From an uncultured Candidatus Saccharibacteria bacterium (GTDB lineage Bacteria; Patescibacteriota; Minisyncoccia; Phycocordibacterales; UBA918), in contig CAYGTP010000002.1 of assembly GCA_964352875.1 (NCBI GenBank), positions 4,244 through 68,243 of the forward strand: a DNA stretch of 64,000 bases, written 5' to 3'. The notes beneath the pieces were generated by a model. That model did no database searches. It was not told where the DNA came from and saw only the letters and a list, made by a program, of their open reading frames with translations. The position numbers were made by a program, and so were the translations under genes. Shown here piece after piece: positions 1-64,000 of this stretch. How positions within the stretch are numbered: the first letter of the stretch is position 1; the number at the start of each line of letters is the position of its first letter.

Positions 1-2
1 GT

Positions 3-146
3 ACCTTACAAGACTCACGCAAAACCAAGCGTCTTACTGCTGCGGAGACGGCATTGATAGATCAGGTTGCAAATGCGCTTTCAGAATCTGAAAAGCGAGT
101 AGAGAAAGAAATCGCTGATGTGTCAGCCTTAGTCAATAATAAATAA
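3..146 (+). CDS. C-terminal fragment of hypothetical protein (helical, ends ...ADVSALVNNK*)
   Basis: Open frame 3 from window edge to TAA at 144-146; next gene starts 7 nt later. Confidence 0.35.
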   Translation, partial: TLQDSRKTKRLTAAETALIDQVANALSESEKRVEKEIADVSALVNNK

Positions 147-153
147 ATTCCGT

Positions 154-819
154 ATGTCTTCAAATTCACCACTTACCACCATTATTTTTGTCCTTATCGG
201 GATTGGGGTTAGTGCATTTGCTACCTATACTTACCTCCAAAAGGAATTAGATACGAGAACCGCTACCGTATATGATCGAGTCATCGAAGCTGAACAAACA
301 CTTATAACTCTCGCCAACGAAGTGGATCGTGGTGTTCCTAACCAAGCAGTTCGCGGTGTCGTAAGTGATTGCCGCGGGGATAGACGTAATCGCTTCGATA
401 GTTTATTAGGGCAGTTGGATAATTTGGCTGGAGCTGATCTCGTTGAGTTGCAAAATTTATTTAGTCAATGTGGTCATTATTTTTCAACTGAAAAATCTGT
501 TTTGGCACTGCAATTAAATCGTGAAGTACAAGTGTATATTGACACGGTAACCCTATGGGGAGATTTGACCGGTGAAGCACTTGAGCGATATCAGCTGGAT
601 AAATGGCAGTCACTGGCTGCTGCCGAGTCAAAGCAGAGTATGGCCTATACTTCACTGGTCCGACTGCAGGGTCAAATTATTGACGCTCGGGTGTCTGGTT
701 CCGTGCGAGGTTCAGATGAGATCAATGCCTTGCTAGCAGAAGTCAGTGAAGTACAAGACACAATTGCCGTCCAAGGTATTCAAATCAAACAACAACGAGA
801 AGCCTTATTTGATGTATGA
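154..819 (+). CDS. hypothetical membrane-anchored protein (N-terminal TM helix, helical/coiled C-terminal domain)
   Basis: 221-aa ORF with hydrophobic N-terminal segment IIFVLIGIGVSAFATYTYL; ATGA overlap with next gene indicates operon. Confidence 0.5.
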   Translation: MSSNSPLTTIIFVLIGIGVSAFATYTYLQKELDTRTATVYDRVIEAEQTLITLANEVDRGVPNQAVRGVVSDCRGDRRNRFDSLLGQLDNLAGADLVELQNLFSQCGHYFSTEKSVLALQLNREVQVYIDTVTLWGDLTGEALERYQLDKWQSLAAAESKQSMAYTSLVRLQGQIIDARVSGSVRGSDEINALLAEVSEVQDTIAVQGIQIKQQREALFDV

Positions 820-1592
820 GATTTATCCAGTGGCTAGCGTATCAACTCTGTACCACCTGCAAACCAAATCGCAGTCGGACAGTGCGGTATGCCTATCCAT
901 TGATTTTTGCTACGGCTGCGGTCTTAGGAGCTGCGGTAATTACCTCGCAAGACGTGTCTTATGTCCGTATTGAATCGAGCCGCAGTCAAGTGATGGCAGG
1001 GGAACGCTTTGTGGTCAGTGTATATGCTTATGCTAAAGAAGCAGTGAACGCCGTTGATATAGCTCTCGCGTACCCAGATGATCGAATTGAAGTAACTGGG
1101 ATTGATACTGGTGAATCAGTGATTACACTCTGGACTCAAGAACCCTATGTTGCTGATGGCGAAATAATTATGCGAGGCGGGACCTTTCGTCGTGGCTTTA
1201 TCGGCGAACATTTGATTGCTCAAATCAACATGCGCGCTATCAATACTGGAGTAGCAGCATTTTCAACGGCTGGAATTCAATTTTTGAAGGGTGACGGAAG
1301 TGGCGATTTTGCTGAAACTGATATTACAGATGATGGACAACTTAATCTCTATATTGTTGGTGAAGGACAGACAGCAGCTGATTTGGCTGATGTTCCAAGT
1401 GATACGCTCAGGGTTACTGCCGAACTCGTGGTTGTGACCGACGTTGATGGTGATGGGCAAGTCACCTTGGCTGATATAAGTGCCTTTATGGCTGCGTGGG
1501 CAACTGGGGATCGAGTGTTTGACTTTAACGGTGATGGTCGGATGACATTTAGAGATTTCGGTATCATCCTCGCCGACTCATTCTTCAAATGA
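816..1592 (+). CDS. cohesin-like plus dockerin-like domain protein (non-cellulosomal)
   Basis: Central segment VNAVDIALAYPDDRIEVTGIDTGESVITLW resembles the cohesin beta-sandwich. The C-terminus carries two Ca-binding dockerin-like loops, DVDGDGQVTLADISAFMAAW and DFNGDGRMTFRDFGII. Confidence 0.5.
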   Translation: MRFIQWLAYQLCTTCKPNRSRTVRYAYPLIFATAAVLGAAVITSQDVSYVRIESSRSQVMAGERFVVSVYAYAKEAVNAVDIALAYPDDRIEVTGIDTGESVITLWTQEPYVADGEIIMRGGTFRRGFIGEHLIAQINMRAINTGVAAFSTAGIQFLKGDGSGDFAETDITDDGQLNLYIVGEGQTAADLADVPSDTLRVTAELVVVTDVDGDGQVTLADISAFMAAWATGDRVFDFNGDGRMTFRDFGIILADSFFK

Positions 1593-1611
1593 ACAAAGGA
1601 GTGAAACGACT

Positions 1612-1788
1612 ATGTGTGAATTTGGTTCCGTTAGCTGGCTATTCTTAATGCCAGCGAGGAACGGGTCGAATGCTTGTGGTAGTAAAACTGTTACTAGAAA
1701 TAAAGAGCAAAGCGATTATAGAAATAGAGGTGCCAGCGGTGCAGTTTTCGACGAAGTGAACAAAGAAGCGTTCGCACCCCATTTTTAA
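1612..1788 (+). CDS. small ORF (58 aa, Cys-containing) with strong SD (AGGAG 10 nt upstream)
   Basis: ATG at 1612 preceded by AAGGAG at 1596-1601; not in ORF track because shorter than 60 aa; overlaps a CCGTT...AACGG hairpin. Confidence 0.2.
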   Translation: MCEFGSVSWLFLMPARNGSNACGSKTVTRNKEQSDYRNRGASGAVFDEVNKEAFAPHF

Positions 1789-1865
1789 AGAGTGAAGCGA
1801 CTATAAAAATGGAAGTACTCTTGGGGTGACTATGGCGAACTTATGTCGAAAACTGCCGACTGCAG

Positions 1866-1903
1866 AAATAACACAATTAATTTCGAAATTAATTGTGTTA
1901 TTT
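1866..1903. promoter_or_regulatory. 38-bp perfect palindrome AAATAACACAATTAATTTCGAAATTAATTGTGTTATTT (copy 1 of a two-member family)
   Basis: Exact reverse-complement symmetry checked base by base; intergenic, 140 nt upstream of the gene at 2044. Confidence 0.8.
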
Positions 1904-2043
1904 TGCTGTTAATACCACATATCCTACGATTAATCATAGGATTCGTGGTGTTGACAGCCGGCAGTGCCCTTGTTCGGCACCTGCTATTATAGTATTGATG
2001 GGAACGATGTAAGAAATTGTCGTGATTTGGCTGCACCAAAACC

Positions 2044-3912
2044 ATGACGCAAAGCTTTAATACTCCCAAAACCAGCATACAGAGCGTTATGCTCTATCAG
2101 ATTGTCTATCGCAGCCGTTTCGTATGGTACGCAGTTTTCTTATTGATTGTCGTTTTTTTAGTGCAACCAATTGAACAAGCGGTCGCTGCTGAAGTGGGTG
2201 AAGAGGAACCAGCCGAAGAAGCACCTGCTGTTGCAAATGAGCCTGATGTAGTATCCACGCAGGCACCTGAAGCGGTAGAGGAAGAGATAGTAGATGAAAT
2301 AGAGGTAGACGATGAAATAGAAGTCGTTGAGGATGACACTTCTACAGAAACAATTGATACACCAAACCAAAACACTGCTATCACTGATGTAGTGCCTGAA
2401 CCTAATGCAGCTGATTCAGTTGAGGAGTCCGAGTATCCAGCTGACAATAGCGAAGATACACAACCGAAGGCTACCGGTACTGTCGTTACGACTGTAGAAG
2501 GAGATAGTAGTACTGAATCAACGGAGTCTGACAGTGGCGAATCAATTTCTACTGTAGCAATTGATGCAGCTAGCACCAGCGCTACCACAGCCCTGAGTAC
2601 AACAACAACCAATACTGGCGATAGTACTGTGGGTGGTGGTGAAACAGCTAACTCAGAAGTGGAGTCAACGACTGCAACTAGTACTGCAGCAACCACAACT
2701 GTTGAAACTACCTCAGTAACTGATGAGGGTGAAACCCAGAATGTAGATGAGGTGGTAGAAGTTGTCAGCTCTGATGCAACTGACAATGCAACTACTACCG
2801 TACTAAATGAACTTCCAGACATCGAAGACACAATAGCTACTACTACGGTAATACAACCGCCAGTTGTGGTTGACTCATATGTGGGTGAGTTTGAGTTTAA
2901 TGCTAATCAATGTTTTGAAGTCGGAGACGGTACATTTTATTGTAGTAAAGACACAAGTAAGACAGTCGAAACAGTAATCGAAGACGATCTATTTGCCGCA
3001 CCAGACGCTGACGGTGATTTAGAAATCTATCTCACCATCAATGGTGAAACCCAAAAAATCACTGATAATCAGTTAGACGATTCGGCCCCGCAGTTTGATA
3101 GTCAGTCAAATACTATGGTATGGCACCGACTGGTGAACGATCGGTATCAAATTATTCAATACAATTACGCCACGCAAGAAGAAACTCAATTAACTGACGG
3201 TCGTTTTAATAACATGGAACCGAGTGTGTACGGGGATTATATTGCTTGGCAAACCTGGGATGGACAAGATTGGGAGATTGCGCTCTATGACGGGGAGTTA
3301 AAAGAAATGATCACCAACAACAATGTGCCTGATATTGGTCCGATGATCAACGACGGTTACGTCATTTGGAATGCGGTCGGGGCTGCAGGACAAAAACAAG
3401 TCCTACTATATGATTTGGCCACTGAGCAGACCGAAGTGATTGATGATGCTGATGGGGGAGCTGTCAGTAACCCACGGTTCATTTTGGTATACGATGCGGA
3501 GTACGACAATGGCGATGTGGTAACGAGAGGTTACGACCCAGACACTGGCCGAGTTGAGCCACTGTCAGCGATCCCAGGGCAGTTACCAAAAGAACTCCCG
3601 CCCGTTGATCAGACCGGAGAAACTAGGGCCTTGATTGCCAACAAAGGTAGTTCTGGTCGTGAAGATTCTCTTGACTTGGGTGACTTTGACATCGAAACTG
3701 AACCAGAACCAACGGCCAGTACTACTGTTGCGGCCGTGGTTGCTACTTCGACGCAAGTAGTGCAGCCACCGACTGAATTAATTATTGAGAAAATTGATTT
3801 TTCTACTACCACAGAAACGATTGCGAGCAGTACACCAATCGACCCAGCTGAAATAATCGAAGACTTAATTATCCCACCTCTCCAAGGCACAACTTCAGAC
3901 GAAGCGCGGTAG
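2044..3912 (+). CDS. membrane-anchored acidic (D/E/T/S-rich) surface protein with beta-propeller-like repeats
   Basis: N-terminal TM YAVFLLIVVFLVQPI; long E/D/T/S low-complexity tract; then repeats of the TolB/PD40 flavour (YGDYIAWQTWDGQDWEIALYDGE, GYVIWNAVGAAGQKQVLLYDLAT); S/T-rich C-terminus. Confidence 0.6.
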   Translation: MTQSFNTPKTSIQSVMLYQIVYRSRFVWYAVFLLIVVFLVQPIEQAVAAEVGEEEPAEEAPAVANEPDVVSTQAPEAVEEEIVDEIEVDDEIEVVEDDTSTETIDTPNQNTAITDVVPEPNAADSVEESEYPADNSEDTQPKATGTVVTTVEGDSSTESTESDSGESISTVAIDAASTSATTALSTTTTNTGDSTVGGGETANSEVESTTATSTAATTTVETTSVTDEGETQNVDEVVEVVSSDATDNATTTVLNELPDIEDTIATTTVIQPPVVVDSYVGEFEFNANQCFEVGDGTFYCSKDTSKTVETVIEDDLFAAPDADGDLEIYLTINGETQKITDNQLDDSAPQFDSQSNTMVWHRLVNDRYQIIQYNYATQEETQLTDGRFNNMEPSVYGDYIAWQTWDGQDWEIALYDGELKEMITNNNVPDIGPMINDGYVIWNAVGAAGQKQVLLYDLATEQTEVIDDADGGAVSNPRFILVYDAEYDNGDVVTRGYDPDTGRVEPLSAIPGQLPKELPPVDQTGETRALIANKGSSGREDSLDLGDFDIETEPEPTASTTVAAVVATSTQVVQPPTELIIEKIDFSTTTETIASSTPIDPAEIIEDLIIPPLQGTTSDEAR

Positions 3913-3932
3913 AATATACCCACAATTCAAGC

Positions 3933-6900
3933 ATGAGTACATGGTTTAAACATAACCGGCTTTTTAACTGTGGTCAAAAGCTTATCACAGGCTTTTTACT
4001 TTGTTTGCTACTATTTTCAGATGTTGTACCGCTCTTATTGTATGGTCCACTGAGCTATAACAAAATTGAGGCGGCCGAAGCACAAATCGATGACTTGGCT
4101 AGTGGCGCCCAAGCTGAACATATTCAAGCTGGTGCCAATACTGTATTTATAGATGACCAGACGGGGTATAAATTTTATGTTGAATCAAATGGTCGGTGCT
4201 TTTATAAAAAAACTACTAATGGTGGAGCTTCGTGGGGGAGTCAAACACAGTTTGATGATGATCCCAATTGTACGAGTCCGGTAGTGTGGTATGACCGATG
4301 GACGCCAGGTGACACTGGCAATTATATCCATATAACAACGCTAGCGATCGGAACTGGTGCTGAAAATATTAATTATAATCGTTTAGATACCGCAGATAAT
4401 GACGCGTTGTTGATGGGTAGCTCGCCAGTAAATATTTCTTCCACAACTATTACAACATTGAGTTTAGGAGCAGGCAACAAACAGGCGATGACTAAAGGGA
4501 CCGATGGTACGATCTACGCTGCCATTAATGACAACGGCGGGTCCCCGGTAGTTGAGTGTTCAGCTGATTGTCAGCTAGAGGGTAGTTGGAGTGCAACGGG
4601 AGTTTCACCAATGGATCTTTCGAATGACTTTTTATTACTGCAGCCAATGCTGGGGGATAATATCATGTTGATTGTTCGCGATGTGTCTGCTGAGGATATA
4701 GAGTATCAGATTTGGAATAACGCTATTTGGGGTGGAGCTTGGAATACCATTGATGCTAATGCATTTGATAACACTACCTATGACGTTGGTATGTCTGCAG
4801 TTACCCATCCTGAAACCGGTGACATCTATCTTGCCTATGTTACAGACCATCAAACCTTAGGGACCGATGATGATATACGCACAGCAAAATACACAGAAAG
4901 TTCTGGTCTATGGACCAATACGGCAGATGTCGTCACTGACGACAGTAAAGGGCTCCTCAGTGTTGCCTTAGCGCTTGATGCTAATACAAGTGATGTGTAT
5001 GTAGCGTATGCAGCTCGCACCACACCAGGTACCGCTAATAGCGCTAATGTGTATTGGGCAAGCTCGACGGCGGCAATGAGTAGTTGGAGCGGGGAGCAAG
5101 GACCGGTTAATAGTGGGAGCGATAATAACTACGGCCTTTCGTTAAATCATTATTCAGACGAGCGAATCCACGCGTCATGGTACGATGACGCTTCGCGTGA
5201 TGTGTTGAGTGACACTATTGCAGATATCACGCCAGTTACTGTCGTTACAGCAACCGGCACACAACGTGCGACGGTACGGGCCAGTACATCAGCAACTTAC
5301 ATTGGTGGGGCGTTTGTCATTAAAGAGAATGTCACAACGAGAAATGTAACTAGTATTACAATCACTGAGCAAGGTACAATAGACGGAGCAACTGCAATTG
5401 GAAATATTGCGCTCTTCTATGATATTTCGACCACTTCCCCGTACAATTGCAGTGAAGACTCATACCAAGGCAATGAGCCACAATTTGACGTCACTGATAC
5501 GAATGGATTTTCAGGTGCTAATGGAATCGCCAGCTTTTCTGATCTTGTGGCTATTTCACCTACTGACACGCTGTGCGTCTATCCAGTGGTAGAGGTTTTA
5601 AAATCTGCCAATGACGGCGATACTATCGATATTACTATTACGAACCCAGCCACTGACGTGTTGGTTGGTGGAAGTGTGACAGCAGTACCGTCGAGTGTGA
5701 TTTCTATTACTGGCAGTACCACTGTGCGTGATGATGTGCTGACGCAGACCCACTATCATTGGCGACAAGATACGGGTAGTGAAGCGCTCTCACCGTCCGC
5801 AACCGGTGGTATAGAAGATACCCCAATTAGTGCTTTGCAGACCGAAGTACCTCGACGACTCCGCATTGGGCTGTCAAACGATGGTTCGACCACAACGTTT
5901 CCGACTACATTTCGGCTTGAGTATGGCGTAGCGGCACCAACCTGCAATGATGTCGGGACGTGGATTGATGTTGCGGAGGCGGATGATGATTGGAATATGT
6001 TTGATTCTAGTAATCTTACCAACGGAGCTGATACCACAGACGTGGCAGTTGGGCTCGGAGGGGTATCGCCAGAAAATAACTTCTTCCTTACACCCAATGG
6101 TGGCGTCCGCGATACCGAATCTGAGACCGGCAGTATGCAAGTAGATTTTGATGAATACACTGCCCTTGAGTATTCGATTGTCGCTTCAACTACGGCCACG
6201 GAAGGAAATACGTATTGCTTTCGTGTGTCGGATCAGGGTCAACCAATTGAACAGTACGATGTGTTGCCACAAGTGACTATTTCAGCAGATGTGCGGGTTC
6301 GAGCCACTGGTACCCAGGCAGTCTCAGCTGATATCCCAACTGATAATCTCTATATCGGAGGTGCTTTTACCATTACCGAAAATGTTTCCAGTCGTGATGT
6401 TACAAGCGTCACATTGACTGAAGTTGGCACGGTTGACGGTGCTGCTGGTGTGACTGACATTCGATTATATTATGATCTTGATACGACGTTCCCATATAAC
6501 TGTGCGAGCGAATCATTTACTGGAAATGAATTGCAGTATGGAGCAACCTCGACAGCGTTCTCGAGTGCCAACGGATCAACTACGTTTACTGCCACAGTGG
6601 GGATTAGTACTACCAGTACACTCTGTCTCTATCCAGTACTCGATATCACACCAGATGCTACCGATGGGGAGACGGTGGATGTGATTCTCAGTTCTGGTTC
6701 TGGTGATGTTGTAGTGTCTGGCGGGGGGTCGGTAGCACCAACGACACCAATCGACATAACTGGCTCCACGACCCTCAATGGCGCGATTGTGACGCAGACA
6801 CACTACCACTGGCGAAATGATTCAGGGAGTGAAACTGGTGCCAGTTCAGCAACTGGCGGTATCGAAGATACGCCACTGACAGATTTCGATTTAGGAGCTG

Positions 6901-9900
6901 AAATCCGTCTCCGTGTTGGTGTATCAAACGAAGGAGCAACCACGTCGATTCCAAAACGTTACGGCCTGGAATATGGTATTAAGCTCGATGAATGTTCTGA
7001 TGTTACCGTGTGGATTGACGTTGCTGATACAGCTGACGCCTGGGACATGTTTGACTCTTCAAATCTTACTAATGGAGAAACGACCACTGATATTAGTACG
7101 ACCACGGGTGGGGTGAGTGATGAAAACGCTGTCTTCTTAGGCAGTAATGGTGGGGTAGTTGATACGGAATCTTTTACAGCTACTACTACTCTTAGGAATA
7201 ATGAATATACTGATTTTGAATACAGCATCACGTCGACAGCCGACACGCTGTATGACAGTACCTATTGTTTCCGTGTGACGCAAAACGGTGTGAGTCTACT
7301 AGCCTATAACACGTATCCTGAAATCACTATGACTCCCAAACGAGACTTCAGAATCCAACGCGGTCAAGTTGTATTAACTGGCACATCAACCACATTACTA
7401 GCAGGGGTTGATTACGTTGCTCCGAGTGCCTCAACTAGCGCGTTTGTCCGGATTACCAACGCACACCATACCGGGGCTGGTCGTAATGATTTGGGTGGTA
7501 ACCAAAACGCCAGAGACTATAGTTCGTATATTGAAAATCCAGAAAATCTAGAAACTAGCATTACCTTTACTCGTAGCCAAGTTAACCCAATCCAAAATAC
7601 TTTTATTTCTTGGGAGCTAGTTGAGTTTGTGGGTGATCCTGGGACAGATAACGAAATGATTGTGCGCGACCATGGCACCATCAATTACAGTGCGTCAGAA
7701 TTAGTAGCCACTGGTACTGCGCTCGGTACAGTTGATACCGATGGTGACGTAGTGGTATTTATTACCGCCCAATCGCATCCAGGAAATACTAGAGCAGAAG
7801 GATATGCTCATCAGTCAACCAGCGAGTGGAATAGTGCCACCGGTGAACCGGTGTTCAGGCGGAGTGCAACTGGTGGCAATGAAGGATTTGTCAGTTATGC
7901 CGTAGTTGAATTCACTGGTATCAACTGGAAAGTGCAGCGAGTTGAACATGATTACGCAGGCACAACTCCAGGTGAGCCAGATTTGGTTCCGATTACTCCA
8001 GTCAATAGTCTTAATCGAACGTTCTTACATACACAGAAGCGGGTTGATGGGAATGGGTTGATGACGGACTTTGGGCACTTGGTGTGGGTGTCGAGTATGG
8101 GGGCGCTGTCGTTCCAGCTAGAAGCTAGTGCTGCAACCACCACAGTCAATCATGTCTCGGTGGCATGGGTAATTGAAAATACGCAAACCAGTGACGGGGC
8201 GATGACAGTGCAACGTGAAGGGAGTACCTTCACTGGAGGTGCTGACGTGCAGACTCGTGCTATTGGTATCTTGACTGAACTTGAAGCTACCAACAATGCG
8301 TCAATTTTTGCAGTTACCAGTCATAGTCAAACAGTAAATAACATGCCACGAGGTTTGGCGAGCTTTTACATTGCTTCAACTACAGCCTATGAAATTTACC
8401 GTGCTGAATCAGCTGGTATTTTATCGTACTGGACCGAGGTTGTGTCATGGCCAGTAGCAAACATATCGGTGCGACAAAATTATTATAATTTCTACGTCGA
8501 AGATGGTCAGCTTGATCCACAAGACCAGTGGCCAGTAGGGCCAAGCAGTGTTGGGGAAAACGCTCCTATCACTGCTTTAGATGAACCTCTCGGAGAAGGT
8601 GAGCGCATTCGTATTAGAATGAGTACTCGGATTGGTAACGCTAACTTACCAGCGGGATTGTTGTCAGTTAAGCTCCAATATGGTGTACGAACAGCAACTT
8701 GCTCGGCAGTGGGCGACTGGTTCGACGTCGGTCAATTTGCCAGCAGTACGATATGGCGCGGGTATGACGTCGCAGCATTAACTGATGGCGTGGCACTTTC
8801 AACCGAACCCCCCGGAATCGGAGATTTGAATCTTTCAGTGTCTGACGTGTCTGGTAGTTACATTGAAGCGAATCCTTCGGTAGCTAACCCGTTTGATGTG
8901 CAAGATGGAGAAGACGTGGAGTTTGATTGGGTAATCGAGCATAATGGAGCAAATAGTAGTACATTTTATTGTTTCCGCATGGTAAATAGCGACGGTACAC
9001 CACTGGATGGCTACTTTAATTACCCAGAATTACGTACCGCTGGATTTACGCCCGTTGGCGGTGATTGGCGTTGGTACGATGATGCTGAAAATATCACACC
9101 AAGTTTAGCGTTGGCAGCAGAGAATGTAGCTCCAACTGATATCGCAAATTCCAATACTATCGTGTTGCGTACGGTCGTTGACGAGCTAAAAGTCGTCCAA
9201 GGCAATAACGTTAAATTTAAGCTGCAATTTTCGCAATCACCAAACTTCTTAACCGCAAGTGATGTAGTTGCGAGTAGTACGTGCCAGGCTGATTCATTGT
9301 GGTGTTATGCCGACGGAGGTGCGAATGATAATACTGTCTTGGCCAGTTCCACGTTAGGTCAGGCGGACAGTTGTTTTGGTGGTGTGGGTAATGGCTGCGG
9401 TAGCTACAATGAATCTGGGACATTAGTTGCAGGCTTGACCCATGCTGCAGGCGCAGCAGCTGAATACGCCTTTGTTTTGCAGCACGCTGGTGCACGCGCG
9501 AATGGGGTATATTATTTCCGTCTGTATGACGTAACAAATGACGCTCCATTAATTGCATCCAGTACCTACCCATCGCTAGTGACCGAAGGAGCGCAACTGG
9601 TATTTGGGGTGGCCGGGTTGCCAAGCGCAACAACTACTGAAGGTGTTGTTACTGATGTAGCAAGTACCCCTGATGCTATTAATTTTGGCACCTTAGGACT
9701 TAATATGGCAATCGAAGCAGCTCATCGACTTTCAGTTGATACTAATGCCACCGAAGGGTATCAGGTATTTGTCTTTGCTACCCAAGACCTGATCAATAGT
9801 TACGGTACCGCTATTGATCCCATCATCAGCACCAACGAAGTGCCAGCGGGCTGGTCCAGCGCCTGTCCCGTTGAGGCTACTGGTTGCTTTGGCTACCATG

Positions 9901-10109
9901 CTGGCGACGATATCTTATCGGGGGCATCCACTCGATTCTCAGCCAATGACAGTTTTGCCGCCTTAACTACGGTGCCGGCCGAAGTACTGTATAACCCCAC
10001 TCCAATTGATGAGTACCATGATGTACTATACAAGATTGAAGTACGTGAAGGACTACCAGCCGGTGACTATGAAACTGACATCGTCTATCTCGCCGTTCCA
10101 GTATTTTAA
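3933..10109 (+). CDS. giant secreted repeat protein (2058 aa) with a possible N-terminal BNR/Asp-box-like region and four copies of a Cys/Trp-marked module
   Basis: Signal/anchor LLCLLLFSDVVPLLLYG; Asp-box-like TTNGGASWG; internal 350-aa tandem repeat plus two further degenerate C-terminal sub-module copies sharing R.R.........Y.GV....C.....W.DV ..... YCFR....G..L..Y..YPE. Confidence 0.7.
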   Translation: MSTWFKHNRLFNCGQKLITGFLLCLLLFSDVVPLLLYGPLSYNKIEAAEAQIDDLASGAQAEHIQAGANTVFIDDQTGYKFYVESNGRCFYKKTTNGGASWGSQTQFDDDPNCTSPVVWYDRWTPGDTGNYIHITTLAIGTGAENINYNRLDTADNDALLMGSSPVNISSTTITTLSLGAGNKQAMTKGTDGTIYAAINDNGGSPVVECSADCQLEGSWSATGVSPMDLSNDFLLLQPMLGDNIMLIVRDVSAEDIEYQIWNNAIWGGAWNTIDANAFDNTTYDVGMSAVTHPETGDIYLAYVTDHQTLGTDDDIRTAKYTESSGLWTNTADVVTDDSKGLLSVALALDANTSDVYVAYAARTTPGTANSANVYWASSTAAMSSWSGEQGPVNSGSDNNYGLSLNHYSDERIHASWYDDASRDVLSDTIADITPVTVVTATGTQRATVRASTSATYIGGAFVIKENVTTRNVTSITITEQGTIDGATAIGNIALFYDISTTSPYNCSEDSYQGNEPQFDVTDTNGFSGANGIASFSDLVAISPTDTLCVYPVVEVLKSANDGDTIDITITNPATDVLVGGSVTAVPSSVISITGSTTVRDDVLTQTHYHWRQDTGSEALSPSATGGIEDTPISALQTEVPRRLRIGLSNDGSTTTFPTTFRLEYGVAAPTCNDVGTWIDVAEADDDWNMFDSSNLTNGADTTDVAVGLGGVSPENNFFLTPNGGVRDTESETGSMQVDFDEYTALEYSIVASTTATEGNTYCFRVSDQGQPIEQYDVLPQVTISADVRVRATGTQAVSADIPTDNLYIGGAFTITENVSSRDVTSVTLTEVGTVDGAAGVTDIRLYYDLDTTFPYNCASESFTGNELQYGATSTAFSSANGSTTFTATVGISTTSTLCLYPVLDITPDATDGETVDVILSSGSGDVVVSGGGSVAPTTPIDITGSTTLNGAIVTQTHYHWRNDSGSETGASSATGGIEDTPLTDFDLGAEIRLRVGVSNEGATTSIPKRYGLEYGIKLDECSDVTVWIDVADTADAWDMFDSSNLTNGETTTDISTTTGGVSDENAVFLGSNGGVVDTESFTATTTLRNNEYTDFEYSITSTADTLYDSTYCFRVTQNGVSLLAYNTYPEITMTPKRDFRIQRGQVVLTGTSTTLLAGVDYVAPSASTSAFVRITNAHHTGAGRNDLGGNQNARDYSSYIENPENLETSITFTRSQVNPIQNTFISWELVEFVGDPGTDNEMIVRDHGTINYSASELVATGTALGTVDTDGDVVVFITAQSHPGNTRAEGYAHQSTSEWNSATGEPVFRRSATGGNEGFVSYAVVEFTGINWKVQRVEHDYAGTTPGEPDLVPITPVNSLNRTFLHTQKRVDGNGLMTDFGHLVWVSSMGALSFQLEASAATTTVNHVSVAWVIENTQTSDGAMTVQREGSTFTGGADVQTRAIGILTELEATNNASIFAVTSHSQTVNNMPRGLASFYIASTTAYEIYRAESAGILSYWTEVVSWPVANISVRQNYYNFYVEDGQLDPQDQWPVGPSSVGENAPITALDEPLGEGERIRIRMSTRIGNANLPAGLLSVKLQYGVRTATCSAVGDWFDVGQFASSTIWRGYDVAALTDGVALSTEPPGIGDLNLSVSDVSGSYIEANPSVANPFDVQDGEDVEFDWVIEHNGANSSTFYCFRMVNSDGTPLDGYFNYPELRTAGFTPVGGDWRWYDDAENITPSLALAAENVAPTDIANSNTIVLRTVVDELKVVQGNNVKFKLQFSQSPNFLTASDVVASSTCQADSLWCYADGGANDNTVLASSTLGQADSCFGGVGNGCGSYNESGTLVAGLTHAAGAAAEYAFVLQHAGARANGVYYFRLYDVTNDAPLIASSTYPSLVTEGAQLVFGVAGLPSATTTEGVVTDVASTPDAINFGTLGLNMAIEAAHRLSVDTNATEGYQVFVFATQDLINSYGTAIDPIISTNEVPAGWSSACPVEATGCFGYHAGDDILSGASTRFSANDSFAALTTVPAEVLYNPTPIDEYHDVLYKIEVREGLPAGDYETDIVYLAVPVF
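5235..6287 (+). repeat. intragenic repeat unit 1 (about 351 aa) of giant protein
   Basis: VTVVTATGTQRATVRAS...YCFRVSDQGQPIEQYDVLPQVTISA aligns colinearly with unit 2 at roughly 50% identity (TQTHYHWR, ATGGIEDTP, WIDVA, MFDSSNLTNG conserved). Confidence 0.8.
6288..7330 (+). repeat. intragenic repeat unit 2 (about 348 aa) of giant protein
   Basis: DVRVRATGTQAVSAD...YCFRVTQNGVSLLAYNTYPEITMT; tandem with unit 1. Confidence 0.8.
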
Positions 10110-10124
10110 GCTACTATACACACT

Positions 10125-11132
10125 ATGCGTTTATTTCTCATTACATTACTCATCCTTGCAAGCATCACGCCAGGGGTGATTAGTGCGTACTCAGTGAGCC
10201 CGCTACTCATTGATCGCGAGACGGAAGGTCGCGATATTATTAAGCAAACTATCACGCTGTCAAATCCGTCTAATAGCCCAGCTAGAATTTATGCCTCAGT
10301 CCATGAAGTGGCACTTGATGAAGGAGGCACTATTAAAGAATTTATTCCGCCTTCAGAGGTAGACAATAAAACTGCTATTACCAGTTGGATAGAAATTACT
10401 CGTGGTCGGATAGTTCTCGAGCCAGGTGAAGTGAGGGAAATCCCCGTGACTATCCGCATGAATCCTAATGCAGCACCAGGGCAGTATCACGGGTTGATTG
10501 GGTTTGGAACTGGTTCTAACCGCACAGATGCGGAAGCTCGGGTACTAGCCGGCACAGCACCAGCGACTATTGTCAGGCTGTCGCTTAACGAAAAGCGAAC
10601 AGAATTTCTCAGGCTTAAAAATTTTATTATTAATAGATTTGTCACAGATGATACTGACGGTGCTATCTCGTACGAAATTGAAAACCCAGGTGAATCCCCA
10701 GTCACGCCAACTGGCGAAATAATTTTTTATGACAATCGTGGCAACGAAGTCGGTGCTACCGCAGTAAATCCTGAAGGGGTAGTCGTGGAGGCAGGGAAGT
10801 CTGCCGCCTTTACTAGCTCGGTTCCAGATAATCAGTCGCTCGGTCGTTACAAAGCTTTTTTGTCAGTTGAGTACGGTAAAAAACAACTCGCTTCAGTGCA
10901 TGACACAGCTTTCTTTTATATGATTCCATTTAAACAGCTTATAATGCTATTTGGACTATTTCTGCTGCTCGCTGTATTGTTAACGTGGTGGCTCCACCGC
11001 CGGATGTACCGCGCTCATGGAATAGCACATCCTGATCACGAAGTAGTGCCAATGTACATTCGGAGCGGTTCAGATGCCCCTAAATTTGATCATGATATCG
11101 ACCTTAAGAAAAAACCTGAAGAAAACAACTAG
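10125..11132 (+). CDS. DUF916/DUF3324-like (CscA-type) cell-surface protein with C-terminal TM anchor and basic tail
   Basis: Signal peptide; post-signal YSVSPLLIDRETEGRDIIKQTITLSNPSN pattern recalled from Gram-positive DUF916 proteins; C-terminal TM LIMLFGLFLLLAVLLTWWLHRRMYR. Confidence 0.5.
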   Translation: MRLFLITLLILASITPGVISAYSVSPLLIDRETEGRDIIKQTITLSNPSNSPARIYASVHEVALDEGGTIKEFIPPSEVDNKTAITSWIEITRGRIVLEPGEVREIPVTIRMNPNAAPGQYHGLIGFGTGSNRTDAEARVLAGTAPATIVRLSLNEKRTEFLRLKNFIINRFVTDDTDGAISYEIENPGESPVTPTGEIIFYDNRGNEVGATAVNPEGVVVEAGKSAAFTSSVPDNQSLGRYKAFLSVEYGKKQLASVHDTAFFYMIPFKQLIMLFGLFLLLAVLLTWWLHRRMYRAHGIAHPDHEVVPMYIRSGSDAPKFDHDIDLKKKPEENN

Positions 11133-12738
11133 TACTCTCTTGCTTGGAGGTCTATTGTTTGTCCTGTTACCGAGCCAAACTGTTCTAGCGCAGGAAACGT
11201 TGACACTCAGCGTGACACCGACGCTATTTGAGATGTCAGCTGAACCAGGGCAAGTATGGAATAGTAGCATTAAGGTAGCTAACCCAAATCAGTATAAGTT
11301 AACGGTCTATCCTTCGGTAGTAAATTTTGCGCCGCAGGGTGAGCGGGGAATGGGTAAATTTTTACCAGTATTTGACACTGGAACATCAGGCGCCACCCTC
11401 GCTGAGTGGATTACCGTTTCGCCCGACCCTGTAGTGATAGAGCGTGAAAAAAGTGCAGTCATTCCTATTTCAGTAGTTGTTCCACCCGACGCTGCGCCAG
11501 GAGGACATTTTGCCGCTATTTTAGTTGGTACCAAACCGCCAGAGGCAACTGGTGAATTAGCTGTTCGAACCAGCCAGATGGTCACGTCGTTATTTTTTGT
11601 ACGAATTGCCGGAGATGTGATAGAGGAGGGTACAATTCGTAGCTTTAGAGCAGCTAATTCTTTTGTGGATGCCCCGCAAGCCGATTTTGAGTTACGTTTT
11701 GAAAATAAAGGTAATGTACATCTGCAGCCCCAAGGAACAATTATTATTACCAATATGTGGGGCGAAGAGCGCGGACGGATTCCGATTAATCACGATACGC
11801 ACTTTGGTAACGTACTGCCAGATAGTGTTCGTAATTTTGAATTTAGTTGGTCAAGTGCTGCGGGTTTTTCTGAAATTGGCCGATACAAAGCAGTCGCAAC
11901 GTTGGCTTATGGTCGCGATGCCCGGAATTTTCAAACGAGAGAGATTGCGTTTTGGGTAGTTCCCGTTAAAGAAGTGTTGCTCACCATTGCACTATTGGTT
12001 GCTATTGCTTGGTTTGTGAGCTGGGTAGTAAAAGCGTATATTCGTCGCATGTTGATTCTCTCTGGTATCAACCCGGATGACGCTAAGCGCCGCGCTCGGG
12101 TACAGCGAGATGTGGCTGGGGCGCACACGGTTGAACTTCGCAACTATCGCACTATCAGTGCGCCGGTTCGCTCGGGTTGGTTAGACTTACGTCAGCAGTT
12201 GGAAACAGTTAAAGCAGTGAGTGGTTATATGCGAGTGCTCGGACAGTTTGCTTGGCAGTATCGATTATTCTTCATAGGAATAATTGGATTTATGGTAATT
12301 GGAGTGATTGCCTGGTGGTATGCGATTGGGGCCACTGCTTCACGTGATTATCAGGTTACTATTGGCACAGAAGAAACGGCTGTTACATTGACCGCAGAAG
12401 AAATTTACTATAACCAACTCAGGCAAGTAGAGCGCAGTCCATTGGTAGTTACGCAATCCACTTCTACTCCAATTTCAGTCGTGAATGTCAGTGGTGAAAA
12501 CGGTACCGCGGCCCAAGTGCGGTTAATACTAGAAAAAGCTGGATACGTTGTAACGGACATGGGTAGCGATAGTGAGCGAAATGATCGACGTACTGTGGTG
12601 GTCTATAGTGTCGATGTTCAACAGCAGGCAGCTGCTATTAGTCGCGAACTGGATGGGGCTTTGCTCTCAGCTAGTACCGGCAGTAGTACCAACGAAATCA
12701 TTATTTATGCTGGCCAAGACAGCATTGTGTCCGAATAG
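11074..12738 (+). CDS. DUF916-like extracellular domain fused via TM segments to a C-terminal LytR_C-like domain
   Basis: Signal peptide; LTLSVTPTLFEMSAEPGQVWNSSIKVANPN (same pattern as upstream gene); TM LLTIALLVAIAWFVSWVV and LFFIGIIGFMVIGVIAWWYAIG; C-terminal ISVVNVSGENGTAAQVRLILEKAGYVV...TVVVYSVDVQQQAAAISREL matches the LytR_C consensus; overlaps the upstream gene in a different frame. Confidence 0.55.
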   Translation: MPLNLIMISTLRKNLKKTTSTLLLGGLLFVLLPSQTVLAQETLTLSVTPTLFEMSAEPGQVWNSSIKVANPNQYKLTVYPSVVNFAPQGERGMGKFLPVFDTGTSGATLAEWITVSPDPVVIEREKSAVIPISVVVPPDAAPGGHFAAILVGTKPPEATGELAVRTSQMVTSLFFVRIAGDVIEEGTIRSFRAANSFVDAPQADFELRFENKGNVHLQPQGTIIITNMWGEERGRIPINHDTHFGNVLPDSVRNFEFSWSSAAGFSEIGRYKAVATLAYGRDARNFQTREIAFWVVPVKEVLLTIALLVAIAWFVSWVVKAYIRRMLILSGINPDDAKRRARVQRDVAGAHTVELRNYRTISAPVRSGWLDLRQQLETVKAVSGYMRVLGQFAWQYRLFFIGIIGFMVIGVIAWWYAIGATASRDYQVTIGTEETAVTLTAEEIYYNQLRQVERSPLVVTQSTSTPISVVNVSGENGTAAQVRLILEKAGYVVTDMGSDSERNDRRTVVVYSVDVQQQAAAISRELDGALLSASTGSSTNEIIIYAGQDSIVSE

Positions 12739-12753
12739 TGATATAATTAAGGA

Positions 12754-13242
12754 ATGAGTAAAAGAGGAATCATTCTATCAATAGTACTATTTTTATTACT
12801 AGTGGTTGGTATGTTTAGCTACACTTTCCTTAAAAGTACCGAACTTGAACAGATGAATGATGTGTCAAATGATACGGTAGTTACTGATGATGCTAATCAA
12901 CGAGGGTATATGCCTGACGATATCACTGCCAAACATTTCTTTATCGACGGTGTGCATACCCTGGTTGGAGACATTCCACTTTCTACTCCGTGCGATTTGT
13001 TAGAATGGAATGCCTTTGTGGCTGAATCGTATCCAGAACAAGTACGGATTGATTACTCTACCTTAAATACATCTGAAGATTGTATCCAAGTAATTACGTC
13101 ACAACGATTTAAAGTCACTTTTACTGCTAGTGCAGACGCTGATATATCAGCTCGGTTTAATACAAACAATATTCCACTTAACCTGATTCCGGCGGCACCA
13201 GGAGAAACACCTGATAATTTTGATGTGTTTATTAAAGGGTAG
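12754..13242 (+). CDS. hypothetical membrane-anchored protein
   Basis: 162-aa ORF, N-terminal TM ILSIVLFLLLVVGMFSYTFL. Confidence 0.45.
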   Translation: MSKRGIILSIVLFLLLVVGMFSYTFLKSTELEQMNDVSNDTVVTDDANQRGYMPDDITAKHFFIDGVHTLVGDIPLSTPCDLLEWNAFVAESYPEQVRIDYSTLNTSEDCIQVITSQRFKVTFTASADADISARFNTNNIPLNLIPAAPGETPDNFDVFIKG

Positions 13243-13283
13243 TGAAAGATATTGCCTAAGGTAACGTACCAACATAGAACTGT

Positions 13284-14402
13284 ATGAAATATCTATTTTC
13301 TATTCTATTAGTGGCCGGCGTAACTTACTTTACATTTCATTACTTTTTTGGTTCAAATACTGAACCTGAAATGACTACCGCTGCAGTCAATACTGCGGAT
13401 GATATCGCAGTGGAATCTACAGAAAATAAACAAACCATTGTGCCAGCCACGGTGGTGAGGACCAGACCACTTGATACTTACGAAGCTGAAACAAAGCCAT
13501 CTCCCAGAACCCTGTACCAGTCTGATGAAGTAGAACTTCCGCTAGCTGGAAGTGCCCCAACGACAAATGTGACCCATTCAATTTCGATTGAAGAAATTCG
13601 ACAAGGTTGCTTTATTCAAGATTGTATACAGTCGGTAGACAATCCAGAATTTATTAGCGTGACCGAGGCCGAAGCGTTATTGCCGCCAGATAGTATTGGT
13701 ATCGCACTAACGTATAAAGATGAAGTGCGATTTTATCCATTTCCTATGCTCGAAACGCACGAGTTGGTCAATGATGTGGTAGCGGGGGACCCGTTACTTG
13801 TTTCGTATTGTCCGCTGTGTGGTACGGGAATTGTATTTGATCGTCGTTTAGATGGAGCAGCAGTTGAGTTTGGAGTATCTGGAATGTTGTGGCAATCAAA
13901 TTTATTGATGTATAACCGCGCTGAAGCGATAGAAGACCGCAATCTGTGGTCTCAAGTATTGGGAGAGGCAGTAGTCGGCAATCGAGCTGGTCAAGCATTA
14001 CAAATTGTCCCTAGTGACATCGTCCGGTTCAGTGACTGGAAAGTGTTACATCCAGAGGGACTCGTACTAACAACGGGTAGCCCACGTGATCCTTATGGGG
14101 GCAACTATTATGCGGTGGCCAGCAATTTTGCCCCTAATTTCAGTGCTGCTGATTCTCCACTTGACCCTTCGACCTATGTCTACGGCATTACGCTTGAGGG
14201 TGTGAGTAAGGCATATCCACGAGATATGGTACCGCCCGGGATAACTACTGATGTGGTAAATGGTCAAACTGTTATACTCGAACGACAAGGAGATACTGTC
14301 TCATTTACCACTGAGACCGGAACGTTGATACCAGACAAAGAAGGCTTTTGGTTTTCTTGGGTCTCTGCCTATCCAGAGACTGAATTGTGGAATAATACGT
14401 AA
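13284..14402 (+). CDS. DUF3179 family protein (membrane-anchored)
   Basis: N-terminal TM; conserved YCPLCGTG and WSQ..GEAVVG motifs typical of DUF3179. Confidence 0.55.
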   Translation: MKYLFSILLVAGVTYFTFHYFFGSNTEPEMTTAAVNTADDIAVESTENKQTIVPATVVRTRPLDTYEAETKPSPRTLYQSDEVELPLAGSAPTTNVTHSISIEEIRQGCFIQDCIQSVDNPEFISVTEAEALLPPDSIGIALTYKDEVRFYPFPMLETHELVNDVVAGDPLLVSYCPLCGTGIVFDRRLDGAAVEFGVSGMLWQSNLLMYNRAEAIEDRNLWSQVLGEAVVGNRAGQALQIVPSDIVRFSDWKVLHPEGLVLTTGSPRDPYGGNYYAVASNFAPNFSAADSPLDPSTYVYGITLEGVSKAYPRDMVPPGITTDVVNGQTVILERQGDTVSFTTETGTLIPDKEGFWFSWVSAYPETELWNNT

Positions 14403-14404
14403 CT

Positions 14405-15073
14405 ATGAATACCATCAAAGAATTAGCCACACCATTTGCCATTGTAATTGGGTTCGGTATGGTCGCTGCTGCTCTCTATGTTACTGGTGGTGCAACTGGG
14501 GCATCGGCAAAACAAAGCGATCAAGCTCTGGCACCACAGACCGGTCAATCAGTCGAACGAATCGCTGAGGCTAGAATATACGGAGACATTAATGCGCCGG
14601 TGACGATTGTTGAATTCTCAGATGTTGAATGTCCGTTTTGTGGTCGCCTGCATCCCACGCTAAAGCGCTTGGTTGATGAATCTGCCGGAGAAATTAATTG
14701 GGAGTACCGACATTTACCACTACCGAGTCATCGTAACGCAGTGGCGGGAGCTGTGGCTAGTGAATGTGTTGCAACACTCGCGGGGGATAAATCATTTTGG
14801 GATTATCTAGATATTCTTTTTGCCAATCAAGGTGGTCACTCACAAGCATTTTATACTGATGCAGCCGTCAGTTTAGGAATCGAAGCGGAGGACTTCAATG
14901 TCTGTATGTCGAGCGAAGCCCCACTTGCCTTAGTGCAGCAAGATGCTGAGACCGCCCAAGCACTCGGAGGGCAGGGGACGCCCTTCAGTGTCATCGTGTT
15001 TGCCGATGGATCGACTCGCCCCGTGTCGGGCGCGTTGCCGTATGAGCAATGGAAAAGCTTGTTGACCCTATAA
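14405..15073 (+). CDS. DsbA-like thioredoxin-fold thiol:disulfide oxidoreductase (CPFC active site)
   Basis: N-terminal TM anchor, VEFSDVECPFCGRLHP motif. Confidence 0.7.
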   Translation: MNTIKELATPFAIVIGFGMVAAALYVTGGATGASAKQSDQALAPQTGQSVERIAEARIYGDINAPVTIVEFSDVECPFCGRLHPTLKRLVDESAGEINWEYRHLPLPSHRNAVAGAVASECVATLAGDKSFWDYLDILFANQGGHSQAFYTDAAVSLGIEAEDFNVCMSSEAPLALVQQDAETAQALGGQGTPFSVIVFADGSTRPVSGALPYEQWKSLLTL

Positions 15074-15078
15074 ACAAT

Positions 15079-15639
15079 ATGGATCGCAGTAGCCTTATTA
15101 CGTTGGGAGTTATCACAACAGTCATACTAGTGGTTGGATTGTATGTATGGTATGCAGTCAATCAATCACACATTGCCAACCAGATACCCAGTGATGCTGT
15201 TGTTGCCTTGACTACGACTGACGATACGTACACAGATTTGGATGGTAATCCGGTCAGTTTAGAGCAATATCTCGGAGCCCCTCTCGTTGTTAATTCGTGG
15301 GCCAGTTGGTGTCCGTTTTGTGTCACTGAATTGCCGGACTTAAATACCCTCGCTGAAGAATTTGCTGACCAAAATGTTACCGTTCTGGCAATCAACCGAA
15401 AAGAAAGTAAGGTCCAAGCCCAACGGTATCTGAGTACTGTGCCTGACTTAAATAATCTAGTGATTGTACTTGATACCAAAGATACCTTTTACAAATCTAT
15501 TGGTGGTTTTACTATGCCAGAGACTATTTTTTATGACGCAGCTGGTAACGTGATAGTGCATAAACGTGGCTTCATGAAATTGCCAGAAATGCGACAGCAC
15601 CTTGACTCAGCAATTACTGCAACAAATGACGATCAATAG
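15079..15639 (+). CDS. TlpA/ResA-like thiol-disulfide oxidoreductase (WCPFC)
   Basis: TM anchor then redoxin fold with SWASWCPFC; ORF track starts at 15049 but ATG at 15079 avoids overlap with the previous gene. Confidence 0.7.
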   Translation: MDRSSLITLGVITTVILVVGLYVWYAVNQSHIANQIPSDAVVALTTTDDTYTDLDGNPVSLEQYLGAPLVVNSWASWCPFCVTELPDLNTLAEEFADQNVTVLAINRKESKVQAQRYLSTVPDLNNLVIVLDTKDTFYKSIGGFTMPETIFYDAAGNVIVHKRGFMKLPEMRQHLDSAITATNDDQ

Positions 15640-15651
15640 CGTATCACTAGT

Positions 15652-16416
15652 ATGGTTGAGTTAGACATTGCCTTCGCTACCGCTGCATTTGTGGCCGGAG
15701 TGCTGATGTTTTTAGCTCCTTGTACACTGCCTCTCGTACCAGCCTACTTAGCGTTTATTAGTGGGCTTACGCCAAACGATCTGAGAGACCCGGCTACAGC
15801 TACAGCAGCTAGGCGATCAATTTTGATCAATGGTCTACTATTTTGCATTGGTTTTTCAGTAATTTTTATCGTATTCGGCTTGCTCGCTGGGATGTTTGGA
15901 GCATATGTCGGTCAGTTTCGAGCAATATTGTCACAAGTCGGCGGTGCATTTATTATTGTCTTTGGCTTGATGATGCTAAATATTGTGCGCTTCACGCCAT
16001 TGCTACGAGAGCGACGCCTTAGAGTTCCCAGAATTTTTACTCCAGGCAATCCTTTGAGTGCGTTTGTGATCGGGTCGACTTTTGCTCTAGGATGGACACC
16101 GTGCGTCGGACCGGTACTTGCGTCAGTGTTGCTCCTAGCGTCAACATCAGCCACAATCTGGTCTGGAGGACTCTTGCTAACAATCTTTTCGCTTGGATTA
16201 TCAGTGCCGTTTATCGTGACTGCAGTACTCTATGCACGAGCCACAAAAGTAATTAACAGCGTAACGCGTATTAGTAAATGGATATCTTGGATTGGGGGTC
16301 TGTTTTTAATTCTAATTGGTTTGTTATTACTGACTGAAAATTTTGGCCTTATGCTTGAATATGGCTACCGGATCTTTTACTTTATCGGTTTTGAAGCATT
16401 ATTTAATTATCTCTAA
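15652..16416 (+). CDS. ccdA: cytochrome c-type biogenesis / disulfide-transfer membrane protein CcdA (DsbD core)
   Basis: Six-TM protein with LAPCTLPLVP and GWTPCVGP motifs. Confidence 0.75.
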   Translation: MVELDIAFATAAFVAGVLMFLAPCTLPLVPAYLAFISGLTPNDLRDPATATAARRSILINGLLFCIGFSVIFIVFGLLAGMFGAYVGQFRAILSQVGGAFIIVFGLMMLNIVRFTPLLRERRLRVPRIFTPGNPLSAFVIGSTFALGWTPCVGPVLASVLLLASTSATIWSGGLLLTIFSLGLSVPFIVTAVLYARATKVINSVTRISKWISWIGGLFLILIGLLLLTENFGLMLEYGYRIFYFIGFEALFNYL

Positions 16417-16420
16417 TATT

Positions 16421-17659
16421 ATGAACCCGTTTGAACAAATATTGTCATACATCACTAAAGCCGCTGATGCTCACACCCTTACTGAGGCAGAAAAAAAATG
16501 TTTGTTTACGCCGTACCAGGTGCATGACACGAGTATTACTGTCGATCTTGAATCAGGACTACAATCATTACCTGCCTACCGTGTGCAATTCAATAACGCC
16601 CGTGGCCCATACAAAGGTGGCATTCGATTTCATCCCGACGCTGATATCGAAGAAGTAAAAGCCCTAGCAGCGGCCATGGCAATCAAATGCGCGGTAGTAA
16701 ATATCCCACTTGGCGGCGCCAAAGGTGGGGTAGTGGTTGATCCAAAGTTACTTTCTCCAGCTGATTTAGAAAAGGTGGCCCGTGCGTATATTGGTGTGAT
16801 GCATACGCATATTGGCGTTGACCAAGACATTCCAGCCCCGGATGTGTATACAAATCCACAAATTATGGCTTGGATGCTTGATGAATACGAAAAGATTACC
16901 GGTCGCAGTGAACCAGGTATGATTACCGGTAAACCACTAGAGCTTGGCGGGAGCGCCGGACGAGGGACAGCTACCGCGCAAGGTGGGGTGTATATTCTGG
17001 AAAAAGCAGTCGAGGATAAAAAATTAAAACGGAGCAATCTCAAAGTTGCGATTCAAGGTTTCGGTAACGCTGGAGCTGTCGTGGCGCAACTGTTGCATGG
17101 GCTAGGTTATACCATCACGGCAGTTTCAGACAGTCGGGGTACCGTCATTGGTGATCGTGGCTTAAATCCGCATGAAGTTGAGCGAATTAAAACTGAGCAA
17201 GGTAGTGTCACCGCTTGTTCTGGAGAATATATTACCGTCTCCAGTGATCCTAACGACGTACTCTATGCTGACGTTGATATACTCATTCCGGCAGCGCTTG
17301 ATAATGCCATTTCTGAGGCAAATGTAGATCAGGTGAAAGCTCGTATTATTTTAGAATTAGCCAATAATCCGATTACTCCACAAGCTGACAAAATACTGTT
17401 TGAGCGTGGCGTTACAGTACTGCCGGATGTGCTTGCTAATGCCGGTGGGGTAACGGTATCGTATTTAGAATGGGTACAGAATCGCCAGCAGTACTACTGG
17501 ACTGAAGAAGATGTACTCAAAGAACTGAAAAAAATTATGGCGAAGTCATACCACACCTTACGTCGACGGGTGAGTAGCACCGTGTCATTTAGGGATGCTG
17601 CGTACGAGATTGCAGTAGAACGGATTATTGTAGCCATGCGCCTGCGCGGGCACGTGTAA
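16421..17659 (+). CDS. gdh: NAD(P)-specific glutamate dehydrogenase
   Basis: GPYKGGIRFHP, GGAKGG, GFGNAGA Rossmann motifs; start chosen at MNPFEQ after the ccdA stop. Confidence 0.85.
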   Translation: MNPFEQILSYITKAADAHTLTEAEKKCLFTPYQVHDTSITVDLESGLQSLPAYRVQFNNARGPYKGGIRFHPDADIEEVKALAAAMAIKCAVVNIPLGGAKGGVVVDPKLLSPADLEKVARAYIGVMHTHIGVDQDIPAPDVYTNPQIMAWMLDEYEKITGRSEPGMITGKPLELGGSAGRGTATAQGGVYILEKAVEDKKLKRSNLKVAIQGFGNAGAVVAQLLHGLGYTITAVSDSRGTVIGDRGLNPHEVERIKTEQGSVTACSGEYITVSSDPNDVLYADVDILIPAALDNAISEANVDQVKARIILELANNPITPQADKILFERGVTVLPDVLANAGGVTVSYLEWVQNRQQYYWTEEDVLKELKKIMAKSYHTLRRRVSSTVSFRDAAYEIAVERIIVAMRLRGHV

Positions 17660-17676
17660 TAATTTTAAAAACTGGT

Positions 17677-17711
17677 AAAGAGCCACTTTGACTCCGTCAA
17701 AGTGGCTCTTT
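17677..17711 (+). terminator. rho-independent terminator after gdh
   Basis: AAAGAGCCACTTTGAC-TCCG-GTCAAAGTGGCTCTTT hairpin followed by T. Confidence 0.7.
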
Positions 17712-17839
17712 ACATATAGCAGATATGCTATATAGTAAAAGTAGAAGAGTTCTTTGCGGAACTCTGTTTTGTTTTTCGGCTCTGTGAATTAGTCACAGGT
17801 TATCACTAGTCATGATAACCGAGTCGCAAAAAACAAAAT

Positions 17840-18007
17840 ATGGGAATCTTTCGCGCTCTAGGGTTTATAATTGTTCTTTACGCGTTAAGTAACATTTTTA
17901 ATTCTGCATTTATAGCGTTTGAAGGAGCTGCTACACAGACCTTCAAAACCTTCGAGGCAGCAGCGATCCAGTCGCAGCGCCAGTTTGAACAAATGCAAAC
18001 TGATTAA
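17840..18007 (+). CDS. small ORF (55 aa, hydrophobic N-terminus) with its own downstream hairpin (18024-18046)
   Basis: ATG-initiated frame MGIFRALGFIIVLYALS...; AAGCCAGAC-GGAT-GTCTGGCTT hairpin follows. Confidence 0.2.
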   Translation: MGIFRALGFIIVLYALSNIFNSAFIAFEGAATQTFKTFEAAAIQSQRQFEQMQTD

Positions 18008-18074
18008 AAAGTTATTCGCCTAAAGCCAGACGGATGTCTGGCTTTACTGCTGCTGACTTGCTACAATTCAAATA

Positions 18075-19121
18075 ATGTTGACTAATCGGATTGTCGAGTA
18101 CGTATTCTTTTTTGGACTGTTAGCGTTTGTAGGATATTTGGTGTGGCAGATTATTGCACCGTTTATGGCCGCGCTCGCGCTGGCGGCTATCATCGTTACT
18201 ATCACGTATCCGCTCTACGAACGAATTATAAAACGTATGCCCTGGCAAAACGCTACCCTCGCAGCGGGACTCACTACATTCTTGGTAGTAGTGGTAATCA
18301 TTTTGCCAGTATTCTTTTTAACTTCTGCGTTGGTGGGTGAGGCAGTGGCTATTTATAAAATTGTGGGCAACGACCAGCAGCTTGGGTTCATTACCATTGT
18401 GCAAGATTTAGAGCAATCAATTCAAGTCTATGCTCCCGCCTTTGAATTAAATGCGACCGAATACCTTCGCCAAGGCGCTGATTGGCTGACTGGAAATTTG
18501 AACGCAATTTTTACCGGGACTGTCTCTACTATTTTTTTGTTTTTTATTGCACTCATTGCGTCGTTTTATTTCTTTCGGGATGGTAGAGATTTTACTAAAG
18601 TGTTGGTTCGAATCAGTCCATTGCCTGACAAAGAAGATGAGCTAATTTTACGACGACTCGCCACAGCAGTACGGTCAGTGGCTACCGGCACCGTCTTAGT
18701 AGCTTTGATTCAAGGTACTCTGACAGCTATTGGATTAGGGATATTTGGGTTTGAACGTGCGATTTTGTGGGGCTCAATAGCTGCCTTGGGAGCATTGATA
18801 CCGAGTGTCGGGACATCAATTGTTTTTGTGCCGTCAGTTTTGTATTTGATACTGACGGGCGATTATTTCGGAGCTGCTGGATTGGCTGCGTGGGGCATCG
18901 TCGCTGTCGGTTTGATAGACAATTTACTCGGTCCGTATTTGATGAGTCGTGGTAGTCCGCAACACCCGTTTATTATTCTATTAGCCGTGCTCGGTGGAAT
19001 TTCGCTATTTGGTCCAATCGGATTCATCGTTGGTCCTGTTGTCATCAGTTTCTTTACCGTGATGCTTGAACTCTATTCGACACATATCGCAGACAACATT
19101 GAAGCTAATCATGTTAAATAA
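18075..19121 (+). CDS. AI-2E family transporter (PerM-like permease)
   Basis: 348-aa multi-TM protein with architecture and motifs of the AI-2E/UPF0118 family. Confidence 0.7.
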   Translation: MLTNRIVEYVFFFGLLAFVGYLVWQIIAPFMAALALAAIIVTITYPLYERIIKRMPWQNATLAAGLTTFLVVVVIILPVFFLTSALVGEAVAIYKIVGNDQQLGFITIVQDLEQSIQVYAPAFELNATEYLRQGADWLTGNLNAIFTGTVSTIFLFFIALIASFYFFRDGRDFTKVLVRISPLPDKEDELILRRLATAVRSVATGTVLVALIQGTLTAIGLGIFGFERAILWGSIAALGALIPSVGTSIVFVPSVLYLILTGDYFGAAGLAAWGIVAVGLIDNLLGPYLMSRGSPQHPFIILLAVLGGISLFGPIGFIVGPVVISFFTVMLELYSTHIADNIEANHVK

Positions 19122-19521
19122 GCACCACATCGAAAAAATTTTAAAGCTCAATGGGGTAGAGCCGAGCTCTCCCGATGGAGACATCAAGTCAGTGCTACTC
19201 CGAGCTCGCTGGAAAGAGGATGATATTGAAACAGCGCTCGTTGTACTCCGAGAAAATAAAGAAACTATGGAACGAAAAATTGATACGTTACATCGTGTTT
19301 TTCATTCAGATGATCACTTGGAACCAGAAATGGTATCGTCGCTTTTAGGAGTTGATATTACTGAAAATCTAAGAAATCACAAAATTAGATACGAACAATC
19401 TCAAGCCAATATGGCACATGCTACTATCGGCATAATTACCGTATCTTTGGTAATTTGTTGTTCCTTATTACTACTCAGTATGTGGATGTGGAAAATTGGA
19501 CCTTTTCATGCAATGTATTAA
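19111..19521 (+). CDS. hypothetical protein with C-terminal TM
   Basis: ORF overlapping the previous stop; C-terminal hydrophobic IGIITVSLVICCSLLLLSMWMW. Confidence 0.35.
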   Translation: MLNKHHIEKILKLNGVEPSSPDGDIKSVLLRARWKEDDIETALVVLRENKETMERKIDTLHRVFHSDDHLEPEMVSSLLGVDITENLRNHKIRYEQSQANMAHATIGIITVSLVICCSLLLLSMWMWKIGPFHAMY

Positions 19522-19530
19522 ACTACCGCG

Positions 19531-20598
19531 GTGGAATTTTTTACATTTATTCTAACGGCTCTTATCGGACTGTTTGCATCAACTGAATCAGCTGCCCTTG
19601 CAACCCGGGGTTATGTGTCTGAATTTATCCCACCTACACCAACCGAAGTGACCACTAGCACCACATCAGTTTCATTTGTGGGGGATGTGCTCCTGGCTCG
19701 TGACGTAGAGTGGCAGTATGTCAAAGACTCAACCTTTGACGCATTTAAATTTGTACGTCAGTCACCGCTTTTTACAGCCGACTATACGGTCGGTAACTTT
19801 GAGGCAGCCATACCAGCGACCCATATACCAACTCCAGTTAATCAAGTGCGCTTTTCTGTCTCAACCACTACAATAGAAAAAGCCAACCTCCCATTTACGC
19901 ACCTGAGTCTTGCCAATAACCATTCGTTTGATCATGGTTTGGAAGCGTATCAAAATACTCGTACAGTCTTGGCAGACGCTGGAATTACATCATTTGGACA
20001 CCCAAACGAGACTAACGATACATCGGTTTCGTATATTGAACATAACGGTAATACCATCAGTATTATTGGTCTGCATACCTTTCTGAGACCGCTTGATCCT
20101 GGGCAACTTGAACCATACCTACAAGAAATGCGGGAGCAGAGTGATATACAAATTGCGTATGTTCACGATGGTCAAGAATATAAGCTCACCCCAGTTTTGA
20201 CTCAAGAGCGATTTGCCAGATATTTGATTGAACAGGGAATCGACGTATATATTGGTCATCACCCACACGTAGTACAGTCGATTGATTGGTATCAGGATCG
20301 ACCAATTTTTTATTCCTTAGGCAACTTTGTCTTTGATCAGTACTTTTCAACTCCTGTCCAGCAAGGGCTGGGGTTAGTAGTGCAGTTACATAATGAGCGA
20401 GTTTCAATTGCTTTACATCCAATTTCATCTATCGACAGTAAAGCGACGCCGTATCTAATGGACGCTAAAGCAAAAAATCAATTCCTTAGTACACTCGCTC
20501 TGCGTAGTACGAGTACTTTAAATGCGGCTGTAAATAAGGGTATAGTGAGTTTTACCCTTGCATCTAGCAGTCAAAACGCTATGATGGGCATTCAATAA
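19531..20598 (+). CDS. CapA/PgsA-family metallophosphatase-like protein
   Basis: Signal peptide, then GHHPHVVQS and LGNFVFDQ motifs of the CapA family. Confidence 0.65.
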   Translation: MEFFTFILTALIGLFASTESAALATRGYVSEFIPPTPTEVTTSTTSVSFVGDVLLARDVEWQYVKDSTFDAFKFVRQSPLFTADYTVGNFEAAIPATHIPTPVNQVRFSVSTTTIEKANLPFTHLSLANNHSFDHGLEAYQNTRTVLADAGITSFGHPNETNDTSVSYIEHNGNTISIIGLHTFLRPLDPGQLEPYLQEMREQSDIQIAYVHDGQEYKLTPVLTQERFARYLIEQGIDVYIGHHPHVVQSIDWYQDRPIFYSLGNFVFDQYFSTPVQQGLGLVVQLHNERVSIALHPISSIDSKATPYLMDAKAKNQFLSTLALRSTSTLNAAVNKGIVSFTLASSSQNAMMGIQ

Positions 20599-20604
20599 CT
20601 ATAT

Positions 20605-21138
20605 ATGGTAAATCGATTTGAATTTTTTGGAATTGCCCTCAGTATCATTGCGATGGCTGGAGCATTGTGGCTTATTAATCTACAAGAGAATACTGGCCAA
20701 GTAGCCAGTGTAGTGACTGCAACTGACGTTGATCCAATTGTTGTGGTTGGAGGTGAACGAACTGATGCAGATATCGCAGATGCGGTGGTCGATGCTTCGA
20801 GTGTCAATGGAGACTTGCAAAAGCTCATTGTTGACGACGTAGTGGCCGGGAACGGGGCAGCAGCGACTTCGGGCGACACCGTAACAGTAAATTACATCGG
20901 TACGCTGCAGAATGGTCAAGAGTTTGATAACTCATATAAACGGGGTGCACCATTTACCTTTACTCTCGGAGAAGGCAAAGTCATTGCTGGTTGGGAACAA
21001 GGTCTTGAAGGGATGCAAGTCGGTGGACAGCGCATCCTCGTGATCCCATCTGATTTAGCGTATGGTGACAGTGGTTATGGTCCGATTCCGGGTGGGGCAA
21101 CACTGGTGTTTGCTGTTGAACTACTAGCAATTGAGTAA
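20605..21138 (+). CDS. FKBP-type peptidyl-prolyl cis-trans isomerase (membrane-anchored)
   Basis: GDTVTVNYIGTLQNGQEFDNSY...FTLGEGKVIAGWEQGLEGMQVGGQR is a canonical FKBP domain. Confidence 0.8.
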   Translation: MVNRFEFFGIALSIIAMAGALWLINLQENTGQVASVVTATDVDPIVVVGGERTDADIADAVVDASSVNGDLQKLIVDDVVAGNGAAATSGDTVTVNYIGTLQNGQEFDNSYKRGAPFTFTLGEGKVIAGWEQGLEGMQVGGQRILVIPSDLAYGDSGYGPIPGGATLVFAVELLAIE

Positions 21139-21423
21139 AATTACTTCGTCTACTTTGTCAGACTACGAAAAAATCTCCTCACCGTACACTTGTACGACTC
21201 GTCAATTTTCTCTTGTCTTCCTCGTATCCAAAGCAATTTAATGCAATTGCTTTGGTAGAACACCAGCACTAAGCAACGACCACACTGCCGTTTGGCGAGC
21301 ATCAGCAGGCCAAAAGTTCGGACTTTTGTTCGCAAAAGTTTTGGCCGAAGCCGCAGTGCCAGACCGTCGGAGGCTGGCACGTTCGTCAGATGGCAGTATG
21401 GTTGATGCGTTATCTAAGTAAAT

Positions 21424-22635
21424 ATGACCAAACCTATTACTTTCGAAATCACTCACTATAAACCAAACTCGTTAGCCCGGGCTGGTGTTATTCATACTCC
21501 CCATGGTGATATCGAAACTCCAGCCTTTGTAACCGTGGGTACCAAAGGTACGGTTAAATCATTAAAATCTGACGACTTACTGAATCTCGTCGGTACCCAG
21601 GTAGCACTGGCTAATACCTACCACCTCTATCTGCAACCAGGACATGATGTAATCAAAGAAGCTGGTGGACTGCACCAGTTTGCTAACTGGCAATTACCGA
21701 CCATGACAGACAGTGGTGGCTTTCAAGTTTTCTCGCTTGGAGCAGCGTTTGGAAAAGGAGTGACTAAGTTTGCCAAAGGTGACGTAACCGCTGACGAAAA
21801 AGCCGGCCTAAATGTCTACAGCAAAGAAATTGCCTCCGAACACGGCAAACTATGTATAATTGATGAAGATGGAGTAACGTTTACGTCCCATATTGATGGT
21901 TCAATGCATCGCTTTACTGCTGAGCGCTCAATCGAAATTCAGCACGCTATTGGGGCAGATATTATTATTGCTTTTGACGAGTGCACCAGTCCGTCTGCTG
22001 ACTACGAATACCAAAAAGAAGCTATGGACCGGACCCATCGCTGGGCTAAACGCAGTGTCTTGGCCCACAAGCAAAACTACGACGCGCTCAAGAAGCAAGG
22101 TCTCTACGGCGTGGTCCAGGGCGGTCGATTCTTAGATTTACGGACTGAAAGTGCCAAGGTACTGTCCGGGATGGACTTTGACGGTTTTGGTATTGGTGGC
22201 AGCTTCAGTAAAGACGACCTTGGTGACGCACTTCGTGTCGTCAACGAAGTCTTGCCAGAAGAGAAGCCACGTCACTTGCTTGGTATTGGAGAGCCTGAAG
22301 ATATTGTGAAGGGAGTGTTGATGGGTTGTGATACGTTTGATTGTGTGGCACCAACTAGACTCGGTCGGACCGGCACCATTTATGCTGAAACTGGCCAGCT
22401 CAATGACCTTGGCTTACCAACCTATACAAAAATCAATTTATTGAACAGCAAATACCAACGAGACTTTTCGCTCCTTGATGCGAGTGATAGCCCAATTGCG
22501 ACCATATATAGCAAAGCATATTTAGCTCACTTATTTCGCAGCCAGGAGATGCTCGGACCGCATCTGGCCAGTTTGCATAACCTTTGGACGATTGTGAACT
22601 TTACAAAACGTCTGCGTGTGAGTATTCTTGGCTGA
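21424..22635 (+). CDS. tgt: queuine/tRNA-guanine transglycosylase
   Basis: TPAFVTVGTKGTVK, MTDSGGFQVFSL and GIGEPEDI motifs. Confidence 0.85.
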   Translation: MTKPITFEITHYKPNSLARAGVIHTPHGDIETPAFVTVGTKGTVKSLKSDDLLNLVGTQVALANTYHLYLQPGHDVIKEAGGLHQFANWQLPTMTDSGGFQVFSLGAAFGKGVTKFAKGDVTADEKAGLNVYSKEIASEHGKLCIIDEDGVTFTSHIDGSMHRFTAERSIEIQHAIGADIIIAFDECTSPSADYEYQKEAMDRTHRWAKRSVLAHKQNYDALKKQGLYGVVQGGRFLDLRTESAKVLSGMDFDGFGIGGSFSKDDLGDALRVVNEVLPEEKPRHLLGIGEPEDIVKGVLMGCDTFDCVAPTRLGRTGTIYAETGQLNDLGLPTYTKINLLNSKYQRDFSLLDASDSPIATIYSKAYLAHLFRSQEMLGPHLASLHNLWTIVNFTKRLRVSILG

Positions 22636-22672
22636 AGTAGTCACGGAGGGAAAGACATACGGAGGGAAAGAC

Positions 22673-22852
22673 ATGATGACTATCGTATTCACACTTGCGA
22701 CACTGTTCTTTATGATGTTGACCAGTGTTTTCGTATACGTGTCGAGGATCGACACGTTGAGATACACCGAGGATGGTGAGACTGCGAAGGATGTGGCATT
22801 GGTGCTGGGGGTAGTGACGCTCATCTGCGGCACTATCTCCTACTTTGGTTAA
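22673..22852 (+). CDS. small membrane protein (59 aa)
   Basis: MMTIVFTLATLFFMMLTSVFVYV...; GGAGGG 9 nt upstream; rho-independent terminator AACGGGCGC-TACG-GCGCCCGTT at 22853-22880. Confidence 0.4.
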   Translation: MMTIVFTLATLFFMMLTSVFVYVSRIDTLRYTEDGETAKDVALVLGVVTLICGTISYFG

Positions 22853-22916
22853 TCAACGGGCGCTACGGCGCCCGTTTCGACTTTTTATATTCTAAGTCTC
22901 GCGGTATAGTTAGCGC

Positions 22917-24935
22917 GTGAATTTTAAAATTTCAACTGAAAAAACTCCAGCCGGGGACCAGCCAAAAGCGATTGAGACACTAGTGGCAGGGTACGAAGCG
23001 GGTATGCAGCATCAGACTTTGATGGGGGTGACTGGCTCTGGTAAAACGTTTACCGCCGCCAACGTTATTCAGCATGTGCAGAAACCAACGCTCGTGATCG
23101 CCCACAACAAAACGCTTGCTGCCCAGCTCGCCCAAGAATACCGGGATTTCTTCCCTGATAACGCTGTGCATTATTTTGTTTCGTACTACGACTACTACCA
23201 ACCAGAAGCCTACGTATCAGTCTCTGACACCTATATTGAAAAGGAAGCGCAGATCAATGAAGAAATTGACCGACTACGCCATGCGTCGACCCAAGCGCTG
23301 TTGACCCGTGATGATGTGATTATCGTAGCGTCTGTATCGTGCATTTATGGATTGGGTTCGCCGGAACAATACGAAAAAGTGCACAAGAAAATTGAACGAG
23401 GATTTACCTCATCTCGAGCCGAGATGCTCCGTTTCTTGGTCAATATGTACTTTGAACGTACAAATGCCGATTTGACCCCAGGGCACTTTAGGGCCGTCGG
23501 TAATACGGTGGAAATTATGCCGACCAATGAACGGGTGATTTACCGGCTTGGCTTTTCTGGTGATAGCGTTAGCAGTATCACAAAGATTGATGGGGTATCT
23601 CGACAAATTATTGAAGAACCTGAGGTTTTCTATTTGTTTCCAGCCAAGCACTTTGTTACTCCAGAAGAGGAGCGCAAGCGAGCAATTGCTGATATTCAAG
23701 CCGAGCTTGATGAGCAGTTGAAGAAATTTAAGCAAGAAGGCAAGCTGCTTGAGGCTGAACGACTAAAGCGTCGCACCCAACATGACTTAGCGTTGATTCG
23801 TGAGATTGGTTTTTGCCAGGGGATAGAGAACTACTCACGGCATTTTGATGGACGAAAACCAGGCGAAGCGCCCTACACACTCTTATCATATTTCCCGCAC
23901 ACCGACGACGGTAAACCTGACTTCTTAACTATCATCGACGAATCACATGTTGCCATCCCACAAATTGGGGGGATGTATGCCGGTGACCGATCACGAAAAA
24001 ACAATTTAGTAGAATTTGGCTTTCGGCTTCCGTCAGCCGTTGATAACCGACCACTCAATTTTGAAGAATTTGAAGATCGGGTTGGGCAGCGTATCTACAC
24101 CTCAGCGACTCCGGGTAAGTATGAATTTGAGAGAGCGGATGGTAAGGTTGGCCAAATCGTCGAACAAATCATCCGCCCAACTGGTCTTATTGATCCCGAA
24201 ATAGACGTTCGTCCGATTGTACAAACTGGTGATTATCCAGGACAAGTTAAAGACTTTATTACAGAAGCTGAAAAGATAATCAACGGTGGAGCCCGCGTCT
24301 TAGTAACAACGTTAACTAAAAAAATGGCTGAAGACTTAGCCGATTTCTTGGAAGAACGTCAGATAAAATCCAAATATATACACAGTGATGTGCAAACCTT
24401 GGAACGGATTGAGATTTTAACTGATTTTCGCAAAGGAAACTTTGACTGCTTGGTTGGAGTAAACTTGTTGCGAGAAGGACTCGATTTACCAGAGGTAGAG
24501 TTGGTGGCTATTATGGACGCTGACAAAGAAGGATTTTTACGGAGTGAAACATCATTAATACAGACTATTGGCCGGGCAGCTCGTAACGTGAATGGGCGAG
24601 TGGTCCTCTATGCGGACGAAATGACCGGTTCACTTGAGAAGGCAATTGGTGAAACCAACAGACGCCGAGCGATTCAGCTGGCTTATAATATAAAACATGG
24701 CATTACACCAAAGACGATAGCTAAAGAAATCAGATCGATTGCTGATCAGATGCGGACAGAGCATCAGGAGACAGTACAAACCTTGCTTGTTGTGGACAAA
24801 GAGCTCTACAAAAAGAATCCTCAAAAAGTTATGAAAGAAAAACGTGCTGCCATGGCCGAAGCAGTAAAACTACTTGATTTTGAAACTGCCGCTATTCTTC
24901 GCGACGAAATTCGCGCACTAGAATCAATTAAATAG
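22917..24935 (+). CDS. uvrB: excinuclease ABC subunit B
   Basis: PAGDQPKAIETL, GVTGSGKT, helicase motifs and C-terminal UVR-like helix; GTG start. Confidence 0.9.
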   Translation: MNFKISTEKTPAGDQPKAIETLVAGYEAGMQHQTLMGVTGSGKTFTAANVIQHVQKPTLVIAHNKTLAAQLAQEYRDFFPDNAVHYFVSYYDYYQPEAYVSVSDTYIEKEAQINEEIDRLRHASTQALLTRDDVIIVASVSCIYGLGSPEQYEKVHKKIERGFTSSRAEMLRFLVNMYFERTNADLTPGHFRAVGNTVEIMPTNERVIYRLGFSGDSVSSITKIDGVSRQIIEEPEVFYLFPAKHFVTPEEERKRAIADIQAELDEQLKKFKQEGKLLEAERLKRRTQHDLALIREIGFCQGIENYSRHFDGRKPGEAPYTLLSYFPHTDDGKPDFLTIIDESHVAIPQIGGMYAGDRSRKNNLVEFGFRLPSAVDNRPLNFEEFEDRVGQRIYTSATPGKYEFERADGKVGQIVEQIIRPTGLIDPEIDVRPIVQTGDYPGQVKDFITEAEKIINGGARVLVTTLTKKMAEDLADFLEERQIKSKYIHSDVQTLERIEILTDFRKGNFDCLVGVNLLREGLDLPEVELVAIMDADKEGFLRSETSLIQTIGRAARNVNGRVVLYADEMTGSLEKAIGETNRRRAIQLAYNIKHGITPKTIAKEIRSIADQMRTEHQETVQTLLVVDKELYKKNPQKVMKEKRAAMAEAVKLLDFETAAILRDEIRALESIK

Positions 24936-25008
24936 TTAGCCACAACCAAGGTGTCTAGTTTTAGATCAGCCTGGTACACTGTAGTTATTACTGTGATAAT
25001 TTCTATAT

Positions 25009-26226
25009 ATGTTTGAAGCTGGAGTTGGAATTGCTGATGGAAGTGACGAATATGCAGTTGGGGTAAAAGCAGCCTCTGATGCAATGGCAAAATTGCAGGA
25101 AAAGCAAGTTGATGCAAAAGCTAATGTCGCTATTGTCTTTGCCTCGTCAAAATACAATCATAGTACAGTATTGTCTGGGATAGAGTCTGTGGTCGGCCCA
25201 GACACCAAGATTGTCGGCGCTAGTACAGCCGGCGAAATCACTCAAGCTGGACCATCGATACGTGAATCTGTAGTTGTGATGGTGTTGGCCTCTGATTCAG
25301 TGCAGTTTGCTAGCACCTATAGCGAAAATATTCATACTACTTCACATGAAGCTGGTATACATTTAGCTCAAGAAATTAAAACGGCATTACATGAACCACA
25401 ACTCATTACTATGTTTGCCGATGGTCTTCGCGGCAATGGTTCAGCTATTATTCGAGGTATTTTGGAAGTATGTGGGGACAACTTTCCAGTGGTGGGTGGT
25501 TCAGCTGGCGACGATGGAAAATTTGAAAAAACCTTCCAATTTCATGGTACTGATGTACGTTCCAACTCTGTGACCGGACTTGGATTTGCTGGCCCAGTAG
25601 ATTTTTCAGTGGGGGTCAATCACGGCTGGAGCGCGGTTGGGGCGGCTAGAACTGTTACTGACTCAGATGGTGCTACGGTCAAGACTATTGACGGTAAACC
25701 AGCGTTTGAACTATACAAAGATTATTTGGGAGATGAAGCTGATAATCTAAAGCAATATACACTCGGTGAAATTGCACTTTCCTACCCACTTGGGATTTTG
25801 GACGAAGCGTCCGGTGAAGTCTTATTGCGGGCACCTTTTGCCGTTGATGACAATGGCGCCATTGTATGCGGTGGGGAAGTGGCAGTAGGATCTAAGGTAC
25901 AGCTTATGATGGGAACTAAAGAAGATGCGATTGTAGCAGCTAAAAAAGCCGCGACGGTAGCCAAGGCAGGGTTTGTTGGCGACCATATCAGCGCCGCTTT
26001 AATCTTTAGTTGTCACGTTCGTAATACATTGTTTGCAAACAGTGATGCGGCCAAGGGCGAAGTTGATGCCATTAGCCAGGTTATTGGAGTAGACGTCCCA
26101 TTGATTGGCTTTTACACGTATGCTGAACAAGCACCGGTTGGAGGCACTGCTCACAACATAAAAAATTGCAATCCAGAATTTCACAACGAGACAGTGGTTG
26201 TGGTGTTGTTGGGAGAAACAAAATAA
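25009..26226 (+). CDS. FIST sensory domain protein (FIST_N + FIST_C)
   Basis: NVAIVFASSKY...IVGASTAGEI and C-terminal FIST_C-like segment; 3-nt gap to the downstream kinase. Confidence 0.65.
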   Translation: MFEAGVGIADGSDEYAVGVKAASDAMAKLQEKQVDAKANVAIVFASSKYNHSTVLSGIESVVGPDTKIVGASTAGEITQAGPSIRESVVVMVLASDSVQFASTYSENIHTTSHEAGIHLAQEIKTALHEPQLITMFADGLRGNGSAIIRGILEVCGDNFPVVGGSAGDDGKFEKTFQFHGTDVRSNSVTGLGFAGPVDFSVGVNHGWSAVGAARTVTDSDGATVKTIDGKPAFELYKDYLGDEADNLKQYTLGEIALSYPLGILDEASGEVLLRAPFAVDDNGAIVCGGEVAVGSKVQLMMGTKEDAIVAAKKAATVAKAGFVGDHISAALIFSCHVRNTLFANSDAAKGEVDAISQVIGVDVPLIGFYTYAEQAPVGGTAHNIKNCNPEFHNETVVVVLLGETK

Positions 26227-26229
26227 CCC

Positions 26230-27057
26230 ATGAGCGAAACCGAGACATTACAAAACCGGATTGCAGAGCTGGAAGCCGAACTCAAGAGTATGGATAAAAG
26301 CGCTCAAATGCTCGTACGCCGCGATCTTGAACTACGTCGAGCCAATGGTCGCTTGCAAGCACTCGACAGTGCCAAATCAGAATTTGTCTCAATCGCAGCC
26401 CACCAGATGCGCACGCCACTTTCGGCTATAAAATGGTCACAACAAATGCTCTATGACGAAGAGCTTGGACCGTTGACGGTAGAACAAAAACAAATGGTTT
26501 CGCAAACTAGTAAAAGCGCGACTAGACTCATACGTCTAGTGAACAACTTGTTAGACGCAGATCATTTAGAAGTAGGTCGGGCTCAATACGATACAACAGA
26601 AGTTGACCTGATTGTGGTATTGCAAGAAATTATCACTGATTTGCAATCGGCAGCTCAAGAAAAAAAGATTGATATAAAATTATTAGTAGATCGAGAAATC
26701 CCGTTACTGCATTTTAATCGGGAACGACTAAAGGACATTTTCTTTAATTTAGTCGATAATGCTATTAAATATACTCCGGCTACTGGTACTATAACTATTC
26801 AAGCTACTCCAGTTAGTGGGGTGACGGTTATGGTGTCAGATACAGGCATTGGTGTACCTGAGATTCACAAGGAGAAGCTGTTCAGTCGCTTTGCTCGAGC
26901 CGAAAACGCCAAGCGGGTAGATGCTGATGGTTCCGGGTTGGGACTATACATTGTTAAGAAGATTATTGAAGCTAACGACGGTACTATCACTTGTGATAGT
27001 ACCGAAGGAGTTGGTACGCGGTTTACTATCAATCTGCCAAACGTTGTGCAGAAATGA
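26230..27057 (+). CDS. cytoplasmic sensor histidine kinase (coiled coil, HisKA, HATPase_c)
   Basis: H-box SIAAHQMRTPL; N, G1 and G2 boxes (DNAIKYT, DTGIGV, GSGLGL); no TM. Confidence 0.8.
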   Translation: MSETETLQNRIAELEAELKSMDKSAQMLVRRDLELRRANGRLQALDSAKSEFVSIAAHQMRTPLSAIKWSQQMLYDEELGPLTVEQKQMVSQTSKSATRLIRLVNNLLDADHLEVGRAQYDTTEVDLIVVLQEIITDLQSAAQEKKIDIKLLVDREIPLLHFNRERLKDIFFNLVDNAIKYTPATGTITIQATPVSGVTVMVSDTGIGVPEIHKEKLFSRFARAENAKRVDADGSGLGLYIVKKIIEANDGTITCDSTEGVGTRFTINLPNVVQK

Positions 27058-27094
27058 TTATTTTGCCTGCAAATACAGTATAATAATAAACAAT

Positions 27095-27913
27095 ATGTCA
27101 GGAAAAGTACTCGAAAAAAAGAAAATTGTATTGATAGAAGATAACTTGTTTTTGTCAGATATCATTACCAAAAAACTTGAGTATCACGGTGCAAAGATAA
27201 TCAGATTTTCAAATGGACTTGAAGGACTCGCAGGTATCAGAAAAGAGCAGCCAGATTTAGTGTTATTAGATATTGCAATGCCAGTAATGAATGGCTATGA
27301 AGTATTGCAAGTCATGTATGCAGAAAAACTCACAGAAAAAATTCCAGTGATTGTCATTTCTAATTCTGGTCAACCAGTTGAAATTGAACGGGTAAAACAA
27401 CTAGGTGTTCGTGACTATTTGGTAAAAGCTAATTTTGAACCGACGGAAGTTTTAGAAAAGGTATTTGCGGTCATGAATATTGAGTCTGGTGCAAAACCTG
27501 CTTTTGAAACCAACCACGAATCCCAATCAGGTGACAAAGTAGTAAAAGTGATGGTGGTAGAAGATGACCCGTTACTCCGTAACTTATTGTCAGTAAAACT
27601 ATCAAAATCAGGTTGTCCCCACATGTTTAGTAGCGACGGATCAGAGGCATTTTCAATGATTTCTCAATACCAACCAACGGTGATTGTGTTAGACATGATG
27701 CTCCCGGGTAAAACAGGACTAGAAATTCTAGCTGAACTCAAAGCTGATGCAGCTTTAAAAAATATTCCTGTGGTAATTTTTTCAAACAAAAGTGATGACG
27801 CGGACAAGATAAAAGCCAAAGAACTTGGAGCTGAACAGTATTATGTAAAAGCTATGACTGACCTAACCGAATTTGTGACTGAGCTGCGATCCATTGCACA
27901 GAGTACACAGTAA
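27095..27913 (+). CDS. tandem-receiver (REC-REC) response regulator without output domain
   Basis: Two CheY-like domains (IVLIEDN...LLDIAMPVMNG and VMVVEDDP...VLDMMLPGKTG). Confidence 0.8.
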   Translation: MSGKVLEKKKIVLIEDNLFLSDIITKKLEYHGAKIIRFSNGLEGLAGIRKEQPDLVLLDIAMPVMNGYEVLQVMYAEKLTEKIPVIVISNSGQPVEIERVKQLGVRDYLVKANFEPTEVLEKVFAVMNIESGAKPAFETNHESQSGDKVVKVMVVEDDPLLRNLLSVKLSKSGCPHMFSSDGSEAFSMISQYQPTVIVLDMMLPGKTGLEILAELKADAALKNIPVVIFSNKSDDADKIKAKELGAEQYYVKAMTDLTEFVTELRSIAQSTQ

Positions 27914-27914
27914 C

Positions 27915-27938
27915 TGTCTATAACACAGATTATAGACA
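27915..27938. promoter_or_regulatory. palindrome TGTCTATAA-N6-TTATAGACA upstream of the surface-protein gene
   Basis: 9-bp perfect inverted arms, 25 nt before the ATG at 27963, no T-run. Confidence 0.4.
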
Positions 27939-27962
27939 ACTGTACACGGTATACTATTATCA

Positions 27963-30710
27963 ATGCCGTCAAAGAAAGCGGAATCTAGCAAGATAGTACA
28001 TAAACCAAAGCGGACTAAACTCGCTGCTGCCAAAAAGACAGTCACACCAAAAGCAAAAGCGAAGGTAAAACCAGCTATTGTTCGTGTGCCAAAGCAGGTT
28101 GCCAAACCTAAAATCTCAAAAAAGATAGTCCCAGTTAAAAAATCTCTGACCAAAAAGTCTTTACCAGCGCCGACAGTCACTTTGACTAAGGTAGCGGAAC
28201 CTGTCTTGATTGCCGATAAACGTTTTAGCCTAGTGGCTTTGGCACCACTCAAGCCGATGCAAATAGCAATGTTTACCCGGGTCGCCGGTTTATTTTTTGT
28301 AATGCTCGGGGCCTTCTTTTCGTTGTACCACATGCCCTATGTGTTTGATGCGAACGTCCAAATGGCGCAAGTCAGTAGTTCTGTTACCACGACCACATCG
28401 CAGACAACCCCAACCAATTCACTAGGAGTGTCCGGAGAGTTTGTTGTTCCAACTGGTGAACTACATGGCGATGTTCGGCTTGAATACACTCACAATGAAG
28501 CGCAATCAGTAAAATTTTTAGCGTACCAAGTTTCTACTGATGAATTCATTACTCTTGGTACTGCTGAGCGAACCACTAACACTCGTTGGAGAAAAACTAT
28601 CAACACTGAACATTTAGACGATGGACAATATAAATTTATCGCGATAGTGACAGTAGCTGGCAACGCTTGGCAAGATCCATTGCAAATCACTCGCACCATT
28701 AAAAACACAATTCATATTATTCCTGACGTGTCCCTTACTGTAAAACAAAATGGGCAACTAGTTAGCTCACCAGTTACAGCTACATTAGACGACCAAGTGT
28801 CTTTGGTCTGGACGATTGAACCTGCAAGTGCAGAGTGTACTTTGGCGCGAGATGGTGACGGGTTTAAAACTATTAACGGCACGAACTCCTTTGCTATATC
28901 ACTGACTGATATTGATTCATCAGTATTTTCTGTTTTGTGTGTACATGAAACAGATGAAATTGAAAAACAAGTAGTCATTTCTGTAACGGATGCGTTAACA
29001 GAAGATTTGGAAGAGATTACTACGAATACGAACGACGTTGTAACCGAGACTCAATCTGTAAATGAAGCAGACAACACAGCCGACTCGACTAAAGAAACCG
29101 ACGCTGACAATGACGAGATTGATGAAGTTACAGCTGTCACAGTAGACATTGATGAAATTGACGTAGTCGTACCCACCGAAGTATCTGAAGAGGTAGACGA
29201 ATCAGAGCAACCGACCGAATCAACACCACTACTTAAAACTCCCGAGACCATCCAAACCCCAACCCCTACACCAGCAGAAATAAAGCCATCAGTTGTATTA
29301 GAATTACCAGAGCGAGATTTTTTGACTGACACCATTGAGATATCGATTGCAGTAGACGGAGCGCAGTTTATTGAATTATATGTACAGAGTGAACGTTCAG
29401 GTGAAGCTCGGTTTGTCGGACTAGCCAAAAAGCGCAGTGATGGTACCTGGCGAGCTAGACTTGAAACAGTCAATATTCCAAATGGTCGGTACGCTCTCTA
29501 TGCTAAAGTAAAAAATATTTATGGTTTATATCAAAGCTCATCGGTCAACATAGCTATTCAAAATAAAAACGAAACCACACCAACACCAGCTCAAGTTGAA
29601 ACCTTTGGTCTGATTCAGACTGTCGGCTCTGACCTCAAAGAACTAGTAACGGACCCACCAGTCATCGATACCCTGGTTGCCAATCAGTTAAAAACCAGTG
29701 CACGTGACCAAGTTTCAGATGACTCTGAAACAAATATAATCAACGATGAAACAATTGCGGCAACTGAGCAAAATTTAGAAGAGCAGTTCCAAGCCCTCCG
29801 TCTTGCTATACGTAATAATGATCAAAATGCCATTCAAGCAATCAAACAGTCTGTACGAACCATTCAGAACGATATTATTTCACAGACCGCCAGCGCAGAC
29901 GACGAACAAACAGCGATAGCCGACAGTATAGAAAAGCGTATTGTTGAACGTGAGAAAGATATTGAGCGAAAAGAATTAATCATCCGTGATCGCGTCGGTG
30001 ACGCTGCGTTACTTGACTCTGACCAAGACGGAGTAACTGATTATGACGAAATAAATCTCTACCAAACCAACCCACTGGCGGCAGACTCTGACCTGGATGG
30101 AGTGATAGACAGTGCAGAAATTGAACGAGGCTTTAATCCTAACGATGCTTCACCAGAAGCGCTGGTTCGCTTTGAATCACCAAAAGAAGTCGGTGAAGTA
30201 CGAAAGGATATTCTTGAGATCACTACGTTGGCAACTATTGTAGACTCAGACAACACTGGTGCAGGAACTAGTGATGGGGTTGCTGCCCAAGCTATGATTT
30301 CAGGACGTGGACTACCAAACAGCTTTGTTACGGTGTATATCTTTAGTACACCGGTAGTAGTAACAGTAAAAACCGACAGCACTGGCGCCTGGTCATACAC
30401 CTTTGAGAAAGAGCTAGAAGATGGTACTCACGAAGTATATGTTGGTATTACTGATAACGCAGGTAGAATTGTGGCAAAAAGTGAACCATTAGCGTTTGTA
30501 AAGCAAGCTCAAGCCTTTTCACCAGTAAATGCCGCCTCAGTTGAAACTCCAACTATCACTACAGCAACACCAGAGCGTTCACTGAGCTCGACTTCGTCTA
30601 TGCTCTTAATTGCTTCAATTTCAGTAGTAGCGATTGGTTTAGTGTTGATATTACTTGGACTTTACATTGACCGACGTGAACGAAGCGAAATAACTCCGGT
30701 GACTGCATGA
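27963..30710 (+). CDS. bitopic cell-surface protein with K/P/A-rich cytoplasmic N-tail, large extracellular region with thrombospondin-type-3-like Ca-binding repeats, and C-terminal TM
   Basis: N-terminal KPKRTKLAAAKKTVTPKAKAKVKPAIV... (histone H1-like); TM VAGLFFVMLGAFFSLY; DSDQDGVTDYDE and DSDLDGVIDSAE; C-terminal TM LLIASISVVAIGLVLILLGLYI. Confidence 0.65.
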   Translation: MPSKKAESSKIVHKPKRTKLAAAKKTVTPKAKAKVKPAIVRVPKQVAKPKISKKIVPVKKSLTKKSLPAPTVTLTKVAEPVLIADKRFSLVALAPLKPMQIAMFTRVAGLFFVMLGAFFSLYHMPYVFDANVQMAQVSSSVTTTTSQTTPTNSLGVSGEFVVPTGELHGDVRLEYTHNEAQSVKFLAYQVSTDEFITLGTAERTTNTRWRKTINTEHLDDGQYKFIAIVTVAGNAWQDPLQITRTIKNTIHIIPDVSLTVKQNGQLVSSPVTATLDDQVSLVWTIEPASAECTLARDGDGFKTINGTNSFAISLTDIDSSVFSVLCVHETDEIEKQVVISVTDALTEDLEEITTNTNDVVTETQSVNEADNTADSTKETDADNDEIDEVTAVTVDIDEIDVVVPTEVSEEVDESEQPTESTPLLKTPETIQTPTPTPAEIKPSVVLELPERDFLTDTIEISIAVDGAQFIELYVQSERSGEARFVGLAKKRSDGTWRARLETVNIPNGRYALYAKVKNIYGLYQSSSVNIAIQNKNETTPTPAQVETFGLIQTVGSDLKELVTDPPVIDTLVANQLKTSARDQVSDDSETNIINDETIAATEQNLEEQFQALRLAIRNNDQNAIQAIKQSVRTIQNDIISQTASADDEQTAIADSIEKRIVEREKDIERKELIIRDRVGDAALLDSDQDGVTDYDEINLYQTNPLAADSDLDGVIDSAEIERGFNPNDASPEALVRFESPKEVGEVRKDILEITTLATIVDSDNTGAGTSDGVAAQAMISGRGLPNSFVTVYIFSTPVVVTVKTDSTGAWSYTFEKELEDGTHEVYVGITDNAGRIVAKSEPLAFVKQAQAFSPVNAASVETPTITTATPERSLSSTSSMLLIASISVVAIGLVLILLGLYIDRRERSEITPVTA

Positions 30711-32050
30711 TTTCAACGGCACTGTATGCGTTTGAACGAAGTGTTAAATATTTGCGGCATCACCCGCAAGTCATTTTCATTCTATTATTGATTATCGTAA
30801 TGCCAGTGCTATTTCTTTATAGCGGGCAACAGTTTCTTGATGCTGGCAGATCAAATCAAGAACGGCTTCAGAAAGATCGCATCGGACTTCTCCATGATTC
30901 ATTTGTTGCTGTATTGAGTGCAACTAACGTTGATACAGCTATTTTGCAGTCCCAAATTACAGAACTAGTAAAAAACAATCCTGATTTTATCCAGTTTCAA
31001 GTTGTAATACACAAACCTGGCGAAGTCCGTGTTATAGCGGCCGCGAATCAAGAAATGGTTGGTACAATTGAGACCAATGTCGAACCATATCGTTTTTCTA
31101 CCATTAATCTAGACGAATCGTTTATTGTAGAAGTACAACGAAGTAAAGAGCACTACTGGCAAGCCTTCCGTAGTGTCCGACACACTGACGATAACCTCTA
31201 TACCATTTTTACAGAACAGTCATTAACACAAATCGATGCTGTATTTTCAGCCCGGGAACGCGAAGCATATTACTCATTAGTCGTTATTTACTTATTCATT
31301 TTTGGCTTGGCTTTCTGGCATATCAAACTTACTGATTACCGCTATCTCTATCAAAAAGTGGCTAAAGCTAACGAAATGAAAGACCTCTTTACCAACATGA
31401 TTGCTCACGAATTGAGGGCACCGATTACAGCGATTCGAGGTTATGCGAGTCTACTAGAAGAAGACACTACCCTCGCTGGTACCCAGCGCGAACAAGCCGG
31501 TAAAATTTCCAAGTCTAGTATCCGATTGTTAACGGTGATAAATGATTTTTTAGATATTGCTCGTATGCAATCTGGTAAATTGTCAGTCGAAAAAAAGCCA
31601 ACCAACATATCAGAAGTGGTCCAAGCAGTTTGCAGTGAGCTCAGTATCCAAGCTAAAGAAAAAAATATAGCTCTTATTCATTCTGACACTGATATAGCTC
31701 ACATCATCAACACTGACGGCAAGCGGCTTCATCAAGTTTTAATTAATATAGTAAATAACTCGATAAAATATACTGAATCAGGCACTATCGAAGTGGCTTT
31801 GTTTGAAAACGACACCAAGCTCGAAATCAGAGTTAAAGACACTGGTATGGGAATCAACGCCGACGAACAGAAAAATCTTTTTGTACCATTTCATCGAGTT
31901 GAGGGTGAGGAAACCAAAACTATCACTGGGACCGGACTGGGTATGTGGATTACTAAACAGTTGGTTGACTTGTTGGGAGCTTCGATTGGAGTCGAATCTA
32001 TAAAAAGCGTTGGTACCCACGTTGTTATTACGTTTCCTAAGCACTCATAA
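30707..32050 (+). CDS. membrane sensor histidine kinase (2 TM with extracytoplasmic sensor domain)
   Basis: TMs VIFILLLIIVMPVLFLY and LVVIYLFIFGLAFW; H-box MIAHELRAPI; HATPase boxes; ATGA overlap with the upstream gene. Confidence 0.8.
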   Translation: MISTALYAFERSVKYLRHHPQVIFILLLIIVMPVLFLYSGQQFLDAGRSNQERLQKDRIGLLHDSFVAVLSATNVDTAILQSQITELVKNNPDFIQFQVVIHKPGEVRVIAAANQEMVGTIETNVEPYRFSTINLDESFIVEVQRSKEHYWQAFRSVRHTDDNLYTIFTEQSLTQIDAVFSAREREAYYSLVVIYLFIFGLAFWHIKLTDYRYLYQKVAKANEMKDLFTNMIAHELRAPITAIRGYASLLEEDTTLAGTQREQAGKISKSSIRLLTVINDFLDIARMQSGKLSVEKKPTNISEVVQAVCSELSIQAKEKNIALIHSDTDIAHIINTDGKRLHQVLINIVNNSIKYTESGTIEVALFENDTKLEIRVKDTGMGINADEQKNLFVPFHRVEGEETKTITGTGLGMWITKQLVDLLGASIGVESIKSVGTHVVITFPKHS

Positions 32051-32125
32051 GTCGAGCTGCAGAATTTATCTAGCCGTGTATAATAGGTGTATACAACCTT
32101 CACCGACACGTGGAGGCGTTATGCT

Positions 32126-34756
32126 ATGGCCAAATCAAAACCTAATAAAACCAAGTGGGAGAGCCCTGATTCAGATAAAATCGTAGTGCGTGGAGCCCGT
32201 ACCCACAATCTTAAAAACATCGATGTAGAAATGCCACGTGGCAAAATGATTGCCATCACCGGACCCTCTGGTTCGGGTAAATCGTCCTTGGCTTTTGATA
32301 CTATTTTCGCTGAAGGTCAACGCCGCTATGTTGAGTCACTATCACCCTATGCGAGGCAGTTTCTGAATAAAATGCAGAAACCAGACGTTGATGAAATCTC
32401 TGGCTTATCACCAGCGATTTCGATTGATCAAAAGTCAGCTAGCCGCAATCCTCGCTCAACGGTAGCGACTATTACCGAGATTTACGACTACCTACGAATT
32501 CTGTATGCGCGAGTCGGTCAGCCGTACTGTTTAGATGTTGATGTGCCAATTGAAAAGTTATCGCAAGATGAAATTTTAAACATCATTCTAAAATCAATCG
32601 AAGACAAAGAAGTAAAGTCTGCCCAAAAGAAAGAGCAAGTAATGGGAATCGAGCTATCCAAAGGTCGGGTGAGTATCTTTTCACCAGTGGTAGTGGGGCG
32701 AAAAGGTGAATACTACCAGATGCTGTATGACCTACTCGCCAAAGGGTACGAAACGGTAAAAATCGACGGCGAAATCAAACAATTACGCGAAAAAATTGAA
32801 CTCAAAAAAACTAAACGACATGATATTGATGTGTTGGTGGACGAAATATACGTAAGTGAATTTACTGATGACCCTAAAAACTCACGGGAACGACTTTCCG
32901 AAGCAGTTGAGTTAGCCCTAGCTGAATCAAATGGACTGGTAAAAATCATGAGTCCTGACAAAACCGAACGTACGCTGTCAGCAAAATTCATTTGCCCGGT
33001 CGACGGCTCATCGTTTCCCGAGGTTGAACCACGATTGTTTTCATTTAACTCACCCTACGGTGCCTGTCCTGAATGTAACGGTCTCGGTATGATTGGGATT
33101 TTCCATACCGATGAATGTCCGTCGTGCCATGGTGCGCGCCTACGACCCGAGGCGCTTCGGGTATACCTGGGTGGAGATGGTAAAAAAGACTTAGGGGTAA
33201 ATATTGTAGCGTTTACTGGTATGACTGTTAAGGCTGCGAGCGAATTTATTGCCGGTTTAAAGCTATCCAAGCAACAGCAAGAAATCGCCTGGCCGGCCCT
33301 ACGTGAAATCATCGAACGCTTAGAATTTATGAACAACGTTGGGATCGAGTATCTTACGCTTGATCGCCGTGCCAATACCTTGTCGGGTGGAGAAGCTCAG
33401 CGGATTCGCTTGGCGTCGCAACTTGGCTCAGGCTTGGTGGGCGCACTCTACGTTCTAGATGAACCAACCATCGGGTTGCATCAGCGTGACAATGATTTAC
33501 TCATCAAGACATTAACTGATCTCCGAGACTTAGGAAACACCATTATTGTGGTTGAACACGATGAAGATACCATCTATGCAGCTGACTATTTAATCGATAT
33601 CGGTCCTGGGGCTGGGGTACATGGTGGGGAAGTGATTGTCGCTGATTACCTGGAAGGTCTTCTCACCGCCAAGAAAAACGATTCTGGTTCAGTCACGCTC
33701 GACTATCTGCGGGGTGACAAATCAATCAAAGTACCGGAACGTCGAACAGGAGAAAAAGGCTCTATTAAAATCCGAGGTGGTAAAGCTTTTAATATCAAAA
33801 ATCTTATCGTCGACATCCCACTCGGGCGCTTGATTACGGTGACTGGTGTATCCGGTTCTGGTAAATCCACGTTTATGTATGAGATTTTGTACAAAAACCT
33901 ACAACGCAAATTAGACAAGAAATATCGTCGGGCCGAAGTTGTTAATTGCACGAGTTTTACCGGTACGGAGTACCTTGGTCGCTCTGTACTGATTGACCAG
34001 TCACCAATCGGGCGCACCCCGCGCTCTAATCCTGCCACGTACACTGGTGCCTTTACGCATATTCGCGATCTCTTTGCTGCGAGCAGCGAAGCGCGGGCGC
34101 GGGGTTGGAAACCGGGACGATTCTCGTTTAATGTCAAAGGTGGTCGCTGTGAAGCCTGCCAGGGGAACGGCGTCATTGCTGTTGAAATGCACTTCTTGCC
34201 GACCGTGTTTGTGACTTGTGACGTCTGTGACGGCAAACGCTTCACCAAAGAAACGCTTGAAGTAACCTACAAACACCGCAATATTCATGAGGTGTTGCAT
34301 ATGACGATTGAAGATGCGCACAAATTTTTTAACGATGTGCCGGCCATAGAAGAACGACTAAAAACACTGCTTGATGTAGGGCTGGGCTATCTACAGCTTG
34401 GGCAGAGCGCTACAACGCTCTCTGGCGGGGAAGCCCAGCGCGTCAAAATTGCCTCTGAACTATACAAACCACACACCCAGAAAAGCATCTACCTATTGGA
34501 CGAACCAACCATCGGGTTGCACTACGAAGACGTCAAAAAGCTGATCGAAATCCTGCAACATCTCGTCGACAAAGGAAATACCGTGTTAGTAATTGAGCAC
34601 AACCTTGATTTGATCAAATCATCTGATTACATTTTAGATATTGGTCCCGAAGGTGGTGCCGGTGGAGGACAACTGATCGCCAAAGGAACGCCAGAGGAAG
34701 TGGCAGAAAACCCCAAATCATTTACCGGTCAATATCTCAAGAAGCATCTCAAGTAA
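32126..34756 (+). CDS. uvrA: excinuclease ABC subunit A
   Basis: Two ABC modules ([19 protein letters not shown]), Zn-finger CxxC pairs, LSGGEAQR signatures; start at MAKSKP with GGAGG 9 nt upstream. Confidence 0.9.
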
Positions 34757-34757
34757 C

Positions 34758-35387
34758 ATGTCATCGAACACATTTGTCAGTCTTGTTCTCGCGATGGCGC
34801 TGGTGGTAGTAGTGTCTAATGTCTTGGTGCAATTTTTGTTCGGTGATTGGTTGACCTGGGCAGCCTTTACGTATCCAATTGCTTTTCTTATTACTGATCT
34901 AGCCAATCGACTCCTAGGACCGGCAGCGGCTCGAAAGATTGTTTTCTACGGCTTTATCGTGGGAGTACTATGTTCACTGTTGGCTAGTCAGCTCGAAACT
35001 GCCGATGGGGTGCCGTATACTACGTTGCGTATTGCACTTGGTTCTGGTTTAGCATTCTTGATTGCGCAACTCACCGATGTGTATGTCTTTTCAAGACTGC
35101 GCCACGCGAGTTGGTGGAAGGCACCAGCCCTCTCTTCAGTTGCCGGTTCGGTCATTGATACAGCAATTTTCTTTACCGTGGCATTCTCGGCGGCGTTTAT
35201 ATTTCTTGAACCAACCAACGATGTCTCATGGGCAACCGAACTAATCCCACTGCTTGGCGTGGGGCCAGTGGTACCACTGTGGGTGAGTCTGGCAACTGCT
35301 GACTTCGGAGTGAAATTACTCTTGGTGGCATTAGCTCTGCTACCGTTTAAATTACTCGTCTCCCATTTTTCTCGGTCCAATGACTAA
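34758..35387 (+). CDS. queuosine-precursor transporter (YhhQ/DUF165 family)
   Basis: FTYPIAFLITDLANRLLGPAAARK matches the YhhQ signature region; 6 TM. Confidence 0.65.
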   Translation: MSSNTFVSLVLAMALVVVVSNVLVQFLFGDWLTWAAFTYPIAFLITDLANRLLGPAAARKIVFYGFIVGVLCSLLASQLETADGVPYTTLRIALGSGLAFLIAQLTDVYVFSRLRHASWWKAPALSSVAGSVIDTAIFFTVAFSAAFIFLEPTNDVSWATELIPLLGVGPVVPLWVSLATADFGVKLLLVALALLPFKLLVSHFSRSND

Positions 35388-36615
35388 GACTGCGTTAATA
35401 AAAAAGAAGTTACCTGATACGCCTGGAGTGTATTTTTTTCTTGGGTCAAAAAAAGAGATTTTATACATTGGTAAAGCCACCAGTCTCCGCAATCGGGTCC
35501 GGAGCTATTTTACTGATGACATCAAAGAAAAACGATCAGAATTAATCGAGCAAATGGTCACTGAGGCAAAAACCATTGAAGTTACTGAAACCGATAGTGT
35601 ACTAGAGGCCCTGATTCTAGAAACAAACTTAATCCGCACGCACAAACCTCGCTACAATACTCGCAGCAAAGACGACAAAAGTTACAACCATCTTATTATT
35701 ACCAACGAAGCATTTCCGCGCGTGTTGGTCGTCCGAGGCAAGGACATGACTGAGCAATTTGAGGCGTCAGAAATCAAGTACCACTTTGGCCCGTTCCCGA
35801 GCAGCATGCTGTTTCGAGAAGCACTAAAAATCATCCGTAAATTATTTAAATTTTACGATACGGCAGTACCAATTGGCCAAGAAAAATCCAAGCTGGCAAA
35901 AGGGAGCATCAACTTCAACCGGCAAATCGGTCTGTATCCCGAACAAACATCAAAAAAAGAGTACCTGAAAACCATTCGTCACATACGGCTATTTTTCCAA
36001 GGTAAGAAACAGCAAATCATTGCAGAATTACGAGCCGAAATGATGCAGCTTGCAGCTGAGGAAGCCTTTGAAGCTGCCAACCAGATCAAACGGCGAATCT
36101 TTGCCCTCGAGCACATTCAAGATATTGCCTTAATCAAAGACGACGCTCGAATTTATCGAGATGACAAAAATATTAGAATCGAAGCCTATGATGTAGCGCA
36201 CATCAGTGGCACGGATATGGTCGGAGTGATGACGGTGGTTGAGGGTGGTGAGCCCAAGCACGCTGAGTACCGCAAGTTTAAAATTAAGAGCGTTACCGGA
36301 AGCAACGATCCTGCAGCGCTCCAAGAAGTGTTAGACCGGCGGCTCGCTCATCCGGAATGGCCCTACCCGCAAGTAATTGTCGTTGACGGGAGTACCGCTC
36401 AAAAAAATGTAGCCGAGCACACATTGCGGAAGTGTGGAGCAATGATTCCGGTGGTGGCGGTGGTAAAAGACGATAAGCACCGCCCGCTGCGCATCATTGC
36501 AGCCAAAAAACTCAAAACCCAATACGAAACTGCTATACTACTAGCCAATGCCGAGGCACATCGGTTTGCAGTGGCCTATCACCGAGCCAAGCGCAGCAAG
36601 CGAATGAGACTTTAG
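35380..36615 (+). CDS. uvrC: excinuclease ABC subunit C, short form lacking C-terminal (HhH)2
   Basis: GIY-YIG (PGVYFFLGSKKEILYIGKATSLRNR), UVR domain, RNase H-like endonuclease domain (RIEAYDVAHISGTDMVGVMTV); ends at 411 aa. Confidence 0.8.
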   Translation: MTKTALIKKKLPDTPGVYFFLGSKKEILYIGKATSLRNRVRSYFTDDIKEKRSELIEQMVTEAKTIEVTETDSVLEALILETNLIRTHKPRYNTRSKDDKSYNHLIITNEAFPRVLVVRGKDMTEQFEASEIKYHFGPFPSSMLFREALKIIRKLFKFYDTAVPIGQEKSKLAKGSINFNRQIGLYPEQTSKKEYLKTIRHIRLFFQGKKQQIIAELRAEMMQLAAEEAFEAANQIKRRIFALEHIQDIALIKDDARIYRDDKNIRIEAYDVAHISGTDMVGVMTVVEGGEPKHAEYRKFKIKSVTGSNDPAALQEVLDRRLAHPEWPYPQVIVVDGSTAQKNVAEHTLRKCGAMIPVVAVVKDDKHRPLRIIAAKKLKTQYETAILLANAEAHRFAVAYHRAKRSKRMRL

Positions 36616-36640
36616 ACAGAAAACGATTGTTATACCAGAT

Positions 36641-37513
36641 ATGCAAACAAAAATTGGATTTATTGGACAAGGATGGATTGGGAAGCACTACGCTGACGAA
36701 TTTGAGAATCGATTGTACGCAGTTGTGCGCTACGCGCTTGAAGAACCCTATGTCCAAAACAAAGATCAGATAAAAGAGTGTCAGGTGGTATTTTTGGCGG
36801 TACCAACCCCCACCACCAGCGCAGGCTTTAGTTATGAACCGGTTCGCAGTGCGCTTGGTGCGGTAGGGAGTGGTAGTACGGTGGTGATTAAGTCCACGTT
36901 GATTCCAGGTACCACCGAAGCGCTGCAAGCAGAATTTCCAAACTTGTTCATTCTCCACAGCCCGGAATTTTTGGTGGAAGCAACTGCCGCGCACGACGCT
37001 GCCAAACCATTGCGGAATATTGTAGGGATTCCGATAGATACTGACGTCTTTAGAGCCAAGGCCGAGCAGGTACTCAAAATCCTCCCTGAAGCCCCGTACA
37101 ATCAAATTATGAGTAGCCGCGAGGCCGAGATTGTAAAGTATGCTGGTAATGGCTTCTTGTTCACTAAGGTCATTTTTTTCAATCTTCTGTATGACTTTGT
37201 GGCCCAGCATGGTGGCGATTGGGAAATGGTGCGGCAAGCGATCACCTATGATCCGCGCATTGCTAGTAGCCATACCAATCCCATCCACCGGTCGGGGCAC
37301 GACACCGAAACAAACGGAACAGCCAAGCGAGGTGCGGGTGGACACTGTTTTATCAAAGATTTTGAAGCATTGCGCCGTCAGTACGCTGAGCTGCTCCCAA
37401 AGGATGCGACCGGTCAGGCAGTCTTGGCGAGCTTGATTGATAAAAACATTGAGCTACTCACTGCATCCAACAAGGATCTTGATCTACTCGAAGGCGTCTA
37501 CGGCAAAAAATAA
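36641..37513 (+). CDS. UDP-glucose/GDP-mannose dehydrogenase family protein, short (no C-terminal UDP-binding domain)
   Basis: GFIGQGWIGK NAD fold, SPEFLVEATAAHD (NPEFLREG-like), catalytic GGHCFIKD; stops 100-150 aa earlier than canonical Ugd. Confidence 0.6.
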   Translation: MQTKIGFIGQGWIGKHYADEFENRLYAVVRYALEEPYVQNKDQIKECQVVFLAVPTPTTSAGFSYEPVRSALGAVGSGSTVVIKSTLIPGTTEALQAEFPNLFILHSPEFLVEATAAHDAAKPLRNIVGIPIDTDVFRAKAEQVLKILPEAPYNQIMSSREAEIVKYAGNGFLFTKVIFFNLLYDFVAQHGGDWEMVRQAITYDPRIASSHTNPIHRSGHDTETNGTAKRGAGGHCFIKDFEALRRQYAELLPKDATGQAVLASLIDKNIELLTASNKDLDLLEGVYGKK

Positions 37514-37531
37514 GCATGGTAGAATACTGTC

Positions 37532-38509
37532 ATGAATAAGGCAGTAGTGGCAGTACTTCGTGGTGGTCCTGATGATGAACACCACGTGTCAATGGAAACT
37601 GGCTCGAGTGTGCTCTCAGCCCTCGTGGTTTCTCCGTATGCCAGCCGTGACGTCATTATTACCAAAGCGGGAGAATGGGTCGTGGATGGTTTTGTAAAAC
37701 GACCAGACCAAGCCCTGGCTGGCATCGATGTCACGTTCAACGCCCTCCATGGGCACTACGGCGAAGGTGGGGGAGTCCAGCGAGTGCTGCAACAAGTGGG
37801 CGTCCCCTACACCGGCAGCGGCATTTACCCAGCGGCAGCCTCCATCAACAAAGCTTTGGCCAAACAGTACGCCAAAAAAGCCGGCTTTCTCACCCCGGAG
37901 TTTTTTCGGGTCAGGCGCGAATCAGTCAATGATCCCTATCTCTTGGCTACCCAAATCGCCAAACTCTTTGGCCCCGACTATGTCATCAAGCCAACCTTGT
38001 CAGGGTCATCGAGAGGCTTGTTTTTTGCTTCAAGTGTAGCGGATTTAGCCTTTGGTCTCTCAGAATTATTAATGGAATACGAGGATATTTTAGTTGAAGA
38101 GCGCATCTATGGGCGAGAAATCGCCAGCGCCAGCCTAGAACGCTACCGCAATCAAGCCTTTTACCACTTGCCGCTGACGCAGGTAAAGCGGCCAGACGTA
38201 GTCGGAGTAGCACTCAATCCAGACGATTTTGTGAAAGCCAGTCAGTATGTCTGCCCAGCCCAGCTAGCGCGTGATGAACAATCAATGGTATACGAAGCCA
38301 CCAAGCAGATCCATACCGCACTCGGCTTGCGACAGTATTCATTAACTGATTTTATCTTGAGTGACAAAGGGCTGTATTTCCTAGAAATTAATTCGCAACC
38401 AGGTCTCACTCCGCGCTCGATCTTCCCCCAAGCAGCTGACGCTATTGGTGGCAGCTTTGTTTCATTGGTCGAACACTTGGTAGCTGATTCCTTCACTAAG
38501 CGGTATTGA
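37532..38509 (+). CDS. ddl: D-alanine--D-alanine ligase
   Basis: N-terminal VAVLRGGPDDEHHVS, ATP-grasp motifs, C-terminal EINSQPGLT. Confidence 0.85.
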   Translation: MNKAVVAVLRGGPDDEHHVSMETGSSVLSALVVSPYASRDVIITKAGEWVVDGFVKRPDQALAGIDVTFNALHGHYGEGGGVQRVLQQVGVPYTGSGIYPAAASINKALAKQYAKKAGFLTPEFFRVRRESVNDPYLLATQIAKLFGPDYVIKPTLSGSSRGLFFASSVADLAFGLSELLMEYEDILVEERIYGREIASASLERYRNQAFYHLPLTQVKRPDVVGVALNPDDFVKASQYVCPAQLARDEQSMVYEATKQIHTALGLRQYSLTDFILSDKGLYFLEINSQPGLTPRSIFPQAADAIGGSFVSLVEHLVADSFTKRY

Positions 38510-38572
38510 CTATAGAGCTGTAAGTCCGTATTATAGTGCCCACTTAAGTCAATAGCTTAATTGCCCACATAA

Positions 38573-38645
38573 GGGCTCGTAGCTCATCTGGTAGAGCGCC
38601 TCATTTGCACTGAGGAGGTAGCGGGTTCAAGTCCTGTCGAGTCCA
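38573..38645 (+). tRNA. tRNA-Ala (anticodon TGC), CCA not encoded
   Basis: Hand-folded cloverleaf: acceptor GGGCTCG/CGAGTCC with G3:U70 Ala identity pair, D arm GCTC/GAGC, anticodon loop TT-TGC-AC, T arm GCGGG-TTCAAGT-CCTGT. Confidence 0.85.
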
Positions 38646-38650
38646 CATTA

Positions 38651-38674
38651 AAACAGCCTTTCGAGGCTGTTTTT
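38651..38674 (+). terminator. rho-independent terminator immediately after tRNA-Ala
   Basis: AAACAGCCT-TTCG-AGGCTGTTTTT. Confidence 0.75.
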
Positions 38675-38833
38675 GTGTGGACTCGAAGCAAGCAAACTGC
38701 TTTGCTTGTGTCAGGACTTGAACGCCGGAGACATGTCGAACGCAGCGGAGCGAGTACGACAGTCGAGGTGTGTCCCGCGGCACCTGCTAGATTGTGAGCA
38801 GAGCGAAACAATATAGCTTGGTGACCGTCAGGA

Positions 38834-38852
38834 CAAGTCCTGTCGAGTCCAC
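38834..38852 (+). repeat. 19-nt direct repeat of the tRNA-Ala 3' end (CAAGTCCTGTCGAGTCCAC), att-like
   Basis: Exact copy of 38628-38646 located 188 nt downstream; an inverted partial copy (rc of 38676-38686 and 38712-38723) lies between them. Confidence 0.8.
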
Positions 38853-38875
38853 CAAACCTGTTGAAAAATCACCTT

Positions 38876-38897
38876 GTTACGTAACATGTTACGTAAC
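38876..38897. promoter_or_regulatory. tandem palindromic decamers GTTACGTAAC-AT-GTTACGTAAC (candidate operator)
   Basis: Two exact copies of a self-complementary 10-mer, 12 nt upstream of the AbrB-like ORF. Confidence 0.55.
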
Positions 38898-38908
38898 AAA
38901 CTGTAGCT

Positions 38909-39070
38909 ATGAAGCAAAAACAAAATATTAGAAAAATAACTCGGGTAGGACAGCGGAGTTTAGCAGTAGTACTACCAGCCGCAATAGTGAAAGAGTTGGG
39001 GTGGCGAGAACGACAAAAGTTGGTGGTAAAGCGAGTAGGGAAGAGGGTGATAATTGAAGATTGGGAGTGA
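38909..39070 (+). CDS. AbrB/MazE/SpoVT-family small DNA-binding protein (53 aa)
   Basis: MKQKQNIRKITRVGQRSLAVVLPAAIVKELGWRERQKLVVKRVGKRVIIEDWE; swapped-hairpin LP..IVKELGW signature; under 60 aa so absent from the ORF track. Confidence 0.5.
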   Translation: MKQKQNIRKITRVGQRSLAVVLPAAIVKELGWRERQKLVVKRVGKRVIIEDWE

Positions 39071-39097
39071 TTATATCACGCTGCTCGAACCGCTTTC

Positions 39098-39541
39098 ATG
39101 AAAGCCACCAAAACTCAGAAGGAGTTGGTCATTTTTACCACCGGCCGCAAGCAGGTAAAGCTGCGCGGCGATTTTCGTAATGAGACACTCTGGGCTACTC
39201 AGGCAGAACTAGTGAAGCTGTTTGACGTTGATCAATCTGTTATTTCTCGCCATATACAAAATATCTTTAAAGATGCTGAGGTAGAGCAGGAAAGCAATAT
39301 GCAAAAAATGCATATTGCAAATTCTGACAAGCCAGTAACACTATATTCCTTAGATATCGTTCTAGCAGTGGGGTATAGAACTAACTCAGCAGTAGCAATT
39401 AAGTTCCGTCAATGGGCCACTACCGTCCTCCGGCAACACATAACCGACGGCTATACCATTAACCGGTCGCGCATCGGTGAAAACTACGAAGCCTTTATGG
39501 CGGCGGTTGAAAATCTCAAAGCCCTGGCGCCTGCCCGGTAG
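39098..39541 (+). CDS. RhuM-family protein, N-terminal conserved domain only (truncated)
   Basis: KELVIFTTGRKQVKLRGDFRNETLWATQAELVKLFDVDQSVISRHIQNIFKDAEV...LDIVLAVGYRTNSAVAIKFRQWATTVL matches the RhuM N-domain; full-length members are about 330 aa. Confidence 0.6.
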   Translation: MKATKTQKELVIFTTGRKQVKLRGDFRNETLWATQAELVKLFDVDQSVISRHIQNIFKDAEVEQESNMQKMHIANSDKPVTLYSLDIVLAVGYRTNSAVAIKFRQWATTVLRQHITDGYTINRSRIGENYEAFMAAVENLKALAPAR

Positions 39542-39548
39542 TAACAGA

Positions 39549-39580
39549 CGCCCGGCCCGCTCACGCTCGCCGGGCGTTTG
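39549..39580 (+). terminator. GC-rich hairpin terminator ACGCCCGGC-N12-GCCGGGCGT-TTGTG
   Basis: 9-bp GC stem followed by a T-containing tail; followed by the extended -10 TGGTATACT at 39585-39593. Confidence 0.55.
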
Positions 39581-39605
39581 TGCGGTTTGGTATACTCAGG
39601 CGGTT

Positions 39606-40751
39606 ATGTCTTTCAAATTCCATCTGCTGATTATTGGTGTTGTGGCAGTGCTGTCTGTGCTCGCGTTTCTATGGTGGCCGCAGCTTGCGCTCGAGTGGGG
39701 TACTGCCGCTACTTCCACCGCTTCATTCACCGACACCGAAGCGGGCTTTGAGGCAGAGCCAGAGAATGGTGATGTCGCAGCGCACCTCACCGCAACTCCG
39801 ACGCCCGAGTACCGAGTGGGACGCGGGCAGTACACGCTCGCCGAGCTAGCTAGCTGGGAACGGCCCGCTGGTCCGCTGCGGGTGGGAGTGCAGATTGGCC
39901 ACCTCGATAATGGCGATGTGCCAGAGGAACTCTCGGGCCTGACACGCAATGGCGCCGGGGCAGTCTGGGGGCCATACAACGAACGCGACACGATGGCCGT
40001 GATTGCCGAGCTCGTTGCGGCTGAACTCCGAGCAAATGACATTGAAGTAGAACTGCTGCCAGCGGTGGTGCCACCCGGCTATGTAGCTGATGCGTTTGTC
40101 TCCATCCATGCTGATGGAAATACCAATGAATCAGTGCGGGGGTTTAAGATTGCTGGTCCACGGCGCGACTACGCCGGCACCTCCGAAGCGCTGGTCGACG
40201 CGCTGTACGAGAGCTACGCTGCCGCGACTGGTCTCCCGCAAGACCCGTCCATCTCGCGCCGCATGACCGCCTATTACGCCTTCAACTGGCCACGCTATGA
40301 GCACGCGATCCATCCTTTCACCCCATCGGTGATTGTCGAGACGGGCTTTCTCACCAACGCAGCCGACCGCGCTTTTCTACTCAATGAACCAGAACGTGCT
40401 GCCGCCGGCATCGCGGCCGGCATTGTAGCGTTTCTTGAGAGTAATCCAGAGCCGGTGCCGCCACCGGGCTCGCTCACTGCGCCGGCCTTGCCACTTTCTG
40501 GCGCCGTCGAATGCGCACCGGTGCGTGCTGAACGTCGCGACCGCGATAGCCGTCCGTGTGAGGCGGCGCTACGCGATGCCGACGGCTACCATTACCTCCT
40601 CCTGTCTGAGCCTCCGCTGGCCACCAGTAGCCTGCCGTACGAAGCGACAATCTCTGGGCAGTATATGCCGGTGCAGGTGCTTGATAATTACTTTTGGTTT
40701 CAGTACGAAGTGCGTGGACTTATTATAGTCGAAGATATTGAATCAGAATGA
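39606..40751 (+). CDS. N-acetylmuramoyl-L-alanine amidase (Amidase_3 family), membrane-anchored, GC-rich foreign gene
   Basis: N-terminal TM; VQIGHLDNG...FVSIHADGN...SVIVETGFLTN motif set of Amidase_3; GC visibly above 60% versus about 45% in flanks. Confidence 0.65.
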   Translation: MSFKFHLLIIGVVAVLSVLAFLWWPQLALEWGTAATSTASFTDTEAGFEAEPENGDVAAHLTATPTPEYRVGRGQYTLAELASWERPAGPLRVGVQIGHLDNGDVPEELSGLTRNGAGAVWGPYNERDTMAVIAELVAAELRANDIEVELLPAVVPPGYVADAFVSIHADGNTNESVRGFKIAGPRRDYAGTSEALVDALYESYAAATGLPQDPSISRRMTAYYAFNWPRYEHAIHPFTPSVIVETGFLTNAADRAFLLNEPERAAAGIAAGIVAFLESNPEPVPPPGSLTAPALPLSGAVECAPVRAERRDRDSRPCEAALRDADGYHYLLLSEPPLATSSLPYEATISGQYMPVQVLDNYFWFQYEVRGLIIVEDIESE

Positions 40752-40762
40752 TTTAAGAGTTC

Positions 40763-41623
40763 GTGTATAATCCATCTATGACAACCGAAGAAAAATTCAA
40801 CGATTTAAAATATATAGTTGAAGGCATAGGGAAGCGGGCGCACGATTATTTTAACTCTGCTAGTGTTGATAATGAACAAAAGGCCGATGGTTCGGTGGTT
40901 ACTGAGATTGATAAAGCGATCGAACGATCTATTCGTGAATATATCCTCGTCAATTTCCCTGACGACACCATTATTGGTGAAGAACAAGATACGAGAGAAG
41001 GAACGAGCGGGTATGTGTGGCACGTCGATCCGATTGATGGCACGGACAATTTTCTTAGAAAGATTCCGTTTTTCGCTATTTCCATTGCACGCTTGGGTGA
41101 CACTCCGGCTGAGTCGTTTGCGATTATTCATAATCCCACCACCAAGCAAACTTTTTCGACTTTTATGGAAACAGAAGGTGGGGTGTTTGAAAATGAAAAG
41201 ATCTGTGAACTTTCAGCCGAACCGCTGGGCGGGAAGTTAATTATGTCGGTCGGGCGTGGCGGTGAGCCGTGGATGAAGAAAGCATTCTATCCTTTGTCTA
41301 AAAAAATCGGTCTCAAGTATGGACGCTGTGCATCATACAACTGTACCGCACTCGAGTTGGCGTACGTTGCAGCCAACAGAATTGACGCTTATCTAACGTA
41401 CGGTCTGCATACGTGGGACTACGCCGCTGGATTTTTCCTCGTCAAGGCAGCCGGCGGAGCGATCAGTGTATTTGAGAACGGAGAGTGGCAACGCTGGGAT
41501 AAAAGCATCAAGGAACTCTGTTCTGAGCACGGTAGATTCATCTTTACCTCTCATCCTGACATGCACGAAGAGTTTTTGACTGAGATAGGGAAACCAACGG
41601 AGTGGGAAGGGAGGGAGGAATGA
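40763..41623 (+). CDS. inositol monophosphatase family protein (SuhB-like)
   Basis: WHVDPIDGTDNFL and WDYAAG motifs. Confidence 0.8.
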   Translation: MYNPSMTTEEKFNDLKYIVEGIGKRAHDYFNSASVDNEQKADGSVVTEIDKAIERSIREYILVNFPDDTIIGEEQDTREGTSGYVWHVDPIDGTDNFLRKIPFFAISIARLGDTPAESFAIIHNPTTKQTFSTFMETEGGVFENEKICELSAEPLGGKLIMSVGRGGEPWMKKAFYPLSKKIGLKYGRCASYNCTALELAYVAANRIDAYLTYGLHTWDYAAGFFLVKAAGGAISVFENGEWQRWDKSIKELCSEHGRFIFTSHPDMHEEFLTEIGKPTEWEGREE

Positions 41624-41902
41624 TTTGTTGGGAATCGAACTCTGCTAATTCAGTACTGGTTGTTGCTATGGGGTGGGGAATCGACTATTTCTACACTCCT
41701 CTCCGTCGGTAGAAATATTGTTCGCGATCTTGACTCATTTGCCCCAAGGCAATCAACGGGGAATCTTTCGTTACACGAACAGTATACCTTGTGGCTATAT
41801 TATTTCGCTCTGCTCATAATCTAGCGCACAAGGTCTTCGATTCCCACGTAACGTGCCCCCGGCACGTTACTCGCGGGTCCACTCATTCACTTTGTTCATT
41901 CG

Positions 41903-41973
41903 TGGACCCGCGGGGAATCGAACCCCGAATTCATCCATGCCATGGATGTGTGTTACCGTTATACCACGGGCCC
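41903..41973 (-). tRNA. tRNA-Ala (anticodon GGC)
   Basis: Reverse-complement folds as GGGCCCG acceptor with G3:U70, anticodon loop AT-GGC-AT, T arm CGGGG-TTCGATT-CCCCG, 3' CGGGTCC-A; one A:C mismatch in the D stem. Confidence 0.6.
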
Positions 41974-42110
41974 AAGTTGGCGAGATTTTAGCATAGTTTT
42001 GCTGAATATCTAATTATTGTAGGGTACTACCGCAAGCACTTCCATTTTGCGTACAATTTGGTAGTATAGCGGGGAAGCAACGGATAGTTGCGGGACAGAA
42101 TTAGGAATCG

Positions 42111-42127
42111 AATAGAAATTCTATTCT
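42111..42127. promoter_or_regulatory. perfect inverted repeat GAATAGAA-A-TTCTATTC in the 360-nt leader of the V-ATPase operon
   Basis: 8-bp arms, 1-nt spacer, about 210 nt upstream of the first ATPase gene. Confidence 0.4.
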
Positions 42128-42339
42128 CGTTTTGTCTCGCAGCGCCAGCTTCACTGGTAGCTCGTATGGTATTGCCATACTCGTATAGTATTTTCCCCGT
42201 TCCTAGCTTGACTAACTACCCAAAGGCGGTAGTATGCAGTCGCACAAATGACGTTCTCAGAAAGGAGAATTCTACTCGGTGCGCTTGGTAGGCTGTCGAC
42301 TTACGTTTGGAGAGAGTGCTATCAAACTAAGTATATTTT

Positions 42340-42651
42340 ATGTCAGTAATTGAAGAAATTAAAGCCGCTGAAGCGGCAGCAGTACAAACTATCGAAGACG
42401 CCAAAATTGAAGGCGCTCGGCTCGTTGCTGAAGCGCAAACAGCTCAAAAATCAACCCTTGATGCCACCAAAAAGCAGCTTCAAGACATTGAGGTTGCCTC
42501 ACTGCAATCACATCAGGTAGTGATTAATGACAAGCAGCAAAAAATTGCAGCTGAAGCCGCTGATACCGTGGCTGCGTTTGAAACTACAGTCAAGGCTGCT
42601 GCAGGTGCCCATAAAGACTTGATAAAAAAGACTTTTCTCTCAAGTAACTAG
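42340..42651 (+). CDS. V/A-type ATPase small peripheral-stalk subunit (NtpF / subunit G-H-like)
   Basis: 103-aa all-helical A/E/K/Q-rich protein in the first position of an ntpFIKECGABD-ordered operon. Confidence 0.5.
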   Translation: MSVIEEIKAAEAAAVQTIEDAKIEGARLVAEAQTAQKSTLDATKKQLQDIEVASLQSHQVVINDKQQKIAAEAADTVAAFETTVKAAAGAHKDLIKKTFLSSN

Positions 42652-42660
42652 ATACATTTT

Positions 42661-44643
42661 ATGGCAGTTCTCCAGATGCAAAAACTCCGCTTGGTCATAC
42701 ATCAAAACGATGTCAATCGTCTGTTAGAACTAGTGCAACCAAGCGCTGCCGTTGAATTTATTGATACTAATACTGATGATTTGGTTGAGATAGCGGTAAT
42801 ATTTACGCACCAGGAGTTGCTTACCCACGTGCAGCAAGCCATTTTGTTTTTAGGAAATCATGAAGTAGCACCGGGGATGTGGCATACATTGCGAAATGGC
42901 TCTTTTACTACTCTTTCCGAAGCTGACATCAAAACCGCAGCTACTGATACTACGGTTATAAAGTCGTTATTAGAGCAAACTGATACACTGCAAGCCAACT
43001 ATACGGCAGCACAAAATGAAGTCAAAACCCTTACGGATCAAATTGCTGCCCTGACGGCCTGGCAAAGGCTGCCCTTTGCAGTCTCGGATTGCCAAACCAG
43101 CACTACCACCACATATCTCTTGGAATACGTAGGGAAGAAGCCATCGGTAGTAAGTCAGATTGTACAAACCCTTACTGAACGAAGCCAAGAAGCCGAACTA
43201 GCAGTGGTAGCGACGGCAATCAGTGATACACAATTGACCCTGACGGTACATACTGAAACGGTAACGATGTCACAAGTTACTGCACTGCTGGACGACCTTG
43301 AAATAACTATTGCAGCCGACCTCCCAGGTACTGAATTACCTACGATTGAATTACAACGGACACAAGAACGACTGACGAATGCTACCGTATCCTTGGCGGC
43401 TATCTCAGCTCAGTGTGCAAATTTTGCTAACGCTCACCTCCGTGAGCTTAGAATTTGTGGGGAAGTACTCAACTGGGAGCGCGATCGTGTTAGTGCTTTA
43501 GCGACTGCGAAAGCCACTGCCGAAACTACCGTGATGGATGCCTGGGTAGTAGCCGACTATCGCCCGACTTTAGAAAGAGTTATTGCAAATAATCATATAG
43601 CCGCAGTCATTCAAGATCTAGAACTAGAAGCCGATGAAGAACCACCAGTTGAGATTCGTAATTCTGAATTTTTCAAGCCGTTTGAAGTGATTACTAGACT
43701 CTATGGTATGCCGGGTTATAAAGACTTAGATCCAACTGCGTTCTTGGCAGGTTTCTTCTTTCTATTTTTCGGTTTGTCACTTACGGATGTAGGGTACGGT
43801 GCCTTTTTGATGATTGTATCAGTTGGAGTATTAACATTGTTTGTCGTCCCACCAATTGTCCGAACTTTTACAAAACTGTTATTTTTGATGGGCCTTGGTT
43901 CTTTTTTGGTTGGGTTACTCTTTGGTGGATATCTTGGAATTGCACCAGAATCACTACCAGCTGTGCTTCGAGCCATCCAAGTATTTGATCCAATTGGTAA
44001 CCCGTTGCCAGTCTTTTATCTCGCGCTTGGTCTCGGCGTCTTCCAAGTAATGGTTGGTATGGTACTTAAAATATACAGTGAGGCACGTAATAACCGTCTG
44101 GTATCAGGGTTACTGGATCAAGGTCCATGGTTGTTCGTATTCTGTCTGGGTATTGCGTATATTGGGGTAGTGACTGGATACCTCAGTGGTATCACTGAAT
44201 CGCAACTGATCAACCTTATGTACGTCGGGGTAGTACTCATCGTGGTTGCCAGTGGCCGGCACGGAAAGACGTTTTTTGAAATGATCCAAAAAAGTCTCCT
44301 CAGCCTTTACGATAGTATCGGATATTTTTCAGACATCCTTTCGTACTCTAGACTCTTAGCACTTGGATTAGCCACTACTGCACTAGCTTTTGCAGTTAAC
44401 CTTATTGCTGAAATTGTCAGTGACTCAGTGCCATATCTGGGGCCAGTGCTTGCAATCGTTGTGCTCGTTATCGGCCACCTTTTCACCCTGGCCGTGAACA
44501 CACTAGGAGCATTTATTCACAGCGCTCGACTTCAATTTGTAGAGTTTTTTGGCAAGTTCATTAGTGGAACTGGCCGAGAATTCAAACCGCTGGCTAGGTC
44601 CTATCGCTACATCGCAGCCAAGGACGAGTCGTCATCGGCTTGA
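42661..44643 (+). CDS. ntpI: V/A-type ATPase subunit I (a subunit)
   Basis: 660 aa, hydrophilic N-terminal half then multi-TM C-terminal half with the conserved Arg-containing helix region. Confidence 0.8.
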   Translation: MAVLQMQKLRLVIHQNDVNRLLELVQPSAAVEFIDTNTDDLVEIAVIFTHQELLTHVQQAILFLGNHEVAPGMWHTLRNGSFTTLSEADIKTAATDTTVIKSLLEQTDTLQANYTAAQNEVKTLTDQIAALTAWQRLPFAVSDCQTSTTTTYLLEYVGKKPSVVSQIVQTLTERSQEAELAVVATAISDTQLTLTVHTETVTMSQVTALLDDLEITIAADLPGTELPTIELQRTQERLTNATVSLAAISAQCANFANAHLRELRICGEVLNWERDRVSALATAKATAETTVMDAWVVADYRPTLERVIANNHIAAVIQDLELEADEEPPVEIRNSEFFKPFEVITRLYGMPGYKDLDPTAFLAGFFFLFFGLSLTDVGYGAFLMIVSVGVLTLFVVPPIVRTFTKLLFLMGLGSFLVGLLFGGYLGIAPESLPAVLRAIQVFDPIGNPLPVFYLALGLGVFQVMVGMVLKIYSEARNNRLVSGLLDQGPWLFVFCLGIAYIGVVTGYLSGITESQLINLMYVGVVLIVVASGRHGKTFFEMIQKSLLSLYDSIGYFSDILSYSRLLALGLATTALAFAVNLIAEIVSDSVPYLGPVLAIVVLVIGHLFTLAVNTLGAFIHSARLQFVEFFGKFISGTGREFKPLARSYRYIAAKDESSSA

Positions 44644-44672
44644 AGCGGAAATTAACAGTATTATTACACTAA

Positions 44673-45164
<492 letters not shown>

Positions 45165-45166
45165 TC

Positions 45167-45742
45167 ATGAGTACTAACCCTCTCATTACTAAAATCAATA
45201 CTGATGCTAAAGCCAAGGCTGACGCAGTTTTGGTAGAGGCTAAGCAAACAGTCGGTCAGATCGAACAGGCGATGGCAACAGCAGTAGCCGACCTCGAATC
45301 AGTCGCTAAGGACCGTTTAGCAAAACGCATGAAGCAAGCTGAATTGGTAGCGCTAGCCAAAGCAACTCAGGCCGGAAAGTTGGCTTTGCAGCAAGCCAAA
45401 CGATCATATCTAGACGCACTGTTTGCTTCAGTGTATACCGAACTTAGTGAATTATCAGACACTGACTACATAGCACTTGTAACCAGTATTGCTGCTAATG
45501 TGCTGCCAGCAGACTTGCAGACAGTGACCGTAGCTTCCTACCCAAGTAACCGACAAGCTCTCACTGAATCTCTACTTAAGACATTACATATTACTGCTGT
45601 AACTATGCAAGTAGATGATTCTCTTGATGCTGGCATGATACTTGAAACAGCTGACGGAGTGTATGACATTACACTCAATCGCGTATTTAGCGAGCGCCGA
45701 ACTGATTTAGAAATCAAAATTGCCGCATCGCTCAACGCATAA
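45167..45742 (+). CDS. ntpE: V/A-type ATPase subunit E
   Basis: Helical N-terminus then globular C-terminus; operon position; start chosen after the ntpK stop. Confidence 0.65.
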   Translation: MSTNPLITKINTDAKAKADAVLVEAKQTVGQIEQAMATAVADLESVAKDRLAKRMKQAELVALAKATQAGKLALQQAKRSYLDALFASVYTELSELSDTDYIALVTSIAANVLPADLQTVTVASYPSNRQALTESLLKTLHITAVTMQVDDSLDAGMILETADGVYDITLNRVFSERRTDLEIKIAASLNA

Positions 45743-45749
45743 TCTCTGT

Positions 45750-46730
45750 ATGCAAACTAACTACATCTACAGTACCAATCGAGTTACCGCTGTTGCCACC
45801 ACGCTTCTGCAGACAGCTGATATCGAACGTTTGCTCCAAACTACCTCAAGTATGGAGCTAGTAGATGTACTTAAAGAAACGTATCTTGGTGCATACTTAG
45901 ACACAGTTACTGCAGAGCAAGTAACGTCAGCTCTTGAAACAGCCGTCATGGACGCAAAAAGAACAATAGAAACAATTTCACCAGTTAAAGATTTGTTTCA
46001 ATTACTGTGGATTCAACACGATATTCACAATCTTCGCACTTTTGCGAAAGCCACTCGTCATGAGGTGTCGTATAGCGATCTGACTGGACTACTTTCAGAA
46101 CGAGGGCACTATTCGTCAACTGTATTACATAGCTACTTAGAGCGGAACGAGCTAAATCGGTTGCAAACTGGGTGGCAAGAAGTCTACGATCAGGCGGTTC
46201 GACACGTTGCTGATGGAGAGATAGACAAAGTCGATGCGCTTTTTGATCAGCTGTACTTCAATACAATTATACGGCTCGCGACTTGGCACAGAGATGTCTT
46301 CCTTACTGTGTACGTGCGAGCTTTGATAGATTGCTACAACCTTAAAGCAAAGTTGCGCGTCCTACGGTATCCAGCTCTCACTGCCACCACTGCACATGTA
46401 TCAGGCGGCACCTTTGCAGCTTCAGAACTTGAGACTAAAGATCAAGTAAAGCAAGCTGCTGCAGTACTCGGCACAGTTGATTGGGAAGTTGCATTGACGC
46501 AGTATGAAGAAACTGGCAACACCACTGTCTTTGATGTTTGTGTCGACGCCTATTTATTTCAACTAGCAAAACAAGCGAGCTACGATGCATTCTCTTCCGC
46601 TTCCATCGTACGCTACTACCGGCTAGCTGAAGCAAATGTAAGCAATGTGCGTGCAATCATAAATGGTAAAAATAGCCGTATGGATGAAACAATTATCCGA
46701 GCTAATCTGCGACTTGTGTATGACAACTAA
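45750..46730 (+). CDS. ntpC: V/A-type ATPase subunit C (d)
   Basis: about 327 aa all-helical; operon position. Confidence 0.65.
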   Translation: MQTNYIYSTNRVTAVATTLLQTADIERLLQTTSSMELVDVLKETYLGAYLDTVTAEQVTSALETAVMDAKRTIETISPVKDLFQLLWIQHDIHNLRTFAKATRHEVSYSDLTGLLSERGHYSSTVLHSYLERNELNRLQTGWQEVYDQAVRHVADGEIDKVDALFDQLYFNTIIRLATWHRDVFLTVYVRALIDCYNLKAKLRVLRYPALTATTAHVSGGTFAASELETKDQVKQAAAVLGTVDWEVALTQYEETGNTTVFDVCVDAYLFQLAKQASYDAFSSASIVRYYRLAEANVSNVRAIINGKNSRMDETIIRANLRLVYDN

Positions 46731-47064
46731 CCAATACAAAATTGCCATCATTGGTCCCAATGAAACTGTCTCTGGCTTTCGTGCGCTTGGAGTAGATGCA
46801 CTTGATGCAAGAACCGGTAGTGAAGCAATGGAACAACTGCGACAGATCAAAATCAACCGTGACAATGGCGACGGTCCGCACTATGCCGTCGTCTGCATTA
46901 TAGAAGACTTACTCACTGACGTAGATAGCAGTGAATACAGCAAGATTATATCTGGCCCACTACCAGCTGTGATTTCTTTACCCGGTCCACAAGGTAGCCA
47001 GGGTGTCGCACTGGCGCGTTTGCGTCGGCTCGCAGAACAAGCCGTTGGCTCCGCCATTATTTAA
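46720..47064 (+). CDS. ntpG: V/A-type ATPase subunit F
   Basis: KIAIIGPNETVSGFRALGV matches the subunit F N-terminus; overlaps the previous stop. Confidence 0.7.
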   Translation: MTTNQYKIAIIGPNETVSGFRALGVDALDARTGSEAMEQLRQIKINRDNGDGPHYAVVCIIEDLLTDVDSSEYSKIISGPLPAVISLPGPQGSQGVALARLRRLAEQAVGSAII

Positions 47065-47102
47065 ATTTAAAAACGATTATTACTACCAGTAATTATAAAA
47101 GT

Positions 47103-48893
47103 ATGACTACAACAAACAATACAACAGAATCAACTACTGCAGCCGGTGTCATCACTAGAGTAACAGGGCCGTTGGTACGTGCCTCGGGCATGGGTGCTGC
47201 CAAGCTCTACGAAGTGGTTCGGGTATCTGAAGAACGTTTGATGGGTGAAATCATTGAACTTCACGGTGACGAAGCGGCGATTCAGGTGTACGAAGAAACC
47301 GCTGGAATTGCACCAGGTGACCCTGTCTACCGAACTGGTCGTACTATGTCTGTGGCGTTGGCGCCAGGTTTGTTGGAGTCTATCTATGACGGTGTACAAC
47401 GTCCGCTCAAAGAAATCGAAGCAGTGGCCGGTAACTGCTACATCAAACGCGGTATCGAAGCAGAAGCAATTGATACAAAAAAGCAGTGGAAATTTACTGC
47501 TAGCGTGAAGGCTGGCGATACGGTGGTAGCTGGTGACGTGCTGGGTGAAGTGCAGGAAACTGCTTTGATTGTCCACAAAATAATGGTACCCCCTGGTATC
47601 TCTGGGCAAGTGGCCACCATCCAAACCGGCGACTTTACGGTTACAGAAACGATTGCCACTATCACCACTGAAACTGGAGAAGAAGCCGTGCAGATGTTGC
47701 AGTACTGGCCGATTCGAGTAGCTCGACCAAAGCAAGCAAAAATTTTCCCGTCTGAACCACTCCGTACCGGAGGGCGATCTATCGATACGTTTTTTCCAAT
47801 TGCCAAAGGTGGAGCAGGGTCAATTCCTGGACCATTTGGTGCTGGAAAAACCGTCACACAGCAGTCAATTGCAAAGTACTGCGATGCGGAAATCATTGTC
47901 TACATTGGTTGCGGGGAACGGGGTAACGAGATGACTGAAGTACTGTCAGAATTCCCGCACCTGATTGATCCGAATACTGGCGAACCGTTGATGAAACGAA
48001 CGATTTTGATTGCTAATACCTCAAACATGCCAGTAGCAGCGCGTGAAGCGTCTGTCTACACTGGTATTACAATTGCGGAATACTACCGTGACATGGGGTA
48101 CAACGTAGCTTTGATGGCCGACTCGACGTCGCGTTGGGCTGAGGCGATGCGTGAAATCTCTGGTCGACTCGAAGAAATGCCGGGCGAAGAAGGGTATCCA
48201 GCCTATCTCTCATCACGTACTGCTGAATTTTATGAACGAGCTGGAATCGTGACAACCCTTGGAAGTGAAGGACGAACTGGATCATTGACGGTCATTGGAG
48301 CGGTATCACCACCGGGAGGTGACCTTTCAGAACCAGTCTCGCAAGCAACCTTGCGGGTGACTAAAACGTTTTGGTCACTCGACTCAGGTCTAGCGTACAA
48401 GAAGCATTTCCCGTCAATCAACTGGTTGACTTCATACTCTCTGTACGCTCCGAACTTCCAAAACTTTTGGGCAACAGAAATTGCGCCAGATTTCGCTAGC
48501 GTACGAGAAAGAGCCATCACCCTCTTAGGGCAGGAATCAAAACTGCTTGAAATTGTTCGACTGGTCGGAATGGAGTCCTTGTCACCAAGCGACCGTTTAG
48601 TGATCGAGGTAGCGCGAATGATTCGCGAAGACTTCTTATTTCAAAATGCTTTTGATCCTGACGATGCCTATACACCGCTTGATCGGCAATACGGCATCCT
48701 TAAGTCAATTGTCACGTTTTATGATGCCGGTTTAGGTGTTGTTTCTACACCAGACTTTGAATTTGCAACCTTTACCAAAATCCCTTCCCTGGCACAGGTA
48801 GCCACCCTGAAAAACCAACTGGACTGGAAAGCAGCAGACTTTGAAGCGTTTCAAGCAACGGTCCGGGACGAAATTAATAGCCTCGTAAAATAA
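47103..48893 (+). CDS. ntpA: V/A-type ATPase catalytic subunit A
   Basis: P-loop GPFGAGKT, non-homologous insert region, GER motif. Confidence 0.9.
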
Positions 48894-48898
48894 TTCAT

Positions 48899-50284
48899 AT
48901 GAGTAACAAAGAATACAAATCAATCTCAGATATTGCAGGACCACTCTTGGTGGTAGAGGGGGTTGACGGAGCGCAATATGAAGAATTAGTCGAGGTAAAT
49001 GTACCAGGAGAGAGTGCGCCACGCTTTGGAAAGGTGCTTGATACAGCCAAAGGTAAAGCGGTAGTACAGATGTTTGCTACCACCGCCGGCATGACAGCTG
49101 ATAACACTACGGTACGCTTTAAGGGTGAAACACTTAAGCTTGGTGTATCAGAAGATATGCTCGGCCGTGTCTTTAATGGTTCTGGTGAAGTGATTGACGG
49201 CGGGCCTGAACTAGTAGCAGAACAACGTCTACCGATCTCTGGTGACCCAATCAACCCGTACTCACGTGAATTTCCTGACGACTTTATTCAAACTGGTATT
49301 GGCTCAATCGACGTTATGAACACGCTGGTTCGAGGCCAGAAACTACCGATTTTCTCAGGCGCTGGTCTCCCACACGCGCGGCTAGCAGCACAGATTGCTC
49401 GCCAAGCATCCGTTAAAGATGGGGGAGAATTCGCGATTGTTTTTGCTACTCTCGGTGTGTCGTTTGAAGAAGCTGAGTACTTCCGTCGTGAGTTTGAAGA
49501 AGCGGGAGCGCTCGGACGTTCAGTGTTGTTTATGAACACGGCGGCTGATCCAGTGGTAGAACGAATCTCAATTCCACGTATGGCACTCACTACGGCTGAA
49601 TACCTGGCGTTTGAAAAAGGTAAACACGTACTCGTTATTATGACCGACCTCACCAACTACTGTGAAGCATTGCGTGAAGTTTCAGCCGCCCGAAAAGAAG
49701 TTCCTGGACGTCGCGGGTACCCAGGCTACCTCTACACTGACCTTTCAACACTCTACGAACGAGCTGGGCGTGTCAAAGGAAAAGCTGGTACCATTACGCA
49801 GATTCCAATTCTCACGATGCCCGACGACGATAAGACACACCCGGTTCCAGACCTCACTGGGTACATTACTGAAGGACAATTTGTAGTGTCTCGCGAACTT
49901 TCAAATCAAGGGATTTTCCCGCCAATCGACGTACAAGGTTCACTATCTCGACTGTGGGCTGCAGGAGTCGGAGAAGGAAAGACTCGTGACGACCATAAGA
50001 ACCTCAAAGACCAACTGTTTGCCTCGTACGCAACGGGTAAAGAAGTCCGAGAACTCGCCGTTGTACTTGGTGAAGCATCGCTTGATGACTCTGACCTCGC
50101 TCATCTCAAATTTGCCGATGCCTTTGAAAAACAATTTATTGGACAGGGTGAGTTTGAAAATAGGTCGGTAGAAGAATCACTTGACCTGGGTTGGAAACTA
50201 CTCGAACTCTTGCCGCGCCAGTCACTCAAGCGTGTTAAGCCAGCTGAAATTGAAGCGCATATGTCTGCGGTTGTAGCTAACTAA
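48899..50284 (+). CDS. ntpB: V/A-type ATPase subunit B
   Basis: Strong homology pattern to A/V-type B subunits ([18 protein letters not shown]). Confidence 0.9.
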
Positions 50285-50308
50285 TACGATAGAATACAAA
50301 CACTATCT

Positions 50309-50944
50309 ATGGCAATTCTAAAAGTTAGTCCCACCCGCATCGCACTCCTTGGCCTTAAAAAGGAAGTCAAGGTAGCCAAAAAGGGTCACAAACTACTCAA
50401 AGACAAGCGAGATGGACTCGTGAAGAAGTTCATGTCTGTAATCTATGAAGCCAAGTCGCTTCGTGAAATGGTGGAGGCCAAGCTCGGCTCAGCTTTTGAT
50501 TCATATGCTAGAGCGAGTGCCATGACCCCAAAAAAGACTTTGGATGTTGCGTTTATGTTGCCAAATGCTGACGTGACACTCGGCGTCAAAGTTAGTAGTG
50601 TGATGTCGGTTAAAATCCCGGAGTTTACCGTCGAAAAGACTGGTTCAGCGTTTTCTTACGGACTATTGGAGACAACTGGTGATTTGGACAATGCGATTAC
50701 TAAGTTTGATGAAGTATTTGTTGATATTTTGAAACTTGCAGCACTCGAAAAGACGGCTGAAAGTCTGGCCGAAGAAATTGAAAAGACGCGACGGCGCGTA
50801 TCAGCGCTCGAAAATGTCCGTATTCCCAATCTCGAAGATACGATTAAATTCATCACCATGCAGCTCGATGAACGCAACCGCGACGCGGTGGTCTCAACCA
50901 TGCGCGTGAAGGCCATGATTATGGCGAAAGAAGCGGTTAAGTAG
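50309..50944 (+). CDS. ntpD: V/A-type ATPase subunit D
   Basis: 211-aa coiled-coil protein, conserved N-terminus PTRIALLGLKKE. Confidence 0.85.
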   Translation: MAILKVSPTRIALLGLKKEVKVAKKGHKLLKDKRDGLVKKFMSVIYEAKSLREMVEAKLGSAFDSYARASAMTPKKTLDVAFMLPNADVTLGVKVSSVMSVKIPEFTVEKTGSAFSYGLLETTGDLDNAITKFDEVFVDILKLAALEKTAESLAEEIEKTRRRVSALENVRIPNLEDTIKFITMQLDERNRDAVVSTMRVKAMIMAKEAVK

Positions 50945-50986
50945 TTATCCGAAACCGCAAGATACTACATATACTATTTAATCGTG

Positions 50987-52330
50987 TTACTCGGCTCGTA
51001 TAATTGCGAGTACTTCATCTCGTTTGCTTTCCATCAATTTCTTGTTGTCGGCTTCGAGGTTCATGCGCATGACAGGGTCGTTGGCAGAGGGGCGCACGTT
51101 ACACCACCAATCATCGTATTTGATAGTCAAACCATCGATGGTTTCAAAGGTGGCATCAGCAAAATTGGCTCGCAACGCTTCATAAATTTCTTCGGAAGTT
51201 CTTGTAATCGTGCTATTTATTTCAGTGGAATGAAAGTAAACGATGTGTTCAGCGGAGTAGGTAGAGAGTTTTTTATGATCGCGTTGCATGATTTGCATCA
51301 ACAAGAGAGCTGGGTAAATACCACCTTCGGAGTTATACATCTCTTTAAAAAAGTGGTGTCCGGTCAATTCAAACGCATACAGGGCATTAGTTTCAGCCAT
51401 TTTACGGCGTAAATGTGTATGGCCGATACGATACGGCAGTATTTCACCCCCTAGTTTAGTAACTACTTCACCAATATGTTTTGAGGAGCGAACATCTTGG
51501 ATAATCAAGCCTTTTTTCTGCTGCAGTAGTTCAGAAGCGATCATAATGCCAATCACGTCCTGCGTTACTGGCGTGCCGATTTCATCTACAATACCAATTC
51601 GGTCAGCGTCACCGTCAAGTGCAATACCGATAGCGGCGCCGACTGCTCGCACTTTCTCTCCCAAATCCTTCATAGTGTCGAGTTTCATCGGATTAGCTTC
51701 GTGGTTGGGGAGTGACCAGTCGTAGGTGTCATAAAGGGGAATGACTTCGAGCGCTGGAAACGACTGCAGCGTTTCGATTTCTAAAATACCGACCATGTTC
51801 GCCGGGTCAACAACTACCTTGATTGGTTTAGACTCGTCAAATGTAATGAGTGATTGACAGTGAGCTATCCATTTTGGTTTGATGTCTACTTCCGTCCGTG
51901 TTCCTGACTTCGTTACTGCCGGAAAGTTGTCTTCTTGTACGATGTCTCGAATTGTATCAAGACCGTACTCGAGTCCAATCGGAACGACATGTTTGATACA
52001 AGGCTTCAATCCATTGAATTGTGGAGCCATATGTGAACCACTCACCATGATACTCACGTCTGAGTCATACGTACCAGCACCAAAATACAACATTGGAGTA
52101 GTCACCAGTCCAAGCGCAATCACGTCAACGCCTTGCGCTAGAAAACCTTCTACCACTGCAGCATAGAGCGCTTGGGACGACGGACGATAATCATGTCCAA
52201 CCACCGCAATCGATGGTTGGTACACTACGCTCATGGCTTGGGCAACTTTTTTTGCTTCTGTTTCATTTATTTCAGTCGGGTATTCGCCCCGAATATCAAA
52301 ACTACGATAAATGCTTTTGAGATGCTCCAT
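50987..52330 (-). CDS. phosphoglucomutase/phosphomannomutase (alpha-D-phosphohexomutase)
   Basis: Four-domain architecture; active-site loop SGSHMAP (variant of TASHNP), Mg loop DGDADR, sugar loop GEISGH-like. Confidence 0.8.
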   Translation of the reverse strand: MEHLKSIYRSFDIRGEYPTEINETEAKKVAQAMSVVYQPSIAVVGHDYRPSSQALYAAVVEGFLAQGVDVIALGLVTTPMLYFGAGTYDSDVSIMVSGSHMAPQFNGLKPCIKHVVPIGLEYGLDTIRDIVQEDNFPAVTKSGTRTEVDIKPKWIAHCQSLITFDESKPIKVVVDPANMVGILEIETLQSFPALEVIPLYDTYDWSLPNHEANPMKLDTMKDLGEKVRAVGAAIGIALDGDADRIGIVDEIGTPVTQDVIGIMIASELLQQKKGLIIQDVRSSKHIGEVVTKLGGEILPYRIGHTHLRRKMAETNALYAFELTGHHFFKEMYNSEGGIYPALLLMQIMQRDHKKLSTYSAEHIVYFHSTEINSTITRTSEEIYEALRANFADATFETIDGLTIKYDDWWCNVRPSANDPVMRMNLEADNKKLMESKRDEVLAIIRAE

Positions 52331-52474
52331 AGGATTTATTAATTTGTATACTCACTATAATAGCGTATGCAACCCAAAAGTTATAAAAGCAGTCGGCTAT
52401 AGCATACGCCGCCCAAACGGCACTTGTACACAAAACAAGGGGTTATCGGGCAGACAATTTGCTATCATTTAGAT

Positions 52475-53002
52475 ATGGATGCACTGATTATTTTCCTTAC
52501 TGTTCTACAAGGCACGGCTATCTCTCTCGGGATGGGAGGGTCGACGTTTGCGATCCTCAATTTCTTTGCTGCTATTGCTGACGGGGTGATTAGTGAAGAA
52601 GAGCGTAATCTAATGGGTATTGTCTACACTGTCCTGCGGATTGTCATGGTTGTGATTTTGATTACCGCTGCAGCACTGGCAATTGATGGGTATCTGACCA
52701 GCGAGAAAGCGTACTTTACTCCGTATATCCTAGCGATTTGGACTTTGATTATTGTGCTATACAGCAATGCATTTTTGATGACCAAGCGCATCATGCCGAG
52801 TACCATTGGTCCGGCGTTGCAGGCTAGTACCTGGTATACACTTGGCATTTTTGGAGCCTTTTATTCACTTCGCCTGACTGACTTTACCTATATGCAATTT
52901 ATTTTGTCATATTTTGCTTTTATTATCTTTGCTGTTGCCTTAGTAAATGGCGTCATGGCGTATCTCAAAGAACAACGTAAATCTGGTGTACAAGCCGACT
53001 AA
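52475..53002 (+). CDS. hypothetical integral membrane protein
   Basis: about 175 aa with 4-5 hydrophobic helices. Confidence 0.4.
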   Translation: MDALIIFLTVLQGTAISLGMGGSTFAILNFFAAIADGVISEEERNLMGIVYTVLRIVMVVILITAAALAIDGYLTSEKAYFTPYILAIWTLIIVLYSNAFLMTKRIMPSTIGPALQASTWYTLGIFGAFYSLRLTDFTYMQFILSYFAFIIFAVALVNGVMAYLKEQRKSGVQAD

Positions 53003-53031
53003 CACGGCAAGTAACTTGGTATAATAAGCCG

Positions 53032-54822
53032 ATGCAGCATCAGCTGGGGCTTTTTTGGAATAAATACTGGAAAACAGTACTTAGTGGCATTTTGTTAGTG
53101 ATGCTAATTATTGGTGGCTTTACCTATTATCAGACAGCTTTTGGTGTTACCTATACCTGGGATGGAGAAGGGGCAACTAACGATTGGTCTGACTGTGACA
53201 ACTGGTCGAGTGATACTTGTCCTGACAGTGGAGACTCCGTCCTATTTAATGCAACAAGTATTAAGGATGCTACTTTTGATTCTGCTGCTACCAGTACTCT
53301 GGTTAACCTGTCACTTGCAAGTGGGTACACTGGTACCGTAACTATAAGTAAAGACCTCAACGTTACCGGACAACTCATCTTGGCAGATGGAACTTTTTTA
53401 GCTCCCACTACCAACCTAAGCGTCACTGACTTTATTCACACTGGAGGTACTTTTACTCATCGTGATGGCACGGTTCGTTTTGGTGATACTGGCATGTTGC
53501 AGTCACTGTCAAACACAACATTTTCTAATGTGTCCATTGGTTACAATCAACCTTTAAATTCGATGATAGCTTACTACAAGCTTGATGAAAGCACTGCGAA
53601 TACAACTGTGGTGGACAGTTCAGACAATGGTTTCAACGGTACCCCGTACGGCACAGGTGGAGCCAATAACTACCCTCAACCAACTACAGATGTACCGCCG
53701 GGTATTCATTTTTTGAATTCTTATGCGCTTGATTTTGATGGCACAAACGATGAAGTCATAGTTCCATACAACGCTGCATTTGAAGCCACGGACGACCTTA
53801 CAGTTTCGTTTTGGGTTAAACTAGACGGTGCGGGTGCCCTTGACGGAATTGTCGCTCGACGAGAATCATCTGGATCACGGTTTTCATGGATAGTTGCTGT
53901 AAACTCCTCTCGAAATGTACAATTTTACACATCAACCTCAGGCTTTAATTTTCCTGTAATTAACTCATCAATTACCCTAAGTCTTGATACATGGCACCAC
54001 ATACTCGTAACTAACGATGCGAGTAATGGCTCTAGTGGCAAAAAAATCTATATTGACGGTATAGAACGAGGTAGCGGAGGAGGTACGACATTATTTAAGA
54101 GCGCAACTGCACAAGTATACTTAGGAAGAGATGCCTGTTGCGGAGACAGATTTTTTGATGGTACGTTGGACGATGTACGTATCTACAGTGAAGTCTTAAC
54201 AGCAGATGAACGAGCTCTTTTGTTCAATGGACTATACGAATACACTGATTTTGTGTTAGCTAGTACTACGTTGCATGCAAATACCCTTGATACCGATGGC
54301 AACTTATTAATTGTAGAAGACTCTACTCTAGATGTTTCGACGTCTTCTTGTAGTGGTTCTTGTGATATTGAAGTGGCTGGTGACGTTACAAACTACGGGA
54401 CATTTATGGCACGGACAGGGAACGTTACGTTTAATGGCACTGATCAAACCCTTACCGGTTCAACCACGTTTTATAATTTTATTAAGAACGCTACTGCCTC
54501 AAGCACCCTACGCTTCGAAGCTGGTAGTCTGCAAACTATAACTAATCTACTAACCCTGCGAGGAGCAATCAGTACGTTTCTATCATTACGTTCAACTGTA
54601 CCAGGGAGTCAATGGTTTATTGATGCACCAGGCATAGCTTCTCGATCAATTGATCGCGTCTTGGTACAAGATTCTAATAACACTGGGGCTGAATCAATTG
54701 AGGTGCAACTGCCGACTTCCAACGATGCTGGAAACAACACAAATTGGACTTTTTTGCCACCGCGTGAGATTTTTAGACTTAATGGTGGTTTACGTTTGAT
54801 CGGAGATATTTTATTTAGGTAA
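53032..54822 (+). CDS. membrane-anchored LamG-like (concanavalin A-like lectin, Laminin_G_3) domain protein
   Basis: N-terminal TM; LDFDGTNDEVIVPY...LTVSFWVKLDG...IYIDGIERG...FDGTLDDVRIYSEVLTADE is the Laminin_G_3 jelly-roll signature. Confidence 0.7.
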   Translation: MQHQLGLFWNKYWKTVLSGILLVMLIIGGFTYYQTAFGVTYTWDGEGATNDWSDCDNWSSDTCPDSGDSVLFNATSIKDATFDSAATSTLVNLSLASGYTGTVTISKDLNVTGQLILADGTFLAPTTNLSVTDFIHTGGTFTHRDGTVRFGDTGMLQSLSNTTFSNVSIGYNQPLNSMIAYYKLDESTANTTVVDSSDNGFNGTPYGTGGANNYPQPTTDVPPGIHFLNSYALDFDGTNDEVIVPYNAAFEATDDLTVSFWVKLDGAGALDGIVARRESSGSRFSWIVAVNSSRNVQFYTSTSGFNFPVINSSITLSLDTWHHILVTNDASNGSSGKKIYIDGIERGSGGGTTLFKSATAQVYLGRDACCGDRFFDGTLDDVRIYSEVLTADERALLFNGLYEYTDFVLASTTLHANTLDTDGNLLIVEDSTLDVSTSSCSGSCDIEVAGDVTNYGTFMARTGNVTFNGTDQTLTGSTTFYNFIKNATASSTLRFEAGSLQTITNLLTLRGAISTFLSLRSTVPGSQWFIDAPGIASRSIDRVLVQDSNNTGAESIEVQLPTSNDAGNNTNWTFLPPREIFRLNGGLRLIGDILFR

Positions 54823-54825
54823 ATC

Positions 54826-54867
54826 AACCAAGACCCCAGCATTAGATGCTGGGGTCTTGGTTTATTT
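54826..54867. terminator. bidirectional terminator between convergent LamG and RND genes
   Basis: 17-bp perfect stem AACCAAGACCCCAGCAT-TAG-ATGCTGGGGTCTTGGTT followed by TATTT. Confidence 0.8.
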
Positions 54868-54876
54868 GATAGGTGT

Positions 54877-57800
54877 TTACCCAGGTTTACGGTTGTAGGC
54901 AACTGGAATCAATACCAAGGTAATAACTACTGAGAAAATGAGTCCAAACATCACGGCATACGCAAGTGGAGCCCATAGGTCGCCAGCGTAGGTAAGTGGC
55001 ACCATACCAATAACAGTAGTAGCTGTTGTTAGAAGAATTGGACGTAAGCGGTTGCCAGCAGCATCTAGCACTACTTCACGAATCGGTCGCAGTGGGTTTT
55101 TGGCGCGCATTTGATTCATCATGTCAATCAACAAAATTGAGTTGTTGACTACAATTCCAGATAAGGCAATAAAGCCCATGATAGACGGAAAGGAAAGTGG
55201 GTTTTGAGTAATCGCTAGTCCAATCATAATTCCAATTAATGAGTAGGGCAGAATAGACAACACATAAATCGTATAACGATACGAGTTGAATTGAAGCGTT
55301 AGGACTCCCACCATCAACCCAATTCCAACCAGTAAGGCAAGGAGCATTTCAATAAAGGCTTGGTTAGATTCGTCAGTTTCTCCGCCACCAGTGCTGATTT
55401 CCACATCATCTGGGATAGCTAACTCACTAGTAATGCGAGCCATGGCAGCCGCTTGTGCTTCGCGAGCATTCCCGTCAGCAGTCACGTCAGCAGTTACAGT
55501 AACTACCCGCTTACTATCTTCATGATTAATCACTGAACTTGATTCTCGCAATGATATATTGACGAGACTAGAAAGTGGCACTTCATTGCCAGTCGGCGTT
55601 GGGATACTAATCCGTGATAGTGAACCAATCGACGCTTGATTGGTAGTGTCACTGGTCACTATGCGGTTATTGTCCACGTTAAGTTTTACCACTACGTCAA
55701 TATCTTCGTTCAATGTCGTCAGTGAGGTCGCGTCAGTCCCAAACACAGCCGTACGAGCAATTTGAGAGATAGTAAACGGATTGAGACCTAGTGCCGTGGC
55801 CTTAGCTCGGTCTAGTTCTAGGACAAACTCAGTATTATTATTGTTAGTACTAGATTCGACGTTGGTTATATTTGGTGTTGATTTAAATATCTCAGCTGAT
55901 TCGTTAGCAAACCGAGTAATTTCCGTTAAATCATCGCCTAAAAATTTAACAATAATTGCAGCTCCCGTCGGCGGACCATCACTTGGTTGGTTTACGGTTA
56001 CTTTAATATCTCGAATCGAAGCCATCGCCAATCGCAAATCTTCGACAATCTCAGTACTGGTACGAGTCCGATCATCACGTAGTGAGACAAACATGTTGGC
56101 TAGTTTTTCACCACTACCACCTCCTCCAAACTGACTTCCGCTTCCGACTGTTACAGTGAATGATTCAATGTCTGGAGCTTCGTAGAGAATTTCTTCGACT
56201 CGGCGCGCCCCAATGTCTGTAATTTCTTTGACGGTACCTTCTGGGTTTTCTACCTCAACGATGATGAAGTCAACATCTCCTTGTTCGAAGAAGACAACTT
56301 TCACAATACCAACAGCAGGAAGAATTAAGGCAGCAACTAAGGCTAATCGGATGCCCCAGAGAAAGATCCGTTCGGCTTTCTTGTTGTTAAGGATTTTATC
56401 AAGCTGCTTTCTGTACCAACTTTCAAGTTGTCGTGAGTATTCAGTCTGACGTTGTTCCAGCTTAGTTTCACTCCGTCGGCGTAAGAAGCCTGCTGCGAGC
56501 AATGGAATGATAGCAAGTGCCACAAACATTGAAGCGAACAACAAGAAAATTAATGTAAATGGAATGCTGGCGATAAACTGTCCGATTACGCCCGAAACGA
56601 TAAATAACCCGACAAACATCGACACTGTAGTGAGGGTACCAGAAATCAGTGGCGCCTTAAATTCTTGAATAGTTTCAATCGCGGCTTGCTGCTTGTCTAT
56701 AGTCGGATTATCTTTCATCTTTCGGTTAATACCTTCAACCATCACGATGGCTGAGTCAACTAAAATACCAATTCCCAGAATCAAAGAAAATAAACTGAGG
56801 AAGTTAATGGTATTACCAGAAAAATACAGTCCAATAAAACCAAATAGGAATGATAGGGGAATAGCTGCTCCAGCCAACAAGCCTTCACGCCAGCCAATCG
56901 CAATTACTAAAAGTAGTACGACTAACAATACAGTTTGTAAGCCTGAAGATGATAGTCGGACCAGGTCTTTTTCGATTTGCTCTCCGGCATCAAGCACCGT
57001 CAATACGGTCAGGTTTTCGAGCAACTGGTTTGGTTCTTGCAGCTCAGCTAAACGATCATTGATCCCACGTGCAATCGCCGTAATATCGCCACCAGTTTGT
57101 TTGTAGACATCAAACGAGATGGAGTTTTGTGACGGTTCGTTGGCAACACTGAGTCGTGAGATTGATGACGCTGGTGCCAGTCCATCAACCACAGTTGCAA
57201 TATCACGAATATACACTGGTTGCCCACCTCTGGTGGTAATACCGATGTTAGCAATGTGTGCACTGTCAGTAATGTCGCCTTCAAAAGCGACGTTATATGC
57301 CACACCATTGTTTTCAATTTGACCAATTGGGAGCGTAATATTCGCGTTGCGTATAGCGTTTGTAATATCGCTAAGACTAAGTCCAAACCGCAATAAAGCA
57401 GCTTGGTCAACAATCACTGTAACTTCACGGTCTTGCACTCCACCAGTTTCTACTCGCGAGACACCGGCTAGTTTTTCGATTTCACGTTCGACGTCAATGG
57501 CCAATTCAGTGAACGCAAATGGACTTAGATCCCCAGCAATAGCAAAAGTAAGAATGGGTTGATCAACAAAGTTTACTTCGCTCACAAACGGATCTTCAGC
57601 GTTATCGGGGAGGTCCTGTTTTATTTTATCAACCTCGTCTTTTAAATCCTGAATAGACGTATCAAGGTCAGCGTTAGCATCAAATTCAACCGTGACAGAT
57701 GAAACCCCTTCGCGTGACACAGACGTAATCTGGTCGACGTTTTCCAGCGCTGTTAAACCTCGTTCGATTTCGTTAGTAATTAACGACTCAACATCAGCAG

Positions 57801-57960
57801 CTGGCGCACCTGGGAGTACTGTACTGACAATCCCTACCGGAATCACCACTTCTGGTGAAGATTCTTTTGGAATGGCAATCAAGGTATACATACCAAGTCC
57901 TATGAGTGCAATCAGAAACAAATACGCGAACTTGCTGTTGCGGATAAAAAATTCCCACAT
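54877..57960 (-). CDS. RND-family efflux transporter permease (AcrB/HAE-like)
   Basis: 1027 aa, 12-TM with two large extracytoplasmic loops; typical RND N-terminus and GxxxD motifs. Confidence 0.85.
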   Translation of the reverse strand: MWEFFIRNSKFAYLFLIALIGLGMYTLIAIPKESSPEVVIPVGIVSTVLPGAPAADVESLITNEIERGLTALENVDQITSVSREGVSSVTVEFDANADLDTSIQDLKDEVDKIKQDLPDNAEDPFVSEVNFVDQPILTFAIAGDLSPFAFTELAIDVEREIEKLAGVSRVETGGVQDREVTVIVDQAALLRFGLSLSDITNAIRNANITLPIGQIENNGVAYNVAFEGDITDSAHIANIGITTRGGQPVYIRDIATVVDGLAPASSISRLSVANEPSQNSISFDVYKQTGGDITAIARGINDRLAELQEPNQLLENLTVLTVLDAGEQIEKDLVRLSSSGLQTVLLVVLLLVIAIGWREGLLAGAAIPLSFLFGFIGLYFSGNTINFLSLFSLILGIGILVDSAIVMVEGINRKMKDNPTIDKQQAAIETIQEFKAPLISGTLTTVSMFVGLFIVSGVIGQFIASIPFTLIFLLFASMFVALAIIPLLAAGFLRRRSETKLEQRQTEYSRQLESWYRKQLDKILNNKKAERIFLWGIRLALVAALILPAVGIVKVVFFEQGDVDFIIVEVENPEGTVKEITDIGARRVEEILYEAPDIESFTVTVGSGSQFGGGGSGEKLANMFVSLRDDRTRTSTEIVEDLRLAMASIRDIKVTVNQPSDGPPTGAAIIVKFLGDDLTEITRFANESAEIFKSTPNITNVESSTNNNNTEFVLELDRAKATALGLNPFTISQIARTAVFGTDATSLTTLNEDIDVVVKLNVDNNRIVTSDTTNQASIGSLSRISIPTPTGNEVPLSSLVNISLRESSSVINHEDSKRVVTVTADVTADGNAREAQAAAMARITSELAIPDDVEISTGGGETDESNQAFIEMLLALLVGIGLMVGVLTLQFNSYRYTIYVLSILPYSLIGIMIGLAITQNPLSFPSIMGFIALSGIVVNNSILLIDMMNQMRAKNPLRPIREVVLDAAGNRLRPILLTTATTVIGMVPLTYAGDLWAPLAYAVMFGLIFSVVITLVLIPVAYNRKPG

Positions 57961-57962
57961 AA

Positions 57963-59537
57963 CTATTTTTTACTCATTACTTCCACTGACTGACCGGCTG
58001 AAAGACCACGGACGTCGACAACGAATTCAGTATCTTTATCAATCCCTTCAGTTATAGTTACAAACGAACCAGAAATCGGGCCAATCAAGACGGCTCGAGA
58101 TTCTAATATTCCATCGCTTGAAACGGTAAACATTGAGCCAGCGTCAGCTGTAAACTTAACGGCAGTCAGTGGTACAAGTAACGGAGCGTCGGCTTTTCCT
58201 AATAGCTCGGAATTCTTTAAGGAGACGGTCACCGTGTTGCCAGTTGTTAGGTTGGTGGATTCTGTAGCTACTTTGACTTCTGACTTGAGTGTGACTGGAT
58301 CAACAGCCGGAGCAATGTTGGTCACCACACCGATTTCAGAATCTTCAATCAACACTTCATCTTCGACTGAAATGTTTGCTAGATCGTTTTCGCCAACAAA
58401 AATAGAAATCTCGAGGGCGTCATTGTTGGCAATAATTGCCACTTGTTCAAATGAAGATATGAAATCGCCAGCCTGAACGTCGATCTTATTTACTGTTCCA
58501 GCAATCGGAGTTCTGATAATTGTTTTAGCAAAGTTAGCCTGAGCACTACGAAGGGAGCCGAGCGCTTGTTTAATTTGTGCGTCTGATGCCGAGGAAGAGC
58601 CGCCACTAGCAGCCAATGCAGCCCGTCTGACAGAATCGAGTGCTGAAGTTAATCCGGTAATGGCATTTTCCAAGGCTAGCTGAGTATTTAATATGGTTGT
58701 TCTAATAGCGGTAAAGTCGTTAGTTCTTGAGCTGTTCTCATCCTCTTTAAAGATGATGAGAAACGTATCTACCATATCGAGTATCTCGTCTACATTTTGG
58801 AGACTCGTTCCTAGTGCGTTAGCCAAATCAGAGTCGACCGTTACTCCATCAACATCTGATTTCCAATCAGCCATCATATCACCGACAGCGACTCTTTGTA
58901 TTTCTAACGTGCGAGTAGAACCTTTTCCAGCAATCACTAATTTTGGAGCGGGCGATTGTGGCTGATTAAAGTAACTATCAATATCAGAGACAAGAATATT
59001 ATTGATGGTGTTAAAAGCAGATTTGATTGTAGAAACAGCTGTTGTTTTAGCGTTATTTAAGTTTGTGGCAGATTCATCTACACCAATATCACTCTGTGCT
59101 GCCGCTGCTAACGCTGCTTCGTAGACTCCTTCGGCTTGTAACACAGCGGCAGCTTGGGAAGCATTTTCAAGTTGCGCGATAATAGATCCAGCCGCGACCT
59201 GGTCCCCGAGTGCAACGTTTACCCGCGTCACGCGACCAGATGCTTCACTTTCAATCACTGCTCGGTCGAGAGCTTCAACGGTACCAATAAAGCTAATAGA
59301 AGATTCAGTTGCACTGTTGGCAACAGTCGTAGTCTCGACTAATGGAGTCGTGTCAATTAACACTGGTGACTCAGTTGCACTAGAGCCGCCAAACATTTTT
59401 ACAATTCCAAATGTACTAACAATGATGAGCACAGCGAGTACTGCCAATACAGTACGCATGCCGTACCAGGTATATAATTTCTGTAACATAAAATAATTTA
59501 ATGGTAGAATAATGCCTAAAAATAAGGGTTTTGTCAA
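57963..59537 (-). CDS. efflux RND periplasmic adaptor (HlyD/MFP family) with extended helical hairpin
   Basis: TM anchor, biotinyl/lipoyl-like halves (GTVEALDRAVIESEASGRV ... IAGTVNKIDVQAGD), beta-barrel and MP domains; TTG start. Confidence 0.8.
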   Translation of the reverse strand: MTKPLFLGIILPLNYFMLQKLYTWYGMRTVLAVLAVLIIVSTFGIVKMFGGSSATESPVLIDTTPLVETTTVANSATESSISFIGTVEALDRAVIESEASGRVTRVNVALGDQVAAGSIIAQLENASQAAAVLQAEGVYEAALAAAAQSDIGVDESATNLNNAKTTAVSTIKSAFNTINNILVSDIDSYFNQPQSPAPKLVIAGKGSTRTLEIQRVAVGDMMADWKSDVDGVTVDSDLANALGTSLQNVDEILDMVDTFLIIFKEDENSSRTNDFTAIRTTILNTQLALENAITGLTSALDSVRRAALAASGGSSSASDAQIKQALGSLRSAQANFAKTIIRTPIAGTVNKIDVQAGDFISSFEQVAIIANNDALEISIFVGENDLANISVEDEVLIEDSEIGVVTNIAPAVDPVTLKSEVKVATESTNLTTGNTVTVSLKNSELLGKADAPLLVPLTAVKFTADAGSMFTVSSDGILESRAVLIGPISGSFVTITEGIDKDTEFVVDVRGLSAGQSVEVMSKK

Positions 59538-59590
59538 TGTCTACACAAGATGCTGCCAAACTACAGACAACCTGATACAATAGCCCAACT

Positions 59591-59905
59591 ATGTTTGGAA
59601 AAATCAAAAATTATGCAATGAAGAAGTTGCTGCAATCGCAACTCAAGAACGTACCCGAAGATCAGCAGCAATTAATTATGGAAATGGTTGAGAAGGATCC
59701 TCAATTGTTTGAAAAAATAGCCAAAGAAATGCAAGCTGAAATGAAGGTCAACGGGAATAACCAAATGGCAGCCGCAATGAAAGTAATGCCTAAATACCAA
59801 AAAGAAATGATGGCCGCCATGAGTCCAGAAATGCAACAAAAACTAGTGCAAATGCAAGCCGGTAGCCAAGGCAAATTTAATCCAAACGGATCCATCAGAC
59901 AGTAA
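59591..59905 (+). CDS. small Met/Gln-rich protein (14 Met in 104 aa)
   Basis: MxxM-type clusters AAMKVMPKYQKEMMAAMSPEMQQ; divergent from the RND adaptor. Confidence 0.4.
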   Translation: MFGKIKNYAMKKLLQSQLKNVPEDQQQLIMEMVEKDPQLFEKIAKEMQAEMKVNGNNQMAAAMKVMPKYQKEMMAAMSPEMQQKLVQMQAGSQGKFNPNGSIRQ

Positions 59906-59910
59906 CTAAT

Positions 59911-59948
59911 AAATACCGCAATTAATTTCGAAATTAATTGCGGTATTT
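59911..59948. terminator. 38-bp perfect palindrome AAATACCGCAATTAATTTCGAAATTAATTGCGGTATTT (copy 2); likely terminator hairpin
   Basis: Exact inverted symmetry, 6 nt after the stop of the gene at 59591-59905. Confidence 0.75.
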
Positions 59949-60006
59949 GCATTTATCAACACAAAAGGCGAGTCATTGACCCGGCAGTCTCGTATACTGT
60001 ACCCAC

Positions 60007-60585
60007 ATGAGTAAAAAAATCTTAGTACTACTTGGCCATCCTGATCACGAGACGTTTTCTGGAACTGTTGCTGACCGGTATCAGGCAGCAGCGCAAGATG
60101 CTGGACATGAAGTCCGTCGTAAAAATATCGGTCAATTACAATTCGACCCAATTCTCCATAAAGGCTACAAAGAAATCCAGCACCTCGAACCTGATTTAGT
60201 TGCCTTGCAAGAAGACTTTAATTGGGCGGATCACATTTTGATTGTATACCCTAATTGGTGGGTGACGATGCCAGCTATTTTGAAAGGGTTGTTTGACCGG
60301 ATGTGGCTGCCTGGTTTTGCCTTCAACTTTGACAAAACGACCAAACAACTCATTCAACGACTCAAAGGGAAGACAGCGCGCGTGATTATTATATCTGGAA
60401 CGCATAGTCCTTTTCAGACCTGGTGGAAATTTGGCGACTACTACAACGAAATCCAAGAAGGAATTCTTGGCTTCGCCGGTATTAAAACCAGCGTCAAAAC
60501 TATCGGTCCGTGCGAGAAAGTCGACGATACCTGCCGTGAGCGCTGGATGAAAGATGTGGAAAAGCTTGGGCGAAAGGCTTGCTAA
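60007..60585 (+). CDS. flavodoxin-like fold NAD(P)H-dependent oxidoreductase (Flavodoxin_2 / KefG-MdaB-like)
   Basis: KILVLLGHPDHETFSG...NWADHILIVYPNWWVTMPAILKGLFDR. Confidence 0.75.
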   Translation: MSKKILVLLGHPDHETFSGTVADRYQAAAQDAGHEVRRKNIGQLQFDPILHKGYKEIQHLEPDLVALQEDFNWADHILIVYPNWWVTMPAILKGLFDRMWLPGFAFNFDKTTKQLIQRLKGKTARVIIISGTHSPFQTWWKFGDYYNEIQEGILGFAGIKTSVKTIGPCEKVDDTCRERWMKDVEKLGRKAC

Positions 60586-60715
60586 ACATTACATTTTGGT
60601 GTTAAATCAAACTGCTGTGGGGAGAAGGAGCCCATTGTGCAGCGTCCCTGGTAGGGCCTCACCAACCCTACTCTCGTTCAGACGTCTTTGGGGTTCTTCG
60701 GGACCCCCTTTTTTT

Positions 60716-61816
60716 ATGTCACTCTCAGTCGGAATTGTCGGACTCCCTAACGTTGGTAAATCAACGCTTTTTAATGCACTAACAAAGAAATCTGTACCGG
60801 CTGAGAACTATCCGTTTTGTACTATTGATCCTTCGGTAGGAGTAGTGCCCGTGCCAGATTTACGACTACAGACCTTATCTAGTATCTCTGGTTCAGAGGA
60901 TATCATTCCCGCCATTATAGAATTTGTTGATATTGCCGGGTTGGTCAAAGGTGCCTCAACTGGAGAAGGCTTAGGAAATAAATTCCTGTCTAATATCCGC
61001 GAAGTCGATATGATTGCTGAAGTGGTCCGCATCTTTGAAGACGAAGATCTCCACCACGTCGCTGGCGTGGTAGACCCAATGAGTGATATTGAGGTCATTA
61101 ATCTAGAACTGATCATGGCTGATGCTGAAACTGTCTCCAAGCGACTCGGCAACGTCGAGCGTGACGCAAAGCGCGGTGACAAAACAGCAGTAGCTGAACA
61201 CTCCCTCTTGGAACGGCTGCTGCCACACCTCGAAGCAGGTCAACTCGCTCACAAGCTCGATATGAGCGAGGAAGAGCAGCTCATCATCAAAGGCCTCCAT
61301 CTACTCACCATGAAGCGTGTGCTGTATGTCTTAAATAAAAAGACCGGGGCTTACTGCTTTGACGAAAACAATGATGATCGTTGGTACGAACTATTGGAAT
61401 TTTTTGAAAAAACGAACTCAGAATACGTTATTGTTGACGCTGGGGTAGAACACGAACTAAAAGATTTGGCTGAAGACGAGAAAACTGAATTTAGACGAGA
61501 ATACGGCACACTTGATAGTGGGATTAACGAACTCATTAAAGCCAGTTACCGGACACTGGGCTTGATGTCATACTTTACTACTGGGGAGAAGGAGACAAGG
61601 GCCTGGACCGTAAAACAGGGGAGTACTGGTCCTGAAGCCGGGGCAGCGATTCATACTGACTTTAAAGACAAGTATATTCGAGCTCAAGTAGTAACCTTTG
61701 ACGACCTGGTGACTGCTGGCTCACTCGCAAAAGCCCGCGAGACCGGCAAACTTCGTACTGAAGGGAAAGAATATGTTGTACAAGACGGTGATGTGATTGA
61801 GTTTCTCCATAGCTAG
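60716..61816 (+). CDS. ychF: ribosome-binding ATPase YchF
   Basis: [20 protein letters not shown]1, [14 protein letters not shown]-terminal domain; start at MSLSVG (ORF track upstream extension unlikely). Confidence 0.85.
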
Positions 61817-61866
61817 TCTCCCCAGACAGTTTTCTATTCTGCAATCTAGAGCGGTAGAATACAGCT

Positions 61867-62409
61867 ATGGAATTTATAGCAAGTGCAGTCATGGCTATAT
61901 GGCTAGCGTTCATCGGTGTATTTGGATTTGGTCCAACTGAGCCCGTAGTAGAGATAGAACCTGCAGAACGTGTCCCCGTCGAAACTGTACCTACGGTCAC
62001 GCCTGAGGTAGCGATACCGACCCCAATCCCAACCAATACCAATGTGCCAGCTCCCGCAGTAGTGACTGCAAAAGAGGTAACACCTAGTTCGTCGGTACCG
62101 GTGCCGGACGTCGCCACAAGCATCACCGCTAACGATGTAGCGCCGATCGAGGTAGAAACAGCTACACCACCGAAAACAATAGAAGAAACAACGGTAGTAC
62201 AAACCACACCTGTACCAATTGAAAACCAAATCGAGTACGAACGAACTGAAGAAACCGAAGCAAGAGCGCAAGATTCCTGTGCTGACGAGATACTTGGGAA
62301 TCGTTGCGATTTTTTCGGAGTCAATGGCGAGAGTTTGGTTGGTACCTGTCAGGCAATAGATACTAGCTTGACGTGTGCACCGAACAACCTGCCGCCACAA
62401 ACTAACTAG
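61867..62409 (+). CDS. secreted/anchored Pro-Thr-Val-rich protein with C-terminal Cys motif
   Basis: N-terminal hydrophobic segment; PT-rich linker; CADEILGNRCDFFG...CQAIDTSLTCAPN. Confidence 0.4.
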   Translation: MEFIASAVMAIWLAFIGVFGFGPTEPVVEIEPAERVPVETVPTVTPEVAIPTPIPTNTNVPAPAVVTAKEVTPSSSVPVPDVATSITANDVAPIEVETATPPKTIEETTVVQTTPVPIENQIEYERTEETEARAQDSCADEILGNRCDFFGVNGESLVGTCQAIDTSLTCAPNNLPPQTN

Positions 62410-62675
62410 CTACCGTTAAGAGGAGGATTAGACCGCTGAACTGGGCTAACGACGTTTGGACTCCACTCTGCAGTGATTTCACCATGCTGTTTTTCGTAGT
62501 TTTCTACGTCATATTGCAACTTTTGCAACAATCGCTTAGCGTGAGCCGGACTAAACGAATACACTTGGGCATTTTGGCCACTTTGTAGTCCAACAATAAA
62601 ATACTCAGGTGAAAATCCTGTGGCCACATTTTCACAAAATAGTTTCGGTGCTTTCTTTAAATCTTCTGGTTTCAT
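62406..62675 (-). CDS. DUF3467 family protein
   Basis: ENVATGFSPEYFIVGLQ...FSPAHAKRLLQKLQYDVENYEKQHGEI matches the DUF3467 consensus; start placed at internal MKPEDLKK. Confidence 0.6.
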   Translation of the reverse strand: MKPEDLKKAPKLFCENVATGFSPEYFIVGLQSGQNAQVYSFSPAHAKRLLQKLQYDVENYEKQHGEITAEWSPNVVSPVQRSNPPLNGS

Positions 62676-62721
62676 GTCAGGTATTGTCCCACATTTGTTA
62701 CATTTTTGCCAAAAAAGGCGT

Positions 62722-63636
62722 ATGATTATGTATATGAATACAACAGCTCGCAACTTCGCGCTTCAGCTCGGTGCTTTGGCGTCGCTCTATCTATCATTAG
62801 CATTTTTACTCGTACTACTGTTTGGTGTCATTAATCTTACGTTTCCTGATGCCACTGACCAATATTGGAACATCGAAAGTGCTGCTTCAAGTGTCCGCTT
62901 AGGCTTTGCGATGGTAATTGTCTTTTTCCCGACCTACCTTATCCTCACTCGGACAGTAAACAAAATCCGTCGTAGTGAAGCTGAAGGAGCATATCTCGGT
63001 TTAACTCGCTGGTTAATCTATCTTTCACTACTCGTCGGTGGTGCGGTACTGCTTGGGGACTTGGTTGCTGTCATTATGGCTTTTCTGGAGGGTGAAATAA
63101 CTCAACGCTTTATTTTTAAAGCTGCGGCAGTACTGCTCGTCACTGGAGCAGCCTTCCACTACTACCTGCTTGATGCCCGAGGGCATTGGATGACAAATGA
63201 GCGACAGTCCATCATATATGGAGTTAGTGCGACTATAATCGTTCTCACATCACTTGGATACAGCATCATGAACGTTGCCGCACCTAGCGAGGTGCGCGAA
63301 TATAAACTTGACAATGAACAAGTCGGCCACTTACAAGACATGCAATGGCGAATCGAAGATTATTACCGTAGTAACGAAGCATTACCAGAAAATCTCGCCA
63401 CCGTATACGGTGCATTTGAGGTACCGACAGCACCAGAAGATCGTGAAACTTATCGCTACGAAATAACCGATGACCAAACCTACGAGCTTTGTGCCACATT
63501 TGCGTTCGATTCGACTGCGGCAGAATTCCAAACACGCTCAATTGCCGCACCTGGTCTCGAGAAAAATTACAACTGGAACTATAAAGCTGGCGACTGGTGC
63601 TTTGAGCGTCAGATTGAGGAAGTGTATAAACAGTAA
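62722..63636 (+). CDS. hypothetical integral membrane protein
   Basis: Multiple TM helices then soluble C-terminal domain; divergent from the DUF3467 gene. Confidence 0.45.
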   Translation: MIMYMNTTARNFALQLGALASLYLSLAFLLVLLFGVINLTFPDATDQYWNIESAASSVRLGFAMVIVFFPTYLILTRTVNKIRRSEAEGAYLGLTRWLIYLSLLVGGAVLLGDLVAVIMAFLEGEITQRFIFKAAAVLLVTGAAFHYYLLDARGHWMTNERQSIIYGVSATIIVLTSLGYSIMNVAAPSEVREYKLDNEQVGHLQDMQWRIEDYYRSNEALPENLATVYGAFEVPTAPEDRETYRYEITDDQTYELCATFAFDSTAAEFQTRSIAAPGLEKNYNWNYKAGDWCFERQIEEVYKQ

Positions 63637-63677
63637 CGTAGTTAAAAATTTACTTCTCGGAGTTTTGTGGCACACTG

Positions 63678-64000
63678 ATGGTTCATATGCATAAAAAGTT
63701 TGATCACCAGGCGATAGAACAGAGATGGCAACAACAATGGGCAGTTGATGGTATATATGACGTTGGGGAACGCGATCAGAACAAAGAAAAAGAATATGTC
63801 TTAGTGGAATTACCTTACCCCTCTGGGAATCTCCATATCGGCCATTGGTATGCCTTTGCGATTCCTGACATTTACGTACGTTACCGGCGAATGCAAGGAA
63901 AGCAGGTAGCATACCCAATGGGATTTGATGCCTTTGGCCTACCAGCTGAAAACGCAGCTATCAAACACAATGTCAATCCACGGGAATGGACCGAGGGCAA
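63678..64000 (+). CDS. leuS: leucyl-tRNA synthetase, N-terminal fragment (runs off window)
   Basis: HQAIEQRWQQQW...PYPSGNLHIGHWYAFAIPD (HIGH motif). Confidence 0.8.
   Translation, partial: MVHMHKKFDHQAIEQRWQQQWAVDGIYDVGERDQNKEKEYVLVELPYPSGNLHIGHWYAFAIPDIYVRYRRMQGKQVAYPMGFDAFGLPAENAAIKHNVNPREWTEG

Follow-up and report, generated by a model that had tools for sequence, protein, structure and literature searches.

A sequence that occurs as two 38-bp perfect palindromes in the window (the whole 64-kb stretch of DNA that was analysed) has been copied into unrelated places in several genomes. The two copies stand somewhat better than an even chance of being members of a lineage-restricted, low-copy family of perfect palindromes in the Patescibacteria class Paceibacteria, which is kept symmetric by template switching and serves opportunistically as a 3'-end hairpin. 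Below we describe the window copies and their relatives, the family members that lie in frame within the ung gene, the way in which the two arms change together, and the alternative explanations that were weighed.

Two perfect palindromes in the window

Copy 1 (AAATAACACAATTAATTTCGAAATTAATTGTGTTATTT) and copy 2 (AAATACCGCAATTAATTTCGAAATTAATTGCGGTATTT) each consist of two 19-nt arms that are 100% complementary and joined without a spacer. They have the 22-mer core CAATTAATTTCGAAATTAATTG and the ends AAATA/TATTT in common, confirming the two palindromes and the shared core described in a sequence-only reading of this DNA. The core occurs twice in the 64-kb window, also when up to 3 mismatches are allowed, and was not found in any of 100 shuffles. 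Two positions per arm (A/C and A/G) differ between the copies, each matched in the opposite arm; three compensated substitutions per arm had been counted earlier, but the middle C of ACA/CCG is shared. The copies and their neighbours are as follows.

816 to 1592, + strand: gene of a 258-aa protein whose C-terminus is dockerin/EF-hand-like, next to copy 1 on its upstream side
1866 to 1903, no strand: copy 1, long form with a TCGA centre and arms AAATAACAC...GTGTTATTT
1905 to 1958, no strand: imperfect hairpin adjoining copy 1, 84% complementary
2044 to 3912, + strand: gene of a 622-aa low-complexity secreted/surface protein, downstream of copy 1 and first in a surface-protein cluster
59591 to 59905, + strand: 104-aa ORF with copy 2 at its 3' end, no Pfam/NCBIfam match
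59911 to 59948, no strand: copy 2, long form with a TCGA centre and arms AAATACCGC...GCGGTATTT
60007 to 60585, + strand: gene of a flavodoxin-like-fold NAD(P)H oxidoreductase (PF02525, 6.6e-34), downstream of copy 2

Both copies are intergenic, and their placement by the earlier reading was right: copy 1 lies 273 nt past the stop at 1592 and 140 nt ahead of the ATG at 2044 of the surface-locus gene, while copy 2 begins 5 nt past the TAA (59903-59905) of the 104-aa ORF and ends 58 nt ahead of the ATG at 60007. The fold-energy check proposed in that reading gave predicted RNA hairpins of −19.5 to −21.5 kcal/mol (z −5.9 to −8.2), with copy 1 at −21.5. The predicted DNA hairpins reach −13.3 (copy 1) and −15.6 kcal/mol and are foldable on either strand. 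The imperfect hairpin next to copy 1 has outer arms (AATACCAC / GTGGTGTT, 1911-1952) that resemble the family arms, and is probably a diverged or expanded relative of the palindromes. It is enclosed together with copy 1 by an outer stem ACTGC/GCAGT (1859-1965), resulting in a two-hairpin structure with a predicted fold of −51.6 kcal/mol (z −10.7) for 1856-1965. Searches for half-arms (up to 3 mismatches) and for outer-arm pairs found no further diverged copies in the window beyond copies 1 and 2 and the 1911-1952 hairpin, and nothing convincing as a small ORF or RNA appeared in 1593-1865. At gathering score, Rfam reported two tRNA-Ala genes only across the whole window, with no family for the palindrome; in E-value mode on 1550-2100, copy 1 gave matches at E ≥ 0.25, far under the gathering score and at chance level.

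Both window copies carry a derived A-T outermost pair (G-C, T or A in all other genomes) and a GCA flank on one side, suggesting that they were copied or homogenised inside their own genome. An assembly artefact was ruled out: the palindromes keep reading frames intact and are present in assemblies made independently (NCBI, JGI, ENA and Logan). Taken alone, the window pair is ordinary and would most likely be described as terminator-like repeats.

Family members in other genomes

The family was found at ten further places outside the window, comprising one copy in a Candidatus Paceibacterota MAG, 6 metagenome copies and 3 extra copies at one of the metagenome loci (L021). An exact scan of GTDB with the 20-mer AATTAATTTCGAAATTAATT (one genome per species, 185,579 species genomes) returned 17 loci, 16 of which cease to be palindromic at the pattern edge; because their palindromy stops where the pattern stops, these 16 were rejected as chance matches in AT-rich genomes. 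The remaining locus, L015 in Ca. Paceibacterota MAG AC1.72, holds a perfect palindrome of 40 bp, TGAATACCACAATTAATTTC/GAAATTAATTGTGGTATTCA, with arms GAATACCAC, and its genome is the sole GTDB species representative with a family copy. When metagenomes were scanned with the 22-mer, all 6 matches proved to be perfect palindromes (36-50 bp), four of them on separate contigs of one metagenome, and the arms of the metagenome copies read GAATACCAC, GAATACCGC or GTATACCGC. Family members were retrieved by exact core, and the invariance of the core among the metagenome matches is partly an effect of this search. A relaxed search of the fetched DNA raised the count at L021 to four copies inside 3.1 kb: the long copy, a degenerate one, a half copy and a short form that is perfect over its 34 bp (AAAAGAATACCGCAATT/AATTGCGGTATTCTTTT). 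The long-form consensus is (AAAA)GAATACCRCAATTAAT-NNNNNN-ATTAATTGYGGTATTC(TTTT) and the short-form consensus is GAATACCRCAATT/AATTGYGGTATTC.

The full copies number at least 12 and are mostly intergenic; besides those in the window, they come from one Paceibacterota MAG, 3 further ung loci and 6 metagenome contigs. The possibility that only the two window copies exist, which would have left two terminators of common descent, is contradicted by copies in at least 7 other contigs or genomes. The window has 2 copies in 64 kb and L021 has 4 in 13.8 kb, and the entire L015 genome yielded a single exact-core copy; the copy number of the family looks low in these scans, which covered the exact core genome-wide. 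Four core variants (TCGA, GCGC, short form and degenerate centre) had 0 matches in viral contigs, and these scans gave no sign of a phage origin. As for the window itself, its YchF is ~80% identical to proteins named Kaiserbacteria or Nomurabacteria, which places the host in the class Paceibacteria of the Patescibacteria. The settings of the copies outside the window differ as listed.

L015: directly following the canonical GC-rich rpsT terminator and 132 nt ahead of a desaturase gene
L019, and the short copy of L021: between convergent genes
L020: in frame within ung
L021, long copy: between divergent genes, 60 and 23 nt from their starts
L022: 15 nt past a stop codon, with a T-run on the transcribed strand
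L023: downstream of two canonical terminators 3' of rpoC, amid other perfect palindromes and ahead of dnaG

No recurrent neighbour gene family or transposase was found beside the copies. The genes downstream are unrelated (a surface protein, a flavodoxin-like protein, a desaturase, a primase and one without assignment). An HTH protein beside the L019 copy and IS30 fragments beside the L024 ung were considered as a shared partner and rejected as unrelated to each other, and a TetR gene near L021 is a local feature only. An A-tract precedes 10 of 18 intergenic half-elements (...AAAAG/AATACC), so that the unit often runs A-tract, stem, T-tract; such flanks are present at L018, L019 and both perfect L021 copies. 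The L018 and L022 copies have a 13-nt AT-rich left flank in common. A likeness of copy flanks to the upstream codons of ung was weak and judged unconvincing.

For one sequence to stand at unrelated loci and in unrelated genomes, it must at some point have been copied from locus to locus, whether through transposition, conversion or transfer. In the sequence beside 14 copies there are no target-site duplications, solely A/T tracts extending the palindrome, and no empty site was found; mobility is therefore inferred from the distribution of the copies.

Palindromes in frame within ung

The ORF at L020 encodes a full-length family-1 UDG (PF03167), and the palindrome encodes NTTINFEINCGI in a variable loop that separates the PPSL..YKE and GNLERWA helices. 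Two frames of the palindrome are open, reading NTTINFEINCGI and IPQLISKLIVVF. By fetching the DNA of the nearest homologs via protein, we found the palindrome in frame at the same codons in six orthologs/species, and the ung loci are listed below.

L020 ung: AATACCACAATTAATTTC/GAAATTAATTGTGGTATT, peptide NTTINFEINCGI
L024 ung: AATACCACAATTAATTGC/GCAATTAATTGTGGTATT, peptide NTTINCAINCGI
L025 ung: AATAACACAATTAATTGC/GCAATTAATTGTGTTATT, peptide NNTINCAINCVI
L029 ung: ACCACAATTAATACT/AGTATTAATTGTGGT, peptide NTTINTSINCGI
L026, L027 and L028 ung: AATACCACAATT/AATcGTGGTATT, 24-bp short form with one mismatch, NTTINRGI, of ordinary loop length
L030 ung: decayed short form

The long form adds 4 residues to the protein (NTTIN-FEIN-CGI) and the short form adds none; ung is the only gene known with the palindrome. 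The distant Ung orthologs at L035 and L036 have no palindrome at this site, and the feature is limited to the NTTIN clade. Palindromy is retained at orthologous codons between species that are ~70% identical in Ung, and in pairwise comparison of positions with the same residue, codons are identical at 101 of 107 positions inside the palindrome (94%) vs 1063 of 2111 outside it (50%). The centre hexamer exists in three states among the ung orthologs (TTCGAA, TGCGCA and ACTAGT), each itself symmetric. The AAC/GTT arm variant of window copy 1 is also present in the L025 ung, where the arm change from ACC/GGT to AAC/GTT altered two residues, Thr to Asn and Gly to Val. The L025 and L030 genes are close (80% codon identity at same-residue codons), yet the palindrome is long and perfect in L025 but short and decayed in L030, indicating that the ung palindrome changes fast.

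In its short form, the ung palindrome leaves the loop at its native length and retains I..T.I...IP of the ancestral loop. These kept residues and the native length hint at an origin inside ung, and a loop of ordinary length is more easily reconciled with a palindrome that arose in place than with an inserted one. An element that entered ung would agree with the long form, the outer G...C pair and the intergenic A/T tracts. The same genes contain a second inverted repeat, GGTAGGC-gaa-GCCTACC, with arms of 6-7 nt in the L025 and L030 ung, 18 nt in L020 and 21 nt in L024. Its outer pairs are compensated (CTC..GAG vs TTG..CAA) with altered amino acids, and this second hairpin is an independent sign of arm growth.

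Symmetric change at positions that cannot pair

Twelve long-form copies, nine of them distinct, were aligned with all 19 pairs imposed. Eleven pairs are invariant and 7 have changed on both sides, while none has changed on one side only and 1 is broken in a single sequence. The proportion of paired cells was 97.1% vs 88.5% in shuffles, a value attained by 0 of 500 shuffles, and slid controls produced 0 double changes. There are no G-U pairs in the 171 cells. The innermost pairs (17-19) covary too, and these sit in the loop of any hairpin or cruciform, where they cannot pair; the centre was fixed by the search pattern in the metagenome and GTDB matches, so that its variation comes from the ung orthologs alone. 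The 193 kb of window and loci contain 65 perfect hairpins whose arms reach 11 nt or more, 19 of them loop-free, compared with 0 in block shuffles.

The difference between ACA/TGT and CCG/CGG had been read as compensation under selection for the hairpin. Selection for an RNA or ssDNA hairpin predicts G-U/G-T intermediates, indifference to the loop bases and an orientation to transcription, none of which was seen. Because the unpaired centre covaries and intermediates of the G-U type are absent, the step from compensation to hairpin selection is insecure. We consider it fairly probable that the perfect dyad symmetry, including the ACA/TGT vs CCG/CGG difference, has been maintained at the DNA level by template switching. 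In this mechanism, the palindrome would fold back during replication and one arm would be copied from the other, so that a change in a single arm would be either erased or passed to the opposite arm in one event, and the arms could extend through the loop until the spacer is gone. Template switching at inverted repeats has been described to homogenise arms in one event with multi-base 'compensatory' changes, and also to invert or absorb spacers, expand arms and alter adjacent codons without selection (PMC8794818, PMC8604942, PMC13100816, PMC7202029). Compensation at unpairable positions together with overridden residues is what replication template switching predicts.

The family resembles quasipalindrome template-switch mutagenesis in its two-sided-only changes, its loop-free palindromes and the arm growth in ung. 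However, the latter is a mutation mechanism and not an element, and it leaves the spread unexplained, as template switching has no means of carrying one 36-38-bp sequence to loci and genomes that are unrelated. Nor does template switching alone explain the constancy of the arm ACCRCAATTAAT while the centre changes and synonymous sites are saturated. Arm constancy needs a sequence-specific constraint, recurrent conversion/homogenisation or recent transfer.

A hairpin at gene ends

The locus of copy 2 was compared with its closest available relative, L031, in which YchF is 82% identical and the order RND pump, HlyD-like, small ORF, flavodoxin-like and YchF is the same. Orthologs of the small ORF lie at 6284-6562 in L031 and 6779-7078 in L033, each followed by a GC-rich hairpin: AGGGGCGCGCC-gta-GGCGCGCCCCT at the copy 2 site in L031, and CCCGCGC-aaa-GCGCGGG, 4 nt past the stop, in L033. 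These GC-rich hairpins at the same site suggest that copy 2 sits in a terminator position, in support of its earlier description as terminator-like, and the transcript of the ORF at 59591-59905 likely ends in the copy 2 hairpin. The sequence GTATACTGTAC (59992-60002, with a TATACT −10-like hexamer), common to the window and L031, lies just 5' of the flavodoxin-like ATG and is probably the promoter of that gene. The AAAUA...UAUUU ends of copy 2 match AAAT/ATTT-flanked long perfect stems at two other gene ends in the window (17675-17713 and 54821-54867).

A copy just 3' of a gene could act, in either direction, through a transcript hairpin of ~−20 kcal/mol, as a terminator or as a 3'-end protector. 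Judged from sequence and position, the chance that copies just 3' of genes (copy 2, and probably copy 1 with its partner hairpin) form a terminator or 3'-end protecting structure is about even, with a lower chance for copy 1 than for copy 2. A post-stop or gene-end position is found for copy 2, L022, L019 and the L021 short copy, with stems that are AT-rich and not G+C-rich. In the window copies the AT-rich stems are joined to short U-tracts (UAUUUUG, UAUUUGCAUUU), and a consensus terminator scan called neither copy 1 nor copy 2.

A simpler explanation holds that the copies are merely intrinsic bidirectional terminators sharing descent, in which hairpin and A/T tracts end transcripts. It would account for copy 2 lying 5 nt past a stop where relatives have a GC-rich hairpin, for the L022 copy with its T-run on the transcribed strand 15 nt past a stop, for the A-/T-tract flanks at L018, L019 and both perfect L021 copies, and for RNA hairpins of ~−20 kcal/mol. 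However, canonical terminators already precede the palindrome in L015 and L023, the long L021 copy sits between divergent starts 60 and 23 nt away, the ung copies have no T-tracts, and the scan passed over both window copies. Symmetry of the loop bases and sequence identity across genomes are also left unexplained, and we regard this explanation as unlikely.

Binding sites, REP-like elements and RNA hairpins

The sequence-only reading had also raised the possibility of a dimeric binding site. An operator or dsDNA site for a symmetric dimer, such as that of a global regulator or a parS-like chromosome-organisation site, would agree with the 22-30-bp sequence that is identical across genomes, with dyad symmetry that is exact through the centre without G-T pairs, with nucleotides conserved at synonymous sites in ung, and with copies that precede genes by 24-140 nt in the window, L015 and L021. 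parS sites are known inside genes, with nucleotide conservation at synonymous sites. By contrast, the spacing between half-sites is not constant, with a 12-bp difference between the short and long forms, and the centre hexamer is variable too; the outer arms vary always symmetrically, for which independent recognition of half-sites has no need; and the genes downstream have nothing in common. The orthologous promoter region of L031 is without a palindrome, some copies are degenerate or halved, one is placed within coding sequence (ung), and the L015 genome contains a single exact-core copy. Moreover, a real operator-type site in the window looks different, consisting of two 12-bp palindromes before a MazE-type gene. 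A binding site is thus quite improbable.

We give the same low probability to a REP/REPIN-like or IS200/IS605-type hairpin element that is mobilised in trans, as ssDNA, by a tyrosine (HUH/Y1) transposase whose gene lies at another place in the genome. REPs number in the tens to hundreds, form imperfect palindromes and go together with a RAYT gene that is itself single-copy (PMC3337134, PMC3116915). REPINs show long-lasting vertical persistence (RAREFAN preprint 10.1101/2022.05.22.493013), which counts in favour of this explanation. Like REP/REPIN sequences, the family is short (20-40 bp), dispersed, mostly extragenic and lineage-specific, often in doublets or clusters and often at gene 3' ends, a position from which such repeats can stabilise or terminate transcripts. 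The cluster with decayed and half copies at L021, the doublet-like arrangement of copy 1 and its related second hairpin, and a conserved arm with a variable tip, as expected if a protein reads the stem, all speak for such an element. However, the family is perfect through the dyad centre, whereas REPs have asymmetric heads; neither an imperfect palindrome nor such a head was found, and an adjacent second hairpin occurs at copy 1 alone. One copy lies in a gene and the copy number seen is far under usual REP numbers. No transposase (Y1_Tnp or other) was present among the window proteins scanned against Pfam, and none among the called genes of the fetched loci except an unrelated split IS30 in L024. 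The earlier suggestion of a REP-like family therefore stands as regards a wider repeat family, but the scanned window proteins include no RAYT or other transposase and the copy number looks low. The architecture of a MITE was not found either, as the whole unit is one palindrome without terminal repeats and target duplication.

An RNA hairpin as the functional unit (an RNase III site, mRNA stabiliser or small-RNA element), with base pairing under selection, would be consistent with stable hairpins predicted on both strands and with covarying pairs, but is very improbable given the absence of G-U pairs, the covariation of loop positions, the lack of any Rfam family above chance level, and copies that lie past terminators in spacers that do not look transcribed, in either orientation to genes.

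Discussion

Two further groups of repeats invite comparison. SPRITE is a dispersed repeat that is itself a terminator-like stem-loop with A/T tracts and clusters with other intergenic repeats, and Rickettsia palindromic elements (RPE) are found in intergenic DNA and also in frame within conserved genes, whose products stay intact and gain a surface peptide (PMC10969869). The family is like the pneumococcal SPRITE as a terminator-like stem-loop flanked by A/T tracts, but SPRITE belongs to a different host phylum, is longer and is not perfectly palindromic. It is like RPE as a palindromic repeat found between genes and in frame in a conserved gene. However, RPE measure ~100-150 bp, represent inserted extra sequence and decay with the host gene, whereas the unit described here is 24-38 bp, adds no length to the Ung loop in its short form and keeps perfect palindromy across species. 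We therefore describe the family as short palindromic dispersed repeats outside every named family compared.

A bolder proposal is that a DNA-level process in Paceibacteria, possibly enzyme-assisted, writes, symmetrises and copies palindromes, with an element born in the ung loop that spread and was reused as a terminator. We think this unlikely. If true, it would mean a mobile or copyable element without transposase-type architecture, and a palindrome drive that shapes protein in ung and probably in other genes.

Patescibacteria have small genomes, in which repeats are generally considered scarce. Our literature search did not uncover any account of dispersed repeat families from these bacteria, nor of loop-inclusive symmetric evolution in which palindromy overrides coding sequence in this group. 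For annotation, AT-rich loop-free hairpins at gene ends in these genomes escape standard terminator scans. 'Compensatory' substitutions are usually taken as proof of a selected RNA structure. The palindrome family, with template switching as the reading that we favour for its symmetry, offers a clean natural case in which such substitutions reach positions that cannot pair and override the amino-acid sequence of a conserved enzyme. If this is true, covariation in long perfect hairpins would be unsafe evidence of function, and palindrome homogenisation would have been seen altering a protein loop across species.

Operator-like palindromes and gene content of the window

The features of the window considered here, beside the two 38-bp palindromes (copy 1 at 1866-1903 and copy 2 at 59911-59948), are as follows.

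3933-10109: predicted surface protein of 2058 aa, downstream of copy 1 and following the 622-aa low-complexity protein
38628-38646 and 38834-38852: 19-nt direct repeat of the tRNA-Ala(TGC) 3' end, 206 nt apart
38874-38899: two tandem 12-bp palindromes TGTTACGTAACA
38909-39070: MazE/AbrB-type antitoxin ORF of 53 aa (PF04014)
42340-50944: V/A-type ATPase operon (V_ATPase_I, AC39, A, B and D subunits)
59992-60002: GTATACTGTAC motif, also at 6622-6632 of the syntenic locus L031

Positioned 10 nt upstream of the MazE/AbrB-type ORF, the tandem 12-bp palindromes are a typical operator layout, and this operator-like pair contrasts with the family of copies 1 and 2. The tRNA-Ala(TGC) repeat, at the border of a stretch (36-42 kb) where G+C rises to about 0.50, may be an integration scar. 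The ATPase operon of the window is of the V/A type, whereas F-type ATP synthase genes adjoin the same RND/flavodoxin-like/YchF block in the syntenic relatives L031 (587-838) and L033 (494-6663). Kept in the window and L031 genomes a few bases upstream of the flavodoxin-like gene ATG, GTATACTGTAC may represent the -10 element for a transcript with a very short leader or none. The 2058-aa protein had no Pfam match at E <= 0.001.

Perfect hairpins and clustered family copies

Counting arms of at least 11 nt with a loop of at most 8, we found 65 perfect hairpins in 193 kb of Paceibacteria sequence (the window with comparison loci L015 and L018-L036) compared with 0 in shuffled sequences; 19 of the 65 were loop-free. 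The centre CAATT/AATTG or GCAA/TTGC is common to some unrelated perfect hairpins (L019 1463-1506, L026 9330-9371).

Immediately 3' of copy 1 lies a second, imperfect hairpin (window 1905-1958), whose outer arms AATACCAC/GTGGTGTT match those of the family and whose centre GATTAATC resembles that of the short form, the variant with half-sites 12 bp closer. The predicted fold of window 1856-1965, including an outer stem (1859-1863 / 1961-1965), gave -51.6 kcal/mol. On a single metagenome contig (L021), four family copies occur within 3.1 kb (9551-12680), namely a long form, a perfect 34-bp short form, one that is degenerate and one reduced to its left arm, and divergent intergenic regions hold two of them.

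In-frame palindromes in ung

Further palindromes were found within the uracil-DNA glycosylase gene ung.

L020 233-271 and L024 3555-3599: second long perfect hairpin, at the same ung codons
L020 706-734: third in-frame palindrome, with 14-nt arms and a 1-nt loop
L024 4255-5181: split IS30-family transposase (HTH and catalytic ORFs), directly downstream of the palindrome-bearing ung

No connection was found between this transposase and the ung palindrome. In the second hairpin, arm differences are compensated, with amino-acid changes alongside. At the same codons, L025 and L030 carry a seed, the 6-7-nt inverted repeat GGTAGGC-gaa-GCCTACC encoding VGEAY. This seed has grown in two lineages, expanding to arms of 18 and 21 nt.

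What the first reader, a model, noticed from the sequence alone, without database searches (positions are those of the whole stretch)
2044..12738. Four-gene cell-surface locus: giant modular secreted protein flanked by an acidic beta-propeller protein and two DUF916-like anchored proteins (one fused to LytR_C)
Gene content and order:
- An acidic, TM-anchored protein with propeller-like repeats (2044-3912).
- A 2058-aa secreted protein (3933-10109).
- Two consecutive proteins (10125-11132 and 11074-12738) whose post-signal regions share the same pattern: [YL]S[VT]SP.L....E.G......I.L.NPSN then a C-terminal TM with a basic tail.
- The last two genes overlap.

Comparison:
- The paired pattern matches what I recall of DUF916/DUF3324 (CscA-type) proteins. 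Those are the membrane anchors of WxL surface complexes in Firmicutes.
- The second DUF916-like protein additionally carries two TMs and a C-terminal LytR_C-like domain. I do not know that fusion.
- The giant protein has no recognisable WxL tail, LPXTG motif or known adhesin repeats. It is built instead from four copies of an unrecognised module marked by conserved Cys, Trp and a YCFR motif.

The tight spacing suggests an operon. Together this looks like a non-covalent surface-anchoring complex analogous to Csc/WxL, but with novel components. It is the best candidate for an undescribed system in the window.
Basis: partly seen in the sequence, partly recalled or inferred. Interest (0 to 1): 0.78.

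Follow-up and report, generated by a model that had tools for sequence, protein, structure and literature searches.

The report
Giant adhesin on a CPR Pam-type anchor
This is a conserved cell-surface gene cluster of an ultrasmall (Patescibacteria/CPR) bacterium in which a 2,058-residue secreted protein ends in the pilin-type domain of the recently described CPR "Pam" pilus and is followed by two membrane-anchored chaperone-like proteins that prove to be distant relatives of the WxL-interacting proteins of Gram-positive bacteria, linking two surface-display systems that were thought separate.

Summary
In detail: all four ORFs, the pC/pD paralogy, the gene overlap, the LytR_C fusion and the four-fold module are at the stated coordinates.

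- **The giant pB** does have a recognisable tail. Its last ~145 residues match NCBIfam NF058581 (CPR Pam pilin C-terminal domain) in 32/32 orthologues, though below the curated cut-off. The modelled fold resembles donor-strand-complemented pilins (TLP-1b, CsuA/B, TasA, FimG).
- **This C-terminal domain** ends about 1,800 protein clusters of 250–5,845 aa.
- **In three further, differently organised clusters** it lies beside pC/pD-like genes.

The locus is therefore best read as a variant of the Pam pilus system (2026 preprint). In this reading a giant adhesin replaces ordinary pilins and is held by membrane-anchored PapD-like chaperone/anchor proteins. It is not a canonical WxL system, because the WxL tests were not significant.

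New here:
- the giant passenger;
- the LytR_C fusion;
- occurrence in the Kaiserbacteria/Nomurabacteria lineage;
- the Pam–WxLIP homology.

The conserved block is at least seven genes, not four.

The parts
154..819 (+). p1: 221-aa membrane-anchored acidic protein. It is the conserved first gene of the block. Function unknown.
   Evidence: Same position in 25+ related loci. One N-terminal TM. No Pfam or NCBIfam family.
816..1592 (+). p2: 258-aa anchored protein with a dockerin/EF-hand-like C-terminus (aa 205-253). Its N-terminal part looks cohesin-like by eye only.
   Evidence: EF-hand_1 6.5e-6 and Dockerin_1 1.6e-4. dockerin_GC 1.3e-4. Conserved in order. Relatives carry a Cohesin+Big_13 gene just upstream of p1.
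2044..3912 (+). pA: 622 aa. It has an N-terminal anchor, a poorly conserved acidic low-complexity stalk (aa ~50-290), a conserved TolB-like beta-propeller (aa ~290-520) and a C-terminal tail.
   Evidence: pI 4.05 and TM 26-44. TIGR04275 1.6e-10, TolB 6e-5. Family consensus. In L011, L030 and L044 it is replaced by a second large CTD-bearing protein.
3933..10109 (+). pB: 2058-aa secreted giant, the passenger/adhesin, with a Pam-type C-terminal pilin domain.
   Evidence: 120 orthologues, all annotated as hypothetical. No Pfam family except weak BNR_2 in 3 of 22. No PDB sequence relative.
4074..5243 (+). pB aa 48-437: N-terminal region, possibly a BNR/sialidase-like propeller.
   Evidence: BNR_2 best 8e-5 in 3 of 22 orthologues. 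An Asp-box-like NGGASWG is visible in the sequence. This assignment is weak.
5244..7373 (+). pB aa 438-1147: tandem duplication of an A+B module pair (A1 438-600, B1 601-797, A2 789-950, B2 951-1147).
   Evidence: About 50% identity between the copies. hhalign A1/A2 1.5e-71 and B1/B2 3e-78.
7374..8462 (+). pB aa 1148-1510: conserved middle region of unknown fold.
   Evidence: Many invariant columns. No relation to the other segments.
8463..9587 (+). pB aa 1511-1885: B3 and B4 copies of the Cys/Trp/Y[CY]FR module.
   Evidence: hhalign B1/B3 3.9e-19, B1/B4 3.6e-10, B3/B4 6e-11. The B module also occurs in an unrelated 5226-aa CTD giant (L085, 1e-28).
9588..10106 (+). pB aa 1886-2058: a conserved linker strand (LxFxVxGL), then the Pam-pilin-type C-terminal truncated-Ig domain (model match aa ~1914-2058).
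10125..11132 (+). pC: 335 aa. It has a signal peptide, two Ig-like domains (aa 23-154, 163-266), a TM helix (269-297) and a conserved cytoplasmic tail. It is WxLIP-like and PamC/D/R-like, a membrane-anchored chaperone or anchor.
11074..12738 (+). pD: 554 aa, a paralogue of pC. It has an ectodomain (aa 40-300), TM1 (301-319), a cytoplasmic loop, TM2 (398-416) and an extracellular LytR_C domain (aa 465-549, nt 12466-12720).
   Evidence: hhalign against WxLIP: Prob 95.5, E 1.4e-8. LytR_C 1e-8, above cut-off. Topology. LytR_C is absent from the orthologue in 14 of the 44 loci that carry pD.
12754..13242 (+). pE: 162-aa membrane-anchored protein with two conserved Cys. It is the conserved last gene of the block. 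Function unknown.
   Evidence: Present in 41 loci. No family hit. Not found in the other CTD/chaperone clusters.
14405..16416 (+). Downstream thiol-disulfide genes: DsbA-like (14405-15073), TlpA/redoxin-like (15049-15639) and CcdA/DsbD_TM (15652-16416). They may support disulfide formation in Cys-rich pB.
   Evidence: Pfam. A TlpA-like gene lies within 6 kb downstream in 37 of 37 loci, DsbA in 13 and CcdA in 12. The functional link is an inference.

Best explanation
The locus is a variant of the CPR "Pam" donor-strand surface system. In it, a giant multidomain adhesin takes the place of ordinary pilins.

**Proposed mechanism**
1. pB is exported by Sec.
2. Its roughly 1,885-residue passenger carries a possible BNR-like propeller, two A modules, four B modules and a middle region. 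The passenger projects from the cell and is stabilised by disulfides.
3. Its C-terminal truncated-Ig pilin domain is an incomplete fold that needs a beta-strand from a partner.
4. pC and pD are two-Ig-domain, PapD/WxLIP-like proteins held in the cytoplasmic membrane by a C-terminal helix. They bind that domain by strand complementation.
5. One of them probably acts as chaperone. The other, or both, acts as the permanent membrane tether, the role proposed for PamR.
6. In pD the extra extracellular LytR_C domain would couple the complex to the cell wall.

**Shown**
- Homology of the pB tail to Pam pilin C-terminal domains.
- Its pilin-like fold.
- Homology of pC/pD to WxLIP and their chaperone-like fold.
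- Repeated co-localisation of the two families.

**Inferred**
- The physical interaction.
- Which protein donates the strand.
- Whether pB is displayed singly or polymerises.
- What the passenger binds. A host cell is presumed, given the episymbiotic lifestyle known for cultivated CPR bacteria.
For: **pB tail**
- It matches NF058581 CPR_Pam_pilin_C over the whole model in 32/32 orthologues, best 2.4e-12.
- The AF2 model has pLDDT 89.
- A conserved strand sits directly before the domain, where Pam pilins carry their donor linker (preprint).

**pC and pD**
- Architecture is SP, two beta-sandwich domains and a C-terminal TM helix. This is the architecture described for PamC/PamD/PamR.
- hhalign against validated WxLIP sequences gives Prob 95%, E about 1e-8.

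**Genomic association**
- The C-terminal domain family has 1821 representatives. In nearly all of the 150 listed the match runs to the last residue, in proteins of 250-5845 aa.
- In three other, differently organised clusters (L079/L084, L080, L085), proteins with this domain lie beside pC/pD homologues (E 1e-53 to 1e-80).
- One of those homologues is hit directly by a Firmicute WxLIP HMM (4.9e-9) and by PF06030.
- The p1-pE gene order is kept in 44 species-level genomes at 40-52% pC identity.
- All seven products have an export signal or anchor.
Against: - The NF058581 scores (25.8 bits for the window protein) are below NCBI's curated cut-off of 55. Full-length pB gave no hit at E 0.1.
- I could not compare pC/pD with the actual PamC/PamD/PamR sequences of Ca. 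Mycosynbacter amalyticus.
- No NCBIfam Pam model hit pC or pD themselves, the pC family, or two pC/pD-like proteins of L084.
- No co-fold could be run, so the pB-pC/pD contact is untested.
- The window has no PamT-like or small pilin gene.
- pB's passenger bears no resemblance to the nine-strand NTD of PamA/B.
- Synteny extends to unrelated housekeeping neighbours (AI-2E, PGA_cap in 34-35 of 37 loci). Gene order alone is therefore weak evidence of function.
- TM-scores to solved pilins are low, 0.35-0.5.
Confidence: 0.65

Rival explanations
1. A true pilus built of giant subunits. pB polymerises head to tail: each subunit gives its linker strand (aa ~1887-1895) to the C-terminal domain of the next, as PamA/B do. 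pC and pD act only as transient membrane-anchored chaperones, with one perhaps serving as terminator.
For: - pB has the pilin order passenger / linker strand / CTD, rather than the linker-less PamT layout.
- AF2 packs the linker strand confidently into the domain, pLDDT about 95. This is as expected if strand and groove are complementary.
- pB is the only CTD protein in the locus, so a homopolymer is the only filament possible.
Against: - A 1,885-residue passenger on each subunit would be sterically demanding.
- In solved Pam filaments the NTD forms the inter-subunit interface, and pB lacks that NTD.
- The strand could equally self-complement in cis.
- No experimental filament is known for this lineage.
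Confidence: 0.2
2. A Csc/WxL-type complex in the strict sense. The pB tail is a cryptic WxL domain that binds peptidoglycan non-covalently. pC and pD are WxLIPs that stabilise it on the wall. No pilin-like strand exchange is involved.
For: - pC/pD are homologous to WxLIP.
- The best-scoring hhalign alignment of the tail with large-WxL domains is colinear over 116-139 columns, and the FG, [WY]x[LV] and G.Y...[WY]x[LA]..P motifs line up.
- The tail is strictly C-terminal, as WxL domains are.
- LytR_C on pD suggests contact with the wall.
Against: - No PF13731 hit.
- hhalign P 0.02-0.07, Prob 1-2%, is only slightly better than unrelated controls (P 0.18-0.6). The small-versus-large WxL control gives 1e-14.
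- Both Trp are replaced.
- There is no small WxL gene.
- The NQIDKxxxYFDLK motif is deleted.
- No solved WxL structure exists to compare.
Confidence: 0.12
3. The genes are neighbours only through lineage-wide synteny. pB is an independent secreted or S-layer-like protein, and pC/pD serve another function.
For: Unrelated neighbours are equally syntenic: AI-2E, PGA_cap, FKBP, TGT. Promoter and terminator scans are uninformative.
Against: The CTD and chaperone-like families recur together in three independent clusters with different gene orders and different passengers. Gaps of 15-20 nt and an overlap join pA through pE.
Confidence: 0.05

Closest known systems
Pam pilus system of CPR bacteria (Ca. 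Mycosynbacter amalyticus PamA/B/E/T pilins, PamC/PamD chaperones, PamR anchor; Troman et al., bioRxiv 10.64898/2026.03.03.709456; NCBIfam NF058579, NF058581)
   Same: - The C-terminal truncated-Ig pilin domain is homologous at sub-threshold level in 32/32 orthologues.
- A linker strand lies directly upstream of it.
- The partner proteins are two-domain PapD-like proteins carrying a C-terminal TM helix.
- There is no usher.
- The proteins are Sec-exported and contain disulfides.
- The system is restricted to CPR.
   Different: - The 'pilin' is a 2,058-aa multidomain giant, not a 39-55 kDa two-domain pilin.
- The window has no PamT/PamA/PamB/PamE-like small pilins.
- One chaperone-like protein carries two extra TM segments and a LytR_C domain.
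- The extra conserved genes p1, p2, pA and pE were absent from the two other CTD/chaperone clusters searched with their profiles (L084, L085); the M. amalyticus pam operon itself could not be checked.
- The lineage is Kaiserbacteria/Nomurabacteria-type, whereas the preprint reports mainly Saccharimonadia and Microgenomatia.
- Direct homology of pC/pD to PamC/D/R was not tested.
WxL/Csc clusters of Firmicutes (small WxL, large WxL, WxLIP = DUF916+DUF3324+TM; Siezen 2006 PMC1534035; Hassan & Williamson PMC9772566, PMC10599100)
   Same: - pC/pD are remote homologues of WxLIP across both Ig domains, with the same size and the same SP/2xIg/TM layout.
- A large surface protein carries a roughly 170-aa strictly C-terminal beta domain.
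- In WxL systems a DUF916 hairpin is predicted to insert into WxL, which is a strand-complementation idea.
   Different: - There is no PF13731 WxL domain and there are no Trp-x-Leu motifs.
- The NQIDKxxxYFDLK motif is missing.
- There is no small WxL protein and no LPXTG protein.
- PF06030 is below the gathering score in the window protein, and PF11797 is not detected.
- The phylum differs.
Two-domain tip adhesins of chaperone-usher pili (FimH, PapG) with their periplasmic chaperones (FimC, PapD)
   Same: The layout is a receptor-binding passenger followed by a C-terminal incomplete-Ig pilin domain. That domain is complemented by a chaperone or neighbouring strand. The pB tail matches the PapG/FimG/FimF pilin domains, and pC matches FimC, CfaA, EcpB and CsuC.
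   Different: - There is no outer membrane and no usher.
- The chaperone-like proteins are membrane-anchored.
- The passenger is about ten times larger.
- The similarity is at fold level only, 6-14% identity.
TLP-1a/b pond-water fibrils (CryoSeek, PDB 9IKJ/9IKK, PMC11494351) and TasA fibres
   Different: TLP-1 is a small homopolymeric protomer of unknown organism. It has no detectable sequence relation to pB.

Membership tests
Pam pilus system (CPR) | Pilin C-terminal domain recognised by NF058581 CPR_Pam_pilin_C | tested here: inconclusive
   Window tail: E 9.1e-6, 25.8 bits, model 4-148/148. All 32 orthologues hit, best 2.4e-12. All scores are below the curated cut-off of 55 bits. This supports homology but not curated membership.
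Pam pilus system (CPR) | CTD is a truncated Ig-like fold like chaperone-usher pilin domains | tested here: met
Pam pilus system (CPR) | Single linker (donor) beta-strand between NTD and CTD | tested here: inconclusive
   A conserved strand l.f...G lies just before the CTD. Donation was not tested.
Pam pilus system (CPR) | Nine-strand beta-sandwich NTD, pilin of about 39-55 kDa | tested here: not met
   pB has a 1,885-aa multidomain passenger.
Pam pilus system (CPR) | FimC/PapD-like two-domain chaperones with a C-terminal TM helix (PamC/PamD) | tested here: met
   Met by architecture and fold for pC and pD.
Pam pilus system (CPR) | RbmA-like terminator/anchor PamR and tip pilin PamT in the operon | tested here: inconclusive
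Pam pilus system (CPR) | Forms extracellular filaments | not testable with these tools
   Needs cryo-EM or cryo-ET.
WxLIP (DUF916 PF06030 + DUF3324 PF11797 + TM) | PF06030 and PF11797 at gathering threshold | tested here: not met
   pC PF06030 scores 19.4 bits against 27.3. Fifteen of 25 orthologues hit at E<=0.01 (best 1.3e-6); their bit scores against the gathering score were not listed. PF11797 was never detected. pD has no hit.
WxLIP (DUF916 PF06030 + DUF3324 PF11797 + TM) | Homology to bona fide WxLIP by profile and by structure; SP / 2xIg / TM layout; 320-380 aa | tested here: met
WxLIP (DUF916 PF06030 + DUF3324 PF11797 + TM) | Conserved NQIDKxxxYFDLK strand | tested here: not met
   An 11-residue deletion sits at this position in the hhalign alignment.
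WxL cluster (Hassan et al. definition: at least 1 WxLIP plus at least 2 WxL proteins) | WxL domain PF13731 with two Trp-x-Leu motifs in a small and a large protein | tested here: not met
   No PF13731 hit. hhalign P 0.02-0.07 against 1e-14 for the control. The motifs read YxV and YxA. No small WxL-like gene is present.
WxL cluster (Hassan et al. definition: at least 1 WxLIP plus at least 2 WxL proteins) | WxL fold | not testable with these tools
   No WxL structure is in the PDB. AlphaFold DB libraries were unavailable.
LytR_C (PF13399) | HMM above gathering score | tested here: met
   pD aa 465-549: 36.4 bits against 22.2. The domain is predicted to be extracellular. It is absent in 14 of the 44 orthologous loci that carry pD.
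Classical chaperone-usher pilus | Outer-membrane usher | tested here: not met
   No usher family was found in any locus protein.

The most novel reading that the evidence does not exclude
Pam pili of CPR bacteria and the WxL/Csc clusters of Firmicutes are two branches of one ancient monoderm system. WxLIP and PamC/D would then be the same membrane-anchored, PapD-like chaperone/anchor. The WxL domain and the Pam pilin C-terminal domain would be diverged versions of one strand-accepting Ig domain. That domain would serve as a general C-terminal 'plug' that lets cells display passengers of any size, up to 5,800 aa. The window's locus would be the minimal form: one giant adhesin plugged into two anchors, one of them wall-coupled through LytR_C.
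Probability: 0.35. Interest if true: 0.8.

Novelty: new variant of a known kind. Interest (0 to 1): 0.6.

Why it matters
CPR/Patescibacteria may account for a large share of bacterial diversity, and those cultivated so far live attached to host cells. How most of them attach is unknown.

- **A new reach for the Pam machinery.** It was seen experimentally only as thin pili in one Saccharimonadia species. This locus suggests it is also used to mount giant multidomain adhesins, and that it reaches the Kaiserbacteria/Nomurabacteria lineage.
- **A widespread domain.** The strand-accepting C-terminal domain marks about 1,800 protein clusters, none covered by Pfam. It could therefore flag the surface adhesin repertoire of CPR genomes.
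- **A testable mechanism for WxL display.** The chaperone-like partners are homologous to WxLIP. This points to donor-strand complementation by a membrane-anchored chaperone as the basis of the long-unclear non-covalent WxL display system of enterococci, listeriae and lactobacilli.

Tried and rejected
- It worked after the orthologues were obtained through a protein search.
- **Short-query search.** A 173-aa query returned only five gene fragments.
- **AlphaFold DB fold libraries** were unavailable, so the WxL fold comparison was impossible.
- **PDB sequence searches.** Searches with pB, pC, pD and profiles A1, A2 and A4 gave nothing useful.
- **WxL homology of the pB tail.** It was tested against validated small and large WxL alignments fetched from metagenomes. 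The result was not significant even with a more diverse profile. I rejected it as a membership claim and kept it as a possibility.
- **A second WxL/CTD-like protein.** I searched p1, p2, pA and pE and found none.
- **A missed hit.** The full-length pB scan of NCBIfam missed the Pam hit that the isolated tail gave. Long multidomain proteins should be scanned domain by domain.
- **Promoter, terminator, Rfam and tRNA scans** of the locus were uninformative.
- **The small HTH gene** that relatives carry between p2 and pA is absent here.
- **Literature.** Searches linking DUF916/WxLIP with CPR found nothing. The Pam preprint does not mention WxL, DUF916 or LytR.

Full report
**1. Observation**

The four ORFs are at exactly the stated coordinates on the + strand.
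- pA (2044-3912) has pI 4.05 and one N-terminal anchor. It carries beta-propeller repeat hits: TIGR04275 1.6e-10 and TolB 6e-5.
- pB (3933-10109) is 2,058 aa with an N-terminal hydrophobic signal or anchor.
- pC (10125-11132) and pD (11074-12738) are paralogues. BLASTP gives 1e-20 at 24% identity over 291 aa, and profile against profile gives 4e-61. They overlap by 59 nt.
- pD has two further TM segments. Its LytR_C domain scores above Pfam's gathering threshold (36.4 against 22.2 bits).
- The repeated module exists in four copies: aa 601-797, 951-1147, 1511-1703 and 1704-1885, with hhalign Prob 95.6-100%. A second module is duplicated at 438-600 and 789-950.

**2. Organism and conservation**

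Homologues of pC and pB occur only in Patescibacteria-type metagenome bins labelled Kaiserbacteria, Nomurabacteria or Paceibacterota. All are annotated as hypothetical.

In 44 species-representative genomes the order p1-p2-pA-pB-pC-pD-pE is kept wherever the contig is long enough, at 40-52% pC identity. The conserved block is therefore at least seven genes.
- A TlpA-like redoxin follows in 37 of 37 loci, DsbA in 13 and CcdA in 12.
- pB has 16 invariant cysteines.
- All seven products carry an export signal or anchor.

One caveat applies. Clearly unrelated neighbours (AI-2E transporter, PGA_cap) are just as syntenic. Synteny alone therefore does not prove a functional unit.

**3. pC and pD**

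Pfam gives only a sub-threshold PF06030 (DUF916/WxLIP_PGBD) hit for pC, at 19.4 bits. Fifteen of 25 orthologues hit it, best 1.3e-6.

To test this properly I fetched 29 genuine WxL clusters from metagenomes using the DUF916 motif NQIDKxxxYFDLK. I validated representatives by Pfam: WxL 2e-72, WxLIP_PGBD 1e-40 and WxLIP_HBD 1e-46. I then ran profile-profile comparisons.
- The pC family against real WxLIP gives Prob 95.1%, E 3.4e-8, over 230 columns spanning both Ig domains.
- pD gives Prob 95.5%, E 1.4e-8.
- Unrelated controls give Prob 0.1-5%.

pC and pD are therefore remote WxLIP homologues with a PapD-like chaperone fold. They lack the hallmark NQIDK...YFDLK strand and PF11797.

**4. The tail of pB**

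pB has no Pfam family and no PDB sequence relative. Its last ~170 residues are highly conserved.

An AlphaFold2 model (pLDDT 89) matches donor-strand-complemented pilins by two methods.
- Foldseek: CsuA/B 7e-4, TasA 9.7e-4, FimF/G and the PapG pilin domain.

A profile search of 1.84 billion representative proteins found this domain in 1,821 of them (908 at E<=1e-10). In nearly all of the 150 listed the match runs to the last residue, in proteins of 250 to 5,845 aa. Ten small members have no Pfam family.

NCBIfam then identified it. The isolated tail matches NF058581, "Pam pilus system pilin subunit" (CPR_Pam_pilin_C), over the whole model at 9.1e-6. All 32 orthologues match, best 2.4e-12, though all fall below the curated cut-off of 55 bits. 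Small standalone members also touch NF058579, PamT. The full-length protein had not given this hit.

**5. The Pam system**

The source is a 2026 preprint (bioRxiv 10.64898/2026.03.03.709456). It solved PamA/PamB pili of the CPR bacterium Ca. Mycosynbacter amalyticus and describes the following.
- PamC and PamD are FimC/PapD-like chaperones that, unusually, keep a C-terminal TM helix.
- PamR is an RbmA-like membrane anchor.
- PamT is a tip pilin.
- There is no usher.

This is the architecture of pB-tail plus pC/pD. The preprint reports the system mainly in Saccharimonadia and Microgenomatia. It does not mention WxL, DUF916, LytR or adhesins.

**6. Independent association of the two families**

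I looked up other proteins that carry the tail domain. In each cluster, proteins with the tail domain lie beside pC/pD homologues.
- L079/L084: two small tail-domain proteins alternate with three pC/pD homologues (E 1e-55 to 1e-63). One homologue is hit directly by my Firmicute WxLIP HMM (4.9e-9) and by PF06030. Giants of 2,258 and more than 4,207 aa flank the cluster.
- L080 (a Parcubacteria-group genome): one clear (2.5e-63) and two weaker (about 1e-6 to 1e-7) small tail-domain proteins, one pD homologue (2e-55) and a 2,749-aa giant.
- L085: a 5,226-aa tail-bearing giant that also contains the B module (1e-28), two small tail-domain proteins and two pC/pD homologues.
- L011, L030 and L044 (relatives of the window locus): a second large tail-bearing protein replaces pA.

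The pairing of tail domain with membrane-anchored chaperone-like protein is therefore recurrent and independent of gene order. This is the strongest evidence that pB, pC and pD work together.

**7. Is the tail a WxL domain?**

I could not show it.
- There is no PF13731 hit.
- hhalign against small WxL gives Prob 0.5-1%.
- hhalign against large WxL gives P 0.02-0.07. The alignment is colinear over 116-139 columns, and the FG, [WY]x[LV] and G.Y...[WY]x[LA]..P motifs coincide.
- The small-versus-large WxL control gives 1e-14, and unrelated controls give P 0.18-0.6.
- No WxL structure exists in the PDB, and AlphaFold DB libraries were not available.

Membership is not met. A very remote relationship remains possible.

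**8. Mechanism**

The most likely mechanism (confidence about 0.65) is as follows. pB is exported. Its C-terminal incomplete Ig domain is completed by a strand from pC and/or pD. Those proteins sit in the membrane through their TM helices and so tether the giant passenger to the cell. LytR_C on pD, present in 30 of 44 lineages, adds contact with the wall.

The homologies, the folds and the genomic association are shown. The contact itself, the identity of the strand donor, single display versus polymerisation, and the ligand of the passenger are inferred.

The main rival is that pB polymerises through its own conserved linker strand.

**9. Verdict**

The locus is a new variant of a known, very recently described kind. 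New here are:
- the giant passenger with Pfam-dark A, B and middle modules;
- the LytR_C-fused chaperone/anchor;
- occurrence in the Kaiserbacteria/Nomurabacteria lineage;
- the accessory genes p1, p2, pA and pE;
- the demonstrated homology between the chaperone-like proteins of this Pam-type locus and Firmicute WxLIP.

I found that last link in no paper in the library searched.

Noticed in passing
window 1593-2043: This is a 452-nt gap with no ORF between p2 and pA. Relatives carry a small (128-133 aa) HTH_17-like membrane protein gene here (L001 1394-1795; L004 2306-2692). tblastn finds no trace of it in the window.
   Followed up: partly
window 816-1592; L003 1-438; L004 1-715: p2 ends in a dockerin/EF-hand-like segment. 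Relatives encode a 581-aa Cohesin+Big_13 protein immediately upstream of p1. A cohesin-dockerin pair may therefore belong to the same surface assembly. That upstream gene lies beyond the window's start.
   Followed up: partly
window 11011-11129 (pC aa 296-335): The cytoplasmic tail of pC ends in a strongly conserved motif, V.MY.R.G.S....HDIDLKKK, with D324 and L327 invariant in 25 orthologues. This hints at a cytoplasmic partner for a protein otherwise thought to act outside the cell.
   Followed up: no
window 12466-12720; loci L017-L034, L045: The LytR_C domain of pD is missing in 14 of the 44 orthologous loci that carry pD, although both extra TM segments are kept. Several of these loci have the longer (~2,450 aa) pB variant.
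   Followed up: partly
L085 8001-23681; L084 284-7060 and 14178-21113: The Cys/Trp/YCFR 'B' module of pB also occurs in an unrelated 5,226-aa protein that ends in the same tail domain (1e-28). Other clusters of tail-domain and chaperone-like genes are flanked by giants of 2,185 to more than 4,207 aa. The preprint's conserved 'tail fibre-like protein' may be one of these.
   Followed up: partly
pB aa 1869-2058 versus PDB 9IKK: The best structural match of the pB tail is TLP-1b, an unidentified donor-strand fibril imaged directly from pond water (CryoSeek, modelled on UniProt A0A2M8AA21). Such environmental fibrils might be Pam-like pili of CPR bacteria. No sequence similarity was detectable.
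   Followed up: no
window 12754-13242: pE is a small anchored protein with two conserved Cys (PTPCDLL ... C) and no known family. It is present in 41 related loci but absent from the other clusters that hold tail-domain and chaperone-like genes.
   Followed up: partly
window 54877-59537 (- strand): An AcrB-type RND transporter (6e-180) sits next to a HlyD-like membrane-fusion protein. This pairing is normally associated with a double membrane, yet the lineage is generally regarded as having a single one.
   Followed up: no
window 27963-30710: A further 915-aa protein carries a Big_13 Ig-like domain (1.4e-13). It is another candidate surface protein. It has no Pam-type tail.
   Followed up: partly
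window 17675-17713: An 18-bp perfect hairpin lies just after the glutamate dehydrogenase gene. It is the first strong terminator-like structure downstream of the co-directional gene run that starts at pA.
   Followed up: no

Follow-up and report, generated by a model that had tools for sequence, protein, structure and literature searches.

NosP is a stand-alone FIST protein with heme and NO as ligands, and the kinase under its control is encoded next to it (PMC12570481; PMC8846402; PMC11237717). It binds the kinase NosK and changes its autophosphorylation, and NosK consists of DHp and CA domains only (PMC12570481), the composition of the Burkholderia pseudomallei kinase (PMC12570481; PMC8846402; PMC11237717) and also of the kinase described below. 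In Legionella, nosP, nahK, and narR form an operon (PMC11237717). Here, we describe a trio of genes, one for a FIST protein, one for a sensor-less histidine kinase, and one for a regulator composed of two receiver (REC) domains, in a 64-kb stretch of DNA (the window, to which all positions refer). A preliminary description of the locus had called FIST proteins almost uncharacterized experimentally and the circuit unusual. The former statement is out of date, considering that NosP proteins have the same layout, bind heme and NO, and control a kinase (PMC12570481; PMC8846402; PMC11237717). The latter does not hold either, since the NosP/NahK (NosK) systems already combine a FIST protein with a sensor-less kinase, and the trio thus represents a modified form of an established type of circuit. 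By analogy, it can be regarded as a Patescibacteria version of the NosP-type "accessory sensor plus kinase" systems. We put at about 0.7 the probability that a bacterium of the Patescibacteria (candidate phyla radiation) uses the trio as a three-component phosphorelay of the NosP-like type. Our comparison covered the NosP systems of Pseudomonas aeruginosa, Legionella pneumophila (lpg0279 operon), B. pseudomallei (BPSS1646-1648), and Vibrio cholerae (NosP-VpsS).

Gene arrangement and conservation of the trio

Open reading frames and Pfam matches bear out the three genes, domains, and spacings previously noted for this locus (Table 1), and the domain matches of the trio are far beyond chance. 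FIST stop codon and kinase start codon are joined as TAA CCC ATG with both genes in the same frame, and this short same-frame spacer suggests translational coupling. The distance from the kinase stop codon to the ATG of the regulator gene is 37 nt; the longest open reading frame of the latter begins at 26921, and the methionine taken as M1 is invariant in 37 orthologs. No 19-residue window reached 1.6 on the Kyte-Doolittle scale in the FIST protein, the kinase, or the regulator, and all three are therefore predicted to be soluble.

Table 1. Positions of the trio, its functional parts, and the two downstream genes in the window
Feature	Position	Strand	Length	Basis or remark
FIST + FIST_C protein, stand-alone, cytoplasmic, proposed accessory sensor	25009..26226	+	405 aa	
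H205-G-W of the FIST protein	from 25621			
C335-x-x-R338 of the FIST protein	26011-26022			
H392-N-E-T of the FIST protein	from 26182			
Spacer CCC, FIST stop codon to kinase start codon	26227..26229	+	3 nt	sequence read
Sensor-less soluble HisKA histidine kinase	26230..27057	+	275 aa	
Coiled-coil helix of the kinase	~26230-26367			
DHp domain of the kinase	~26368-26583			
Phospho-His H58 of the kinase	26401-26403			
CA domain of the kinase	~26710-27045			
Tandem-receiver response regulator without output domain	27095..27913	+	272 aa	start ATG 27095
REC1	27122-27478			
Acceptor D59 in REC1	27269-27271			
Linker between REC1 and REC2	27479-27544			
REC2	27545-27898			
Acceptor D200 in REC2	27692-27694			
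Surface protein, Lys-rich N terminus, Big_13 Ig-like domain	27963..30710	+	915 aa	Pfam Big_13 1.4e-13; transmembrane segments at ~residues 99-128 and 873-905
Second HisKA kinase, membrane-bound	30707..32050	+	447 aa	Pfam and transmembrane scan; transmembrane segments at residues 16-44 and 186-209

Relatives occur in at least 551 species-level genomes. Among the best 80 genome loci, 67 include a kinase, which is found together with a fused REC-REC protein in 45 and with two single-REC genes in 8. The proposed co-occurrence of FIST with this kinase-regulator pair thus holds, in one form or the other, in 53/80 of these loci, and inclusion of metagenome loci brought the totals to 82 with a fused REC-REC protein and 16 with two single RECs. 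A kinase gene lies downstream in 122 of the 152 unique FIST loci, with a gap of at most 60 nt in 84 and a median of 3 nt among those 84. Unbiased clustering of all genes neighboring the 80 loci revealed no other widely conserved neighbor, no conserved effector, and no receptor-type gene conserved near the module. Only uvrB and uvrA recur, in 14/80 loci, which we read as inherited gene order, not function, and REC-GGDEF partners were detected in the Omnitrophota relatives L074 and L079 only. Stand-alone FIST genes also lie directly upstream of kinase genes in Nostoc, Calothrix, Microvirga, and Azospirillum, upstream of a gene for a soluble chemoreceptor-type protein in Treponema, and upstream of a cyclase gene in Aliiroseovarius, and a FIST-kinase fusion is present in Sulfurovum.

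The trio is a real three-gene signaling unit, conserved in hundreds of Patescibacteria, as the preliminary description had surmised from adjacency in a single locus. Within the cluster, a scan for promoter and terminator signals bounding an operon stayed at or near chance level; its sole clear terminator lies after tgt (22855-22876), and from uvrB through uvrA all genes point in one direction. These observations would fit three genes that are neighbors by accident and do not cooperate. We consider this exceedingly improbable, and the comparative data effectively refute it: the trio is conserved in many Patescibacteria lineages despite variable neighborhoods, its linkage persists although gene order varies across loci, and the FIST-to-kinase gap is as narrow as 3 nt.

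The FIST protein and its putative ligand

The FIST protein belongs to the FIST family on both Pfam models and on its fold. It matches FIST (PF08495) over residues 40-230 (E = 6.9e-45; 153.7 bits versus a cut-off of 23.2) and FIST_C (PF10442) over residues 232-376 (E = 3.1e-32; 111.9 bits versus a cut-off of 28.5), in both cases above the gathering score. With the AlphaFold2 model (pLDDT 90.9, pTM 0.90) as query, the best Foldseek matches among solved structures were those of the FBXO22 FIST domain (PDB 8ua3 and 8s7e; E = 1.6e-12, TM-score 0.5-0.6, ~12% identity), followed by cyanuric acid hydrolases and chorismatases, in agreement with the published FIST fold of three YjgF-like repeats (bioRxiv 10.1101/2024.06.03.594717). 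A search of solved structures with the protein sequence returned no match. The protein sits in a large FIST clade that is almost wholly restricted to Patescibacteria, with named homologs in Patescibacteria, Paceibacterota, Kaiserbacteria, and Zambryskibacteria. Conserved family-wide are the motifs C335-x-x-R338, H392-N-E-T, and H205-G-W, and the charged residues E76, D138, D168, R274, R338, E373, and E394 are invariant.

This raises the question of how far the likeness to NosP extends. On the NosP equivalog model (NCBIfam NF041558), the protein scored 78.8 bits (cut-off, 450 bits), which rules out a NosP ortholog, and the biochemistry of NosP may not transfer to a protein so far below this threshold. 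A tblastn search against plasmids returned 175 FIST records, and among the matches listed none was annotated as NosP. It might still be speculated that the FIST protein is a true heme-based sensor of NO, or a heme sensor, like NosP, and that the module reports NO or host-derived heme. The match to the NosP model covers residues 20-375 (E = 4e-22) and thus the full length, the protein retains residues shared by diverse FIST proteins, including the invariant C335, R338, and the widely conserved H392, and the operon logic is that of the NosP systems (PMC12570481, PMC11237717). We regard this reading as doubtful, because similar scores are obtained by FIST proteins that are not NosP (63-103 bits for every one scored, including 72 and 103 bits for the relatives P0083 and P0026) and because the many invariant charged residues appear more suggestive of a site for a polar small molecule than of a heme pocket. 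To our knowledge, Patescibacteria generally lack heme synthesis, which also speaks against it.

Kinase activity, tandem receivers, and the second kinase

Apart from a HisKA domain (residues 48-113) and a HATPase_c domain (residues 164-271), Pfam detects nothing in the FIST-linked kinase. In its N terminus, residues 28-46 follow a conserved a/d heptad pattern, continuing into the DHp helix, which together with the lack of a hydrophobic window agrees with the earlier view of a kinase without transmembrane segments and with an N-terminal coiled coil. The phospho-acceptor His and the N, G1, F, and G2 boxes of a HisKA-type kinase are all present. In 68 partner kinases, these boxes, the H-box included, are conserved along with the heptad pattern. 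The protein is not a hybrid kinase, and with 112.6 bits on the NahK/ErcS model (NCBIfam NF041832; cut-off, 400 bits) it falls outside that group. The closest solved structure to its core is HK853 (E = 4e-30).

Its H-box, H58-Q59-M-R-T62, is atypical and departs from the catalytic motif H-E/D-x-x-T/N in that Gln replaces the acidic residue, while the Thr is present. Q59 is aligned with E261 of HK853, and HQxxT/S was found in 116 of the 123 FIST-adjacent kinases, Gln thus occupying H+1 in all of these. The HQ type extends to long, membrane-bound partner kinases that come with Cache domains and solute-binding proteins, and an unrelated FIST-kinase fusion has the H-box HQWRQPL. HE-type H-boxes occur in five partner kinases of related loci, including two from Omnitrophota and one from Daviesbacteria. 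The partners in Nostoc and Calothrix are of the HE type as well, and we therefore discarded the idea that an HQ H-box marks kinases coupled to FIST in general.

Mutagenesis of HisKA kinases has shown that the Glu/Asp following the His is required for autophosphorylation; its substitution abolished kinase activity and spared phosphatase activity in vitro (CrdS E372A and HK853 E261A) and, as judged by phenotype, in NtrB E140Q, and T/N at H+4 is required for phosphatase activity alone (PMC3510030). With Gln in place of this required residue, "kinase" may misname the main activity of the FIST-linked enzyme. It could be mainly a FIST-regulated phosphatase of the receivers, in a natural, kinase-weak but phosphatase-competent HQxxT form, with the phosphoryl groups supplied from elsewhere; the source could be the second kinase in this lineage and an unlinked kinase or acetyl phosphate in others. 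The second kinase, with the H-box H234-E-L-R-A238, and its orthologs combine Glu at H+1 with Ala or Ser at H+4. Its HExxA motif, which complements the HQxxT of the FIST-linked enzyme, predicts that this second kinase is kinase-competent and phosphatase-poor. We nevertheless judge a predominantly phosphatase role unlikely. The FIST-linked kinase has a full set of conserved ATP-binding boxes, the HQ form of the membrane-bound Cache/solute-binding partner kinases would be odd for pure phosphatases, the HQWRQPL of the unrelated fusion hints at HQ as a working natural variant, and most loci have no second kinase nearby. Similarly unlikely is the more specific picture of the trio as a push-pull device, in which the FIST protein, on reading a cue in the cytoplasm that may stem from a host (such as heme, NO, or a metabolite), would switch the HQxxT enzyme, and this enzyme would drain two tethered receivers charged by another donor, namely the HExxA kinase coupled to the surface protein in this lineage and perhaps an unlinked kinase or acetyl phosphate elsewhere. 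If this opposing pair of activities were real, the FIST-linked "kinase" would be a regulated phosphatase, the REC-REC protein a two-input integrator of a new type, and the trio one of the few signaling circuits retained across the ultra-small, host-dependent Patescibacteria.

The regulator consists of two receivers and nothing else, as originally proposed, with two Response_reg stretches in Pfam (1.7e-41 over the whole protein). Active-site residues are E15, D16, D59, S89, and K111 in REC1 and E156, D157, D158, D200, S230, and K252 in REC2. Both receivers keep every phospho-site residue in 50/50 orthologs, conservative changes being allowed, so that the phospho-acceptor Asp expected in each is in place, and both look active judging from these residues. 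The AlphaFold2 model has a pLDDT of 91.2 but a pTM of only 0.54, and linker residues 134-145 fall below a pLDDT of 50; the prediction is thus that REC1 and REC2 are independent of each other and joined by a flexible tether, with no fixed inter-domain packing. The closest solved relative of REC1 is RR468 (E = 2.3e-15), the cognate partner of HK853, to which the kinase core is nearest. An Asn following the conserved Ser/Thr and an Ala following the conserved Lys were considered as module-specific receiver features and rejected, because an unrelated 121-aa receiver at a related locus (L010) has both.

The second kinase gene starts within the gene before it, with an overlap of 4 nt (ATGA). The kinase is real, and no other receiver domain was found anywhere in the 64-kb window, in line with the preliminary description, which had noted the lack of a further regulator nearby and had suggested that the REC-REC protein integrates both kinases. 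According to this proposal, the FIST-linked kinase would serve one receiver and the second kinase the other. In the 64-kb window, the count of receiver domains (exactly two) equals that of the kinases, and all are co-directional; in a related cluster (L001/L011) two kinases accompany REC1-type and REC2-type receivers encoded by separate genes. The two receivers also differ in helix alpha1, and the two kinases differ in the DHp domain after the His, with S/W/S versus T/G/Y at +7, +11, and +12, which we take to be partner-specificity positions by extension from EnvZ-type kinases. Across genomes, however, the proposal finds no support as an explanation of the double receiver. A REC-REC protein or two RECs accompany FIST in most of the 166 related loci, and the pair of surface protein and second kinase adjoins the module in only two loci besides the window, L001 (= L011) and L010. 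At L010, this pair comes with a separate 121-aa receiver lying ahead of it, and the full REC-REC protein still follows the FIST-linked kinase. Covariation, calculated as mutual information with average-product correction from 90 non-redundant trios with phylogeny uncontrolled, placed helix alpha1 positions 17 and 21 of REC1 and kinase positions 111 and 115 in the top REC1 pairs, at a small number of sequences. Block tests on the same trios ranked the REC1 top-5 score 11/123 and the REC2 mean 2/120, and the signal of the FIST-linked kinase was weak with both receivers. We therefore consider a division of the two receivers between the two kinases improbable, although it might apply in this particular lineage, in which the kinases have complementary motifs (HQxxT versus HExxA). 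Surface protein and second kinase are lineage-specific neighbors, and the surface protein lies outside the conserved module.

Proposed mechanism and relation to known systems

The domain identities, the fold, the conserved residues, and the conserved trio are shown by the data above; from these, we infer the following binding and phosphotransfer steps for the NosP-like phosphorelay that we favor. The soluble FIST protein, with its three YjgF-like repeats and its cluster of invariant polar residues, would be the input device, with a small ligand or a cofactor as its probable binding partner in the cytoplasm. It is probably co-produced with the sensor-less kinase and probably binds to its coiled-coil/DHp region, which would set the balance of kinase activities around H58; gene linkage, natural FIST-kinase fusions, and the experiments on NosP systems argue for this coupling. 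The kinase would then control phosphorylation of D59 and/or D200, and the receivers are predicted to act as independent, flexibly tethered modules. Considering that the tandem receiver has no output domain, the response would have to be relayed by contacts with other proteins or by further phosphotransfer.

In Patescibacteria, genomes are very small and regulators are few. A trio that hundreds of their species have retained therefore offers a good starting point for learning how these bacteria sense their hosts or surroundings. It provides soluble proteins with which to study what FIST domains of bacteria sense outside the NosP clade, natural HQxxT kinases for deciding between kinases and regulated phosphatases, and, with a regulator of two active receivers only, a test case for the role of such proteins. 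Should the trio prove to be merely a distant NosP-like system, its annotation would be corrected and a known architecture extended to a new phylum.

Two receivers per polypeptide are also found in FrzZ of Myxococcus and in PleD, whose second receiver is a degenerate adaptor and which is fused to a GGDEF domain. In contrast to PleD with its one degenerate receiver, both receivers of the trio are intact and no fixed packing between them is predicted, and in contrast to FrzZ, which is fed by a CheA-type kinase, the adjacent partner is a HisKA kinase. HK853 of Thermotoga maritima is membrane-anchored and has a sensor of its own. HK853-RR468, a HisKA kinase with a single-domain regulator, resembles the trio and is nearest among solved structures to the kinase core and REC1, but it has the canonical H-E-x-x-T (PMC3510030), no FIST partner, and no second receiver. 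FrzZ provides a precedent for an output-less regulator acting via other proteins (PMC3441718). The FIST domain of FBXO22, represented by the only solved FIST structures, shares the three YjgF-like repeats but is a eukaryotic substrate-recognition domain, for which no obvious ligand pocket was reported (bioRxiv 10.1101/2024.06.03.594717). The Legionella H-NOX system Hnox2-Lpg2458-Lpg2457 likewise combines a soluble accessory sensor, a kinase, and a CheY-like output-less regulator (PMC11237717), with an H-NOX fold in place of FIST and one receiver in place of two. From the NosP-NahK/NosK-NarR/NosR systems, the trio differs in its Patescibacteria host, in its HQxxT kinase, which is not a NahK/ErcS-type hybrid, and in its output, the two receivers carrying no c-di-GMP domain, so that neither a GGDEF, EAL, or HD-GYP regulator nor a hybrid-receiver phosphorelay is found. 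With the same systems it shares the architecture of a stand-alone FIST + FIST_C gene beside the gene for a sensor-less kinase, with a response regulator encoded in the cluster.

The FIST, kinase and receiver unit

The preliminary description had read this stretch as a module of a FIST protein, a soluble histidine kinase and a regulator made of two receivers and nothing else, and the ORFs, their spacings and the Pfam matches, including both FIST models, confirm that observation. The FIST gene ends 3 nt before the kinase gene (TAA CCC ATG, same frame), and the regulator starts 37 nt after the kinase stop codon, as had been stated. The longest mechanical ORF of the regulator opens at 26921, within the kinase gene; its start was set at the ATG where Met1 is invariant in 37 orthologues. 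In a hydropathy scan, none of the three proteins showed a hydrophobic stretch that could form a membrane helix, and the kinase N terminus carries a conserved a/d heptad pattern (residues 28-46) continuous with the DHp helix, in agreement with the described coiled-coil kinase lacking transmembrane segments.

Features of the locus and of its surroundings, in window positions
Feature	Position	Strand	Properties
ORF	2044-3912		no Pfam match
2058-aa ORF	3933-10109		no Pfam match
ORF	10125-11132		no Pfam match
uvrB	22917-24935		co-directional stretch
FIST protein	25009-26226	+	405 aa; Pfam FIST 6.9e-45, FIST_C 3.1e-32
Soluble kinase	26230-27057	+	275 aa; Pfam HisKA and HATPase_c, nothing else
H-box of soluble kinase	26401-26415		H58-Q59-M-R-T62
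REC-REC regulator	27095 (ATG)-27913	+	272 aa; two Pfam Response_reg stretches, nothing else
Ser/Thr-Asn sites of the receivers	27359-27364, 27782-27787		Asn directly after conserved Ser/Thr
Surface protein	27963-30710		915 aa
Second kinase	30707-32050		two membrane segments
H-box of second kinase	31406-31420		H234-E-L-R-A238
uvrA	32087-34756		co-directional stretch
uvrC	35380-36615		co-directional stretch
V/A-type ATPase operon	42661-50944		I, A and B subunits

Nearly all genes of the window lie on one strand, and the signaling cluster is embedded in an excision-repair gene order: tgt, uvrB, the trio, the surface protein, the second kinase, uvrA, a vitamin-uptake transporter gene and uvrC, with the cluster and the transporter gene splitting the uvr genes. 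A promoter and terminator scan of the window placed a strong terminator downstream of tgt and found nothing convincing bounding the signaling cluster itself. Elsewhere, this Patescibacteria genome fragment carries the V/A-type ATPase operon and large ORFs without known domains, including the 2058-aa ORF and those on either side of it.

In a scan of one genome per species, at least 551 genomes encode a relative. In the best 80 of these, nearly all from Patescibacteria, ORFs were called at the FIST locus and searched with the window's proteins. Near the FIST gene, 45 of the best 80 loci carry the kinase with a fused REC-REC protein, 8 the kinase with two single-receiver genes, 9 the kinase with one receiver and 5 the kinase alone; in 4 a REC-REC gene is present and the contig ends before any possible kinase, and 9, several of them at contig ends, have neither kinase nor receiver. 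With 80 metagenome loci added, the fused form was counted 82 times and two single receivers 16 times. A kinase lies downstream of FIST in 122 of 152 unique FIST loci, and in 84 the two genes are no more than 60 nt apart (median for these 84, 3 nt). Gene order is not fixed, REC-REC being upstream of FIST in some loci. Unbiased clustering of neighbor genes in the 80 loci returned kinase and receiver families as the only general neighbors; in 14 of these 80, uvrB and uvrA lie on either side of the module, no other recurrent family exceeded 10 of 80, and no effector gene travelling with the module appeared. From this clustering and the locus contents, therefore, the conserved unit is FIST, a kinase and two receivers, with no accompanying effector.

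In many relatives, the partner kinase is long and membrane-bound and contains Cache and HAMP domains. An extra gene, for a small Cache-like protein or for a solute-binding protein of the Peripla_BP_6, ABC_sub_bind or SBP_bac_1 family, lies between FIST and the long membrane kinase in the related loci L003, L034, L054, L057, L069, L071 and L072; such kinases would then receive accessory inputs from outside as well as inside.

Catalytic motifs and the tandem receiver

The kinase core aligned best with Thermotoga HK853 (E = 4e-30), and 68 partner kinases retain H58 together with the N, G1, F and G2 boxes. Unexpectedly, the residue following the phosphorylated His is Gln (A-H58-Q59-M-R-T62-P); Q59 and T62 align with E261 and T264 of HK853. 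Among 123 unique FIST-adjacent kinases, the motif is HQxxT in 115 and HQxxS in 1, and HExxT occurs in 5, among them the kinases of a Daviesbacteria locus and of the Omnitrophota loci where the partner is a REC-GGDEF protein. Willett and Kirby reported that the acidic H-box residue is needed for kinase activity only and Thr or Asn at +4 for phosphatase activity only: CrdS E372A and HK853 E261A did not autophosphorylate and NtrB E140Q had a kinase-negative phenotype, while all were still phosphatase-competent (PMC3510030). By this mutagenesis rule, the enzyme linked to FIST should be weak as a kinase but competent as a phosphatase. The opposite, a kinase-competent and phosphatase-poor enzyme, is predicted for the second kinase, whose two orthologues have A or S at +4. 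We argue against regarding the FIST-linked enzyme simply as kinase-dead, since its ATP-binding boxes are intact, long sensor-bearing partner kinases are of the HQ type too, and HQWRQPL is found in an unrelated FIST-kinase fusion. The HQ H-box is the most interesting unexplained feature of the module.

The acceptor Asp, whose absence would have counted against the module as first described, is present in both receivers: the active sites of REC1 (E15/D16/D59/S89/K111) and REC2 (E156/D157/D158/D200/S230/K252) are kept in 50 of 50 orthologues, conservative changes allowed. In the AlphaFold2 model of REC-REC the domains are confident (pLDDT 91.2), pTM is 0.54 and the linker (residues 134-145) is disordered; the low pTM and the linker mean that, as modeled, REC1 and REC2 would be independent tethered modules, in contrast to the packed receiver pair of PleD. 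Separate REC1-type and REC2-type genes in L001/L011 (one related locus retrieved twice) and a REC2-type gene alone after the kinase in several loci are consistent with independent modules. All full-length REC-REC homologues are receiver-only proteins of 253-321 aa, the named ones from Kaiserbacteria, Parcubacteria or Patescibacteria. The closest solved relatives of REC1 include RR468, the partner of HK853, and covariation analysis of the kinase against the receivers singled out no single receiver as the kinase contact. Both receivers have Asn directly after the conserved Ser/Thr and Ala, not Pro, after the conserved Lys, as does an unrelated single receiver in the related locus L010 (3421-3786), apparently a trait of the lineage of these receivers.

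Beyond the trio, the 64-kb window holds a single two-component gene, that of the second kinase; as had been stated, it has no separate regulator nearby, and no receiver beyond REC-REC was found in the window. It had been proposed that REC-REC integrates the two kinases, one receiver each. For the window's lineage, the gene counts (two kinases and two receivers in 64 kb, with no further receiver) and the complementary catalytic motifs are compatible with this, but the pair of surface protein and second kinase adjoins the FIST module in only two related loci besides the window, L001/L011 and L010. In L010, a 121-aa receiver of another type comes first, followed by surface protein, second kinase, FIST, kinase and REC-REC; the second kinase there has its own regulator, and REC-REC still follows the FIST-linked kinase. 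Thus, the double receiver is a property of the FIST module and not the result of two nearby kinases, and we consider integration of the window's two kinases unlikely.

The surface protein contains a Big_13 Ig-like domain and has a membrane segment towards each end; its N terminus is rich in Lys, and its stop codon overlaps the start of the second kinase by 4 nt (ATGA). The two proteins may form a surface-sensing unit.

The FIST protein and comparison with NosP systems

Each of the closest homologues of the FIST protein stands alone and is about 400 aa long; the named ones are from Patescibacteria, Paceibacterota, Kaiserbacteria and Zambryskibacteria. Among 1.84 billion representative proteins, there were 6272 matches at E <= 1e-3, 3503 at E <= 1e-10 and 539 at E <= 1e-30. 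The matches P0241, P0251 and P0365 (30-34% identity) include giant proteins of up to 2378 aa, with 3 or 4 FIST and FIST_C units in tandem, and a fusion of FIST to a Ser/Thr protein kinase. The AlphaFold2 model from a 37-sequence alignment is confident (pLDDT 90.9, pTM 0.90). Its only good match among solved structures is the FIST domain of FBXO22 (E ~1e-12, TM-score 0.5-0.6), followed by cyanuric acid hydrolases, barbiturase and chorismatases; these matches agree with the published FIST fold of three YjgF-like repeats (bioRxiv 10.1101/2024.06.03.594717). Sequence and structure searches found no bacterial FIST or NosP structure among PDB structures. Invariant in the Patescibacteria clade are T73, E76, D138, D168, H205, R274, R338, E373 and H392-N-E-T, and C287 and C335 are near-invariant; distant FIST proteins, from cyanobacteria, proteobacteria, an archaeon and other sources, all have C335, nearly always keep D138, D168, R338 and E373, and in most cases have H392. 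The ligand cannot be read from the sequence. The NosP model covers the full length of the protein with 78.8 bits against a cut-off of 450 bits, and scores of 63-103 bits were obtained for other FIST proteins outside NosP; judged by its sequence, the protein is a FIST-family member and not a NosP orthologue.

We think that the FIST protein controls the kinase, because the tight conserved linkage, parallel arrangements in unrelated lineages and experiments on NosP systems converge. FIST and kinase form one polypeptide in Sulfurovum, and a stand-alone FIST gene lies immediately upstream of a kinase gene in Nostoc, Calothrix, Microvirga and Azospirillum. NosP binds NosK, which has DHp and CA domains without a sensory domain, and NosK autophosphorylation is altered in an NO-dependent manner (PMC12570481); in Legionella, nosP-nahK-narR is an operon (PMC11237717). 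The earlier views that FIST proteins are almost uncharacterized and that the circuit is unusual are therefore outdated, the same layout being found in NosP systems and unrelated lineages, and the preliminary interpretation is overall partly supported. In loci L008 and L177, stand-alone FIST genes also lie directly upstream of an adenylate/guanylate cyclase gene (Aliiroseovarius) and of a gene for a methyl-accepting chemotaxis-type protein that is short and soluble (Treponema), so FIST proteins may be separable sensors used by more than one type of output enzyme.

Overall, we give a probability of about 0.7 to a logic in which an accessory FIST sensor would control a sensor-less kinase that would act on two tethered receivers. 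By analogy, the working principle would be that of a NosP-type accessory-sensor system. However, the FIST protein and the kinase fall below the NosP and NahK equivalog thresholds, respectively, the module has no c-di-GMP output, and the kinase deviates from the canonical HisKA catalytic motif. The literature searched contained no mention of FIST together with Patescibacteria. The known NosP-type principle would here take the form of a Patescibacteria-wide trio of FIST, HQ-type kinase and REC-REC.

Follow-up and report, generated by a model that had tools for sequence, protein, structure and literature searches.

A surface protein with a polycationic, predicted cytoplasmic tail is encoded in overlap with a sensor histidine kinase in Candidatus Saccharibacteria

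Saccharibacteria and the wider Patescibacteria live attached to host bacteria, and to our knowledge the means by which they perceive a host, or the state of their own envelope, are essentially unknown. The locus described here, located in a 64-kb window (the whole stretch of DNA that was analysed), encodes a large surface protein with a lysine-rich N-terminal tail, hereafter BIG, followed at once by a histidine kinase. It raises the question of whether the two proteins work together at the envelope, and of what a strongly basic tail would do inside the cell.

The open reading frame of BIG was found as earlier described, and hydropathy analysis located hydrophobic segments at residues ~99–128 and ~873–905, in agreement with a preliminary description of a 915-aa protein with a transmembrane (TM) helix, a large extracellular region and a C-terminal TM helix. 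The region between the two segments carries a net charge of -72. Judged by sequence comparison, BIG is not an orphan; it is a member of a large, uncharacterised, Saccharibacteria-specific surface-protein family, with 908 cluster representatives at E<=1e-30 in Candidatus Saccharibacteria. Tail statistics were taken from 120 of the top 150 matches, those in which both anchors were found by a hydropathy scan, and gave a median N-terminal tail of 110 aa with a net charge of +21.5 and a median ectodomain net charge of -52. The features of the gene and its flanks are as follows.

27095..27913, + strand: REC-REC protein, two receiver domains, without an output domain (Pfam/NCBIfam)
27915..27938, no strand: perfect palindrome TGTCTATAA-N6-TTATAGACA (9+9 match)
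27950..27955, + strand: -10-like hexamer TATACT, 7 nt before the BIG ATG (similar hexamer in 26 of 35 orthologous upstream regions)
27963..30710, + strand: BIG, 915-aa surface protein, predicted to be membrane-anchored at both ends (N-in, C-in)
27963..28247, + strand: polycationic disordered N-terminal tail, aa 1–95, net +23, predicted cytoplasmic (composition, family, pLDDT ~40, flank charge)
28254..28358, + strand: TM1 helix and conserved juxtamembrane segment, aa 98–132 (conservation, model)
28437..28700, + strand: Ig-like beta-sandwich A, aa 159–246 (pLDDT 81–95; Big_7 matches to such a module in orthologues)
28710..29282, + strand: variable region, aa 250–440 (gapped or variable among relatives, low model confidence)
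29295..29558, + strand: Ig-like beta-sandwich B, aa 445–532 (conserved W...W.T...PNG.Y motif; model)
29586..30011, + strand: helical stalk or bundle, aa 542–683 (AlphaFold2 model)
30015..30152, + strand: two bacterial thrombospondin-type-3 (DxDxDG...D..E) calcium-type loops, aa 685–730 (motif, conservation, Pfam in orthologues)
30216..30524, + strand: membrane-proximal Big_13 Ig-like domain, aa 752–854 (51.6 bits, cut-off 27)
30591..30686, + strand: TM2 helix, aa 877–908 (conservation, hydropathy, model, flank charge)
30707..32050, + strand: sensor histidine kinase, 447 aa, start overlapping the BIG stop (ATGA; Pfam, hydropathy, model)

The side of the membrane on which the tail lies can be read from the charges flanking the two helices in 111 sequences. 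The ratio of K+R to D+E was 310:126 before TM1 and 50:287 after it, and 29:183 before TM2 and 280:119 after it. These sequence statistics, taken on all four TM flanks, put both termini in the cytoplasm (predicted N-in/C-in) and fit the earlier placement of the tail on the cytoplasmic side. The same orientation follows from the two helices enclosing Ig-like domains and Ca-loops, which are normally extracellular domain types. That the tail instead lies outside and binds wall polymers, or is not made because translation starts near TM1, seems to us very improbable. The window protein does have a methionine (M99) just before TM1; however, M99 aligns with V, I or L in orthologues, so that there is no conserved internal start, and over 100 diverged orthologues keep a 5' frame that is open and rich in lysine codons. 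Together with a -10 box at a fixed distance of 6–10 nt before the annotated ATG, the lack of a conserved internal start indicates that the tail is translated.

Both anchors are conserved in the manner of folded domains. Conservation scores reached 0.58 in TM1 and 0.66 in TM2, against 0.24 in the tail and 0.21–0.24 in the linkers. In TM1, R106, G109 and G116 are invariant or nearly so; in TM2, G892 is invariant and G899 at least 90% conserved, and a short basic stub (DRRER...) follows the helix. The AlphaFold2 model is confident for the helices and beta-sandwiches, with a pLDDT of ~40 in the tail. A sortase-anchored surface protein was considered and rejected: no LPXTG-type motif was found before TM2, where the sequence is ...ATPERSLSSTSS and the family consensus only SL.S, and TM2 is highly conserved, as expected of a retained helix.

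Between the anchors, the ectodomain is ordered as Ig-like domains, a helical stalk, two calcium-type TSP3 loops and the membrane-proximal Big_13 domain, the last being the most conserved part of the family. Its match to Big_13 (PF19077; E 1.4e-13, aa 758–844) is accompanied by matches above the cut-off in all 10 orthologues tested. Relatives differ in how long the membrane-distal part is and how many domains it has; in BIG itself, residues 250–440 comprise a protein-specific insert, rich in beta-strand-forming residues and with two Cys, and then a linker of strongly acidic character. The two TSP3-like calcium loops proposed earlier, DSDQDGVTDYDE (685–696) and DSDLDGVIDSAE (708–719), carry the DxDxDGxxDxxE motif with D and E positions invariant in 111 family members, although the TSP3_bac (PF18884) score of the window protein is sub-threshold (15.9 bits, gathering cut-off 25 bits); 7 of 10 orthologues tested pass this cut-off, with up to 43.7 bits. 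By fold, the ectodomain matched giant adhesins that bind Ca (SiiE and the extender domains of an ice-binding adhesin) and otherwise generic Ig-like domains only.

In the tail, residues 1–95 contain 24% K, 14% A, 13% V and 12% P, and of the plausible genes in the window BIG alone encodes 40 consecutive residues with a net charge >= +15. As a tail of net charge >= +10 was also present in 94% of 111 family members, the lysine richness is not a matter of chance. Charge is kept across the family and the sequence itself is not; a few members are almost tail-less (minimum 7 aa). The K/P/A/V "repeats" of the preliminary description proved to be a low-complexity K/A/V/P-rich sequence, Tandem Repeats Finder detecting no tandem repeats. 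The term "histone-H1-like" stands for composition and lysine spacing and fails for homology: no match was found in Pfam (residues 1–133, E<=10), by sequence in the PDB (E<=10) or in sequence databases (E<=0.01), and the family-wide composition (K22 T11 A10 S10 V10 R6 P5 %) is less rich in K, A and P than the H1 tail. In the family tails, KK doublets are enriched (z +7), lags 2–3 depleted and lags 4–5 enriched, and AKK, KKA, TKK and KKT stand at about twice the shuffled frequency; S/TPKK occurs just 15 times over 109 tails.

Comparison with AlgP and H1 repeats thus yielded neither homology nor tandem repeats, and on sequence grounds the tail cannot be assigned to the lysine-rich nucleoid proteins of the H1, AlgP or Hc1 type, whose tandem repeats (KPAA, S/TPKK, PAKKA) it lacks. 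An anti-sigma or RodZ-like tail, also suggested earlier, was not supported, since residues 1–93 have a pLDDT of ~40 and no secondary structure in the AlphaFold2 model, and zf-HC2/RskA or HTH domains are absent from residues 1–133 (Pfam). The single-pass regulators RodZ, anti-sigma factors and ToxR/CadC share with BIG the N-in arrangement of a cytoplasmic N-terminal segment, a TM helix and an extracytoplasmic domain; unlike them, BIG has no HTH, zinc-finger or anti-sigma fold, its N-terminal 93 residues are predicted to be disordered and it carries a second, C-terminal TM helix. The tail resembles the H1 C-terminal domain, the mycobacterial HupB/Hlp C-terminal tail, Pseudomonas AlgP and chlamydial Hc1/Hc2, which are likewise disordered and strongly basic, consisting mostly of K with A, T, P, V and S, with KK doublets flanked by A or T every 4–5 residues; a HupB tail shows the same lag pattern as the family tails. 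In contrast to these proteins, the BIG tail has lower charge density, often V, T, S or I for A, and is part of a membrane protein, whereas theirs are joined to a DNA-binding core such as a histone fold or HU.

By its HisKA (63 bits) and HATPase_c (85.5 bits) matches, the downstream gene is a HisKA-type two-component sensor histidine kinase. No NCBIfam equivalog cut-off was reached, and it is therefore not assignable to WalK, PhoR or similar kinases. Its two hydrophobic segments (TM1, aa 22–42; TM2, aa 187–209; conservation score 0.72) enclose an extracytoplasmic alpha/beta sensor domain (aa 43–173), modelled as a long helix followed by a five-strand domain with pLDDT ~90, which we take to be PDC-like. 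TM2 runs directly into the DHp helix, where H234 is invariant in 68 homologues, and the catalytic domain follows. Over its full length, the kinase was matched best in the PDB by WalK, as a chain of the integrative WalK-YycH model (E 6.5e-20), with further fold matches to HK853, GacS and others.

The two genes are tightly joined. At the junction (...gtg act gca TGA, with the kinase ATG at 30707) the BIG stop and the start of the 2-TM kinase form the ATGA overlap reported before, and the translationally coupled pair proved to be conserved in relatives: the kinase lies immediately after BIG in all 73 metagenomic loci with room downstream, 51 of which have the 4-nt overlap. An own -10-like box was observed in 6 of 62 kinase genes and an SD-like motif in 4 of 62. 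The order uvrB-(REC)-BIG-HK-uvrA is fixed. Directly upstream of BIG, a REC-REC or single-REC gene is present in 32 of 53 relatives and missing in 21. The tail is dispensable for the pairing itself, given the near-tailless members and a distant non-Saccharibacteria relative that keeps the kinase with a tail of merely 12 aa.

Upstream of BIG, the palindrome noted before does lie in the promoter region. Its right arm (27930–27938) matches a motif conserved upstream of orthologues, AGTTATCGACA, agreeing with the family-conserved form TTATCGACA at 8 of 9 positions, and the left arm repeats it in inverted orientation. The palindrome starts 2 nt past the REC-REC stop codon, is present once in the window (with <=3 mismatches allowed, a match arose in 3 of 100 shuffles) and as RNA would fold with -14.3 kcal/mol (z -2.7), without a downstream U-tract. 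Among 35 distinct orthologous upstream regions, 26 have a -10-like hexamer ending 6–10 nt before the ATG and 2 have SD-like motifs; no Shine-Dalgarno sequence precedes BIG in the window. With a -10 box so close to the ATG, BIG is apparently transcribed from its own promoter with the conserved upstream motif, as a leaderless or nearly leaderless mRNA. This comparative evidence suggests that first genes of operons in Saccharibacteria are often leaderless and without Shine-Dalgarno sequences, which matters for gene calling.

From these features we infer that BIG and the kinase function as one envelope-sensing unit. The overall explanation that we prefer, with confidence a little short of even, is that the doubly anchored BIG is a co-sensor of the kinase with a polyanion-binding tail. 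BIG would be a stoichiometric accessory of the kinase, would contact it through the unusually conserved TM helices and the membrane-proximal module, and would relay envelope, surface or host-contact cues. Functionally it may resemble the accessory membrane proteins of WalK (YycH/YycI, Bacillota) and MtrB (lipoprotein LpqB, Actinomycetota), which act through TM and ectodomain contacts; in these systems, too, the kinase is a 2-TM HisKA protein whose alpha/beta sensor domain is extracytoplasmic, and its gene adjoins that of a conserved protein, anchored in the membrane and largely exposed outside the cell. Any likeness is one of function alone: no YycH, YycI or LpqB match was found in BIG (Pfam, NCBIfam), which has no sequence or domain in common with them. 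Unlike those accessories, BIG is encoded upstream of and overlapping the kinase, is anchored by two TM helices and bears a polycationic tail on the cytoplasmic side; unlike WalK, the kinase has no HAMP or PAS domain and its operon no DNA-binding regulator. The tail itself would be an arm that binds polyanions of the cytoplasm electrostatically. Nucleic acid is the most probable partner, because the K/T/A/V/P/S make-up of the tail with KK every 4–5 residues is closer to DNA-binding lysine-rich tails than to lipid-inserting polybasic segments, which usually carry aromatic and bulky hydrophobic residues. Against this, no homology between the tail and a DNA-binding protein was detected, and the charge density of the tail, ~0.31–0.34 per residue, is below the ~0.4 of H1/HU tails. 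Gene overlap proves co-expression and not a complex, and the kinase, equipped with a sensor domain of its own, might need no partner.

The ectodomain, with just generic Ig-like adhesin matches, would fit a plain adhesin equally well. BIG could be above all an adhesin or a structural protein of the envelope, serving for instance to attach the cell to its host or to span the wall as a spacer. The kinase would then only regulate BIG or share its operon, and the tail would be topogenic, hugging the membrane through anionic phospholipids rather than nucleic acid and fixing the N-in orientation of the acidic 750-aa ectodomain. This is possible, though on balance rather unlikely. Adhesins typically contain modules such as Big_13, Big_7 and TSP3, and SiiE, RTX-type ice-binding adhesin and TSP3-repeat surface proteins combine Ig-like beta-sandwiches with DxDxDG calcium-type loops and give the top structural matches; a membrane-distal part of variable length suits a host-facing surface, conservation of charge alone suits non-specific electrostatics, and the motif conserved upstream points to BIG as a target of regulation. 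However, BIG is much smaller than these proteins, TM-anchored at both ends instead of secreted or wall-linked, and invariably kinase-coupled, with adjacency and overlap tighter than ordinary regulator–target linkage. A passive anchor needs no TM helices conserved like folded domains with (nearly) invariant Gly and Arg, a tail of ~100 residues with a net charge of +21 greatly exceeds the needs of orientation, and the tail has none of the aromatic and bulky hydrophobic residues of lipid-inserting segments.

The tail could also be a signalling arm, an output or docking site for an acidic REC-only protein or the kinase cytoplasmic domains, with DNA/RNA binding that changes with phosphorylation and substitutes, tethered to the membrane, for a DNA-binding response regulator; we consider this improbable. 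The sole response-regulator gene of the locus, and of the window, encodes the output-less REC-REC protein (net charge -7), such genes often stand directly upstream of BIG, and Thr beside KK is enriched about twofold, which would permit charge switching by phosphorylation, though that step is speculation. On the other hand, many loci have no upstream REC gene, a DNA-binding regulator could lie elsewhere in the genome beyond the window, and conservation of the AGTTATCGACA site speaks for a factor that recognises a specific sequence, which a low-complexity tail cannot be. In its furthest form, to which we likewise give little credence, the surface protein of these ultrasmall epibiotic bacteria would link the cell exterior to nucleoid or RNA, its grip switched by the kinase and by REC or REC-REC proteins docking on the tail or masking its charge, and this membrane-tethered output would replace the DNA-binding response regulator. 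No major paradigm is changed unless a signalling or nucleoid-tethering role of the tail is proved.

In the environmental contigs of Saccharibacteria that were examined, few signalling units are as rigidly conserved as the BIG–kinase locus (73/73), which makes a well-defined candidate for sensing of a surface or host. Its conserved cis-element can be used to search for its regulator, and in BIG the part played by a long, disordered, polycationic tail, predicted to lie on the cytoplasmic side of a receptor-like protein of bacteria, can be put to the test. Additionally, a further block was observed between uvrB and the REC-REC gene, an accessory insertion that few relatives have.

25009..27057, + strand: FIST-domain (NosP-like) protein and cytoplasmic histidine kinase (Pfam/NCBIfam)

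The preliminary description reported a 915-aa surface protein (BIG) whose gene overlaps that of a membrane histidine kinase, and both open reading frames were recovered as claimed:

27963-30710 (+): BIG, 915 aa, with a lysine-rich N-terminal tail, TM1, ectodomain and TM2
30707-32050 (+): histidine kinase with two TM helices, 447 aa

The junction reads gca-TGA, with the kinase ATG at 30707, which confirms the ATGA overlap. The recurrence of the pair in relatives, suggested earlier as a check, was also borne out. With the conserved BIG C-terminus as query, 80 metagenomic loci (L084-L163) were retrieved, of which 76 had an identifiable BIG. In 73 of the 76, the next gene is the kinase; in the remaining three, the contig stops less than 100 nt past BIG. 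The two genes overlap by exactly 4 nt (intergenic distance -4) in 51 of the 73 loci, and three contexts found from the kinase side display the same gene order. Kinase genes seldom have their own -10 box (6/62) or SD (4/62), which is consistent with coupled translation. Gene order and spacing indicate that BIG and the kinase form a conserved, co-expressed and translationally coupled pair.

The kinase is followed by uvrA in all 55 loci scored for this position, while the gene upstream of BIG (53 loci) encodes a protein with two receiver domains (REC-REC) in 26 cases, a single REC protein in 6 and uvrB in 21. The uvr flanks may represent conserved gene order in the group, and no functional link is drawn from them. 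In the window, the stretch between uvrB and BIG (25009-27913) encodes a FIST (NosP-like) protein, whose similarity to NosP is weak (78.8 bits vs a cut-off of 450 bits), as well as a cytoplasmic kinase of the HisKA type and a REC-REC protein that has no output domain. No further receiver-domain protein was found within the 64 kb window, and two kinases may converge on this one output-less double receiver. Additionally, a tRNA-guanine transglycosylase gene (TGT) was observed just upstream of uvrB, and a Vut_1 membrane protein (34758-35387, +), putatively involved in the uptake of a vitamin or queuosine precursor, between uvrA and uvrC.

BIG is not an orphan. When 1.84 billion representatives were searched exhaustively with HMMER, 7781 matched at E<=1e-3 and 908, as strong relatives, at E<=1e-30; lengths are 800-1050 aa in nearly all cases, and residues 420-910 match best. 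A word-indexed search with the whole protein, capped at 8000 candidates, listed BIG and a single weak Big_13 match, and the orphan impression that it gave was due to this cap. A scan of genome contigs with the single BIG protein gave no relatives, and an alignment-based genome scan, whose output was dominated by the generic TSP3 pattern, gave about five true ones, which sufficed to identify the clade as Candidatus Saccharibacteria. For the kinase, over 1700 homologues of full length were retrieved, the best of them at 47-56% identity. The GC content of the window is 45%. In named genome records, the true BIG relatives belong to Candidatus Saccharibacteria or Patescibacteria, besides two MAGs labelled Acidimicrobiales and Gammaproteobacteria that carry a locus of the Saccharibacteria/CPR type (L004, JBLIMJ010000008.1, and L007, CAZVMV010000005.1). 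L004 shows the usual uvrB-REC-BIG-HK-uvrA order and the neighbours in L007 are CPR-like; both contigs are probably mis-binned. On these grounds the window is assigned to a Saccharibacterium. In L007 (3838-8073), a 947-aa BIG-related protein, which has a TM at its C-terminus, directly adjoins a 2-TM kinase. Its relationship to BIG is C-terminal (tblastn, 36% over query residues 684-907), and its N-terminal cytoplasmic segment comprises just about 12 aa.

Existing annotation of the BIG family is limited to generic Ig and TSP3 domains. Literature searches on the family, and on lysine-rich tails of bacterial membrane proteins, returned nothing relevant, and the main text of PMC10633639 contains nothing on the family. 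The supplements of that Tn-seq study describe the cultivated Saccharibacterium Southlakia epibionticum, in which uvrB and uvrA are widely separated and neither adjoins a kinase, and in which SEML1_0315, a 927-aa essential hypothetical protein, is not followed by a kinase (PMC10633639). No BIG orthologue could be assigned in these data, as both the uvr layout and the context of SEML1_0315 disagree. Natural competence is described for Saccharibacteria (PMC10633639).

The hydrophobic segments of BIG lie at about 99-128 and 873-905, and the region between them has a net charge of -72. In a hydropathy scan, both anchors were found in 120 of the top 150 representatives, with a median ectodomain net charge of -52 in these 120. 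Pfam identified Big_13 (51.6 bits) at aa 758-844, while TSP3_bac scored below threshold at 685-705. An AlphaFold2 model built from 111 sequences (mean pLDDT 67) predicted the following regions:

1-93: disordered, pLDDT about 40
98-132: TM1 helix
159-246 and 445-532: beta-sandwiches
252-432: low confidence
542-683: helices
685-730: TSP3 region
752-854: beta-sandwich
877-908: TM2 helix

Most relatives lack an insert at aa 250-440 (window 28710-29282). It comprises about 110 aa rich in beta-strand-forming residues, with two Cys, followed by an extremely acidic linker rich in D, E and T (net -22 over 81 aa), and it is modelled with low confidence. Column conservation, taken as the mean frequency of the commonest residue in the 111-sequence alignment, was 0.24 in the tail, 0.21-0.24 in the linkers, 0.58 in TM1, 0.66 in TM2, 0.69 in the TSP3 loops and 0.81 in Big_13. 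In the same alignment, R106, G109 and G116 of TM1 are invariant or nearly so, G892 of TM2 is invariant, and G899 is kept in at least 90% of sequences. The TM helices and the membrane-proximal module are conserved to the same degree as folded domains.

The preliminary description assigned the tail to the cytoplasm. This was assessed by the positive-inside rule across the 111 sequences.

Charged residues flanking the TM helices of BIG (K+R : D+E)
20 aa before TM1: 310:126
about 16 aa after TM1: 50:287
about 16 aa before TM2: 29:183
8 aa after TM2: 280:119

Because of these flank charges, and because the Ig-like and Ca-loop domains sit between TM1 and TM2, an N-in/C-in topology with a cytoplasmic tail is predicted, and not a tail outside the cell.

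Residues 1-95 consist of 24% K, 14% A, 13% V and 12% P, with a net charge of +23, and no other plausible gene in the window encodes 40 consecutive residues with a net charge of at least +15. The K/P/A/V repeats described earlier hold as a composition rich in these residues but not as repeats, since no tandem repeat was detected in this low-complexity sequence. Among the 120 representatives, the median N-tail has 110 aa, a net charge of +21.5 (range +2 to +42) and 25% K+R. A net charge of at least +10 was found in 94% of the tails of the 111-sequence alignment, and the pooled composition was 22% K, 11% T, 10% each of A, S and V, 6% R and 5% P. The tail is conserved as charge only. In view of the very short tails of a few family members, and of the 12-aa tail in L007, the long tail is taken to be a Saccharibacteria-specific addition not needed for pairing, and the pairing with the kinase seems older than the long tail.

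The tail had also been called histone-H1-like. It had no match in Pfam, the PDB or sequence databases, and homology to H1, AlgP or Hc1 was rejected on this basis; what remains is a resemblance in lysine patterning. KK doublets are enriched (z +7), lysines 2 or 3 positions apart are under-represented (z -13 and -8), those 4 or 5 positions apart are over-represented (z +5 and +9), and AKK, KKA, TKK and KKT occur at about twice their shuffled frequency. In a comparison that is indicative only, the mycobacterial HupB tail has the same lag profile as the BIG tails, unlike human H1.4, and both HupB tail and H1.4 carry about 0.4 charges per residue vs 0.31-0.34 in BIG tails. A 156-aa antisense ORF (27863-28333, -) runs across the tail-coding region and was judged an artefact, the complement of A-rich lysine codons.

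There is no conserved internal start in BIG, as M99 aligns to V/I/L in relatives. The 5' frame is open and lysine-rich across more than 100 diverged orthologues, indicating that the tail is genuinely translated. Two elements were located upstream of the start codon:

27915-27938: perfect palindrome TGTCTATAA-N6-TTATAGACA, one occurrence in the window
27950-27955 (+): -10-like TATACT, 7 nt before the BIG ATG

Of 35 distinct upstream regions, 26 contain a hexamer resembling a -10 box (TATAAT or TATACT) that ends 6-10 nt ahead of the annotated ATG, and just 2 contain an SD-like motif; this spacing and the scarcity of SD suggest that the BIG mRNA is leaderless. A -35/-10 pair proposed by the scanner (TAGACA-16-TATTAT) was rejected, as it would initiate transcription within the ORF; the family alignment favours TATACT as the -10. 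Across L084-L163, a -10-like hexamer 4-11 nt before the ATG was observed for BIG (26/35), REC/REC-REC (21/29), uvrB (8/13) and the kinase (6/62), and SD-like motifs were near-absent at REC, uvrB, BIG, HK, uvrA and uvrC starts (0-5 per gene class). In these Saccharibacteria, first genes thus seem to be leaderless in many cases.

Furthermore, 27-30 loci have AGTTATCGACA within the 120 nt that precede BIG, and 32 occurrences of its core pattern were counted in the rest of the sequence (roughly 1.2 Mb of both strands). The layout AGTTATCGACA-N31-TATA(A/C)T-N6-9-ATG is shared by 28 distinct sequences from loci including L001-L004 and L084-L163, with fixed distances and a non-conserved spacer sequence. 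As the orthologous upstream regions have no conserved -35 box, and the motif centre lies near -48 if transcription starts at the ATG, AGTTATCGACA is likely an activator or operator site. These alignments indicate that BIG has a promoter of its own and, upstream of it, a conserved motif. The palindrome had been placed in the promoter region, and its right arm, TTATAGACA, indeed matches 8 of 9 positions of AGTTATCGACA, 11 nt from the -10 box, i.e. 20 nt closer than in orthologues. It is not a conserved inverted repeat: perfect inverted repeats of at least 7 nt were found in 4 of 47 orthologous upstream regions vs 2.3 expected, none reached 9 nt, and one arm alone is conserved, as a single motif. 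The left arm, TGTCTATAA, is an inverted copy of the motif and immediately follows the stop codon of the upstream gene. Folded as RNA, the palindrome reaches -14.3 kcal/mol (z -2.7) with no U-tract, and it may have a role as a 3' stem-loop of the upstream message.

Pfam assigned HisKA and HATPase_c domains to the kinase, and neither Pfam nor the model (mean pLDDT 83) revealed a HAMP or PAS domain. In the model, TM1 is followed by a long helix and a five-strand alpha/beta sensor domain (pLDDT about 90), which we read as possibly PDC-like, and TM2 is continuous with the DHp helix. The best full-length structural match was the WalK chain of the WalK-YycH integrative model. YycH and YycI act with WalK, and LpqB with MtrB, as accessory proteins. 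By analogy with these systems, BIG would act as an accessory protein or co-sensor of the kinase. Its tail would bind polyanions in the cytoplasm, with nucleic acid as the most probable ligand. The main alternative is that BIG serves as an ordinary adhesin or envelope protein and that its tail attaches to anionic lipids; the PDB fold search with the ectodomain gave generic Ig-like matches only, led by Ca-binding adhesins such as SiiE. Read as a kinase with an accessory membrane protein, the locus is of a known kind, and it differs from that kind in several features: the double anchor, the polycationic cytoplasmic tail, the putatively leaderless promoter and the lack of a DNA-binding regulator at the locus.

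Elsewhere in the window, a 2058-aa ORF (3933-10109, +) and the preceding 622-aa ORF (2044-3912, +) had no Pfam matches at E<=1e-4. A full-length AcrB-type RND transporter (600 bits) adjoins an HlyD-type membrane-fusion protein at 54877-59537 (-); Saccharibacteria, the group from which the window comes, are generally described as having no outer membrane.
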